Of a stretch of 62,000 nucleotides of DNA, positions 1 to 62,000 are shown piece by piece. This DNA comes from Lama guanicoe (lineage: Eukaryota): the NCBI GenBank assembly GCA_013239625.1, contig MU053156.1, forward strand, positions 124,467 through 186,466, given 5' to 3'. The notes under the pieces were generated by a model. The model saw only the letters and a program-made list of their open reading frames with translations. It did not search any database and had not been told where the DNA came from. How positions within the stretch are numbered: position 1 is the stretch's first letter; each line of letters begins with the position of its first letter. The position numbers and the translations under genes are program-made.

Positions 1-589
1 TTCCAGAACCCCGGACATGCAGCGGGAGACCCTGCCCTGGGTGCCTACTGCTTTCCCATCAGCCTGGAACTCTGGGAACTCGGCCTCCCCAGCCCTTCCT
101 GCCACTGGTGCCACGGGGCCCCACTGGGTCCAAGCCCGGTGCCCGCGCCGCGCTCCATTCCGACCCTGCACTAGAGCTTTGCGCTCCCCACACACGTGAC
201 CCGGGGTGAGGGCTCCGCTGTCCCCACTGCCATCATGTTATTCCGATTTCAGGTGACATTTTTGTTCTTACGAACAAGATATTCTTTGCAGAGAACGTGT
301 TAAAGAGAGAGGTCTCCAGAAGAAAAAAAACGCTCACTGTGCACAGTTGGTAACAACTGATTCCTTCCTAAAAACGTACTTGGAGACCCTGAAGGGTACG
401 TCTCCCTGCGGGCCGGGTGCCACGCTGCGGGCCGGGTGCCAGCCTGAGACCACTGACTGGAAGGCAGCGAACTAGCAGAAAGGGGGAGGGTGTGTGAAAC
501 GGGTGGGGCCCAACCTGGGAAAGGATGGACACTTTTCATGGGGTACACACGAAGGGGTCCAGACCTCCAAGCCATGAGAGTATTTGCAG

Positions 590-618
590 ATACACGCACA
601 CACACACACACACACACA
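590..618. repeat. (CA)n microsatellite
   Basis: acacgcacacacacacacacacacaca seen directly; a (TG)n tract also lies at ~915-936. Confidence 0.9.
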
Positions 619-1429
619 AATCTGCATGCAGACTGCACACGTGGGGCTCTGCCTCCACCTCCTCCCTGGGCCAGGTCCATGTGCCCACCCGCCCCAGGCC
701 TTGGAGCCACGGTGGTCATGGTCAGCCACCAAGAATTCCCAGCGAGGGCAGCCGGTGGCCGAGGACAGACCCTCAGCTGTATTTTTGCTGGCAATAAAGC
801 TGACATTTTGGGTTCCATTTGCTTTAGACCTGTTTCTGTATCTCAGTTCCTTTTTCTGTCTGGCAGGGAGGAGAATGCTCTTATTGGAACCCTGCGGCCT
901 GATGCCTGCTCCTGGTGTGTGTGTGCGTGTGTGTGTCCTTCGTTCCTGAATGCAGCCTCCCCTTTCTACAGAGAACACAGCCCGGCGTGGGTACTTAGCC
1001 TGGGGAGAGCTTCCCCTACAGCTGTCAGAGGTCAGAGCTCACCTAGCAGTGGAGCAGCATTTCCCTTGAATCACACTTACTGTTCCTTCTTCATCTAACC
1101 CATTTTCTCCTCAGCGTCCTGAGACTAATGGCTTTTTACAGGCACAGATTCTTCCAATGAGCCACGGTTTCCTAATTGTTTAGCAGCCCCACTCCTGTGG
1201 CAACCTGGCAGTGCGGGTCCTCAGACATCTCCTTGGGGTCCTCCCCAACTTCTCGAAGAATCCTTACTTCTCAGCACTTACTGATGTCTCCTGGCTTCAT
1301 TTCCACAGCCCTGGGATCTCTGTTGGCATCTCTCCAGAGCCCTAGTTCCTTTAAATGGATGCAGGCATGAGGTTAAGTCGTGCCAAACTGACCTCACTCC
1401 TGGTTTTTACACTCTTTAGCTACTATTAG

Positions 1430-2245
1430 TCTTTTAATACATCACGTGATTTGGGATTCTCTTGTGCATGAAGCATTTGTGTATGTATGTTCATGCTGGA
1501 AATTATCCTGTCATGTTTTTTCTTCTTCCTTGTCTTTGATTTCAAAATAATGGCCTCATAGAATGAGATGCGGAAGATTTTGCCTCTTTTTCTATGGAAG
1601 AAATTATATATGGTTGGAATGATTTCACCTGTAAAACGTGGGACTATTTAATTATTTTGAAGAAAAATTTTAAAGAACTTACCAAATTTCAGTAATTCAG
1701 TAATTCATTCAACGTTACTATCTTTTTTCGAGTTAGTTTTGTTTATATTTGTCTAGATGTTTATTCATTTGATGTAAGTTTTCAAATTTATCAGCTTAAA
1801 GTTGTCTGTAACATCCTCGTGTTGGATTCATTCTCACGGCTCCTTTTAAATTCTTGATGTTATTGATTTGGATCTTTTTTCTTTATCAGTCTTGCTAGAT
1901 ATTTATTTTGTGTCTCTTCAAACACAAAATTCTGACTTTCATATGTTCTGTTTCATTAAATTCTACTCTTACCTCCTGCAACTTTCATTTTTCTTTGTTT
2001 TGTTGTAGTTCTTTTCTCACTTAAAATTGCAGCTCATTTGTTTTCAGCATTTTTGTATTAGCATTCAACAATACCTTTCACTTTAAATACTATTTTTGTG
2101 AAATCTCCATGTTTTGATATGCAACACCTTATTAACATTCAGTTCTAAATATTCTGAAGATTCCATCAAGTGTTCTTCCTTGACACATGGGTTATCTAGG
2201 TGTGTATTTTAAAATATCCGAATATATCAGAATTTTACTTGTCTT
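1430..2245 (-). mobile_element. Old, degraded LINE-1 (L1M-type) ORF2-region fragment
   Basis: T-rich antisense L1 phrases such as aataatggcctcatagaatgag, tttcacctgtaaaac, ttttcaaatttat and ttttctttatcagtcttgctaga. Boundaries approximate. Confidence 0.65.
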
Positions 2246-2249
2246 TTCC

Positions 2250-2975
2250 CAAAATTTTATTGTGGAAAACTTCAAACACACAGTAGAGCTGAAAGCACTT
2301 GCACCAAACAGCCATTTACCCATTTAGATTTCCCTTCAACGTTTGCTTGCATTCACTCTAGCGTGTCTGCCTTCTGCATCCACCTAGTCACCCATGAATT
2401 TATATTTTTTAATTCATTTCAAAGTACTTGCAGATTTCAGTACTTTACCTAAATATTTCAGCATGCATTGACTCGAGTTCAATATTTGTTTATTTATTCT
2501 TTTGCTGCATAATTTACATATAATGAAACACACAAATCTTAAGTGTATATTCATTGAGTTTTGATAAATGCACAGAGCTGTGTAACCCAAACAGCAATCA
2601 AGTTATAGAACATTACCATGACCTCCAGAAGTTTCCTTCCCAGTTCCCATCCTTTCCCCGATGTAACCAGAGTTCTAATTTTTTCCTACCGTAAGATAGT
2701 TTTGTATGTTCTGTACTTTCACATAAAATGGTATCATACCGCATATACTCTTGTGAAAGGCTTCCTTCACTTAGCATAGCGTTTCTGAGGTCCATCCATG
2801 CTGTCATGTGTATCTAAAGTCTGCTTCTTCAGATTGCCGAGTAATCTCGTTGAATGACTCTGCCACAGTTGGTTTTCCCAGTTTCTTACTGATGAGCACC
2901 TGGGCTATTTTTGCTCTTTGGGTGAATGAATAAAAGCCGTTTCAAAGTTCCTGCACTCGTCTTTTTGTGGGTATA
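2250..2975 (-). mobile_element. L1M (L1MC/MD/ME-like) 3'-end fragments
   Basis: aaaattttattgtggaaaacttcaaacac; ataatttacatataatgaaacacacaaatcttaagtgta; cttccttcacttagcatagcgtttctgaggtccatccatgctgt. The last is the antisense of TWMDLRNAMLSE, seen in ORF 2613..2807. Confidence 0.8.
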
Positions 2976-2984
2976 TATATTTTT

Positions 2985-3290
2985 TAACATATGCAAAAAT
3001 CCTTAATGAGATACTGACAAATGAAATTTAAAAATACATTAAAACATTATCCCCCATGATCAAGTGGGACTTATGCCAGGGATGCAAAGCTGGTTCATTA
3101 TCTTCATATCAAACAATTTGATGAGCCACACTAACAAAATAAAGAACAAAAACCATACAATCTTATCAACAGATGCAGAGAAAGCTTCCGACAATGCCCA
3201 ACACTCATAAAACCTTTCAACAAAGTATGTGTAGAGGGGACATACCTCAAAATAAGAAGGCCAAATGTCACAAACCCACAATCACAATCA
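2985..3290 (+). mobile_element. LINE-1 ORF2 reverse-transcriptase fragment nested in opposite orientation inside an older L1
   Basis: Translates HDQVGLMPGMQSWFIIFISNNLMSHTNKIKNKNHTILSTDAEKASDNAQH, a degenerate match to L1 ORF2 HDQVGFIPGMQGWFN...KNHMIISIDAEKAFDKIQH. Confidence 0.9.
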
Positions 3291-3384
3291 ACATCTTTTT
3301 TTTCAATGGCACATACAGACTATATTGCATGTAATACATATATACAGTATACTGCATGTGGGCATGAGATTTAATTTGTCTTAG

Positions 3385-3606
3385 CTGTGGACATGCTGGG
3401 TTATAGGGTTGATGTATATTTAGTTTCACAGGAAACTCCCAGACCTTATTCCTAAAGTGGTTCTACCAGATTTCATCCCCACCAACAATGGATGAGAGTT
3501 CCTGTTGCTGCACATCCTTTCCAACACTTGTTGTCAGCCTTGTCAGTGTTAGCTCTCCTAGGATGTGTAGTGGTATCTTACTGTGGTTTTAATTTGTGCT
3601 TCCCTG
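3385..3606 (-). mobile_element. L1M 3' region, continuation of the element interrupted at ~2975
   Basis: ctaaagtggttctacca...ccaccaacaatggatgagagttcctgttgctgcacatcctttccaacacttg...gtggtatcttactgtggttttaatttg is typical antisense L1 ORF2 3'/3'UTR wording. Confidence 0.8.
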
Positions 3607-3781
3607 GAGGAAAGTGAGCAATAGGATGGTTTCTCAGAGAGATGATGGTGGAAATCAAGCCTGGTTGTGATCATTGTTACAGCTTTGCTCTTTTTCTTTC
3701 TTTTTTTTTCTTTTTTTAGTCTCCATCAAATCCTTTCTCATATTTCCTTTTGGTTTCCCTTATTTATATTTTTCCTGTTTA

Positions 3782-3903
3782 TTTTTTTTAACTTTTTTTA
3801 TTGAGTTATAATCATTTTACAATGTTGTGTCAAATTCCAATGTAGAGCACAATTTTTCAGTTATACATGAACATATATATACATATTCATTGTCACATTT
3901 TTT
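3782..3903 (-). mobile_element. Young LINE-1 3' terminus (camelid-type) with poly(A) tail, running into an assembly gap
   Basis: Poly-T followed by ttattgagttataatcattttacaatgttgtgtcaaattccaatgtagagcacaatttttcagttatacatgaaca. Lineage assignment is from recall. Confidence 0.8.
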
Positions 3904-4509
3904 NNNNNNNNNNNNNNNNNNNNNNNNNNNNNNNNNNNNNNNNNNNNNNNNNNNNNNNNNNNNNNNNNNNNNNNNNNNNNNNNNNNNNNNNNNNNNNNNN
4001 NNNNNNNNNNNNNNNNNNNNNNNNNNNNNNNNNNNNNNNNNNNNNNNNNNNNNNNNNNNNNNNNNNNNNNNNNNNNNNNNNNNNNNNNNNNNNNNNNNNN
4101 NNNNNNNNNNNNNNNNNNNNNNNNNNNNNNNNNNNNNNNNNNNNNNNNNNNNNNNNNNNNNNNNNNNNNNNNNNNNNNNNNNNNNNNNNNNNNNNNNNNN
4201 NNNNNNNNNNNNNNNNNNNNNNNNNNNNNNNNNNNNNNNNNNNNNNNNNNNNNNNNNNNNNNNNNNNNNNNNNNNNNNNNNNNNNNNNNNNNNNNNNNNN
4301 NNNNNNNNNNNNNNNNNNNNNNNNNNNNNNNNNNNNNNNNNNNNNNNNNNNNNNNNNNNNNNNNNNNNNNNNNNNNNNNNNNNNNNNNNNNNNNNNNNNN
4401 NNNNNNNNNNNNNNNNNNNNNNNNNNNNNNNNNNNNNNNNNNNNNNNNNNNNNNNNNNNNNNNNNNNNNNNNNNNNNNNNNNNNNNNNNNNNNNNNNNNN
4501 NNNNNNNNN
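3904..4509. other. Assembly gap (606 N)
   Basis: Run of N. Confidence 1.
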
Positions 4510-5205
4510 CGCCCGCGAACCATCTCGGGGCCGCACCGCTGCCGCCGCCGCATTCGGCACGAAGCTCCGCGGCAGCCGCTCGGTCAGCGCCGCGCTTCCC
4601 GGAGGGACTTCGCTGCCGCCGCTGCAGCCGCTTCAGCTGCCTGGAGGGAGAAGAGCCGGCGCCGCTCGGGAGAACCGCAGACACATCTGCCCCTCGGAAA
4701 GGCTTCCGCGTGACTGCCTGGCAATCTGACCTTCGGGTGGGCGGAGGGAGGGCGCCGGGGCGTGGCCTGGAAGCGTGTGCGCGGATTGGCTGTCGTGTCT
4801 CTGGGGGCGGGTCTGCTGGCCCCTTAGATTTGTAGTCTTTTTGCCTACCAGGACTTTTTTTTTTGAAGGGGGTTAGTGATTTGTTTTATTTTTACATTGA
4901 TCAGCTATCAAATTGTTTTACTTTGGTAGTATAGCCCCAAACTGGAGTACAATTGGAGCCGCCCGCGAACCATCTCGGGGCCGCACCGCTGCCGCCGCCG
5001 CGTTCGGCACGAAGCTCCGCGGCAGCCGCTTGGCCCACGCCGCGCCTCCCAGAGGGACAGCGCCGCTGCCGCTGCAGCCGCTGCAGCCGCCGCCGCCGCC
5101 GCCGCTCGGGAGAGCCCCAGAGCCGAGCCGCCGGCTGCTCGGATCGGCTGCCGCCTGCCTGCCTGCCTGCCTGCCTGCCTGCCCACCCGCCTACCTGAGG
5201 TACTG
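4510..5205. promoter_or_regulatory. CpG island / promoter-like block with a ~160-bp unit repeated at 450-bp period
   Basis: Very CpG-dense. GC boxes at 4739-4744, 4757-4766 and 4804-4811; ATTGG (CCAAT) at 4785-4789; ETS-like CTTCCG at 4703-4708; ZNF143-like GACTACAAATC on minus at 4827-4837. 4510-~4672 is repeated at 4960-~5113. (GCC)n ~5087-5105 and (GCCT)n ~5153-5183. Confidence 0.7.
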
Positions 5206-5239
5206 ACCGAACGGGTCCATCTACGGGTGTAGGGGCCGG

Positions 5240-5573
5240 GCCTGGGAGGATAAGGGAAGATTACCAGCTATGGGGGGAACTGACATCAGGTTGACTCATT
5301 GGTTACCAGGGAAGCCAGCAGAAGAACACGTAAGCCCCTCACTGTTCCTTTGACAACTTGTGATAAGCTATCAGAGAGGAGAGCAGTTCTGATCTGAAGA
5401 TTGGAACAATCACTAGCTGGGGCCAGGGAAATTATGTAGGCAGTACAGATTATGTTCTCTGATTAAGAGGGAAGCCTGGCCATGGGGGTAGGATGTAGGT
5501 GAAGGTGGGACTGGTCCGGCAAGGGATGTACAGAGAGCAAGAAAATAGCCATCTTGGGTGGCCTGACCATACA
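5240..5573 (-). mobile_element. ERV LTR, 5' (U3) portion; 3' part missing or replaced by the CpG block
   Basis: Minus strand begins TGTATGGTCAGGCCACCCAAGATGGC at 5573 (TG start, YY1-like CAAGATGGC). CCAAT at 5298-5302 and TGACTCA at 5292-5298. No poly(A) signal or CA end found; left boundary uncertain. Confidence 0.65.
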
Positions 5574-5969
5574 GATGGTAAACAGAATTTTGACTGTATG
5601 GGAGCTGAATGTATATACCCAAATAATAAAATATTATCTCAGTTTATGGCCATCTAATCTGTTATTCTACCCTTATTTTTTAACTAGAAATGAACTAAAT
5701 TGGAAAGATTAGGCTTATATTGATATGTCTAAGGGACAGTCTCTGAGGACAGCAGAAAAATAAAAGCAGGCAGAGTATTTTTAATTAATATTAAGGGCTA
5801 TAAAATATTGGATTAATAGATTAGCATGTCTCATGTCTTTCTCATCACATTGTCAGAACAATATACATAGTGTTAAATGTAGTTTTAATATGTAGTTTAG
5901 ATACTGTCAGCATTGAAGCGGCTCCTGCAGTGTTTACCATAGCAGATTTACATTGGTAACTTTTAACAG

Positions 5970-6092
5970 TCTATGAAGTGCTGGCACATGCCTGGTGGTT
6001 TTAAATTTATTTTCTCATGATAATCCTGTAAAGTAGATAAAACTGAGGGTCCACTCAACTGAGGTAAAGGGCAGAGCCTGGACTTAAATCCT
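5970..6092 (-). mobile_element. MIR SINE fragment
   Basis: ctcatgataatcctgtaaagtagataaaactgagg...gtaaagggcagagcctggacttaaatcc resembles the MIR core. Confidence 0.5.
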
Positions 6093-6275
6093 CCCCCATC
6101 TCTGGCACTTACTTCTTTTGATAAGCTCTCAGACACTATGTATCATTAACAAACATGCACCTGTATGTTCGAACTTCCTTCCTCAGCGGCTGGATCATGT
6201 CTATAGCGACTGCATTTGGAGCTCAAAACCTGCGGCTCTGGTAAAACAATCAGAGAGCCAGTAGTTTCTAACTCT

Positions 6276-6570
6276 TATTAAAAGATAAACTGAAGTGTGT
6301 TACAATTTTTTTAAGTTTATCTGAGCAAAAGTTGATTAGAATAGGGCGTCGCCAAACCAGAAGTGCTTAGGAGAGCTCCCCGGGCAGGAGCTCACAGAGA
6401 AAGAGGGGAAGCAAAGTAATGAAGTTGTGGGCTGCCTGCAGCTTACAGCCTAGCTGGCCACTTGTGATGCGTCGTCCTAGGTTTCAGTTTTCTAACCTGC
6501 AGGTATTCACAGGCTTTGAGCTTTGTTTGCTTACACAGACATCATGGCCTGAGACCCCGCCTCAGTCTCC
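6276..6570 (-). mobile_element. ERV1-type LTR (degraded)
   Basis: tattaaaagataaactgaag...aagtttatctgagcaaaagttgattagaatagggcgtcgccaaaccagaagtg...gcctcagtct resembles MER51-like laurasiatherian LTRs (from recall). Termini eroded. Confidence 0.6.
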
Positions 6571-7039
6571 TGGCCTTCTTGCCCTCCAAATGCCTCATGC
6601 CTCTTAATCTGGAGCCGCCCTTTCTCACCGCTTCCTACCTCCATGATGGGCTATTGCCCTTTCCAAGAGCTTTCAGAGTAGATGCTCTGAGTTCACCTCT
6701 GTCATGGTACTTGTCACCTGACTCTAAGTGTTTATTCCCACTAGAATTAGCATGGTTTCCCGCACTCCCCAGGCACTTAGGGATGTTGGCTGGGCACAGA
6801 AATGACTGACTACATCGATGTGGGTTGTTCTACCTCCTCTTAATCAGTTTTCTCTTTTCTGGCTGATGTTTTTCATCCTGGTTTTGCCTGTTGGTCATTA
6901 TCACAGTGGTTTTTAACCTTCTTTCTAAATCACAATCAAGTATGTGGCTTCTGGACTTACAGGGAATGCCTAGATATGAGTGAGTAGGTAAGATGTAGTA
7001 CCAACCCATTTCGACAATGTGATGGCAACGTTGTATTTT

Positions 7040-7075
7040 AGAGGATCAATAAATACTTGCTGAATGAATGAACAA
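7040..7075 (+). mobile_element. LINE-2 3' end
   Basis: caataaatacttgctgaatgaatgaa is the canonical L2 tail. Confidence 0.65.
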
Positions 7076-8024
7076 AGGGAGAAAATATTAAATGTTCTCA
7101 GTGATGAGGGTAATTGGGCAGGGCAGAATCCTAAGTAAATCCTGTTTCCCAACACTAGCAGAAAGCAGAAGGTAGCTACTACCAAAGGCTGCATAATTCT
7201 GAGAAGGCCTGTTTGCAGATCTGAGTAAATGAGGACTCTTAAGTAAATCTTAGTCCTCTGAAAGCTAACATTAAGTTTGGGGAAATTTTTTTAAATTAAA
7301 ATTTTACGTACAAAAAATTTAAACTTACACATATTAAAATTTCATATTTATTGTATGTTATGTATTACATATTCTATATTATGCAACATGTTACATATCA
7401 TATATAATGTAATACTATGATACCATCAAAATGATGCTTATAAATCAATGTTTATCTACATGTAAAGAAAATTGCAATATATTCAGTGAATTAGTAAGGT
7501 CTACTCAAAAATGCCTCTGTGTTTGTTTTTTAAAAAGTAAATATATATTCATATATGTATAAGACACTCTCTGGAAAGATCTATAACAAAATGTTAATGG
7601 TAGATGCCTCTAGGCAATGATATTAAAGGCGATTTTTACTATGTTCTTTATATCTTTTTGTTATCTGAATATTTAAAAAGGAAATTATAATCTATCTGAA
7701 ATTTGGAAAACAAAATAATATATTCATTCCGAATAATTTGTGATATGTTTTCAATGTTACCTGGTGCTAAAACCCAGTGACACTGAATGGTATCTGGGGC
7801 TTAGACAGGAAACAAGCATGGAAGGAGGGAAACCGAAACTGAAAATGGGTTGACTAAAAACAAATCTTTCCAGAAATACTTCAAAGTTGCAATTAGATTT
7901 CCAAAGAAGGCTTTCTTACCTCCTTGAAGATTTCTCTTTATCAACATTGCCTGCAGGGTGTGGGGTCTTTGAGGTGATGGCAGCAGCGAAAAAACGCTGG
8001 ATTCCAGTGATACAATAGAGGAAA

Positions 8025-8569
8025 TGTTACCAAGTCCAAACCCATTCTGCTCACCGCGTGACAGGCTAATAAACTGGGAGATGAGGTGTTGGGGCAAAGA
8101 ATAGTGACTTTATTCAGAAAGCCAGCAGACCGAGAGGATGGCAAACTAACAATGTCTTGGAGAGCCATCCTGCTCCAGTCAGAATAGAGTCTCCTTTTAT
8201 ACAAAACAAAACAAAACAAAACAAAAAACAGGGGAGGCTGTGTGGCTGGTTGTTGCAAACTTCTTGGTGTAGGAATTCTTTGTTCCTGCAGCTGTCCGTG
8301 AGAGCAGGTCATGGCTCTCCTGCAAAACCTCCAACAAAACAAAGGCTACTGTCTATTCTGCAACTTGTTATCTTTATGTAAGTGCAGAAGAGTTAATATC
8401 CTTAAAGGTCAGAGCCTTGAGAAAGGGCTCTTCTGTTTACCAGATAGGCTAAAGGCAACATTCATTTAAAAAAGGTGCAGAGCTAGCAAGAATAAATCCA
8501 GAAAAAGAGCACAATGGCTAAAACTAAAGGAACAGATCCAAGATAGAGTCATATCTGTTCTCTATTACA
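8025..8569 (-). mobile_element. Intact solo ERV1 LTR (545 bp) with 4-bp TSD GAAA
   Basis: Minus strand TGTAATAGAG...TTGGTAACA (TG...CA). GAAA at 8021-8024 and 8570-8573. Minus-strand AATAAA at ~8109-8114. Internal (CAAAA)n at ~8201-8229. Confidence 0.9.
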
Positions 8570-10232
8570 GAAAGGAAGGTGGAAGGATAATCAGTCTAGA
8601 ATGGTACCCACTGACTTCTGTCAAGGAAAGCATCACATAGTTGACTTTTTTTTTTTAAGTTTTAGAGCAAAGTGGAATCAATTCTTTTGAAATTTGCTCA
8701 CACCAGCTACTTGGAATTTCTTTAATGCCTTTCAGCAGATTGAACACATGTGAAACTAAATCAAAAATCTACTTTAATATAGTTCATCCCTAGTTAAATC
8801 CGATGTTTTACAGAGTATGGTGATTATGAACTGCTAAAATTCACTAACTACATTTTAAAATATATTTAACAATGTCATATTTTTTAAGTAAATTCAATTT
8901 GAAATTGATAGCCTTAGCTCTAGTGCTTTTTTGGTGGAGGAAAATTACCTGGGGGTGGAGGGATAGCCCAGGGGAGAGCTGTAGTTTTTATGGTATTATT
9001 GTTGACAAATATAAAAGAACTATAATGACTGAGAAGACATAGAATTAAGAAATTATATAGAGCCTGAAGTTTTACTCTATATCATTATTAATTCTGTAAT
9101 ATAATTATATTACTAAATTGTATAAAAATAACCAATCAATTTAATAATAAAATGAAAGTGATGTCAAGGTGAATGAATAATAAATAATATGATTTATAAT
9201 TTTTAAATGGTTTTCTTAATAATACATAACCAAGGAGAACATCAGCATCCAGTGGATGAGCTGAGTTGGCTGAAAATCACGGTGACATCCGATTTAATGA
9301 TTTATTGCTTGTCCTCTTTGATTGTGTATGAGGCCATTTCCTCATAAATCTCAGGACCCCAGTTTGGGAAGTTGCCCCCAGATGAACCTTAAGCTTATAG
9401 ATGTTTACAAAACATATTCTTTCCCTGATTTGAGATCTCAAATGGAAAAAGACTATAAACACACAACTGAATCATTTTCCGCTTCTCTATAACATACAGT
9501 ATCATTATTAAATTAATGACTAATGACAATTAACAGCTGTCTACTTTCTAACATTTGCATACATATTTTAATAATCATGTTATTCAGAAAATTTCTTAAA
9601 CAGATTCAAACATCTACTTACAATTTGGTATTTTCCTCATCAAATTTCATCTGCTTCCCATCTTCCTCTTTTTTCAGATTCCATCTGGAAGTTTGGATAA
9701 CCACTCCTTCTGAACTTTGAGTTAGTCAAAATTATTCTGTCTCCATCTCTGATTTTTAACACAATATCTCACATTGTAAATACTATTTACAACTCTTTAA
9801 GGGAAAATTATTTAGTTGCTTTTCTAAAATCCTGATTATTTATGTGAAAATGTTAGGTTACTATAAACTGTAACTGAATGTTAGTGTTAGTTATTGTCAT
9901 TCTTTTCTTTTTTTCAAGGAAAAATAATGTTTGAAACCAACAGATAGAAGTAATATAGATGATTGGAAGTGACATAGATCATTGTACCATTCATGTATCT
10001 TGATAGGACTCACATTTAATGGGAAATAAATGATTAACATAAAAACTCCAGCAAGACAGCAAGTGAAAATGGTTTGAAACCTGACTACAATTTTCATGGT
10101 GTGAATAAAGCAGTAGCCAAAGAGGAAGGGCTTTCCTGGTAAATGAAAAGGTTTTCTGATACATAGTGTCTATGTGCAATAATTTTGGGATGAGGTGAAC
10201 CTGAATTATTTTTCAAAACTCTATTTTTCATT

Positions 10233-10383
10233 AAAACCGACAACATAATGCCATTTGCAGCAACATGGATGCTCCTAGAGAATGTCATTCTAAGTGAAGT
10301 AAGCCAGAAAGTGAAAGAAAAATACCATATGAGATCGCTCATATGTGGAATCTAAAAAACAAAAACAAAAACAAACAAACAAA
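10233..10383 (+). mobile_element. Young LINE-1 3' region (camelid-type), running into a gap
   Basis: aacataatgccatttgcagcaacatggatgctcctagagaatgtcattctaagtgaagtaagccagaaag...gagatcgctcatatgtggaatctaaaaaac, the ORF2 end MPFAATWM followed by 3'UTR. Confidence 0.9.
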
Positions 10384-10458
10384 NNNNNNNNNNNNNNNNN
10401 NNNNNNNNNNNNNNNNNNNNNNNNNNNNNNNNNNNNNNNNNNNNNNNNNNNNNNNNNN
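10384..10458. other. Assembly gap (75 N)
   Basis: Run of N. Confidence 1.
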
Positions 10459-13400
10459 ACCAGGGGGGGGTACAGAGTTGGGGGACGGCTATGGACCAGT
10501 GTCAGTGGGTAGCCTTAACCTGTCACCTCGCTGAGGAAAGTGAGAAGTGAGGGGGAGCTAGGTTCTAGGTCACTGGTATCACATAACGTTACACTGAGGT
10601 GACAGCTGTGTCCCCCTCACAGCCCCAGCCCCGGCCAACCGGCAGCACCACCGTCCTGTCCTCACAGCAGCTGGGCACACTGGGGAGTGGCTCCTGGAGG
10701 CTCCCCCTGTGTCTGCTGGTCATGCGACTGAAGCCAGAGTTCCTGGGGACAGTGGAGACCAGGGCTGAGTGGTCAGTGAGGCCTGTGGGCACAGGGACCT
10801 GGAGCCACCTAGGGGCGGCGGAGCCATTGGTGGCCCCGGCCTGTGGCAGATACCCTTCCAGTCGGCCTTGCTGGCCCAGCCTGTGTGCCTCAGAGACTGT
10901 GGGGAGCAGACCACACTCCTGGTCTGGTGTTCGGGGGCCCAGAGGGGAGCTGGAGAGAGGGTTAGGTTATGCCTGGGCCCGGCCCAGGACACACTTGTGG
11001 GGCAGCAGCCCAGCAGTGCCAGAAATAGGGGGCACCCTCCCAGCCTCAGCCGGGCAGGGGGAGCAGAGCTTAAGGTGCATTAAACTGCTCTCGTGTTTGG
11101 GAAATATTAACAATTAAAAACCTTAAATCTTCATGATACTTTCTATACCAGATAATTAATACAAGAACAGATAATAATTACTTAATGATTAATAACTACA
11201 CTTAATAGTTTTCAAAGTGATTGCAATAAAAGAAAAGATAAATGAAAACCCATCACAAGCGCTGTGCTAGGGGTTATCCAGTCATCTGGGGTGGTTCTGC
11301 TGGACTCCAGGCCACCCACTCCCTGGCTGGATGCTCTCCACACACAGAGGGTGAGCACCCCACACCCAGGGAATTGGGGTGTTGCCCAGTCACTGGGCCA
11401 GGTAAGTGGAGTCTGTCTGTCTTCCTGGGGTGCTCATGGAGTGACTACAGGGTTGACTCAATGGGCCCAGGTGTCTCTGCCTTGTACCTATAGGTATCCT
11501 GGGTCTCAGGGCTGGTAGACAGGGACATCCTCTGCCCCATTGGCTGATCCCTGGTCCTCCCCCTGCCTGTAGGCCCTCTGGGTCCTGCAAATACCCCTCC
11601 ACCATCAGACTTACCCTGCCATGCTCCTGGGATCAGCCCACCAATTCTTACTAAAGTGAGGGTGGTGGTTCAGTGCTACCCTAATCCTCTAGGCCTGCAG
11701 TCACATCATGCCTTCACCTACAGGGAGAGGAGGAGGGCAGTTCCACTGAAAAGAGGACTGGCACCAGCCGCCCTGAGTCTATGGACTCTGCCAGCCCTGG
11801 ACAGCATGCCAGGGAGCCCAGAGCCCTGGAATGGGGGGGACCTGGGACCCGCTGCCCCTCCCCTGAGTCATCACAGTTCCCAGAGCCCTCGAAGCTACCT
11901 TGTCCCCTATCCAGGGCCAGTGCTGTTCCTGCACAGCCTGCCACAAGGCGATGATGGGACAGAGTGGTGCCCGATGCCTGCTTTGGGCAGGCAGATGGCG
12001 GCTTAAACTGCTCTTGTAGTGTTTTTTGAGAGTTTAACATTTTCAAAGCACAAGTTAAGACAAAGTGGCAGCTGGAGAAGCAAAGAAAGACGGCAGCCCG
12101 GCAGGGAGGGCTAGGAGGGGGCCTGCCTCGCAGCAGGACGGTTGCCACGGTGATGGGCAGGCAGGTGTGGCCTGGCCTCGGATTCCCCATCTCCTACTTT
12201 GGAGAGCACCATCTCCTTCATCACCCCTCTTCAAAGGGCACACCTGGACGGGTAAACCGAGCCCCCGAGAGGGTCGCACTGCCGAAGTCCCGAAGGCAGG
12301 CCCTGCCTCCAGCCCAGGACCTCAGGTCCAGACCCCCCTCAGCCTCTGAGTGTTCCTTGACCAGCGCCCCCTCATTAGCCTGTCCTGGGTCTCTGCCCTG
12401 TAGGTCAGCGTCTCTGAGGCCGTTAGCAGGATGGTGGCTCCTCCAGGCCCAATGCTCATTAAGGCTTCTCTGTGGGCTCCGCCCACCCTCCTCCTCTTCC
12501 TGGCAAAGGTCCTTCCCAGGGCAGGAGTTGGCTGTCCACCCACACAAGCACCCGGCGGCCTTGGCCCTGACCCTGTGGGCGACACAGCAGAGTGCCCAGC
12601 ACCCATCCTCCTTGTCTTCTTCTATTACCACGTGACTCCTGACTCCTTGCATCAGCTGGGGAGGGGCTGATGACCGTGGGTGGGGTGTTCCTGGGATACA
12701 CCCCACCTCCAGGAGCCTGGAGGGGCTGGAAATGCAGGCTTCTTGGGAGCTGGGAGGGGCCTGGCCCCCGTCTCTGCTTTGCAATTGGGCCTGCCCAGCC
12801 CTAGGCCTCAGTTTCCTGGTCTGTGAAATGGGTTTGGATGTCAGCCCTGGGAGTTGAAGTTCCTGTTATCAGGGATCCCTGGGTCCCAAGCCATTCTGAG
12901 GGCAGCCTGCAGGCAGCCCTGGGTGGGGTGCTGGGGGTGCACAGACTCTGTTCCTTGCTTCCTTCTCATTGTGAGGCAACAGAGGCCTAGTGAGGCCCAG
13001 GTCAGGGCAGTGGTGTGGGGAGGCCAAGCTGGCCCGGCCCCTCAGAAGGGATAGGGGGACAGTGGGGGACAGAGCAGGCCCCAAGGGCAGAGAGCCAAAG
13101 CTGTACTTGGACACACTTGCTGTGGGCAGTGACTGTCCCATGGACCCTGACTCAGCTCCTGGGTGGGGTCAGAGGTGGGGAGGCTGCCTGTGCTGCCCCT
13201 GGACCCACAGCAGCGGCTCACCAGGCAGGGTAGGTGGGCTCAGCCAGGGGCTGGGGCAGAGCTGGGGGTCCCTTGGGCGATGGTGTTGATAGTCCGTGAG
13301 CCCTTGCCCCTGCCTGGATGCCACTGGGGTCCTTGGCACCCAGAGGCCCACCTGCCTGCAACCTTGTAGACCCCTTGAGGGCGTGACAACCCCCCCTTAG

Positions 13401-14499
13401 CCTTCAGGGATTTGGGTGAGACTGGTGATTTAGTGGTCTGCCTAATGAGGCCTCCTCATTAATGATACATTCCTAATGACCTGCTCTCCTCTGTGGCAGT
13501 AAACCTGTCAGTGGGCTGGTGGGAGGTGGGAGGCCTGAGGTCCCCAGAAGGGAGGCACTCTGGGAGGCCGGTTGGGGCAATGTGCCAGCTGTGTGCAGGG
13601 TCCCTGGCTCCTGGCATTGTCATGAGAACCTCCGGAGTGTGGGGGCACCGGGCAGGGACCTCAGGTGAGCCCTCTGTGTCCTGTGGTCAGCAGGCATGTG
13701 GCGTGGTCTGTGGTTCTCCCCCAGGCCCGGGTGTGGTGGAAATGACAGAGGATGTGGTTTGGTGGGGAAGGATGCAATCCTACCAGGTGATGCCAAGAAG
13801 CAAGGGGCAGCCCTTCCTGTGGGGTGGGGCCTGCATCACGGGGGAGAGGGCACTGTCGCCCCATTTCACAGATGGGGAAACTGGGGTCAGGGTGGGGCGG
13901 GACCCAGCGCTGTCCAAGATCTGGCGGTCCAGACTCTTTCCCCAGGATCCACAACCCACCCCACCTCAGCCAATTCCGCCCCAAGAGCTGAGAATCCTAC
14001 TGGACTAGGGGCAGAGGACACCGTGGACCCTAGGGGGCTGGTGGGGGCTTCTCAGGCCAGGGCCCAAGGACGCCCAGGTGGCAGCCCCGCCCCACCTCCG
14101 GGTCAGGCGGACTGGGGTCCAGTTCCATCAGCAGCCAGCAGAGAGGAGTCCTCCATCAGACATGGTCACAAAACTTCTAAGACTTAATTAAAATCAATCT
14201 CCAATTACTCAAATGCCATTGATTCTGGTCTCGACCAGTGGGGAAAATATGGTCCTCATCGTGGGGAATGTCGATATCCGGGCACTGGCCGTTTGTCTCT
14301 GCACAGGGCAGGCGGGACCCCACTGTGCCCGGCCCTGGGGCTGCGCAGCAGTGGCTCAGACCCATGTCCGACCATTCCTGGAGGGACAGCTCTGCCTGTT
14401 CACCCCTCGCTGGCTGAGCCCCTGGTGCTCACAGAACCCGGGGTGCTGGCCAACTGGACAGCGCCTGAAAACCATGTATCTTGGGGTGGCTCCGTGTGG

Positions 14500-15356
14500 G
14501 GTGGTCTGAGTACGGTGGGCGTGGGCTCTGACAGGTCTCCAGGGCTGTGGGCCGGGTGGGCTGTGTCCTTGTGTGGCTGGGGTCCTATCGCCGAGTCTCC
14601 CTGGGGTCCATGGCTCCTGCCTAATCAGCCCCTTGGCCTTGACATCAACCCCTCTCACTCAAGTGGGTTTTGAGGCCTGGACTCAGCCCAGGGCCAGTGA
14701 AGCAGCAGCTGTCCAGTGACCTGCGTTGGAAACCTGGGCCTCTGTGCACCTCGGTTCAGATCTGTAGGTTCAGCCTCCTCAGGGGAGTGAGGATGGAGGG
14801 CAGGACACATCAACAGAGGTAGAACTTCCGAGAGGAAGGAGGTGACACCACGCGGGGCTGGGGGCCCAGAGCCCGTCCCAGGCCCGAGGGGCAGAGGGAA
14901 ACCCCGGGAGATAGTTAGGATCAGGAACGGGAAACTGGGGGCCATATTGTAAGCCGCCTAGTCTAGTTTTCTGATTTTCCTTAGAGAGAGATCTATACAC
15001 CTTCAACTCTCCTGAACTTAAAATAAAAAGTTGCATAGATTGCTTCTTATCAACACAGTAAATACTGAACCATCATGAGAGTCTTAGTCATGGCTGTGGC
15101 GGCGAGGCCGGCAGGGGTGAGAGGGTGGGAGGTGACGGAGGGTCCCGTGGAGGGTGAGGGAGGGAGGTCTTGGCATGTGCTGGCTGTAGCGTCCAGGTCC
15201 TGTCTTACTGTCCTCTACCCTGGGCCATTGTCCTCAGCTGCCCTGGCGCCTGAGCCCATGTGTCCGTGCCGTGGTGGGAGGAAGCGGCGGGGAAGGTGGT
15301 CTGAGTACGGTGGGCGTGGGCTGTGACAGGTCTCCAGGGCTGTGGGCCGGGTGGGC
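14500..15356 (+). repeat. 62-bp direct repeat pair (14500-14561 and 15295-15356)
   Basis: ggtggtctgagtacggtgggcgtgggct(c/g)tgacaggtctccagggctgtgggccgggtgggc, one mismatch. Confidence 0.9.
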
Positions 15357-18235
15357 ACTGATGGGGACCTGCCAGAATATCGGTGTCCTGACCCTGCCCT
15401 GGGCCTCACCCTGGGCCGTGTGTGGCCGAGGACGTCAGCATGCCAGGACCCAAGTGGCCTTTGGTGCGTGGGCCTGAGGACATTCGGGGTAATGGGGCTG
15501 AGACCCTGCGGGACGAGCACGGGGCCCATCCTGCTGGCCATGCCCTCGGCGTCCCCGAGCGCCTGACCACAGCTTTTCTGGCGAGGCCTGCCTATGCGGG
15601 GCTGAGCCCTTCGTTACTTTAACTAATGCCCAGCTTCCTGACGCCTAATTAAACTGGAATTGCTCCACATCCAATACTGAGCGTCCTGTTAGATACAAGT
15701 TAATGCAGCCGCTGCAGTGGCAGTGAAATGAGGCTGGCGTGTCCCAGGGGAGGAGCACAGAATAGGGGGATGGGTGGGTGGCCAGCCGCACCCAGGGAGG
15801 GCACCCAGCCTGTGCAGGGGGTGGACGGGGGCCTGGCTCCTCCCTGCTGATGCCCCAGAAACTTGTGTAAGAAAAATTGTAAAATGCAGAAAAATTAGAA
15901 AAAGGAAAGTGAGGGTCCCCCAAACCCCAGAGACAGGTCCGCCTTTCCTGTGTTGTCCTCCTGTGGGCCCGCCCTGGGCTCCACATCTGGGGGTGGGGGC
16001 TGGGGTGGGGTCCCTGGGCTGAGTGGTGGGCACAGAGGCCGGTGGTGAGCAGCCCTGTACCCTGGGACCAGCAATCCAGGAGGACCCCTGGGTCATGAGG
16101 GTGTGTGGCCCAGCTGTCCAACGCAGCCCTCAGCGAGGGTCTCTGCCAGGGGCCAAGGGAGGATGTGCCTGGTTGGCCCGTCACCCCTGAATCTTGATTA
16201 CACTCCTGGAGGAGTTGGGGTGTGAGGAGTGGACAGGACGCATGGTCACCCTGGGGAGCTCCGTGCCTGTGGAGCTGGGCTCCCACACGGGGCCGGGGGG
16301 GTGGTGAGCACAGGTGCGGGGCCAGGGCTGGTGTCTGGTTGGCAGTGCCTCTGGGCTTGGCTCTCCCTCCACCGTGTGTGTGGGGTCCAGCCCCCACCAG
16401 AGGCCAAGGCTGCGTCCCCCTGGCCGCTGTTTCCCTCTGTGTCCAGCTCGCTGACCTGAGAGCTGCGTAGGCGTGTGTCTTAGGAGTTGACAGAGGGTCC
16501 CAGGCCTCCCCGAGAGACGCCCACGGCTCTGCATTCCTGCCCCGGGGGACACGGTCCCTGCGCCTCGCTGTGCGTCTGGTGCTTCTCTGAGCCCCTCACT
16601 TGTGCTGTGGTGGTTGCTGCTGTTCGCGCAAAGCAAATCGTAGGCGTGTTTGTTCAGCGAGATTACCTCTGCATGAGCGGCCCCGCGGGACAGGCCAACG
16701 TGGCGGGGGATCGTGGACGTGGCCTGAGGGCGGTTCTGGAGGTGGCCGTACTGCAGCCAGTCTGGAGCGCTGAAGGCCTGGGCGCAAGGCGGCCACTGCA
16801 GTGGGGCGCTGACCTGTACAAACTGGGTCCCTGCCCGGTGGCCCATAACGTTCAGCCTCCCAGGGCTCTGAGCAGCCTGTGAAGGGGCCCACCCTCGGCC
16901 CGAGGTTAGGAGGAGCTGCCCCTTCCCCAGCGGAGGGAGGCACAGGAGATGGGGAGGTGGCAGGTATGGACAGGCTTAAAGGAGGGGCAGGGCCAGCCTG
17001 TGGCCAAAACACGGGCCTGGAGCCGGGGACATGGGCCACTCCTTGCTCTGCCGTTTACAAGCGGGTGGGTCTCCTTTCTGAGCCTACAGGAGGGGGACAA
17101 GGGGAACCTGCCCTCCCCCGGGAGCAGGGCGGCCTGGAGTCTTTGCAAACAGCTGCGGGGCAGCAGGCAGAGCCTGGATCCCAGTTCCGCAGGACAGCCC
17201 ACTTGGCAAGGGTTCCCGCGGATCCACCTCCTGAGGGCGGGCACCCACTCAGGACTGGGGCCGAGACTATTGTCACCACAGTCTTGGGACACGCCTGTTC
17301 ATTTTTTCCTGGAAAGGAGCCCTGGGGCGAATATGCCTGCAGCCTGGGGAGTTACCTGGAGTCTGTTACCTGTGGCAGGTACCTGGGAACTAGTTCCCCC
17401 ATTCCCCTGCCCTTCCCTCAAAGCCTGTGGGGAGGTGACTCTGGACCAGGGGCTGACAGCTGGTGCCCAAGGCCCTGGCCTTCTGAAAAAGACCCCGGCC
17501 AGGCTGGCCTGAGGGTCCAGTGGGGGTTGGGGTCAGGATGTGACCCAGGGCTTGCTTTCTGGAGGCACAGAGGATGGTGACAGATGCTTCTCACACTGGT
17601 GAGCTCCTACCTATGCCTCAAAGCCCAATTCCACAAGGCCCCTGCGATCCCCATGGGAGCATCATGGCACTCACGCCTTCCTCTGCTAGAGCATCAACCG
17701 CTTTGTGGTTTTATATGTTTAAGAAAAGGCCCCTGCAGTTCAGCCTGTCTGCCTGGGGGCCAGGAGCTGCTCAGGACATGTGGCCCCATGTCTTGCCAGG
17801 CACACTCCTCAGCAGCCGAGAAGAAAACAAGGAATTTACGACTGTCATAGGTATTTTCCTCCTGTGAGTTTCACATCCACGATGTGAACACTGGGCTCCT
17901 GTTGGAGCTGGAAAAGTCATAAAATGTACATGAGTTTTTATGTGCGATTTTCCCAGTCCCCCTTCCGGGCTCAGGAGCTGCCCCACGCACCCTCAGCCCC
18001 CAACCCCATCTCAGCCCTGCCTCCACCCTGGCCGCCACCCTGGCCCCCACCCGCCTTCCCAGGCCCTGCTCCCTCTCTCCCCTCCCCCACCAGCTCCTCA
18101 ATCAACCAGAGGCCTTGCTAGAGGCTTTCGCCCCAAGGCTGGGAGACCCCTGTCATTACAGCCAGGGTTGGGTTGGGGCTCCAGGGGCTCCTGGGGGCTG
18201 TGTGCCCACCGGCACCGCTCCTCAGGCTCAGCCTC

Positions 18236-18320
18236 CCTGGGCCTCAGTTTCCCCTCCTGGAAAAAGGGTGCATGACTAATGAGGTTGCTGAGAAAATTCT
18301 CGTCAAGAGCTTGGCACTTG
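18236..18320 (+). mobile_element. MIR SINE fragment (other short MIR cores at ~12803-12833, ~13858-13890, ~28112-28146, ~34272-34308, ~41290-41330, ~45365-45415)
   Basis: ctgggcctcagtttcccctcctggaaaaaggg...gaggttgctgagaaaatt...aagagcttggcac. Confidence 0.6.
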
Positions 18321-20954
18321 GAACCACCACTGGGGGCCAGGCTGACTCGGCAAGGCCCAGGGAGGGCGGAGGGGAGCGTGGCGGCTGGGCGGTGCGGCGG
18401 GAGCGGCTCATCAGCTGCGGCCTCACGTCCCTTCATCGCGGGGCCTGCAGAAGATGTTCTCTGATTAGTCTGCTGAATTATGAATTAGGTTCCAGGTCCC
18501 TGTGCAGCTGTTCCCGGCTTGTCATCCCCACCACTTTATTTCCCCATCTGCTTATAAAACCAGGAGCGCCGTCCTGCAATAAACACTTCAAACGCTTTTT
18601 TTAGGGGCTAATTAATTGTGTTGCATTTCTCTGACACAGCATGCAGGCTGGACCTGCCCCGAATTCCCAATGCAGGTGTGGCTCCCCTGAGGGCCTGCAG
18701 AGAGGCTGGGGTGTCTGCCAGGGCCCAGAGCTGGGGCTACATGTGGCCTCCCCGAGCACGTGTCTCCAGAGGCAGCCCCCACCCCTGTCCTGGCGGGGTC
18801 CCCCCAGCCCCCACCAGAGCCACTGGACCTCTCCTTTCCCCAACTCACCAGGACCCATCCAAGGTCAAGTTCATGCTCCCCCCACCCCCACTCCACTGGC
18901 AGCACCAATCTTCTTGCCCCCAACACCTCCCCAGCATCCAGCCTTCACCAAACCTTGCCCAGCACCTCCTTGTACCTCCTGCCTTTGCACTGCTGCTCCT
19001 TTCCCAGAGCACTGGGGGTCCCCATCCACCTGGAACATCTCCTGTCCCTGAGGTCCCATGTCCCCCTCAGTGGGTTCCTGTCAGGGATGGCACCTGTAGT
19101 GGAGCCGATCTCTCGCTTCCAAGGAAGCTTTTGGGAGCCCTGCCGCTGCTCTGCACCCTAAGGCCCAGCAGAAAACGTGGTGGAGGAGGTTTAAAACAAT
19201 GACATTAATAAGAAAACAAAAATACAATTATCTAGTTACAAAACAGAGCTCTGAGAGAATTAAGTTACGGGAGCCATTTGAATGTTTCCAATGCCAGGCA
19301 AGTGGCCTTTTATTAAGTTGATGTTTAAAGTGAGCTCTACATCAAAGAAGTAAGTTTTAGGTGTTAAACCTACAGCCAGCTGTCAGGGTCCCTATCCAAC
19401 CCCCCTGGGGCCGAGGAGGCATCTGTCACATGCAGCTGATGGGGCCCAGGGTCCTCTGTCCCTGAGGCCAGTGGGGCTCCCATGGGCTGTCATGCCTGTC
19501 GGAACCGGCTGGGCCTCTTTGGTTCCTTGGCTTCCGAGGATGGGGTTGGGTGGAGTCTCGACCTATCTCCCCACACCCTCCAGCTCTGGCTGGCCCCTGG
19601 TGTGCAGGGAGAGGGTCCTGCTGTGTAGACCACGGCCCCATCCTTGAGCACAAGCATGTGGGGAATGGCTGAGCCCTCTGACTGCTTGGCTGTTGGGCCT
19701 CCAGGCCCAGGGGTTGTTGGGGGCCCCTCCCTGACATCAGAAGCCTCGTCCTCCATCTGGGCCCTGACACTGGATGCACCGTGGGGAGCCATGGGGCAGG
19801 CTTTGCTCCATCTCCAGCTGCCCATGGCCGAGGACGCCCTGATGGGCAGAGGTGCCCTGCAGCCCCAGTGGAGGAGGCTGAGGTCTTGGGAGGCTGGAGA
19901 GCTTGTTTGGTGGAATTTGTTTTGGGCAGGGATGGGGTCAGGGAGGAGGTGACTCAGGATGCTGGGGAGGGGGCTGCGGGCTGCTGGGAACCCCCAGGGA
20001 GACCTGTGGAGCATCCCCGACAGGGATGCAGCGGCGGGCGCTGGGGGGACAGACAGGGAGCAGGTAGGTCCTCGCACTGTGTGCACGGAGAACCGAGCAG
20101 GTCCCTGGGCCTTCCAGGTTGGCAGATGGGCCGCCGAGACCGGGAACCTGGGCTCCTGTGACCCCACAGCCAGCCGCAAGCCCGCAGGACCCCACGCAGA
20201 GGAGACGGAGACATGCTTCCCAGCTTGGCCGGGCTCTGCCTAGAACACTTTTATGGGCTGTTAATTGTGGTGCTTCCACTTAATTCTGGGTGTCACTCCA
20301 TGTCAGCCAAGCCCGACAGCCTGGGATTTATGCCTCCAAATTATGGGGCTCAGCTGTTCCGAGGTAAAACAATCACCCATCAATCAGCCGCCAACGGGCT
20401 CGCTCTCGGGCTGGCAGCCCCGTTGGCCGTGCGGGTGGCGGTGGCCGAGGTGATGCTCCAGGGCAGGGCTGGAGGGGCCAGGGCTCAGCCTCCATGGAGG
20501 TGAGGTGCCGGGGCTGTGAGGCGGCCTCAGACTCAGTGGGAGGAGGCCCGCATGTCCTGGTGCTGCAGGCCTGGCTGGCTGCAGTCATCGGTCACCCCGC
20601 TTCCTCAGGCACTCCCCGGAGGAAGGGTGGTGCTGTCCCACCTACGCCTACGAGGCCGCTCTCTGCAGAACAGCCGGGGACCAGCAGCCCCACCTGCAAC
20701 TGCAGGTGCATGGGCCACTCGAGCTGGGCTGCTGAGCCGTGAGCTCGTCCACTGAACACGACGGCCCTGAAATAGAGTCTGTGCCTCGTTTCCCTCCTGT
20801 GAGCAGTGGCTCCAGAGTGCAGAGGAGACTGGGGGACCCTGTGGAGGGTGGGCTATGCAGATGGGCTGGGCCAGGGCGTGGAGGGCTGTTGCTGGGGAAG
20901 TGGGATGGGCAGTGTCCTGGAGGCTTGGAGGTGAGAAGGGCCTGCAAGGTGTTG

Positions 20955-21718
20955 GGGTGAGGTGAGAGGTGAGGTGAAGGGTAAGCTGTGTGGTGAGGTG
21001 AGGTGAGGTGAAGTGAGGTTGTGAGGTGAGGGGTGAGATGAGATGTGGGTGAGGTCAGGGGTGAGATGAGATGTGGGTGAGGTGAGGTGAGAGGTGAGGT
21101 GTGAGGTGTGAGGTAAGGTTGTGAGGTGAGGGGTGAGGTGAAGGGTGAGCTGTGTGGTGAGGTGAGGTGTGAGGGGTGAGGTACGAGGTGTGAGGTGAGG
21201 TGTGAGGTGTGAGGTGAGGTGTGAGGTGAAGTATGAGGTGAGATGAGAGGTGAGGTGTGAGGTGTGAGGTGAGGTGTGAGGTGAAGTATGAGGTGAGATG
21301 AGAGGTGAGGTGTGAGGTGTGAGTTGAGGTGTGAAGGAAGGGGTGAGGTTTGAGATGAGGTGTGATGTGAGGGGTGAGGTGAGATGTGAGGTGTGAGGTG
21401 AAGTGTGAAGTGAGGGGTGAGGTATGAGGTGTGAGGTGAGGTGTGAGGTGAAGTATGAGGTGAGATGAGAGGTGAGGTGTGAGGTGTGAGGTGAGGTGTG
21501 AGGTGAGGGGTGAGGTGTGATGTGAGGTGTGAGGTGAAGTGTGAGGTGTGATGTGAGGTGTGAGGTGAAGTATGAAGTGAGATGAGAGGTGAGGTGTGAG
21601 GTGAGGTGTGAGGTGTGGTGAGGTGTGAGGTGTGAGGTGAGATGAGAGGTGAGGTGTGAGGTGAGGTGTGAGGTGAAGTATGAGGTGAGGTTGTGAGGTG
21701 AGGGATGAGGTGAGGTAA
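20955..21718 (+). repeat. (GTGAG/GTGTGAG/GATGAG)n simple-repeat array with a higher-order unit
   Basis: Seen directly. The block gtgaagtatgaggtgagatgagaggtgaggtgtgag recurs at ~21226, 21281, 21448 and 21565, and partially at 21674. The + strand is almost C-free. Confidence 0.97.
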
Positions 21719-22700
21719 GGCTGCCCCACCAGGAAGGTCAGCAGGGGCCCCCTGGGCTCTGTGTGCACATTTCCCAAACCTTCCCTGCCTGGTGGGGGCT
21801 CCAGGGTGAAGGCAGCTTTGCTTCTCATGCCCCTGGGGGCTGCTCTGGGCGCCCGCTCAGGTGGGGAGGGCCCGGCACCACCACCCTGCTGCAGCTGATG
21901 CTTGTCATGGGGAGCGGTCGTGGGGGGCGGTCTTGGGGGGTTGCCGGTTGCAGAGTAGGAATTGCCCTCCCTGGGTGGCAGTGGAAGGCTCAGCCTGGGA
22001 CCCTCAGCACCCCTGGCGCCTGCGCGGTCTGGGCTGTGGCTGCCACGCTCGTTCCGCAGCAGGAGGACTCATGGCGGCGTGGGGTGGTCTCCTGGGCAGC
22101 TTGAGGGGTAGGAGCCCAGCCCCCGGGGACGCTGTCAGCCAGGCCTGTCCTTGTGGCTTTACAGCCCCGCCGTGTCGCTGGTAGAGCAGTGGCAATGTGC
22201 TCGGTGCACTGGGGAACACGGGCGTCTGAGGGGTGGTCTCCCCTCTCTGCCGGCAGCGGCCACCGCGCTCCCCCAGGTCTGACTGTCAGGCTGGGAGGGC
22301 AGGGGCAGATGTGGCGGGCACGGGGCTGGCGGGGCTGCCACATCTAGATGATGTGGCCACAGGAGGGGGGCCAGAGGGAGGGGACCACCCAGGGAGGGCA
22401 GTGGGGAGGGATCAGGCAGCGCAGTGACGGGAGCCAGGAGACCCAGGAGACGCAGGACGGAACAGACGCGGATGCGCTGGGCACCAGGAGGCCCTCTTGC
22501 TGGTCCCCTGCCCTCACCTTTTGCTGCCTGGCCTGGCTGACCCTCCGGCCGGGGTGACCTACCATCTTCCTGAGCCCTGGTGTCCATGCTGCGTTCCCTC
22601 GGTGGCTCCCTGGTCCTGTCTGGGGGGCGCCCAGGGTCCATCCCTGGGCCATGGCCCTCATCAGGGATGGCCTGATCCTTGCTACTGGCTCTGAAGGGGT

Positions 22701-23462
22701 TTCACTATGGGGATGACTTAATGATAAGTGCGAGGCCTCATCTGCTGTCACCGTCACACGGTCCACGCTGTCTCTGCTCCCTGAGAGGCCAGTGCGCAGC
22801 GGCCACGGCCACCACATGTCTCCACCTCTCACCCCTCTGGGTGACAAAGTCTCCACTCCCCGGGTCATGTCTCTACCCCAGAGCCGGGCCTGTCCCTCCC
22901 AGCCCTCCCTCAGGCCACGGGGGATCGTCCGAACGCGCCCTGGTCACTCTCCCTCAGTCTTCCCGCTGTTCCACGGGCTGAGGACACCTGCCTTGCTGGT
23001 GCTGGTCAGGCCTGCCTGGCCACCGTGGGGCCACTGACTTCCGGTGCTGTTCCTGGTGCCCTGAGGATGCACACGGTGCCTTCACTATGGGGATGACTTA
23101 ATGATAAGTGCGAGGCCTCATCTGCTGTCACCGTCACACGGTCCACGCTGTCTCTGCTCCCTGAGAGGCCAGTGCGCAGCTGCCACGGCCACCATGTCTC
23201 CACCTCTCACCCCTCTGGGTGACAAAGTCTCCGCTCCCCGGGTCGTGTCTCTACCCCAGAGCCGGGTGTGTCCCTCCCAGCCCTCCCTCAGGCCACGGGG
23301 GATCGTCCGAACGCGCCCTGGTCACTCTCCCTCAGTCTTCCCGCTGTTCCACGGGCTGAGGACACCTGCCTTGCTGGTGCTGGTCAGGCCTGCCTGGCCA
23401 CCGTGGGGCCACTGACTTCCGGTGCTGTTCCTGGTGCCCTGAGGATGCACACGGTGCCTTCA
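22701..23462 (+). repeat. Tandem duplication: 380-bp unit (22701-23080) and 378-bp unit (23081-23458)
   Basis: Both copies begin ttcactatggggatgacttaatgataag. About 5 substitutions and one 2-bp indel. TTCA microhomology at 22701, 23081 and 23459. Confidence 0.97.
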
Positions 23463-26375
23463 GGTTCTAGGGCAGCGTCCACCCACCCCACCACCCAAAG
23501 AGGCCCAGGCTCTGCCTGACGTGGGACTCGATGGTCCCCTAGGACAGTGACTGGCTCAGAGCTGAGCTGGGCACAGCCCAGGGTCCACAGCAGAGGCCTG
23601 ACCCTCTGTCCAGGGCCTCTGGAAGCCCCGGCCCCAGGAGGGCTCAGGGGTGGCCAGGGGAACAGGTGGCCATTCTGAAGTCCCTGGCAGGGGATCCTGC
23701 CTGGGGCACAGTGGGGACAGATGGCTCCTGGCAGGACAGGGGCTCCCACCTTGAGGGGCCAGCTGCCCTGAGCCGGCATGAAGCAAGGCTTCGGGCAAAC
23801 CCAGAGGGACGGGGTGTGGTGGTGGCCAGGATACCGGGCTCTTTTGGGGCCTGCATTTGGGGCTTTAGGTGCACAGTGGGGCTGGGGCCCAGGAGCACAG
23901 GGGCTCAGAGAAAGTCCAGGAACACACAAGTGTGTTTCCTCCTCGGGGGCAGCTCACAGATCTGCAGCCTTGCGAATACCACCACTGGGAAGAGAAAGTT
24001 TTGGTGTCCCTGGGCATCTCCCGCCACATGGGACCACCACAGACACAGCCCCGCTGGGGCCTTGCCAGCCTGGCTGTGCCTTTGGAGCCTTCATCATGCA
24101 GTCTCCCTGGCAGGGCTGGAGGCCCAGGCACACGTCCTCGTGGGAGATGCACTCACAGGCCTGAGTGTGCAGGGGTCGGGCCAGGGTTCCAATCACGCCT
24201 CTTCCACTTGCTGGGCCGGGTGTCTTTGTCGGGGGCTGTGAGCATTCCACGAGCCAGCCCGGCCCGTGAGAGTGCGGTAAGGGGGCCCTTAGGGGCCTTC
24301 TAGGGCGGCGAGGAGGGAGCCCGCTCCCCGGCCAGGCCATCCCTTACCTCCCTGGCGGGCAGGAGGGACATGGCAAGGCTGAAGAGCCTCAGTTTGTCCT
24401 CTTATCTCGGTCACCAGCCAGGCTGTCCCGGGTGCCTGTCCATGGGCCACTGTCACGGGCTCGTCTGAGGGGCCAGTTAACTGCCTGCTGGAACACACAG
24501 TCCTGGGCCCTTGTCACCTGGGGGCTGTCAGGGCAGAGTCCAGCTGTGAGTCTGTGAGCTGATGACCTCCCCACTGATCTGAATCTTGTCCTCCTCCCTG
24601 TGATGGGCCCCCCACATCCCCCCAGGCCCCCTGCATCCTCCCTTGGCCCTCTGCATTCCCCCAGCCCCCAGGCCCACACTGATGCGGATGCAGCCTCCTC
24701 TCCCTGCTGGCATCATGGAATGGCGACAGGAGGCTTTGGGGAGCTGGTGTTCCTGGTGAGCCGGGTCCTCCCTGGGCTGTGGAGCCATTGTGGTCATGCT
24801 GTGGCCCCTGGGACTCACTGCACCCTGGCATCCCGAGGCCAAGGGGGGCGTCCCAGGCCCTCACAAGCTGAAAGACCCTATGGGGAACCCCAAGGTCTGG
24901 GCTAGACTCGAGGGGGCGCGAGTCCCTGTAGGGTGCTTGGGGACATCCCAGAGGCCCAGTTGGCCTTGGCCAGCCACTCAGCTGCATTCTGGTTCCAACT
25001 CCCAATGTTACTAATCCCAGGAACACCTTGAAAACCACATAAAACATGGTGACAGACCAATTGTTTGAGAGCACACGGCAGCCGGGGCCAATTAGCCAAG
25101 ATTCCCAGGCAGTGGGGCTCCCATGGGCTCAGGGCTTGGGGGGAGGGTTGGCCCTGGTGCTCCTCCACCCACCATGCCCCTGGCCATTGGCTCCAAGGAA
25201 AGAGCCCGCCACCCAGGAAGTTGCTCCTTGCAGGAATGGGCTGTATCTCCTCGTAGAGAGATGACAGTCAAGGTGCTGATAAGACCTGTAGGACGCATAG
25301 ACAAGGGCTGGGGCTGCGCGGGGCCCCCTCTCCCACTCAGGCCAAGGAGGCTGAGCTAAGTGAGGCTGTAGCTCCTGGCCTGGGTCAGGGGAGCTGTGGG
25401 CAGTCTGGTGTATCCTGTGCTTTGCTGGACACGAGAGGAAGAGTGTCGGATGCCATCCGGGTGGAATTCATGTCACTGTTGGAGTGAACTGGATTCATGA
25501 ATATACTTACCAACCAGGATGGATGTGGTCTATCTGGGAAGACTGCCTATCCATTTGCCCTCCCCAGAGACCCCTCTAGACCAGGCCAGAGCCAGGGGAG
25601 AAAGGTTCCCCCAGGAAACTGGGCTGAACAAGGTTAAGGGGTTCCCTCCAGGACTTCTCAGTGCCTTGAGTCTGTGTTTGGATGCTGCCAGGCTGGGGCT
25701 GCTGTCTTCTTTCTCTGCCCTGGGCCTTATGCAAGGGCCTGGGATGAGGCTGGGGCTGCCCAGGGCCTGAGGGCCTGGGCCAGGTGGTAGGAGATGGGAG
25801 TCCCAGTCCCTAGAGGCCTCCTCTGAACTGGGGCCAAGATTCCCACATTTCATGTCCCCACCCGTCGGTGCTGCACTGAATGAAGGAAGAGCTTCCCGAC
25901 CCCTGGGCGGGGGTCACCCGTGTGCCTGGAACCCACCCTCCCAGTTCTGTGTGGGGCTCCACCAGCTGTAGGCCTCGCAGCTCCAGCCTCTCTGGGTTTT
26001 ACGACACGTTTTGTTTTCATTCTGTTTGTACGGACGCCTATTTGCTGCCTGCAATGCTTGTTTTCCATTTCCCATGGCGCTGTAAGGTTTCCTTTCAAAA
26101 TATAGTCATTTAAGTAAAAAAAAATCCATCTGAAGAAAGCCCGCCAGTAAACAATAAAGAAGCAGGCGGGTGGACGCGGGACGGACGGAGTGTGGGCTTG
26201 GCGGTGGGCAGGTGCAAGGCTGCAGGTGGGGGGACCGTGAGTGGGGAGTGGAGGCCCCCTTCTGCTGCTGCCTGGCCCCCTGGGCCCCTGGGCCGCCGTC
26301 CTGAGGCCGAGGCTGCCCTTGGCTGCCTGCTTGTGGACGTGGCTTTATGGTCATGCTTGTCCAGCCCTGGATGCC

Positions 26376-28857
26376 CCGGGCCTCAGGCTCACTTTATTCT
26401 TGACTTGGGTCCAACCGTGCTTTTATTTGCCTTCTGGCGTATTTGTTCATCGAGAAGTGCCCAGGAATGGAGCGTCGGAGGGGTGGGCTGCCCCCAGGGC
26501 CATCTCAGTCAGGGCCTTCTGCCTGCAGTCTCGCACGGGCAGTGGCCAGGGCCCGCCGTCCTGGTCTCGGCTGTCTCCCCACACAGCCACTCCTCGCAGA
26601 GGTGAGACCGAGGCCCAGGCTGCTGCCCCTTGTCCGAGGCTGTGTGAGCCCCAGGAATGAGGGGTGAGGCACACTCAGCTCCATCTGTACATCTGTGCCC
26701 TCTATGCCGATGGGCTCTGTTCACCCACATGCTTGGAGGTCCCCGCGCAGCACAAGGGGCAGGAGTAAGGGTCCTTTCTGGGGTGGGGGCTGCTGCTCTC
26801 AGGCTGCAAGAAGGAGGTGCTAGAGGGGGCAATGGGGCAGCAGCCTGGGCAGGGAGACCCTGGGCGGGTCACATGGCCCTCAGGGTCCTCTGCGCCTCTG
26901 CCGTGCAGTCAGGCCCCGGCTTGTTGTCCAGGCTCACGGGTGGCGATGAGCCACTCCCAGGGGCCAGGGAAGCCCTGCAGACAATATTGATGCCGTTTTT
27001 TCCTGAAACAACCAAATGCCAGATATGAATGCCAGCTCTGCTGGAAACTCGGAGATTGATGTCAGGAACCGGGAGCACAGACCTGAGCCCGGGCTTCCCG
27101 ATTGGGGGAGGGTGGGCTCTCTGCAGGGGGCAATGTGGCAGGCGGTTAACCTGGCGAGTGGCAGGTGGCCGTGCCCTGGCGCCACCCCTCCTCCGTGAAG
27201 ACAGTCCCGGTCAGGCTTAGGGGTGGGGGCCGACCCTTCGGCACCCAGAAGTTGACTCAGCTTCCCGAGAGGCAGCAGTGCGGCCAGCTCCAGGGCCTTC
27301 CGTGCACACAACTGGCATGACAGGGAATGCACTTTCCTGCCAGGCCCCCGAGGCTGGGAACTGCCTGCAGGAGGGGCCTGCACTTGCTTGGTGCTCCGGG
27401 CCCAAGTCCCGCCTGCAGGTTCCAGGCCTCCCTGGGACCCTGCAGCCCTCAGTCTCCACCCCAGGGCCCCGCCCCTCCCTCCGCTGGGGACCTGGTGCCT
27501 CTGACAGAAGGTGAGTGGGGCAGACCCAGGCCGGTGGTCAGTCCACTTCCTGGTGCCTGGTACCCGTCCGAGAACCGGGGAGGTGCCCGCGGTCTGGGGG
27601 AGCAAGGGCAGTGGTGCCCTCTGTCCCCCTCCCAGTTCCTGCCTCCCCCGTGCAGGGTCGAGGGGCAGGAGTGCGCCAGCTTATTGGGGGTGGGAAAGCG
27701 GGGTTCTGAGAGGTGGTGTTCTGCAGGGGTCCCCAGAGTGTGAGTCTGTGGGCTGGGTGGTGTAGACTGAGTGTCAGTGTCCCCCAAATGCTTTATTGAC
27801 ACCCTTATCCCCGGGGACTATATTAGGAGGTGAAGCCTTTGGGAGGTGATAAGGCTATGAATGTGCAGTCCTCCCGAATGGGGTGAGTGCCGCGGATCAA
27901 AGAGCCTGACACTCCCTCCCCTCCTGCCTGCCAGGCCCCTGGGAGGGGGTGCCACTGCGGACCAGGAGGCGCTCACCAGATACCCCATCTGCCTATGCCT
28001 TCACCTCAGGCTCCCAGCCCCAGAACTTCGAGAAATACACCCTGTGGTTGAAAAGCCACCCCATCCCTGGAATTTTGTTACAGTAGCTCAGAACAGACTG
28101 AGGTTGTGACTCCTCCAAGCCCATTTCCTTGTCTGTAAAACTGGGAGAGGGGGGATGTGGGAGGCATCTCCTACAGACACATAGCAAAACTGGGGGCACT
28201 GTGGCCCACCTGCCCAGTCCCCGCCCGCCCTGGCGAGGTGAGGTGCTGCTGCCCCCTCATTCTTTCTAAAGACTCCATCTTGTCCAGGCCCCTCTCTCAA
28301 GACCTCCTGGCCCAACCTGGGCACCTGGCCCTCCTAGGGGGCTGCCTTCTGGGGCCCTGAAGGCTGATGCTGCCCCACCTGCACAAGGCATCCTCTGCCC
28401 ATGGTGGCCCCTTGGGTCCCAGCACACCCTGGAATGGGGTCCCACCTCCCAGGCCACCCTGGCTGTGCTTCCAGCCCCAGTCAAGGAGGTGTCAGAATTC
28501 CAGATGTTTTGGAAGACTCCCCTGAGCACAGCTGTATTTAATCTGGAAGGCTGAGCTGCTTGAGGCACGAGCAACAGTGTGTTAGTAATAATAATGGGCC
28601 AGCAGGTAGTGGAGCCAGAGATTTGCCCCCTAGGACTACAGAGGAGTAGGGGTTTGGCACAGACCAGAAGGAGTGGGGGTGGGGTGGGGACCGGGCCTCA
28701 GGCTCACTTTATTCTTGACTTGGGTTCAACTGTGCTTTTATTTGCCTTCTGGCGTATTTGCTCATCGAGAAGTGCCCAGGAATGGAGCATCGGAGGGGTG
28801 GGCCGCCACCAGGGCCATCTCAGTCAGGGCCTTCTGCCTGCAGTCTCGCACGGGCAG
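26376..28857 (+). repeat. Segment A, 167 bp: 26376-26542 repeated at 28691-28857
   Basis: ccgggcctcaggctcactttattcttgac...gtctcgcacgggcag; 6 substitutions by manual comparison. Confidence 0.95.
27758..28102 (+). mobile_element. MLT1 (ERVL-MaLR) solo LTR
   Basis: tggtgtagactgagtgtcagtgtcccccaaa...tattaggaggtgaagcctttgggaggtgataagg...cagccccagaacttcgagaaataca...aattttgttacagtagctcagaacagactga follows the MLT1A/B layout. Confidence 0.85.
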
Positions 28858-29052
28858 AATTCCAGCTGTTTTGGAAGAATCCCCTGAGCATAGCTGTATT
28901 TAATCCGGAAGGCTGAGCTGCTTGAGGCACGAGCAACAGTGTGTTAGTAATAATAATGGGCCAGCAGGTAGTGGAGCCAGAGATTTGCCCCCTAGGACTA
29001 CAGAGGAGTAGGGGTTTGGCACAGACCAGAAGGAGTGGGGGTGGGGTGGGGA
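28493..29052 (+). repeat. Segment B, 198 bp: 28493-28690 and 28855-29052, flanking the second copy of A
   Basis: cagaattccag...gtgggggtggggtgggga; 4 substitutions. Confidence 0.95.
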
Positions 29053-31994
29053 GGCAGGGCCTCGGGGTGTGGCTGAGATTAACCCAGCTACACAGCTGAC
29101 TGTCTGCCAGGCTCTCGCCTCCTCTTCAACTTTCATCCTACATTAAAGATTGATCCAGGATCAGGGGAGGGCAAAGAGTACCAGAGACGGGCCTCCTCCT
29201 CCAGGAAGCCTCCCAGAAGTGTCTCCAGACCTTGGCCTCCATCTCCCAGGGGCCAGGGAAGCCCTGCAGACAATATTGATGCCGTTTTCTCCTGAAACAA
29301 CCAAATGCCAGATATGAATGCCAGCTCTGCTGGAAACTAGGAGATTGATGTCAGGAACCGGGAGCACAGACCTGAGCCCGGGCTTCCCGATTGGGGGAGG
29401 GTGGGCTCTCTGCAGGGGGTAATGTGGCAGGCGGTTAACCTGGCGAGTGGCAGGTGGCCGTGCCCTGGCGCCACCCCTCCTCCGTGAAGACAGTCCCGGT
29501 CAGGCTTAGGGGTGGGGGCCGACCCTTCGGCACCCAGAAGTTGACTCAGCTTCCCGAGAGGCAGCAGTGCGGCCAGCTCCAGGGCCTTCCGTGCACACAA
29601 CTGGCATGACAGGGAATGCACTTTCCTGCCAGGCCCCCGAGGCTGGGAACTGCCTGCAGGAGGGGCCTGCACTTGCTTGGTGCTCCGGGCCCAAGTCCCG
29701 CCTGCAGGTTCCAGGCCTCCCTGGGACCCTGAGCAGGCATGTGGCCAGGCCCTGCCTAATCTTGGGAAGGAGAGCAGGGAGCCCACGGGGCAGGGTGGAT
29801 GTGAACACAGACCCTCCCGGGGGTGGGCTTGTGGGGGGGCCCGGGGCCAGAGCACTGCTGAGAAGACCACCCAGAGGGAACAGGTCCGTCTGTCCCATCT
29901 CTCAGCCGTGGTGCCAGTGGCCTCCCTGGCCGGGCCTGGGTGGGGTCTTCTCTTGCTAACTCTTCGTGGGCAGGGATTGCCCACCCCTCAGCTCTGTTTG
30001 CTCACTTGATGCCTCCCAACTACTCCCTGAGGGGTGCCTCTCTGCGGGCTGAGAGGGTCCTGGGCCTCGTGATACCTCTCCGTGGTGAGTCCCGGCCCCC
30101 TTGCCTTCCCTGTGCTTGTCAGTGGGCAGATCTTGTGCCTGTTTCCAAGCCGTCTGTGAGGCAGGGCCTGGGGTCTCCTGAAATGAATTTCTTAGCGCCT
30201 TGTGGGCTGGAACCGCCTGTCCTCCCGTCCCACTGGCCGGGCTTCTGGGCCCATTGTGCGGGCTCCTCCTGTTCTTCACCTGAGCCCCTCCTGTCTGTCA
30301 CCAGAGCCCCAGGCAGTGGCATTTCAGGGCAGCAGCAGTTCTTGGGCCGTGCTGTGTGGAGCTGGCTCTCCCCAGCTTGGACTGCGGTGAGACCCATTGG
30401 TAGTTTTGGAATCCGCCACAGTGGGAGTGTTCATACCCCAGAAATCAGCAGATACTCCAAACTGAAGCCCCCTGGCCCATCCCAGATGGTGAAGCATTGG
30501 GCAAACCCCACCCTGACCGGGCCCTGGTACCAGGCCACCCACGGAGAACCCCCACGGGTCAAGCCAGCCCTCTACCAAGGTCCAGGAGACTCCTCGGGTG
30601 GATGCTCTGGCCAGGCCCAGAGCCAACACAGGTGCCCTGTGTGGATGAGAAGGTCCAGGGGCATCTGGGGTTGCTCACACGATCCCCCAATCCCCTGGAG
30701 GCTTTTGTTATTGGATTCTGGGAGAGGGGCTTCAGTGGGGAATACTGATCCTGGATTGCCTGGGTTCCTCAGGGGCTCATGGAAATAGGAAAACAGCCCC
30801 GAGGGGAACAGGACTCGGATGGCCGAGGCAGAGTGACCTGCACCACCTGGTCACTGGGTGCCCCTGGGTCGGGACAGGGCAGGCACGGCGGGGAGGCCTG
30901 CGAGGTAGGGGCCACTTGCTGGCTGCTTGGCTTCCATTCATCAGACTGCTGTTCCCCACCCAGCCTTTGAAGCTGCAATAAATATTGATTTGGGCAAATC
31001 GATGTGTTTCTGAGGAACTGGCTGGATAGCAAAGTTACAAGGCTCAGGCCAAAGTCACCCACTCACTGAGTGTCCTCCCCAAGCCCGAGGGAGACGACCG
31101 GAGAGTGCTGGGCCCACTGAGGGGTTGGAGGGGAAGGGGAGAGCTTGGCAGACAATGGCCCTGGTCCTCACCATGGCTGAGGGCCTGTCCCCACACCCCC
31201 CAGGGCCTCTTGTGCCACTGCACCCACGCATCACCTGTGGGTACCTGAGCAGGTCTGTGCTTGGGGGACGTGCAGTCAGGCCCCGGCTTGTTGTCCAGGC
31301 TCACGGGTGGCGATGAGCCACTCCCAGGGGCCAGGGAAGCCCTGCAGACAATATTGATGCCGTTTTTTCCTGAAACAACCAAATGCCAGATATGAATGCC
31401 AGCTCTGCTGGAAACTCGGAGATTGATGTCAGGAACCGGGAGCACAGACCTGAGCCCGGGCTTCCCGACTGCACCCCTGCTCCCCTTCCCCTAGCAGCAT
31501 ACCCCCCAAGATGAGGAATTCACTACTGCATGAACTGCCTCTTCCATCTCTGCCCCAGCAGCACTTCACCTGGACCCAGGGCCACAGAGGTGGCGCCCCT
31601 CCTGATCGCACACTCCAGGAGGCAGCGTCTGCCTGCTCAGGGTCGCTCTGGCTGTGTTCCCCCAGCTCCTGCTGCTGCCTAGAGCGGTTTAGGCCACCAG
31701 CTCTTGGGTCCCTCACTGAATCAATCGGAATCCCCGACTGGCCCCTGGGGCTCCTGGGGACCCTGCCACCCTCAGTGCTTCTGCACAAACCACTCCCTTC
31801 TCTGCCCCTGGTTCAACAGCTCCCCCATCTTTCCTCTGCCTGGAACTGGGGCCTGGCTCCTCAGAGGATACCCTCGGAGTCTCTCCAGAGCCTGCCTGTC
31901 TAGGGGATGTTCCTTATCTACCCCCACCTCCTGGGTGTTTCCCTCCAGCCCTCTCTGCCTCCCCACGTCTCCTAGATCTCTGAGGCCAGGTCAG

Positions 31995-32375
31995 TGCGCT
32001 CCGGCCTGCGGCTTTATTTATGAGAATCTGGGAGGTGCAGATGTGATGTTTCCAGCTAATAGCCCCCAATCACCCCGCTGCCCATTAGCAGGGAAGCCAG
32101 CCTGCGTACATTATGCAGCACACCACCTAAGTGGGAGCCAAGGCAGCGGTTTTACGACCCCATAAAACTTTGGGAGTTTATTGCTATTGAACAAACATGT
32201 AATCCGATGCTTCAAGTTCAATATATGGAGCCAACGGCGTCCAGAGCTGGCGGGGGCTGCGGCGCCCACGGCCAGGAGGCTGCCACCAGGCTGAGCCACT
32301 GAGACATCCAGGGGCTTTGGAGTTCATTGGTGATTGATTGGCTGCAGGAAGGGGGCAAGATTTACGGTGGCTGTG
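31995..32375. promoter_or_regulatory. HOX/CDX/PBX motif cluster, candidate enhancer
   Basis: TTTATTTATGA (~32013), TTTTACGAC immediately followed by CCCATAAAA (32150-32167), TGATTGATTGG (~32331), GATTTACGG (~32359). Confidence 0.45.
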
Positions 32376-32614
32376 CTGGGCCTGTCCTTCTGCTCAGTGA
32401 ACAGCCCAGAGGGTGGGCGCAGGGGAGGGGCAGCACCAGGGACCAGGGCTCCCGGCAGAGGGTTGGCCTGCAGCCCCCGGAGAGGGGCTGGTCCCGGGTG
32501 CTGTGGTAGTGGCCAGGGAGACGTGGGCCCAGCAGAGGTCCTGGGAGGGAGGGGCAAAGGCACAGGCCAGGAGAGGGTCAGTGACTACGTCTTCTACATA
32601 GAGCCCTCACCTAT

Positions 32615-32830
32615 CCCTTCAGCTATCCACTTGCTCACCCACCCATTCACCCACCCAACCATCCGTCCACACACCTTCTGGTCACCTATCCATCTCTTCA
32701 CTCCTCCACCGGCTTGCTTATCCGTCTACCCACCTGTGACCCACCAGCCTATCTGCGCACTTATTTGTCTGTCTTTTCACCCATCTATTCACCCTCCAGC
32801 CACCTGCCATCTGTTCACTCATCCTCCCCC
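32615..32830. repeat. Degenerate (CCAT/CCAC)n low-complexity tract
   Basis: atccacttgctcacccacccattcacccacccaaccatccgtccac...cacccatctattcacc. Confidence 0.6.
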
Positions 32831-35800
32831 ACCCCAAGAGCTGCCCCTCATCCAGGGACAGGGCTGCCCTCCTGGTCCTCAGAGCTGACCCAAGCCTGGG
32901 GAAGACTTGGCGACCTACACAGCTATGCAGAAGATGCTGGCGTGATCGCCTTGTCCTCGGCCAGGGCATCCGAGCCCTCTTGCGCATCTGTAAGCTTCCT
33001 GTATTTATTCTAAATGACGGCGAGCCCAGTGGTTCGTGGTGGTTTATCTATTTCCTCCCAACCTTGCTCTGTGCGCACACTCTTTCTTCCAAGGTCACGT
33101 GTGACTCTGTGCTGGGCTGTTCTGCATTTTTCACTTTGCGTTGTTGGCTGCTGCAGCTGTTTCCAACTTCCCTGCCGCTACAAGGAACGCTGTGGCCACA
33201 CCGGGTCCACACGGCGGGCCTGCCGCACTGGTTCAGGCTCCACCAGCACGGATTCCGGGCGGGGCCCGCTGGGCTGAAGGTTCCACTCTGGCGACTCGGG
33301 TCGCTGAGACCCCAGCCCACCAAGCCTGCCTCCAGCCCGCCGCCCACGGACAGGGGACTTCTGTGCTGCTGGAGGGCGGCGGTGGGGCTGCTGTCGGGGG
33401 AGGGCGGGGAGGCTGGCGTTCCCCTGGCTCCAGGGCCCTCCTTCCTCTGAGTTTGCACCTGTTTCGGTGCTTCGGCTTCAGATAGGCTCCTGCTATGATA
33501 ATGCTATTAACTTTCTGTCACTTTAGTGTCAAAACTGCCCGATTCATTGTTTACCTTTTAACTGTACGTTCAGTCTGAGCCACCTGAGAGTTTAGATTCG
33601 CATGTCGCTGCCTTTGTTCTTAGAAAGTTCTTTCCCACGTGGCACTCGGTCAATATTTGCCTGCTGCTCCAGCCCCTCTCAGTGGCTCCAGTGCCTACGT
33701 CCGCCAGCCCCTTGCTGTCATCTCCAGGACTCTGAGGTCCCTCCCTCAGTAGCCTGAGTGCAGCTGCTGAGGGGACAGACAGAGGGCAGCTGTGGTGTCA
33801 GGACTGGGGACGAGCGGTTGGAGCTGAGGGGCTGAGGAGGGCGCAGAGCGAGCGGGGGACGCCAGCCAGCTCTCAGAGCCAGACTGCCATGGGGTGGGCA
33901 GGACTCGGGCAGGTAGCGGAGGGGCTGCTCTGCGGAGGCGTTTGGGGCACCTGGAGTGGGGGGAGGGCAGCAGGAGGGAGAGGTGGGCAGAGCCGGGGGC
34001 TGGACAGGGAGCCACTGAAGATGGAACGCCCTCCTCTGCCGGCAGCCCCACTGGCCTTGCTCCTGGGGCCTGGACGGAGGGGAGAGGTGTGGCTGAAGCA
34101 GGAGGGGTGGTACTTCTGGGTAGCGGCGGCAGGGCTGGGGGGATCCCTCTGCTTCCTGAAGACCTGAGGGCTCCTGGAGACAAGGCCCTGCCTTTGTTCG
34201 CACCTGGTGGAGGCACAGCTGGGTGACCATCCTGGTTGGAGTACCAGCTCTGCTGCTCATGGGAGGTGCCAGCCAAGCCTTGGTTTCTGCACCTGCAAAA
34301 TGGGAGGATGAGTCACTAAGGAAACACGTTTCCACATGGTGTACAGGAAGCACTCCCGGAATGTTCCAGAAGTTATTTCCTCCCAGCAGGGACTCTGGGG
34401 GACCCTTTGTTATAGGCTCTGACTTCCCAGGCTCTGACCCACGAGCTGCAGAAGCCAGATGGGCCCCACCCTCTCCTTCCTGGTTCCTGGTGGAAGAGGC
34501 ACCACGGGCCCTGTCAGCACAGATGTGACGCTCCCACCTCAGGACGCAGCCCCAAGGAGCTCCCAGTGAAAGGGCTGAGGCAGCTGCTGTGGCCCCTCCA
34601 AGGACTGAGCTCAGATGCAGATAGGACCCAGGGAGGGAGCTCTGTCCCAAGGCCCATGAGGGAGGCTTTTGAAGATGCTGCAGAGGTGTTATCAAGCCAG
34701 GCGTGGTGCAGGGTGCATGAGGCCAGGCTTCCACACGGCTGGGACAAGAAGGGGCCTGACCATGGTGGGCTGGCCAGTCCTGGCCCACAAAATCCGACAA
34801 TTTAGGGTCAGATGGAGAGACTGGCTGGGCTGGTCACAGAGAAGAAGGAGACTCAGAATCTCGCTACAAAGTCCCATGAGTCCCCAGTGTGATTGGACGC
34901 TGGCTCATATACCACCACTGGCCACATTAACAGAAGTCAGGGTCCAGAGGGAGGGAGGAGACAGGTCTGCTGGATGGCAAGGGCCCTGAAGCTGTGGCAG
35001 AAGTGGTCAGTATCAACTGGTCAGTACCCAAAGCTGGACATGGTCCTGGTGGCTGCCTGGGCCGAAGGCTGGGGGGTGACCCTCTGGAGTGACTGGTGGC
35101 CAGGAAGCAGCGCTGGGAGGAGAGTGTGAGGTTGTCTTGAGTCTGATCTGCTGTGACACAGAACCCCACACCAGGGGTGCGAGACGGCCCTGCCAGGAGC
35201 GGTGCCCTGAGCGGGAGTCAGTGAGCAGGCTGGCGGCTATCTGGAGCTGGGGCCGGCCTCTCCCCAACCGCTGAGAGGCAGCCCCATTAGCTCCGGGGCA
35301 GAGCTAGAGCCACATTCAGGTCAATGGTCAGAGAGGAGGGTGGGCCCCAGCCTTGCCGAGTTCATCATCAGCCTCCATTAGCTCTCGACCTGTAGCCCAC
35401 GCGGGCGCCTATCTCTTAGTACTGCTAATTGTGAGGACTGGGTGACCCTTCTGGCCTCTGTCACCAGGGCCTCAGCCACTGCCCTGTGGAGGTCGGTGGG
35501 GACGGGGAGTGGGGAGGAGGAGGGGCGAGGAGGCGCAGTTGGGCAGTGCCTCTAGCAGCCCCAGCTCCCACTGAAGGGGCCGGATTGGCCCAGGCTCCTC
35601 TGCTCTGCGAGCATTTTGTCCACTGGCCTGGAATCACCAGGGCTCTTGGAGCCCTTGTCTTGCCTTGCGCTAAGGGGTTTAACAGTAGACTGCTGGGTAG
35701 AGGGTCCGCACGGTGGGGCTCTGAGGGTGGGCCCTGCCCCTCCCTGGCCACTTCATCAGCTGCCTCAGGACTGCCCCCTTTGCCCACATCCCACATCCCG

Positions 35801-38800
35801 CCCGGGCCACGTCAAGGTGGTAGACTCAGCCAACAAACTTTCTCTGCGTGGCTGGGACTGACTGGAACCTCCAGGACATCACTGTCCGCCTGTCTTCACT
35901 GGGACACAGGCTGGGCTGGAGTTCCGGGGGTTGTGTGTGTCCCCACCTCCGGCCGGCTGGGGCGCCCTGGGCAGGTGCTGGCCCTTGCCTGGCTGCATCC
36001 CAGGCTCCAGAGCTAACGGGGTGGAGTTGGGGTGCATGGCTCTGCTTCCCAAAGGCACGGCTAGGCCAGCCTCTTCCACCCCCTGCGCTGGGTGTGACGG
36101 AGTTCCCCTGCTTGTTCGCCTGCACAGGTCCTGCACCTGCGCTTCCCGGCTGCTTGACCCTGAAGAAGCCATGGTCCTCCCCTGTGGGCTGGGCTCCAGG
36201 GCTCATCCGGAACATTCCACCAGGCACAGACTGAAGCACAGCTCCTGAGCCCTGGGCAGGTCCAAAGTCAGCCTGCGTGGGCGGGGGCCTCACCAGCGGC
36301 TGTTATGATGGGGGCAGACCTCTCGTCGTCGCCCCAGGACACAACCAGCTGCTGATTTACAAGTTTAACAGCAGAGGGCCCCGCGGGCTGCCCAGGGTGC
36401 TCCGTGCTGGCTCCGGGGCCCAGGCAGGGCTGCCGTCTCCGGTGCCCGCCTGCTCCCTGTCTGCCAGCAGAACCAAGCCAAGAGGAGATTTATCTTCCCC
36501 GACTTTACGAGGTACTAGCAGAGAGAAGGCTGAGAGGCAGGAGCTAAATAATTGATGGCCCCAGCTCTACGAAATCAGCGAGGCAACCTCAGCTGGGTGT
36601 GAGGGGAGGGGATGCCGAGTGCTGACTGCAGAAAGCTCAAAACCAGACAGAGGGCTGAGGGACCCCGACTCAGGACCCAAGGGTTCCCAAGAGCAGAGCT
36701 CAGAGGATCCCAGGGCTGAGCTCTCCTACCCACTCATGCCTGTCCATCCCTGTCAGCTGGATTACTGCTACCCTGACGTGGGTTGGATGTGGTCCCTGCC
36801 CTGGCCCTGGGCTCTGCTCAGAGTGTGGGCCCCCAGCAGCCCTCTCTCGGCATCCTTGACCTCCCTCTGAGCAGTGTCCCCTGCCCCACCCTCACCTGAA
36901 CACGCCTGTCCTCACCCCGCCTCCTCCCCATGTGCTCTCTTCTCGGTCTCATCCTGGCCCTCGTCTCCTGTAGCCTGGGGACCACTCTCCTGCTCGAGGG
37001 CTGTGCACTCCCAAGGAGACAGCCTGGTAGGGGTGGGGGGCTGGCTTGGGCTGCCAGGGCCTGGGAGCAGGAGCGACACCGCCGGGGCCAGCAGGCCCCT
37101 GGGTGAGAGCCCAGACCATGCTGAGGCGGGATGTGCCCCTCCCTGAGCCGCTTTCTTTCCTGGTGACAGTGATGGTGTCAGTGACCACACGTTTGGCGCC
37201 TAAGGTGGCATCCTCCAGGGAGGGGAGGCCCTCAAAGCCGCCTGCCCTCCCTCCCATCTCTAGCTCACTTTTCACTCTCCCAAAGCTAGCCGGGCTCTTT
37301 ACACTAGAGGGATTTTATTTGCGTTTTTATTAAATGAAAGTTTGCTATCCTCCCTCCTGGCCAGGCTGACCTGGGGTTGGGAGGGTCGCATGGTAGCGCT
37401 CAGGGCAGGGGGCTGTGGGGGCGAGGTAAGGAGGCCCCCCCAGGCTGCCCCCGGGCTCTGCCTCAGTGTCCCCTCCAGGCCTGGGCCTGTGTTCAGGCCC
37501 CAGGACAGGACCTGGCTGGCAGGACCAGCTGCTGGAATGGATGTGATAATATGACACAAATCACGCCTCCCACGGGCGGGGTCCCAGACAGGTAGAGGGT
37601 CACAGCCACACAGGGACCTCACCCTTTCCTGTGGGCCGTCGTGGCCCCATGCGTGGCCTGGGGGCTTCCTGTGGTCCCTGGGGCTGAACCGGCTGCTGAG
37701 CGGGAGCAAACCCTTCCTTGATTTGTTTTCAGTTAACACTTCTTTTAGTGCCGGCTCCCATCAGCCTCCACTTCACAGCCGGGCACCCTCTCGGTCCCGA
37801 GTTATCTGCCGAGAACTTGCTCAAATATAAGCAGCTTTGCTGCTTTCCAAACACAGCTAATCCAGTTTGGGTTCAGGGACTGGAGGTGCCGTGCCGGTCA
37901 GTGGACCATCCCCGGGGTTGGGGGTGGGGTGGGTCGTCACCTGTCTCTCCTCGTGGCCCCGGGGCCTCCTGGTGGGCAGCTGTGAGGCACTGCAGAGGCC
38001 AAGCAGGCCTCTACCCTGGGCACCCACCCCCTCGTGTCACTGTCCCCCATCCACACACCCTGGGTGATGGGCAGCGTGGTGCTCCGTGCTGCCCTAGTCT
38101 GACGGACGTTTCCTGAAGGACCAGCAGGGCCAGGGCTGGGGTGGGGCCTGTGCTGTGGGACCTTGGTACCACGGGGGCCAGGGCCGACCCCCTCCTCAAC
38201 CTGAGACTCCAGCTGACCCGCTCCGCCTATGGCTCAGCCCCGGCCTCGGACCCTCAGCCCACCCAGCACAGCTGGCTGCACCTGGACGACAGTGAGTGGA
38301 ACTCTGACTGGGGCCTTCGAAGGCCTTCTCACTGAGTTACCCACCCGCCCGCGGCAGAAACCACAAAACTAACCAGAACACACACAACCCCCAGGTGACG
38401 GATTCAATTCAATTCCACAAATATTGACCGCCGTCTAATCCACTGCCCTCCAGCGCCAGCTCTTTCCTCTGAGGTGCCGAGCGTGGCAGCTGAATCAACC
38501 CATTTAATCCAGGCCCCCAAATGTGACAGTGTCGCTTGGTCACGGTGCGGGCGCTGAGGCCTGGCCAGGCCCCCAGCACGTGGGGCTGGAGCTGGGGTCT
38601 GACCTCTGCACCTAGGTTGCCCTTGACAGCCATGGCATGTGCCCAGGGTGGAATGGGGGCTCAGGCCAGTTAAGGGTCTACCTTGCCTGCCGGGCTGGGG
38701 ACCCAGGCTGGGGAGGGGCCCGGAGCTCTGCCTGGACCCAGGGGACAGCGAGGGAAGCCTGGTTGCTGCCCAGAGTCCAGGCCCCTGTGGGTCTCCTCAA

Positions 38801-41800
38801 TAGGGCCTGGTGGCTGGACGGGGACCTGAACAAAGCCACCCCTTGCAAGGGTCCCTTCCCTGCAGCAGATGGGCCCCAATGCTCCAGGGCACACAGACGT
38901 ACCTGAGGCCCCTCCTACCCTGTCACAGCAGCTATTCTGCTCTGGGGCTTCTGCCCCTTGGATATTCAGATGTTTTGTCTGGGACCTGGACACTCTGTGT
39001 GGCGTCCAGGCCTGGAGTGGAGGGGAGAGGGTCAGGGAAGGGTCAAGAAGGGGAGGATCTGGGGGCACAGTGCCTCAGCTGGGCCATGCGTGGACCCCTC
39101 ATGTGTGTGGGGGCTCAGGGCTGGGAACACTGCAGGGTGGAGTCTGAACTGGGTCTGCAGGCGGCCTGGAATCGGTTCCTGCTCAGACATAGGAGGGGCC
39201 GTCCTTGTGCTCTGGAGGCCTCCCTGAGCCTCGCCCCTGAAATACCTGAGCAACGGAAGGCGTATCTGCATGTGTCTCGGGCCCACCTGTGCGAGTCCAC
39301 CTCTCCCCAGCTGAGGCTGGAGTGGCCCTGGCAGACAGTGAGCCTGGGCCATACTGTGTGTGTGAGGACGGTGGTGGGGGGTGAGGCCAGCACGGCCCCT
39401 GCCTCCTCAGAGCCCTGATATGCCAGCCAGCCTCTGCTGGGCACCATAACTCCGTGATGACCCCCGGCACCAGGAAATTCATCAGAAATGGAACTGATGG
39501 ATTAAAGTGGAACGAGGAGAATTGATTTTTCTCCCTGGGCACTTAAACACTGCTCTCAATCAGGCCATCAGCTCCCAGGCGGGGGTGGCCCTTGGGACAG
39601 AAGCAGGGTCTCCCAGCTTAGGCTGGGAGAGCTGAGGCCTGGCTCCCTAGGACAGGGCACCAGGGTGAATGGCCCACTGCTCACCTGAGCTAGCGCCTAG
39701 GATGGGCGAGAGGTCGGGTGCCCATGACTCCAGGTCACATGTGATTCCCGCCAGGCTCGGACCTTGTGCCTGGAGGCTCTGGTCTCTGAGCTCTGGGTGT
39801 TTGAGCCACAGGAGGCAGTTGGGGAGAGGGGTTGGACCCAACCCCAGCCCTGACCCCACGGTCTACCAGCATGGTGGCCTCTACCCGGCCCCCTCCCCAT
39901 GCCCATCCCTCTTCACGACCAGGAAGGCCTGGGTGTTCTGTGATGATCAGACAGTGGGGATAGCCTGAGACCCCAGGCTGTCCCCCAACACTGTGGGGCC
40001 ATGGCCTTCTGAGTCATCCAAGAAACTGTACTCGTGTGTGTGTGTGTGTGAATTATGAGAGAGAGTGAGTCCGTGTGCGTGTGTGCGCCCTGATGGGGAA
40101 ATGCCAGCTCCACTCCACACTGGGCCCACAGGGGACACAGCCCAGGGCCTGTCCTGGGGATCTTGGCCTCCTCCAGCCAGTGTCCACTGTCTTTAGAGCA
40201 AATGGGCACCGTGCTGAGCTCACTGTGCGTTTGGGGGGAGAAGCAGCCCGTTGGCAGGGGCTTTTCACACACACAAAACAGCTCTGAGAGCCAGCGGATG
40301 TTTGCAGGCACTAGTTCAGTCGGTGGGAAGATCTCAGTTCCAAGGTGCAGAGCCTGCGGCTGAGCAGTGCCGGGGGCTGGGAAGGAGGGTCCTGGCCAGG
40401 AAAGTGGCGAGTCCGACCCCCGGGGCTGTGCTGCCAGGGAGTAGATCAGGGCCCCACGCATGTCTGACTGGGTCTGGGGGCCGCGGGCTGAGGTCCTGTG
40501 TGCGCTTGGCTTGTGCACTTGCTTCCGCAGCCCCGGCGGGACAGCTCATGGCCCCGCCCCATGGCCTGGACACCATCAGTGACCCCACTCCCCACCAGGC
40601 AGCAGGACCGCAGATGCCCAGCCATCATGCCTCTGGGCGCTGGTGGGAAGAAGGGAGCTCTCTTTCCAGTTTGGACGCCCCCTACCCTCGCCCGCACGCC
40701 CACCTCCCTCACAGCTATTCCAGCAGCTTCGGGCAGGCGGCTGGCTCCGTTGGCGTTTTGGAAAGCGGCCGCTTGAGGCAGGGAGGGCCCCCCATGCTCC
40801 TGGGGGGGCCCATCCGGCTGGGGGGCCGCGCCTCGCCCCTGCACGCCCAGGCTCTTGGCTCCCTCGGGCAGCCTTCTTGCCTGGCGCGCCCCTGGCCACC
40901 GCCCGCCCTCCGCGGGTGTGATATTCCGCCGCGGTGCTCTCCTCACCAGCTTGTGTCTCACGCAGGGGATGTTTCCATTTTTACAGCAGAAAGCAGCGGA
41001 TTCCAAGTGCCTCAGCCACAGCCGGAGCGCGGCGGCCCCCGGGGAGCTGCTGCCACGTCAGGTGCTTTGGAGGAGCGGGCTGCTCTGCCAGCCGCAGCCC
41101 TAATTGCTGTCACTCAGGGAGCTGGCTCCAGCCTGGGGTGGCAGCGTGACCGGTGGCACTGGTGGGCAGGGAGGGTCTCGGGGCAATCGGGCCCCTAAAT
41201 ATCCACGACAGGGTGGAATCAACTCTGGGGGTAGCGGGTGCGAATCCCACCTCCCCGGAATGGCTGTGCCATCTGTCGCCATGCTGCACCCCTGTGCCTC
41301 AGTGTCCCTTCATTAAATGGGTTGTAATCTCTGTGTGAGGAGGAGGCCGGGCCCCCTACCCTCTCCAGGCCTCTAGCCTCTGCCTGTCCTGTGTCACTGT
41401 TCTCGGCAGGCAAGAAGCCCACTGGGGGTCTGGGACCTGCTGTGCTGTTGGGCGGGGCTGTGTCCTTCAAGGCGGGGTCTCTCTCACACACAGGATGTGA
41501 GTGTCCTTCCCCGAGTGACCGAGTCTGTAGCTTCAGTGCTTCCCAGGGCCTGGCCTGGTGCCCTGAGGAGGCCCGGCCTGGACGCCGTCCTCCCGCACCC
41601 CTAACTAGTTCCATATGGGGATCGGCTCCCACGATGCTCTGAATACGGGATACATGGGGGCTGGTCCTCAGGGCAGCCACCAAACACACGTTCACATATC
41701 TGTCTGTATGTGTACACACAGTACAGGCACACACACACGGGGGTGGGGCTGGTGGCAGGAAGGCCAGGTGGCGCCTGGGGATGTCAGGCCTAGTGGCAAG

Positions 41801-44254
41801 TTGGGGCTTGTGCCCTCCCTGTGCCCAAGAGGCCTGTGCAGAGGCAGGGAGCCCATGGAGCCAGGATTTAGAACCCAAGCTGGGGATTCGAATCCCATCT
41901 GAGGCCCAGGGGTGTTGGGAGGTCCTTCCACCTGTGACATCCAGACACCCACTGCCCCTCCGAAGCAGCTCAGTGACTCCGGGCCCCGCTGCTTGTCCAC
42001 CCAGTCATCCTGTAGGTGACGAGGCTGGTCAGGGGGGCCTCGCTGGTGCCCACCAGGCCCGAGGACACACCCTATCCCCCAGAGGACCACCTGACAGCCT
42101 GTCCTCCTGGCCGGCCTCCCTGCTCGGTGCTGGCTGTGCTGCAGGAGCCCTTTTCCTCTGCCAGAGACCCTTCACAGGGATTGGCCACCAAGACTGTGGC
42201 TCTGAGAGTTTCCCAGGATGCACCTGTAGAAGGCAGTTGTCCCCTGGCTTATCCTGCTTACTCACGCCCTGGCCTCCCTCTGTCTCAGCTCTGGCCCAGC
42301 CCTGCCCCACCTCTGGCCTGGGCCCTGGGGGTCCCCCACATCCTTTCTCAACCCACTGGGCCTTCGGGCCGGCTGGGTGCACAGTTCCTTGCTGTCAAAC
42401 ACGTGCTCCCACCCAGCAGCCTGGGCGGGGGGCACATACATACCTGCTCCTGCCCACTCTGCCTGAAGACATGGGACCCACCTCTGCCCAGCACTGCTCT
42501 GGGCCCACCTCACTCCCCAGCTCTCGGCCCCCAGGTCCCCCGGCCCTGAGTGCCCAGGGCTGAGCCCCCAACAGCCCCATGGCTTCTCTGATGACTGACT
42601 TTCCAGTCGATTCCTGCCTGCTCTGCCGCTGTCCCTCCATCCCGTCTGCCACGGTGGAGGAGACAGGTTCTCCTGCCTGTCGAGCCCAGGATGGGGAGGC
42701 CCCAAGGGAAATCCCGGCTGCAGAGCCTCACTGGTAATCACTCTACTTAGCCCTCAGCGGCCCTGGCCTCAGAGACGCCGTCCTTGCCTGACAGGGCAGC
42801 TGGGTCCTCCCAGGGTGACTGCCCTCCGGCCCGGGGAGGGGTGCCTGGACACCCCTGCCTGGCAGAGCTCGGGCCTCCAGCACCTCCACGCCCCCTGGTG
42901 TCTGTGCCACCCTGAGGAGCTGGTGGTCCCTGGGAGGCTTCCACCTTCTGCACCCAGGCCCCACCTGACAGGGAAGAGCTGGTCCAGGGGGATGGGCCCC
43001 TGGGCCCCTGCCTGCCCCACACCGGCTGGTGGTGTCTCATAACCCCTCCACCTCCCCGTGAAGTCGCCCTGGGCCGCGTGCTTTAAATGCAGGTCTTACT
43101 ATTGTTGTTCAGGTATCGCAAAGCCAGGATCAGGAGATGAGCGTTTGAGAGGATAATTATTCGCAGATCTCAAGTGGGTCGGTTGGCACACAGAGGGAGA
43201 GGGGATCGTGGGCAGGAGCCTTTATTGTGGTTTCTGAGGGAAGGAACAGAGTGATGGGGGAGCAGGCTCAGGACCTGCTGGCTGGAGTAACTTCATGGCT
43301 CTGGGGTACTGGGACTGTCCCTCGTTGTCTAGTACCTGGCCCTGGGTGACTAGGGCAGGTGGGCAGTGGCCGGGGTGTGGGAGCCCCGTGGTGGGGCTTG
43401 GGGTGGGCTCTGAAATGGCTGGTTTGTGTGAAATGTGCAAACTGGGGAGCTGTTTGCTCTCTCCTGGGGCTAGGGAATTGGCTGGCCTGGGGCTGGGGGT
43501 GGGAACAGTCCCTCCAGGCTCAGCAAGGACCCAAGGGACAAAGCATCAGAACACAGAAAATAAAAGGCACGGTTAACACTGTGCTGCTGGGAAGGCCCAG
43601 GGCAGGGGTGGGGGTACCCACAGGGGCTCACAGCCCAGGCCCCTGTCTGCCGGGACCCTGGGGCCCACCCTGGCTGCCTGCGCACTGAGCCACCCAGGCC
43701 TGTCACCCGCTGAGACCCCTAGGGCCAGCGATCTACCGGAGGGGGGGGCGGTTTGAGGCGGAGCCTGAGAGGACAGGCCCCCGTTTCAGGTCTGGTTCCT
43801 CCTGGCAGCCGGCAGGCCTGCCTTCACATGTTTTCTGGTTCTTGTGGCTTTTCATGACAACTTTGGTTTGAGGAAATTTAGGAAGTGTGAGAAAGAGGAG
43901 CCCCCCACCCCCAGAGGGCACCTCTGTGACACAGGGCGCTTTCTGCAGAGGCGAGGGCACGGTGTTCAGCGGCTTTGTCCGTTCTGAGGGTCCGCCGTCC
44001 AGGAAGATGCTGTGCGGGGCAGTGCTGGATCCGCCTTGGTCTCCAGCTCCGTGGGCCCTGTTTTATGTTTTCCCCTCGTTTTAACTGGAATGACCCACGT
44101 CCTGAGTTAAAGCTTGCATAATCAGGACAGCCTCTCCGCAGGTGACCCTGCTCAGTAAACCTCGAATGAAGCAGGGAACTATTTTTACATATTTTAAACA
44201 AGTTACTGGCATACAGACGCACAATGTTGGGGGGTGTTTTAGAGGGAGATATTC

Positions 44255-44556
44255 TTTTTTTTTCTTTAATGTGGTAAAATATATCTAACAAAAAGATAGC
44301 ATTCTAACCATTTCCAAGTGCAAAGAACAGCAGCATTAAGTACATTCACACTGCTGTGCAGCCGCCACCGCCGTCACCACCGTCACCTCCAGAACGTCTC
44401 ATCCTCTCAAACTGACACTGTCCCTGTTAAACACTGAGTGCTGCCCCCGCCCCCAGCCCGTGGCCACCTCCATCCTACTTTCTGTCTCTGGATCTGTGGA
44501 CTCCGGGGACGAGCGGAATCACGCAGTATTTGTCCTTTTGTGTCTGGCCTATTTCA
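44255..44556 (-). mobile_element. L1MB-type 3' end
   Basis: Poly-T followed by taatgtggtaaaatatat...aaccatttccaagtgca...gcattaagtacattcacactgctgtgcagcc...ctactttctgtctct...ggaatcacgcagtatttgtccttttgtgtctggcctatttcac. Confidence 0.85.
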
Positions 44557-46019
44557 CCCTCTGTTTTATGCCTTTTGCTGCTGGCATTTTGGCTTTCTGT
44601 GTTCCATGGCGACGGGCGGTAAGGTGGATAGAGGCCTGCTCTTAACTCCTCGGACTCGGGTCTGTTTTCAGACACTCCGGCATCTCTGGTTCTCCAGTCA
44701 CCAGGCATCTGTGATGAAGCGCTACGTGCTGCTTCCCACCCTGCAGACTCTGGCCTGATGTCTCAGGGGCATCGGGACTGAGCCGGCGCCCCGGGGCTTT
44801 GCGCCTCTCCAGCCCAGCCCTGCGTTAACAGAACCTCAGCACTGACTCTCGTGGGCCGAGTGCCCAGGCTCTGCTGCGAACCCCCTAGGCCCAGGGAAGC
44901 ATCTCAGGACAGCAGGGGCTCCAGGCTGGCCTCAGGACTACGGGGGTGAACTGTTCCTGGGACAGAGTGCTCAGGAGGCCCCCTAGCCCCTGCTGCCATT
45001 CCCTCCACAGACAACCTTCACAGCTGATGGGTCCTCAGGCTGGACCTCCAGATCAGGTGGAGAGAGGGGCTCTGCCTCCTGCTTCAGCATGAGGAAGTCC
45101 AGGGAGGCATCTTGATTAGGTCGCATGACTCTCCCTCTGCCCAGTCCCCATGATGAGGCCAGGAGGAGGGGGTCCAGTGACTGGCCGAGCAGAGCTCAGA
45201 ACCCCCCCTCCACAGCTGAGACACCGACCACCCAACAGTGCTATCCCCTGCAGAGCTGCCAGCCCCTCTTTGCAGAGAAGGTGGACTTGGGGGGCGTGGA
45301 CAGCCTGAAACTGGGCTGGCACTCAGCCTCCTGAGGACTTGAACCCGGGCTCTGTGCTTCAAGGCAGAGGAACCGAGGCCCAGAGGTAGAGTCACCGGGT
45401 CACACAGCAAGCTGCGTCAAGTCACGGAGTGGATGAGCAGTCAGCCCACGCATACCGCCTCCTCTAGGAAGCCTTCCTGGCTTGGCCTAGCTGGGCCTGG
45501 GGTGCCCACCACCAGATGTCATCTCTGGTGGAGACATAGACACCTGTCCCTGGTGTCCAGGACGGGACATGTGCTCAGTGCACAGTTGCTGGATTTAGTT
45601 GGCAACCCCATGCCCAGGAGGTTTGTGGGTTAATGGTTGTGGCTGGGCTGGCTCCCCTGCTGTTGTCCCGCCACTGGTCCTCTCCCCATCATGCCGGCTC
45701 TCCTGGGTCCCTGCTGGTCTCTCTGCCGCAACCTTGCAGTTCTCCCTCCTCGAGTTGGGGCCGCACAGGCAGGGCAGGGCCTGCTTCTTCAGCAGGCACT
45801 ATGGATGGGCCTGCAGGGAGGGGCCGACCTCTGGGTGCCCAGGGCCATGTGCGCCCCCGGCCTGGAGCACGGGCTGGCCCAGGGTCGCCTCATTAGAGCC
45901 GACGCAGAACCTGTTTTGTAAATGATGAACATTTGTGAGTGTTTATGGAGGCCCGGCGTGACTGGCGTGTGCTGTCGATGATTCAGGGGGAGCACGGGGA
46001 AACGACAAGACGGGAACCC

Positions 46020-46440
46020 AAAGAAATGCCCTGTTACGGAGATTTACGCCCGTCTTAAATAGTAGAGATTAATTTTTTGAAAACATCTATAAAATAGGAG
46101 ATTTATACCTAAAACAATACCGTGCAGTATGACAGGAAGGGATTAGAGTCAATTTATTCATGTATTAGTCAAAAACTCAATTTCATATATTGGGCAGAAA
46201 ATTAAACCCTTTCTGCATTTTATTACAAATTATGCATTCTCCATATATGGAGATAAATAATTGATAGAGTTACAAATACTTAATCTAGAAAATGTTTATT
46301 AAGAGCAGACAACTCATTTCTCACGTTTTGTTGAGGACAATATCGCACACTTTAAAAAATTAATGACAACTTCTCACAAGAAAAAAACGTCTACATCCGA
46401 ATTACTTTGTTCAGTGTCACGTAAGAGCCGAGGAAAGGTG
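46020..46440. promoter_or_regulatory. AT-rich non-repetitive island, candidate conserved enhancer
   Basis: About 400 bp of AT-rich unique sequence in a GC-rich background, with many TAAT/ATTA, GGATTA, TTTAT and GATTTACG motifs. Function is inferred only. Confidence 0.45.
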
Positions 46441-49400
46441 GCTGGGCGGCTGGGCGCGGGTGGGGCCAGGACGTCCCCCCGGACACCGGCCTCAGGCCTG
46501 GGAAGGGCATCTGGGTGGTAACGTGCTGTTCCACGGCCTCTGTCCTCATGCTCCTTGGCTGGTGATTTTAAACATCAGGGTTTCTGACTTAATCCTGAAA
46601 GAGCACGGCATAACGACTTGAGGACGGACTTGCAGAGCCAGTAAGTCAGTGCTTGCCCTGAGAGTCACAGGGTCATCCAGCAACCCCCCACCCCAGCCGT
46701 GGCCCTGGCTGCTCTGGCCCCAGGCTCGGTGCAGGAAGGAAGGCAGGCCTCACGGGTGCCTGAAGGAGGGCTCTGGGGGTGGGGGGAGGGGGGCGGCGGC
46801 CTCACATCCCCAAGGCCTGTGCTGCCTGCCCTCTCCACCACATGCTGTCCTGCCAGGGGAGCCCCCAGCCTCCGCCTGGAACTCAGCCTGGGGCCCACTT
46901 GTCCCCGGGCTGCACCCACCCAGGGCTGCGTGCGGTGGGGTGATGAGAAGAACAGCTGGTGGGGCTCCTGGGAGGTGTGCGCCCTTGCCCACAGTCTCTG
47001 CCTTCTGCCCCCTGCCCCGGGGTGTGCGCAGGAGGCTAGGCCGGTGAGGTGGGGCTGACGGCGGTGCCTGGGCAAGTCCTGCCACCCCAGGGAGCCCAGG
47101 TATTGACTAGATAACTGCCATGTTTATTAAAGAATAAATTTAGTGCCTAACGGAAGTGCTGTTTCTATACATAGAAAAAAAGATTTAAAATAAAAACCAA
47201 AACAGTTTCAAAGGCGCCATGGCATTAATTATTCATCTCTTGCTAATGAAAACATGAGTTTGCAGGCAGCCCACCCCCACAGGGTCTGGGGCCCCGGAGG
47301 GTCTCAGGGCCCCCAGATAAACCTGGCCCGAGGGCAGGGGGCGGGGGGCCTGGGGTGATGACCTCTGTGTGGCAGACCTTGTAGGGCCGGGGCAAGTGGC
47401 TCTGACCCTCAGTGTCCCCTTGTGTAACACATGGGGGGACTAGGGTACCCCCTCAAGGCTGTTCAGGGAGCACGACTTTGTGCCAGCACAGGCCACTCTA
47501 GCACTCAAGACCAGCAGGGACAGAAGAGATGGACTAGGGAGGAAGTAGTGGGCACTGGTCACCAGGAGAGCTCGGGGCCAGTCTACATGCATCCCTGTCC
47601 TCCATAGTCAGGTCAGGGGAGCGGGGTGGGGTCTGACCTTGAAGGCAGAGGGAAACAGGGATCAAGGCTGGTGGGGTCATCCTGGCCAGAGGATTCAGCC
47701 CAAGGGACAGTTGGGTGCACATGGCAGTGATCCACCCAGTGGGGCCAGGGAGCCACCGCCCAAGGCTCTTCCCTGCCCTGTAAAGCCCAGGGCACCGTGG
47801 CTGCACACCTGTGCTGCTGGCCTCCCCAGCAGTCCCCTCTCTCAGCCTCTCTCGTGGGCTTCAAGCCTGCAGACTGGCTGGCCCACCAGCTCGGACAGCC
47901 GCTAGGGAAGGGGGGAGTCTCACCTATGCCTCCTCAGCTGCTCAGACCCTGCTTGTTGCCCGTTTCTGTGTCCAGTCCTCGTCAGGCACTCAGTCATTCA
48001 CAAACACCCCCGAGCCCCGGCACCAGGAGGCTTGCGCTCACACTTGGCAGGCAGGTCTCCTGAGGGGCAGAGGACGCTGATCCTATCGGCTGCCCCTCGG
48101 GGCCAAGGGTCTGGGGGCCCGAGGAGCATCTTCAGCTGCGCGGATAGCCACGGGCGGGTGCAGGTGGTACCTAGGGCGATGGCTCCCTGTGGCAAGGGCC
48201 TCTGAAGCTCTTCCAGCCCTGGAGCTGGGAGGGGGCTGCTGGGGCTCTGTCCTGGTCGCCTACCCCTGTCCTGGCTGCCTCTACACTTGGCGCCCATGAC
48301 CCTGCTGCCTGAGCAGAGGGACTTGGCCTCAGGGTTCATGGGGCCCCCCAAGGATGGGTGGAGACTGGTGGGCCCGGCACCGTGGATGGCCCAGCTCAGG
48401 CCTCAGAAGGCGTGTCAGGCGAGGTTACGACCTTCTTTCTGCCTCCCTCACCCCTACCAATAGGTCTGACCTCTCTGAACTCATTGCTCAGTCTTCACTG
48501 AGCTCGGGAGCAGGGGTGGGGCTGAGGGCCGGCGGGGGATACTTTCCTGTCGTGGGGGTCCTCAGTCTCCTCCTTCTGCCCATGGCTTGGGGGTTCCTCA
48601 CCCAGGCAGCTGTCCAGCCCAGACCCTTCCCTGGCTAGGGCTCTTGGCCCATCCCAGGGCACCACTCCAGGGCCCTTTCCAGAGCCAGGGTGACCAGAAC
48701 ACAAGCTCTGAGCTTGGTGCACTTGTGGCTTCATGGGGAAAGTGCAGTGGCAACCGGCCCAGAAAGTGGCATCTGAGGGCCAGGCCCTGGGAAGACGAGC
48801 CCTCTGCAGTGGGTGGGACTTCAAGGCCAGGGTGCTGCATGGAGACCCCGAGTGGGGAAGGGGAGGCACTGGGCAGAGACCAAAGCCAGGTGCCAGCCTG
48901 GGGGCCACTCCATAGCCTCACAGGCATGCCCATTCACAGACACACGTGTCCACACCACGCAGGCGCCCCCGCCACCCAGCATGTTCACAGACGCCCACAC
49001 GGAACTTGCTTGAAGCCCACAGTAAGGACAGCAGGGGCCCCGGGCAGGCATCGGAGCTGCTGCAGCGATAATTGGTCCCTGGTAGCTGGCCTGGCTCACC
49101 CTCTCCAAAGCCAAAGGGCAATCACAGCCTCTGCTCAAGCGGGGGCTCTGAGATCCCATCCTCACCCAACGTTTTCTGGAAGCTGCGGGGGCTCCTGTGG
49201 CAGGAGCCCTGGGACATGGTGCTGTGTGGTGCTGGATCCCCCAGCACAGCGGTGGGGGCGGGGGTGGGGAGTGCAGGTGGAGAAGAGGAGGGGCGCTGCA
49301 GGCCAGGAGCCCCCTGTTCTGTGGAAGGTGGAGGAGGGGGCTCCAGGCCTGGCAGGGGCCCTGTGAAAGTCTCAGGACCCAGGCCAGGCCTGGGCACATC

Positions 49401-50054
49401 CATCCCTTGCTGGGCAGGCTGACTCGAGGTCCCGAGGCTGGCTGGGCCACCGTGCTGTCAGGTGCGGGTCCAGGACAAGGGCCAATGAACAGGGCATGGA
49501 ACTCTCAAGGCCCTCAGCCCCAAGATGCACAGAGAAGAATAACCGTTCTGCTGTTAAAACAATTTATTTTGCTCTCCAAGAAACTAACAGCTGTTTACAG
49601 TCAGCATGTCTGAGCTGCTCCCTGGGGTGGCCATTCTGCTAGATCCAGCCTCCCCTTGGCTTCCTGTGTGAGGGAGGGCCCTGCCAGGCCTGAGGCTCAG
49701 GATGGGCAGAGGATGCCATCAGGGACCAGGCCACATCCTCCCAGCCACTTCCATGGCCCAAGAGCCCCCAGGTCCACTTCTCTTCAGCCGAGGCCCCTAG
49801 GCACTGTCCTGGGAGAGGGCAGTGCTCTGTGGGGAGAGGGCATGTGGTGTGGCTGGGAGGTCAGGGAGGCCCTGTGGAGAAAGTGGGCTGTGAGCACAGG
49901 CCCAGAGGAGGGGAAGTTGTGCCCGGAAGGACTGCAGTAGAGTGGGAAGCCAGCAGGTGCAAAGGCCCTGGGGTGCACACTGGTGATGCCTGAGGATCCT
50001 TTAGCTCCGCAGACCTCTACCCACCATGGTGATCACCCCATGCCTCCCTCAACT

Positions 50055-50110
50055 GTGTGCCTACAGGGTAGGTGCTCAAAAAATGCTTGCTGAATTTGGA
50101 AAATGAATGG
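50055..50110 (+). mobile_element. LINE-2 3' end
   Basis: gcctacagggtaggtgctcaaaaaatgcttgctgaat...gaatg. Confidence 0.65.
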
Positions 50111-53100
50111 AGGACTGAGGCCCAGGGCCATGCACATGCGAGGTCTCCTGCTGCCTGCCTGGAACCTGGGGCTGCTCTGGATGAGCCCAGCATGCACGGG
50201 CCCCGAGGCCACACCGCACAAGCAGGGAGCAAGGCTGCCTCCATCCCACTCCCACCCTGCAGAGGTACTGAGGCTGGGAAGAGGGGGCACACAGGTGATT
50301 CTGGCAGATCCTGGGGGGCCCACAAAGGCCTCCTGAAGGGCACTGGGTGGGCTTCCATGGGGCCTGGCTTTGCACAACCAGAGGACCAGGTGGAGTGGGG
50401 ACTGGTCTGAGATTCACCATGGGGACTCCCAGGGCCGGCTCCTGGTACCATGGCTGACAGGCCAGCTGCTCCTGCCAGGTCACCTAGGCCCTCCGAAGTC
50501 CAGGCCTGACCTTGGAGTCCTGAGTAGGGGAGGCCTGAGGGCGGAGCTGAGCGTGAATCCTAGGGCAAGAGAACCAGGGCCCACAGGTGTGGGGCCTTGT
50601 GGCCCAGCTTTCAGCCAAAGAGAAGCCAGACGTGTGGGTGGGGAGCCATCCAGAGGGAGGAGGCAGAAACAAGCCGGGCCGGACGGCTGCGGCTCTGGGG
50701 TCAGCTCTGGACTCCTTGGCCTGATCTCTTGTCTTCCCGGTGTCAGCATGGCTGCCCTCCACCGGGCAGGAAGCAGCACAGCAGTGTCCTTAGTGACTGT
50801 TCCTTCCAGACCCCTGGGGGACGTGCCCAGTGACGGCACTGGGCCTTTGATGCCCTAACCACCTCACTGGAAGCCCCCAGGCCCCGGGCAGGCCCTGGCT
50901 GTGCCCAGTGCCAAGTCCCTCTGCCCCGTAGTGGGGCCCAGGGCAGGGGCAGGGGCTCTGACCCCAGTCTCTTCTTCACCTTGCTTTGGTCCAGCGTGAC
51001 CCCTGGCACCTGCCCCGGGGCCCATCTCTGGAGAGGCCGCAGGCTCTCAGGAGGCTCTGGGTGTGGACGCTGGTGGCTGGGCGCCCACCCCAGACCAAGC
51101 CAGCCCCTCCCAGTGCACTCCAAGTTCACTGAAGTAGCTGCCCTTCGGGGCAGGGATTTGTTGGAAGTTCAGCAGCAGCTTGTCATCTGAATGCTGAGCA
51201 ATCTGTGAACAACAGGCCACACGACAGGGAGGAGTGTGTGAGCCCGGAGCAGGGCCGGGGCTTCCGGTGCGGGGGCCCCCAGCCAGGGTGGGCGGCGCCA
51301 GAGGAGAAGGGGGCAACACGGCAGACCCACCAGAGCCGGAGGGCAGCTGCTTGGGGTCAGCCCACAGATGGTGGGCCATGAAGTGGAGCCCCTGGCCACT
51401 GTTGTGTCTCTTGTGGGCTCGAGGGGTGCTCCCAGGGCCGCGTGCGCAGGAGAAGTCCGGTCTCCGGCAGCCGCAGAGGGTCTCTGGGCTGATAACGTGT
51501 CTGCTGCCAGCAGCTGCTATGGGCTGCGGGGTGACAGGAGGAAGCCTCGGGCTGGGCAAGGGGACCACAGACATGCGAACCCCGGGAGAGAGGGCCAGCA
51601 GGGGGGCTGGGTGTGGTGCACACGTGTGCATGTGTGAGGGTCTGTGCACAAGCACTGGGCCCCTCCTGGGCAGGCCCGCGTTGCGAGCTCCCTGGAGAGT
51701 GTGCACAGCTGGGCCGAGGAGGGTGGGCCCAGGCCTTTGGGTGCGTCCCCGAGGACATCTCCCCACCACCTCATTTCACAGAAGAAAAAACAGGCCTGGG
51801 GAATGAAGCAGCCCCCAGGGCCCAGCAGCAGGAGGCCAGCCTGGCGGCCCCACCCCTCTCCTCCCTGGACCCCTGCATTCCTTTCTGACCCTTTTTCTGT
51901 ACACCCCCAGCAGGCGCAATGGCAGCTGATCTGGGTCCTTCACATTGCCCCGCTGACAATGACGAACTCACTGGCCTGGTGTCAGGTGTCCTGAGCTGGG
52001 CACCTCCCTGTGTCTCCTGGGGGTGTCTGGGCCCTGGCCCAGCCTCGGCCTGCACAGGGGACGGCCAGGCAGCCTCCATGGCCCCAGGCTGCCCCCACCG
52101 CACCTCGGCTCCACACCCCTCCCGCTCCTGCTCTGTGGTTCCCAGGGACCAGGAGCTATTTCAGCTGTGCTGGCCTCTCTGCTCAAGCAGGCTTCAGTGA
52201 GCAAAGATTGTGCCGACGTTGACAGAATGGGCACTGAGGTGCCTGCGTGGCAGTGTCGGGGAGAGGGCCCAATTAGGAGGGGAAGTGTAGGGGTAGGAAG
52301 GCAGTGCTGAGGTGACCATGCTGTGTGCCGGAAAGGGAGCCTTCCTCCCCAGGGGCCCGCTGGGTGCCACACCTGCCAGGCCCCAAGCTGTGTGTCCGAG
52401 GGCAGCCTGGGTGCAGGACCTGGGTGCACAGACTCCAGCCAGGTGCAGAGGGCAGGTGGAGTGTGGGCATGACACCCTGGGCAGGATGTGGGCCGACCAG
52501 GACCTCTGGTGGGCAGCCGGTGCTGGGGGCCAGGGACCCCTTCCACCCACTCAGCATTGCTGAGTGCATCTTGTGGGCACAAAGCTCTCTTGGGGCTGGA
52601 GCCCTGGCTGGTGCCTCCTCAGCCTGCTCCTTGGCGCCCCGATTCAGCTCCTCTCTGGGGGCCGCACATGCAAGCCGCACACCAGCTGGCCTCCAGAGAG
52701 TCGTAACAGGGGAGTTTCCTGGTTAATCAACAGCTGGCCACAGCGTCCAGCCTGGACTGTACCCTCCCAGGAGCCAAGGGCAGTCACGTGGTCCGGTGTG
52801 GCTGGCATTGTGATGTGGACATGTTAGGAAGGTGGAGGCCCAGTGGGGTCCCTGGCCAGCCCCTTCCTCCCTCCTGCCCCCTCCCACTTGCACAGTCCCC
52901 ATGGAGGGGTCCTTACCCCTACCCCCAGCCACGTGGCTGCCTCCTGTCCTGTGGAGACACCACCCTCTATGCAGAGCCTTGCCCCCAACACCTCCCTCAG
53001 CTCAGTCTCTGCTAAGGATGTCAGCTTTCTGCTCCCTGACAGACCCACCCTGCCAGAAGGAGGGGGTGAATGGCTGTCGTCAGGACTGAGGACCAGGCAC

Positions 53101-53219
53101 ACTCAAAGCCATGGCAGTGGGGGTCCTGGATGGGGCAGGAAGGGTATGTGAGCCCATGAGAGCCAAGATGGTGTGTGGGAGGGGTCAGGTAAGACCCCAG
53201 TCCAGAACCCTTCTGTAAG

Positions 53220-53822
53220 TGAGACAGGATGGAAGGCGGCAGGGCACAGCCATTCAAGGAATGCCACAGCAATTAACATCAAAATGGTGAAAGATTCAAC
53301 CCCCAGTAGGCCTTGAGGCTCAAGATGAAGAGAGATTTAACTTCTAGTAGATCTTGAGCTTCATTATACGCGCATTGTAATGTATTAACATAGCAGCATG
53401 CCAGTCCCAAGGCTAGCCACAAAAGGTCAAAGAGTGGGAAATGGCCAACTTCCTGGGAATCCCAGCCCCGTCCCCTTAGGCTGGTCCTTCTGCTTAGCAT
53501 ATGAAGCCACCAAGCCCATAAAAACCAGCAACATGGTGCCTCGCGGCTGCCCCTCTCTCTCCCTCTTCGGAGACGGCCGCATTCTGTCTGTGGAGTGTGT
53601 ACCTACTTTTAATCTGAGCACCCAACCCCCATACCTCGTGGCCTTTCTCTTGCCTTTCAATGTATCTCTCTGAATACATCTACCTTCACTCAACTGTGGC
53701 TCGCTCTTGAATTCTTTCCTGCGCGAAGCCAAGGACCCACACTTGGCGGGGCATGTCCCAGGGGCTCAATTGAGAGCTGGGACACAGCCTACCTCATGCC
53801 CCATATCTGTTTTCCTGCATCA
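53220..53822 (+). mobile_element. Solo ERV1-type LTR (603 bp)
   Basis: TGAGACAGG...TTCCTGCATCA (TG...CA). Flanks TAAG (53216-53219) and CAAG (53823-53826) form a 4-bp TSD with one mismatch. TATA-like CATAAAAA at ~53517; AATACA at ~53673; U5-like ctcgctcttgaattctttcctgcgcgaagccaaggaccc. Confidence 0.85.
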
Positions 53823-56800
53823 CAAGGGTACAGGGAGGGGGTGCCACAAGCCATGGACAGGGTGCCCCTCGCCTGCCCCAATAGTTTGCCTACTTAAGGC
53901 TCTGGGACTGGTGGTAGGGGCACTGTCTCCACAATTCAGGCTGCCTGCCTGCCCACAACACTCTATGTCCTTGGGCCCTGAGCAGGCAGGGGCTGGGGTG
54001 ACAGGCCCTGGGTCCACTGAGCCCCACTTACTCACCCTGGGTGTTCTGCTCTGATGCTTTGATTTCAGGTCCCTCCCCCACCCCCGTGTGAGCACGTCTC
54101 TTATTAGCACAGCTTTGCCGATTTTGCAAGTCAAATTCTGCGTTACTGAGTCTCCAGATTGATGTGCAGCCAGTCAGTTGGATGCCAGCTGGGAGCAAGG
54201 AAGTCTTGGTAACACGTGACAGCGGTCGCCCATCGCGGGGGTCTGGGGACCCCCACGGGGCAGATGGGGCAAACCCTACAGACTCATCCTTCCACAGGTG
54301 CCCAGGGTCCCCTCCCCCTGCCCTCAGCCTCCCCCTGCTCGGCCCAGCACCCTTCACCGGGTTGCCTGGGGGAAGCCTCGCCCCCACCCCATGGGCTACA
54401 GGTGAGCCTGACAGGTGAACCCATGCACACAGAGGGGTGGCGGTCAGGCCCCTGCCCCACGAACCCACACCAGGGTTGCCCAGGCTCAGGGTAAGCGGTC
54501 AGCCGCTTGCTCTCCTGTCTCAGGGACCCGCAAAGTCTGTTCCTTCTGTCAAGATGGACTTCCTGATACCTGCTCAGCCAGGTGGGGTGGGGAGGGGGAG
54601 TGCCTCCTCCCAGGGGGCCCTCAGGGCCTGAGCATCCCTGACACACAGAGCAGGAGATGCCACTGCCACAGGTTGGCTCTCTACGGGGCTAAGTGTATTT
54701 TAGTTTCTCCGGCCGGAACCTCCTTGATGAGGGGTCATCTACTCCTCAGCCTCCTGGCTTTCAGCAGTGTTTTGGATAGAAGTTTAGAGGGCCGATCCCT
54801 GGGCTTGAGCTGTCTGTTTTCCAAGCCAGGTGGACCCCTGCCGCCCGCCCCAGCCCCCTTCTGTATTGACCAGTGACCTTGACATTGGCCCAGCCCCTAG
54901 GGGCTGCAGGAGAGAGGCTCTCCTCAACAGAGGCAGATAATGGGGAGGGTGGCAGGAGGCCATGACTCGGCCACCAGGCTGGCAGAGGCCGAGCTCCCCT
55001 CAGCTGTGCCATCCATGCTTGGTGCTCTGCTCGGGCTCAGGCTGGCCCCGTGGTCCCAGGGAGGTGGGTGCTGTTCTAGGCACCATGGTTGTCCCCACAT
55101 CCCCTCTCCTGACTGAGGCAGCCCTTCTAGGGGCCCAGCTCATGCTCGACGCTCACATGTCACAAGCAGGAGACTGGGTCACCCTGAGCCTCATTTGGAA
55201 GGGTTGGATCAATACCACCATAATTAGGGCTTTGTCAGCAGGGCGGGTGAGGGCCCAGACTCCAGGGCTGGGTGGGTGCAGTCAGGGCAGGCTTCCAGGA
55301 AGAGGTGTCTCAGAGTGGGGTTGGAGCATCCATAGGACTCACCGGGGTGTGGAATGCTGGGTGCCAGACACTGTGCTTGCTGCCTGGATGCCCATGACAA
55401 CTGGCGAGGACACAGAGGCTCCCTGAGACGCCGCTGTGGGGACGATGGGTGCCAAGTGCCCCTCACGTCACTGCATGGCAGCCCCCACCCCGGCGCCATC
55501 CTATTTATGGATTGCAATGCGGGGTGCTTCTGTGTGGTGGTGTTAATTGGGGCTGGTTTTCATAGAATGCGCCTGATGGTGGCAACTGCAAACGCCTGTG
55601 CTCAGTTCACCTGCTCAGGGGATGGGGAGCGGGTTTGGGGGCCATCTTGCCCCTTGGTCATGTCTGTCACCAACAGACCAGAGCCCATGTCCCCCACCTG
55701 GGCCCCTGAATGGTCTAGACCCAGAAGTTGGTGTGGGGAGGGGAGCGCACAGGCCCCCTCCTGGGTAAGACAGAAATGGGGGCCTACATAGTCCCTCTGA
55801 GTCAGGCCTGGCCCAGGGTGTAGCCCAGTGGGCAGTGTGTCCCTCTGCTGGTCTGGAGGGGTCTCTGGCTGGAGCCTGGGATGTGTCCTGAATGATACTG
55901 ACCTTGGGGCCGGAAAGCTGTGGTCCTCCCTACCAGGACCTGATGGAGAGAGTTTGGCCTGTTGAGGGGAGAGCAGAGGAGTCTGGGTGGACTGAGTGGG
56001 AGATGGATGGACAGGTGGACAGGCACTTGGACGGGGCACCTGGCAGTCAGGGAGAGTGAGAATCTGCTGGGTCAGCCAGCAGAGGGACACCGGAGAGGAG
56101 TCCTGTGGTGGAGGGGGCTGGACGGGAAATCTGGACAGGTGGCGGGTCAGAGCCTGGAGGTGGGTGTGGCTGCAGCTGCTCCTAGGGGCAGAGGGGCCCC
56201 AGGGAGGGCTCAGCCACAAAGCCCCCCTTGGTTCTCAGGGGCCCTGGTGGTCCCGAGGCTGAGCTCCCTGAGCTCCTGAGGCCTTGAGACCCTCCTCTAC
56301 CTACTCTGCACAGAGGCCAGTGACCCAGAAGCCCCTGGCACTGCACACCCCTACTACTGCTTCTCCTCTGTTCCATCATTTTTCACAAATAACTGTGTAG
56401 CATCAGGCTACCCCTGACCCAGGATCACTGGCTCCGTGTCCCCCAGAACCTCCCAACTGGCCTTGTGGGACGTGTGTGTCAAGGTGTTTCCCCTGCGAAG
56501 TCTCGTTCATTCTCTGTTTATATTCATTTTCCTCCCTCCTTGGTGAGTGTCCTGGGAAGCCTCCCCTTGGCTGTGCTGGCTGGGAGGGGCCGCCCCTCCC
56601 ATCCCACCCTGGCTGCCACCCCTCCTCCTCCCCAAGATGGATGCTTTTTTATTGTCCATAAATCTCCTCTCAGCCCTTTGTGTGGATGACTGGAGGCCTC
56701 CTGTTCCCTGGTGCTTGTTGGCTGCCGGCTTGATTAGCACTCCCCACTCCCCGCAGAGGAAGGGAAGGGGCTCTCTGTTGCCCCCAGGGTTATTCTAGGG

Positions 56801-57095
56801 GACCAAAGCTGGGGCTTCTCCCTCACATGTCTATCTGTGTGGACTCAACGTGCCAGACCACAGAACTGGCCTCCATATGTCCAATCCCAGGCGGCCCCAG
56901 GGTTGCGGGGTGGCTCAACGCCCAGCAGCAGCCTTGCCGGCCCCCTGGCCGGTGGCCTATGAGTTCCACCTGGCACACAGTAGGTGCCCAGTAACCACAG
57001 GCTGAACAGACCCCACACCACCCCCACCTGGGTTGGAGGAGAACTTGACCAGCAACGAGGGCAGGATACTCGAAGCTGGGTGTCCCCCCACCCCC

Positions 57096-57250
57096 GCTGC
57101 CAGCAGTGGCTCCAGTGGGCCCCGCCGGCCCCGTTGTGCGATTGGTTGAGGAAAGGAAGGAATGCTGCCAGCAGTGGCTGCTGGCTGTGTATCCCGTTGC
57201 CAGTGGGCCCCGCCGGCCCCGTTGTGCGATTGGTTGAGGAAAGGAAGGAA
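57096..57250 (+). repeat. Compound short duplication: 51-bp identical unit (57112-57162, 57200-57250) and 16-bp unit (57096-57111, 57164-57179)
   Basis: ccagtgggccccgccggccccgttgtgcgattggttgaggaaaggaaggaa twice; gctgccagcagtggct twice. Confidence 0.93.
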
Positions 57251-60200
57251 GTGCTGTGTGAGCTCCCAGCTCCCGGCTGCCGGCTCCCACGGGGGCCAGG
57301 TGCGTCAGATGGCCCAGTCTGGCCCCACTATGTGGTGCACAGCTGGGGACTCCACAGGGCTGGGGTCAGCTGGAGGATTGGCCCCAGGATGGTGTGGCAG
57401 GACGTCCTGTCCGCCTCTCCGCTGGGGGCTGCAGCCATCTCAGAAGCGCGGGAGTCCCTCTCTCAGCAGCTCTGGGAGGATTTACTTGTTCCTCACAACA
57501 GGCAGGGAAACCGAGGGCCAGCGAGCCATGGTGACCTGCCCTGGCCCAGGTCCTGATTCTGGACCTCCCTGCATCCTGGCCATGCAGGTCTAGGTGCTGT
57601 GGGTCATCTTCCTGGAGGAGGAGTCATGTTGATGTTGAGTGTTGCAGTGAATGGATGGGGCTGGGAGGAGGGTCCTGAGGTATTCTGGGGTGGGGCCTGG
57701 GGTGGGCAGTTGTCGGGAAGATGGGGCAGGACCCTGGATGCCTCCAGGACTCCAGCCTGGCCCTGTGGCGAGGGCTGCATCCAGAATGCTCCTGTCCCTG
57801 GGGCTGCCCAGGCCTCATGTGGGAACCCTGCCTGGCCCCTGGGCCATGATGGGCTTGGGGCAGGCCTGTGGCTGGGGTTCCAGGGCAGGTTCAGCCCAGC
57901 GCAGGCAGGAAAAGAGGGGGCAGGCAGGGCAAAGAGCAAGGCTGCCTGAGGGTCTGGGTGCAGTGGGACCTGTCCTGTGTCCCACCAGCTCAGAGGCTGC
58001 CCATGTTCAGCGATGCCCCAGACAGAGGGACACCCCCAGCCCCCGAGATGAGTGATGCCCCCAAGCTGACTGGCACAAGTGGGAGAGATTGACGCCCAGG
58101 CTGAGTATCAGCCAGCGCTGAGGTGGGGATGCTGAGGCCACATGGTGCTATGGGGCACAGCACGCTGGTGGTGGGTGGCTCTGAGCAAGCATGGCCTCAG
58201 GCATGTCCGAGGCTCCAGAAGCATCATTTCATGCCTCTGAGCCTTAGTGTCCTTGTCTGCAGGCTGAGGGTGTCGGCAGCCTCTTCCCGCTAGGATGTGG
58301 GAGTGGCTGAGGGCCAGGGAGGGCCAGTGACCAGGCAGGTGCCAGGTGGTGAGGAGAAACTTTACCCTGCAGTCCCTGGGCCCCAGCTCACCCAACAAAT
58401 AAACACTTCCTTCCCTGTGAACACATTCCCGGCATATCCTCCATCTCACTGGACATCCGTCTACCATCAGCTGCTGAATGTTCTGTTGCCTGTATTACTT
58501 CAGAACTCATTTAAGGATTAAAAAATAATTCTTCCAATTACTGTGCAAAACCCTGGGCGTTGGATAAAGGAAGCAGGTGATCCTGTCTGAGGACCTGAGC
58601 CAACCCTGCAGGTAGACGGCAGCTCAGGGTGGCTCCAGGGCCCCTTGGACCCCAGAGGGCCTGCAGTCATGCTTCACTGCCCTCCTCGGGCCCCAGGGTC
58701 AGGGCTAGTAGAGCAGTGAACGCTGGGAGGAGCCCAGCCTGAGCCCAGCACCCTGAGAGCGCCGCTCACCACCTCCATCCACCCCGACGAGCCCCGGGCC
58801 CACCGACTGCTTGGTAGCACCAGCCTGGCCAGGGCCTGGGACACGGGATGGACCTCTGAGCGGGGAAGGATCCTGTTCACAGGCTGCCCTGTGGCTGGCC
58901 TGGCACCCTTGGACAGGGACCACAAGAGTCCCAGTAAACTAGAAGCTGGCCTAGGGGTGGTGAACACGCTCGGTGCTGCTTCTTGTGGCCTGAACTGGCA
59001 TCCTGCTCAGGTCCCGGGTCCTGGAGACCGAGGCTGGATGCCAGTCACCGGCCACCTGGGTCCAGTGGGCCTGACCTCAGGGACCCAGTGGGGCCGGTGA
59101 GGGGTGGGAGCAGGCTAGAGCTGTGCTGGCTGCCCGGGCCCAGCGCTGCCCCCTCCCTGCCCCTCACCAGCGCCAGCTAGTGATGTCATCTCTTCCTGGG
59201 CTGTAAATATCACCCAAACTCACAACTCCCAAATTGTCCTCCCACCCGGGCCCCTCTCCTGAGCTCAGCCTGCACAGCCCACTCGACACCCCCGCCCAGA
59301 TGTCTCCTGGGCCCCAACAGTGGGGGCCGCTCCTCCCAGGGCCCCCACCTCAGGGCTGGGCTGCTCAGCGCAAACATCGGGAACCCTGCCTTCCTCTGCC
59401 TCCTGCTAGGTCCAAGGCAAACTCAGCCACATCCTTCCTGGTTCCCCACCCGACCCTACTGGGCCTGGCCAGACCTGTGCCCCCTGCCCACTGCACGACG
59501 GCCAGATGGACCTTCTCTGGCAATGAGAGCCCATCCCTGTTCCTCGGGACAAAGTCCCCAAGGTCTGCCCCCTCCATACCCCCGGGTCCACCTGCCTCAC
59601 CTGTCTGGCCCCTTGTCCTTACTCCGTGTCCCCCATGGCCTAGGTTCCCCTCCTTGGACAGTGGAGGATGCAGGCTCCAAGGGACTTGCCAGAGCTCTGG
59701 CAGCACCAGAAGGAAAATGTGGCCGTGAAGGCAGGGCCCATCAAGGGTGTCTGGGGGAGGTTAGCCAAGCTCCAGTTCAGTGTGGGGCCCGTAGCCCTGA
59801 GCTGTTGGTGGCATCCCAGCCCCCACCTGAGGGCCAGCTGATGGTGAGAGACACAGTCAGCCTTAGAAGAACCTTGAGGGCAGACGGGTGCCTCTCAGCA
59901 AGGAGCAGGGTCAACAAAGGTAGTGAGCGCCCCATTCCAGGAGCTGTACGAGCTGAGGAACTCACGTGCACCTCAAAGCACTTTGCCAATGGGCGTCTGG
60001 CATCTCCTGGCTGCCAGGAAGGTGGTAGGAGCCCAGGGGCCACCCTGCCCCTTGTGCAAGAGTCCCTCAGCCTCAACCTGGAGCCTATATCCTCTTCAGA
60101 CCTGGCTGTGTCTTGTTGGGCATGGCAGGGGCTGCTCAGGAGAAAACTGGATCAAGAAATTCTTGCCTACGTTCCCTCTGCCCACCGACACCCAGGCGCA

Positions 60201-61515
60201 GGCTGGCGGACTCCTGGGCCTGGAGGTGCAGTCACAGGGATTCCTGGGGGCTGAGGCCGTCCTGCACCTCCAGACCAGATCCACAGAGCTGTGTGCGCAG
60301 AGGCTACGGAAAGGGGGCAATGGGTTCTCCTGGGCCCAGGGGGGCCTGCCCAAGCTGCCCACTCTGAGCCTGAGGGCCTTAGAGCTCAGATGTGCCTGCA
60401 TCCACTGTGCAGAGGGACAAACTGCCAGGGCTCACGTTGGGTGGGGGCAGTGCCAGGGAGCCCAGGCCCCAGGGCTTCCTAGAAGAAGGGATGGACATGT
60501 GGGAGGACCCAGCTGAGGAGGGGTCGGGCCAGGCGAGGGCGCCCCCCACCACAGCACCCGGACTCTGCCCCGGGCCGGGGCTGGGAGGGTCTGAGCCCCG
60601 TCCGCGGGCGCAGAGTGGTTGGGTGAGGGAGCTGGGGGCCTGCTTGCTAAGCACACCCCCCTCCCTTCCTCCTCCCCAGGACTTCTGGAGTCCTGGCCGC
60701 CCCCACGGCCATCTGGCTCCACCAGCAACACTCCCTCACTCCCTCCCCAACTCACTATGTGTTCCTCCCTCTTCCTGCTCCCTCAGGCCCTTGCCCTGAG
60801 GGGGATGCTGGGATGGCCACATGGCCTCTTCTCTTTTGTTCCTGAGTCCTCAGCCCAGGCCTTGAGAAAACGAATGTGTGCGTATTTTTGCCTGCGCTGT
60901 GTGTGCTCTGTGTGAGCACACGTGTGCGTGCATGTGTGCATGTGGTGTGGGATGGTACAGGCATGTCTGTGCTTCTGGCATGAGACCACAGGCCGTGATG
61001 TGAGGTGGCACGTGGTCCCTGTCAGGCTTCAGAGTGGGGGCAGCCTCACCTCCCAGCTCTTCACCAGGGCTACCCTAGCCCACCTGCACAGGGTCCTCCT
61101 GGACCTCAGGCTCCTCCTGGGACCACCTCAACCCACATGGGAGCTGGCGGCAGCTGGGGCTGGGCTGGCACCTCTAGGGACTCTATGTGACCCCAGAGCA
61201 CATGTCCCCACAAAGGCAGCCTCATCTGGCTCCTATGGGCCTAGCACATGGTCTGTGCAGGACACATACCTCTCTCTGGACACCTTTGTCAACCCAGCCA
61301 GAAGGGAGGTGGTCAAGGTACACTGATGTCAGTGTTCACGGCCGGGGGTGGGGGCAGGCACCACAAATCCCTGGTGGCCATCAGGGGTGCTGCACCTCTT
61401 GGCAACTGTGCCCCGTCCTGAGCCTCCACGTGCCCATGCCTGGGGCAGGGCTGCACCTCCAGGGCCCGCCCGCCTCTCATGGCTCACAGCATCCCCAGCC
61501 TGAGACGCCATAGCT

Positions 61516-61792
61516 TAAGAAAAGAGCTCTTTATTCCACGTCGTCCGATATTTTTACACAAGTAAAATAAAATGCATATCTCTATATACCGCGATCCGGG
61601 CGGGAGGCGGCGTTCTGGAACAAACGCCCCTACCGCACCCTGTAAACATGATGGGGTGGAGACAGGAGGGGGTGGGCGGGCGGAAGGCATCCGTCAGGGA
61701 GGGTCTGCCACCGGTGCTGGCTGGTGGCGTGGAAGGGACCCCGTATGTACACACACCTGGCTGCTGGGGGGAGCCTCGTGGTTGGTGGCCGG
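61516..61792 (-). other. RTN4R: RTN4R 3'UTR
   Basis: Follows the stop codon. The minus strand ends ...GCGGTATATAGAGATATGCATTTTATTTTACTTGTGTAAAAATATCGGACGACGTGGAATAAAGAGCTCTTTTCTTAA, matching my recollection of the human RTN4R mRNA 3' end. Cleavage position ~61516 is inferred. Confidence 0.9.
61530..61535 (-). terminator. RTN4R: RTN4R polyadenylation signal AATAAA
   Basis: Plus-strand TTTATT at 61530-61535, with an upstream U-rich tract and UGUA (CFIm-type) element on the mRNA strand. Confidence 0.9.
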
Positions 61793-62000
61793 TCAGCAGG
61801 GCCTAAGCACCGTCCACAGCACCAGCGCGAGGCCCAGCGGGGCGAGGCTGCCGGCGAGGCCGGGCAGGGAGCCGGAGCCCTCCACCTCGCCAGCCCCGCC
61901 GCCCCCACTGCCCGCCTGGCCCAGACGGCACTGGCTGCGTGTGCGGTTCTTGCGGGAACAGCCCGGCCGCCGGCGAGGGCCAGTGGTGGGAGGGCCTGGG
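61793..62000 (-). CDS. RTN4R: RTN4R / Nogo-66 receptor 1, C-terminal part of the last coding exon (partial; continues beyond the window end)
   Basis: Manual minus-strand translation, in a frame absent from the ORF track because the start lies outside the window: ...[68 protein letters not shown], with stop TGA at 61795-61793. This matches the NgR1 stalk motif [22 protein letters not shown] and the hydrophobic GPI-signal tail as I recall them (human ends [14 protein letters not shown]). Confidence 0.97.

Follow-up and report, generated by a model that had tools for sequence, protein, structure and literature searches.

We found that three pieces (A, C and D) of a single kilobase of Lama guanicoe DNA recur downstream within the window, the whole 62-kb stretch that was analysed, and that A is no plain insertion but one half of a two-junction DUP-NML-DUP rearrangement. 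At a probability of about 60%, we read the locus as a cluster of neutral germline duplications, locally templated and formed in at least two episodes, in GC-rich non-coding camelid DNA. Genome scars of this kind are already known, and only the clustering sets this locus apart; the copies are most likely by-products of chromosome-break repair in non-coding DNA, with no sign of function.

Map of the copied segments and the B-A-B' arrangement

Self-BLAST and direct comparison across the 62-kb window located three downstream copies in the assembly, all in direct orientation, with E-values (at most 4e-74) that exclude chance. The coordinates, lengths, orientation and difference counts (6, 3 and 0) given by an earlier sequence-only reading were reproduced. 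The features, in window coordinates, are as follows.

26376..26542, + strand: source of A, 167 bp (self-BLAST and direct comparison)
26543..28492, no strand: copy-neutral interval of the A/B DUP-NML-DUP, 1,950 bp, including the D and C sources
26902..27101, + strand: source of D, 200 bp, with a 148-bp overlap with C
26954..27442, + strand: upstream copy of C, 489 bp, probably the source
28493..28690, + strand: B, first copy, 198 bp
28691..28857, + strand: copy of A, 167 bp, 6 differences from its source
28855..29052, + strand: B', second copy of B, 4 differences from B, retaining the original right-hand context
29037..29067, + strand: G-quadruplex consensus motif spanning the end of B', which is the native context of the B-to-A breakpoint
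29053..29242, no strand: spacer Y between B' and the C copy, 190 bp, unique
29243..29731, + strand: downstream copy of C, 489 bp, 3 differences
29732..31268, no strand: spacer Z between the C and D copies, 1,537 bp, unique
31269..31468, + strand: copy of D, 200 bp, 0 differences

All three sources lie within 1,067 bp, those of C and D starting 52 bp apart, and the core at 26954-27101 (148 bp) is present in three copies within the window, as the earlier reading had it. Start-to-start offsets are 2315 for A, 2289 for C and 4367 for D, and the copies are separated by 385 bp (A to C) and 1,537 bp (C to D). A second copy of 26543-26901 was sought within the window and none was found. Three other near-identical local duplications occur elsewhere in the window, so local duplication is common in this stretch. 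The window also holds many long ORFs, as expected at 62% GC, and Atlas and PDB searches for the identity of a gene at the window end returned no match.

An assembly artefact, above all for D, would account for a copy without differences in a gapped assembly. However, the window gaps are confined to 3904-4509 and 10384-10458, with no N in the copy region; each copy has two unique junctions, and the junction 31-mers each occur once; junction overlap is 0-3 bp, and overlaps of 0 and 3 bp are probably too small for a misjoin by a k-mer assembler; A, B and C carry age-like differences; and identical donor-acceptor pairs have been validated by PCR in humans (PMC2671141). We therefore consider an artefact very improbable.

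The copy of A sits exactly between B and B', that is, between two copies of its own landing site. Both A and B are duplicated and arranged B-A-B', and the interval between their original positions is copy-neutral save for the separate C and D copies, which is the order of a DUP-NML-DUP rearrangement. The sequence-only reading was right about the class, locally templated copying through template switching or the repair of breaks, but took A as free-standing and overlooked B-A-B'. Because the downstream A is the one flanked by duplicated B, its copy direction is fixed. The divergences of A and B are compatible (p=0.52). The B-to-A junction is blunt and the A-to-B' junction has a 3-bp microhomology, CAG, with both native contexts known; an overlap of that length has a chance level of about 7% among local joins drawn at random.

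In the reading we favour, the older episode would be a single event of replication or repair in which the template was switched twice: synthesis would leave the end of B, jump back by 2.3 kb to where A begins, copy 167 bp and rejoin the start of B at the 3-bp microhomology, producing B-A-B' as a miniature direct DUP-NML-DUP. The identical product could arise stepwise, by a 2,315-bp tandem duplication from the start of A to the end of B followed by a 1,950-bp deletion in the second copy at CAG, a route that agrees with one junction being blunt (the duplication) and the other having 3 bp of overlap (the deletion); C and D, too, could be what a duplication and a later deletion left behind. This route takes two events where one suffices, C and D would require deletions ending at or near the duplication junction, and no intermediates were found for comparable human variants in PMC4617611. 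We regard it as quite improbable.

Divergence, register and the number of episodes

Of the 6 differences in the A copy, 5 are transitions and 3 lie at CpG, with losses spread over both copies; for A and B together, CpG transitions make up 4 of 10 differences and are lost on both copies, as in natural ageing. The sequence-only reading described a three-step gradient of divergence and age. Only two classes are separable: A and B, with 10 differences in 365 bp, are more diverged than C and D, with 3 in 689 bp (p=0.002; p=0.001-0.002 after CpG weighting), and also more diverged than C alone (p=0.01-0.02), whereas C and D do not differ (p=0.56).

All 3 differences in C fall inside its first 178 bp, where 4.9 would be expected at the A/B rate, and the final 311 bp are identical, so C may be old and partly converted. 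However, when three differences were scattered uniformly in simulations, an identical run of at least 311 bp appeared in 19% of them, and conversion is thus unnecessary for the identical tail. For D, identity at the A/B rate has p=0.004, and D therefore needs either its own conversion or a later origin.

That the donor kilobase was the template is shown for A and probable for D; for C, either of the two copies could be the original. D was likely templated by the upstream locus and not by the C copy, judging from its match to the upstream sequence at 27000 and 27050, where the C copy differs, and from 52 bp of D that are absent from the C copy. For C, a CpG density of 3.9 per 100 bp is slightly nearer that of the upstream flanks (3.1 and 3.9) than that of the downstream flanks (1.6 and 3.0), suggesting that upstream C is probably the source.

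The offsets of A and C lie just 26 bp apart (p=0.0035-0.005 by Monte Carlo, allowing a match in any of the direct pairs that three copies form, post hoc), and the two segments are collinear, with a gap of 411 bp upstream versus 385 bp downstream and spans of 1,067 versus 1,041 bp. Since A and C were copied almost in register, the independence of the events is doubtful, and the earlier proposal of repeated independent events fits poorly; ectopic gene conversion, moreover, can reset divergence. Near-register copying also speaks against the multi-episode view that we favour, as unrelated episodes do not predict it (p about 0.004, post hoc). The 411 bp of donor sequence between A and C and the 385 bp between their downstream copies, spacer Y included, were compared for remnant homology; none was found, and hence no sign of a single decayed 1-kb duplication.

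One complex event could have made B-A-B' and C, and perhaps D, by a polymerase toggling between templates about 2 kb apart, with later gene conversion clearing divergence from C. The kept donor order and spacing of A and C agree with this, as do the first 178 bp of C, diverged at about the A/B rate ahead of an identical end. Overlapping insertions from 1-2 kb hotspots are documented within one event (10.1101/835058; PMC13065848), multi-duplication inserts occur in healthy genomes (PMC4617611), and conversion increases with template length and proximity (10.64898/2026.08.26.747289). Yet the identical run in C needs no conversion, D would still require its own conversion or a later origin, and the inserts lack the end-to-end chaining seen in the cited events. 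We judge a single event unlikely, though it is the strongest competitor.

A special case of the multi-episode reading is feed-forward copying, in which the old duplication would steer the next into the same register. A resected break near 29242 would pair with upstream A through the 167-bp homology, placing its free end beside about 26930, where it would prime on a few bases and copy C. Both the 26-bp offset difference and the lower divergence of C relative to A and B would then be covered without conversion. Against it, this is one case seen post hoc, the D offset of 4367 does not fit, the homology at the C junction is not above chance, and pairing would have to be internal, with an unpaired 3' tail of about 385 nt. 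A homology of 167 bp is short for mammalian ectopic pairing. We found no paper stating the idea in the literature accessible to us, which is short of most subscription journals. We hold feed-forward copying to be unlikely too, slightly more so than a single event.

Under the multi-episode reading, one or two younger episodes would have followed, in which a break at 29242 took up 489 bp, and one at 31268 took up 200 bp, of sequence copied from a template near 26.9-27.4 kb by ectopic synthesis-dependent strand annealing before the ends were rejoined, as in repair-mediated duplication. Re-use of one kilobase would follow from breaks lying close together and template choice within a few kilobases, and probably also from a dependence of one event on another; nothing intrinsic to the donor would be required.

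Junction overlaps and the donor kilobase

The sequence-only reading invoked microhomology as a hallmark of the copying. Overlaps are present, with 3 bp at one join and 1 and 2 bp at D, but they are thin, and the B-to-A join has 0 bp. The GAC noted at both ends of D is real, the D junctions sliding 2 bases left and 1 right, although joins placed locally at random slide by at least 3 bases in total about 7% of the time. No homology exceeding chance was found at the C junction, nor was microhomeology above chance found past the copy ends at any of the 6 junctions. Polymerase theta was not adopted as the specific enzyme, the junction microhomology being slight; the inserts that it templates are as a rule adjacent and far shorter.

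The segments could alternatively derive from a dispersed repeat, or from a local transcript whose cDNA was taken up at breaks. As had been noted from the letters alone, no copy end carries a poly(A/T) run, a terminal inverted repeat or a short target-site duplication; terminal repeats and shared ends, which with these would mark a transposable element or retrocopy, are likewise absent. Rfam gave 0 matches, a search for older diverged copies across the 62-kb window found none, and no metagenome or viral contig matched a 27-base pattern from the core. None of the copies is spliced, and the sole known match of each lies within 4.4 kb. A repeat or cDNA origin is the least probable of the explanations weighed here.

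We found no special property of the donor that would make it the local copy hotspot proposed earlier, with CpG, folding and G-quadruplex tests negative or borderline. Donor GC (0.64) and CpG observed/expected (0.38) are inside the local range (CpG o/e median 0.28, 90th percentile 0.43), and folding of 26880-27460 is unremarkable (z = -1.24). Of six tests of G-quadruplex proximity at the 12 breakpoints, one gave p=0.04 and the others p=0.06-0.38, and enrichment at breakpoints was dropped. Within the motif at 29037..29067, seven bases (GGGCCTC) match the start of A and lie 2-4 nt away from the join (p about 0.04).

Three independent events of three ages at an intrinsically copy-prone donor would nonetheless suit the tight grouping of the sources: independent draws would put three same-orientation donors within 1,067 bp with a probability of about 0.002-0.003, the C and D sources start close together, and three captures in 2.8 kb far exceed published densities of 0.2-0.65 per Mb. 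However, if the density were ten times the published one, chance would yield about 0.7 such triplets per genome, the ages of C and D are inseparable, and the donor measures are as described above. We consider a copy-prone donor improbable.

Comparison with known duplications and implications

The closest published class is repair-mediated duplication. Pace et al. (2009; PMC2671141) described 824 proximal human duplications (mean 162 bp, maximum 619 bp) with donors within 5 kb, found also in cow and dog; 0 of 39 inspected had a poly(A/T) tail, and breakpoints were marked by microhomology of 2-9 nt, deletion of 1-15 nt, filler, or target duplication of 4-21 nt. Our segments of 167, 489 and 200 bp fall within that range of 50 to about 620 bp, their donors lie within 5 kb on the same chromosome in non-tandem positions, they have no poly(A/T), and identical young pairs like D occur there; short microhomology may be a further likeness, the slide of 2 and 1 bases at D being close to what chance gives. 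Unlike those duplications, this locus has three copies in 2.8 kb from one kilobase, a three-copy core, and a 198-bp target duplication at A. Because 198 bp is outside the published range, A is kept out of the class. C and D fit its mode but fall outside the strict set of that study, which admitted one other copy of an insert, while the 148-bp core occurs three times within the window. The authors saw no clustering, but their pipeline set aside any insert that had two or more further copies and accepted only cases whose two flanks resumed within 30 bp; this locus would probably have been lost, and the absence of clustering there is thus not a fair test.

The junction order of B-A-B' is that of the direct DUP-NML-DUP by two template switches described at the PLP1 locus (PMC6902434), although the alleles there are array-scale and disease-associated, whereas here duplications of 167 and 198 bp flank a 1.95-kb neutral interval in old, non-coding sequence. 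Among 1000 Genomes complex deletions and inverted duplications with local templates, PMC4617611 lists classes such as 'Ins with Dup and Del' and 'Ins with MultiDup and Del', with a template within 10 kb at 871 of 1,651 complex sites and at least two duplications at 191. As here, stretches under 1 kb are inserted within 5 kb of their template; those events, however, are polymorphic and were found via deletions or inversions, whereas all copies here are direct. Tandem Short Template jumps and mitotic MM-BIR hotspots (10.1101/835058; PMC13065848) yield partly overlapping inserts, about 150-250 bp long, that come from hotspots of 1-2 kb and often show little microhomology; the 148-bp overlap of C and D and the 1,067-bp spread of the sources resemble this. 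Those chains, in contrast, are somatic, single-event, end-to-end and often from distant loci, whereas native DNA (385 and 1,537 bp) lies between the inserts here and two divergence classes are present. As context, PMC11707537 and PMC7615360 report insertions raised at meiotic and telomere-proximal breaks.

The locus itself matters little, as non-coding repair scars of such size and range number hundreds per mammalian genome. The geometry is the part worth keeping, prior catalogues having excluded multi-copy and long-target-duplication cases; since such cases were filtered out, clustering and template re-use have not been fairly tested by the closest paper (PMC2671141). Offset concordance of neighbouring duplications of different age would separate single events, gene conversion and feed-forward copying. 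There is a small chance that the locus is a germline fossil of feed-forward duplication, in which a first local duplication of about 170 bp pairs two sites in register and the next break captures DNA at the same offset. If so, short local duplications would give rise to further ones that can be predicted, and mosaic loci would grow out of such small parts, on a small scale a route towards duplication hubs; matching offsets would be predicted among neighbouring local duplications of different age.

Copied segments and their surroundings

Self-comparison of the window reproduced every coordinate and difference count that the sequence-only reading had given for A, C and D, segments of an upstream stretch of about 1 kb (26376-27442) that each have a second copy downstream, and the core 26954-27101 is present in three copies. 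A further segment, B, repeated on both sides of the A copy, had been overlooked.

Local duplications of at least 96% identity in the window (7 of 7 direct, 0 inverted)
26376-26542 and 28691-28857; direct; segment A, 6 differences in 167 bp
26954-27442 and 29243-29731; direct; segment C, 3 differences in 489 bp
26902-27101 and 31269-31468; direct; segment D, 0 differences in 200 bp
28493-28690 and 28855-29052; direct; segment B and its second copy B', 4 differences in 198 bp
14500-14561 and 15295-15356; direct; 62-bp copy, 1 difference, 795 bp apart, a local duplication of the same kind
22701-23462; direct; 378-bp tandem duplication, 98% identical
57112-57297; direct; 57-bp near-tandem duplication, short spacer, period 88

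As previously claimed, no tails or terminal repeats were found at the A, C and D copies; Rfam gave zero matches, contig scans yielded no relative, and the region (60-66% GC) has no assembly gap close by. An assembly artefact is unlikely, with only a very small probability, because the junctions are unique and overlap by 0-3 bp. Between donor and acceptor, outside every copied segment, lies a candidate old LTR (~27750-28100), which we take to resemble the MLT1 type. On either side of the cluster, two AT-richer islands (~25990-26170 and ~32060-32220), neither inside a copied segment, each carry TTTTACGA, presumably a posterior HOX/CDX site; these islands may be conserved enhancers.

The last 200 bases contain the following frame, whose peptide we take to be the RTN4R C-terminus, an identity that found no confirmation in Atlas and PDB searches.

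61802-61999; minus strand; open frame, RTN4R C-terminus candidate

An AATAAA near 61530-61535 on the same strand is a likely polyadenylation signal, with a likely 3' UTR of this frame, and if the identity is right the cluster would be situated past the 3' end of RTN4R, at a distance of about 30 kb. GC rises from 33-48% at 1-10400 to 55-66% at 12000-62000 across a 75-N gap (10384-10458), which may mark the edge of an isochore, an evolutionary breakpoint or a point where scaffolds were joined. Two CpG-rich copies, 80% identical (4510-4720 and 4960-5165), start directly after a 606-N gap and are possibly a retroelement 5' end. A degenerate G/T-rich minisatellite of 770 bp, strongly skewed between the strands, occupies 20947-21716.

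Junction order and divergence classes

The A copy occupies the interval between B and B', and this order yields two junctions and fixes the direction in which A was copied. The join from B end to A start is blunt, and that from A end to B start overlaps by 3 bp (CAG). The same junction order characterizes the direct DUP-NML-DUP (two duplications with a copy-neutral interval between them, here 26543-28492) in the available text of PMC6902434, of which B-A-B' is a very small-scale counterpart. In its native context, the B end lies in a G-quadruplex consensus (29037-29067), which includes a 7-bp match to the A start, 2-4 nt off the join (p about 0.04); across all 12 breakpoints, six tests of closeness to such motifs (p 0.04-0.38) give no convincing association.

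Divergence of A is compatible with that of B (p=0.52), and C with D (p=0.56), whereas A and B together (10/365 differences, 2.7%, 95% interval 1.3-5.0) differ from C and D together (3/689, p=0.002), with a weaker contrast against C alone (p=0.02, Fisher; about 0.01, CpG-weighted). These data support two divergence classes, not the three ages originally proposed. At 2.2e-9 substitutions per year, the rate assumed in the available part of PMC2671141, which may not be the camelid rate, A and B would be ~6 million years old (3-11) and C and D younger than about 4 million years. CpG transitions make up 4 of the 10 A/B differences and are lost on both copies, which looks like natural ageing.

The main alternative, a single complex event after which C underwent gene conversion, has a low though appreciable probability. 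All three C differences are confined to the opening 178 bp of the segment, single events do yield overlapping inserts drawn from 1-2 kb hotspots (10.1101/835058 and PMC13065848, as far as their available text goes), and conversion is described as strongest for long, close copies (available text of 10.64898/2026.08.26.747289); however, 19% of uniform simulations show an identical run of at least this length, and D would also have to be rescued in this way. At both sites that distinguish the C copy from the upstream one, D agrees with the latter; D also holds 52 bp missing from the C copy, and was therefore templated upstream. It would be no less parsimonious for C to have been copied from 29243 to 26954 and for D then to have been taken across the junction so formed; CpG density gives only a slight preference to an upstream source for C.

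Possible linkage and mechanism of the events

Measured from start to start, the offset is 2315 for A, 2289 for C and 4367 for D. A and C lie 411 bp apart in the upstream stretch and 385 bp apart downstream, with no homology found between these two middles. In simulations that fixed the sites and chose donors independently, 0.35-0.5% contained two direct copies whose offsets agreed to within 26 bp, and in 0.2-0.3% all three donors shared one orientation and fell inside 1,067 bp; each of these tests is post hoc and concerns a single window out of very many. Repair-duplication densities of 0.20 per Mb in cow and 0.62 in human (available part of PMC2671141) predict fewer than 0.001 such triplets per genome, or about 0.7 at ten times the highest density. 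The window also holds one more non-tandem and two tandem or near-tandem copies, so the local duplication rate is plainly above published values. Linked events are suggested by the cluster, not proven: of the repeated independent events first proposed, two divergence classes stand and independence is doubtful, given A and C offsets within 26 bp. The reading as a hotspot donor with three ages is supported only in part. The donor's GC (0.64) and CpG o/e (0.38) lie inside the local spread, its folding is unremarkable (z -1.24), and no preferred-template feature was found among these three.

We favour, at a probability of roughly 0.6 (the readings are not strictly exclusive), an older two-switch duplication that would have produced B-A-B', after which one or two younger captures would have produced the C and D copies. 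C and D appear to behave like the repair-mediated duplications for which the available text of PMC2671141 gives ectopic synthesis-dependent strand annealing as the mechanism. That set comprises 824 human cases averaging 162 bp and reaching at most 619 bp, with the donor no more than 5 kb away and tails absent in 39/39 inspected inserts, and such duplications also occur in cow and dog; C and D fail its single-other-copy filter. The GAC reported at both ends of the D copy is present, at a 7% chance level that does not establish microhomology. Local templating of the same scale appears in human population data (PMC4617611, available text). The locus is real in the assembly, more complex than first noted and of a known kind, best read as a DUP-NML-DUP in miniature together with two captures of the repair type.

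Nested within this two-stage reading is feed-forward copying, in which the older duplication would pair its two sites and steer the next capture into the same register. It accounts for both the A/C register and the age gap, but this is a single case and the D offset does not fit, and we consider it improbable.
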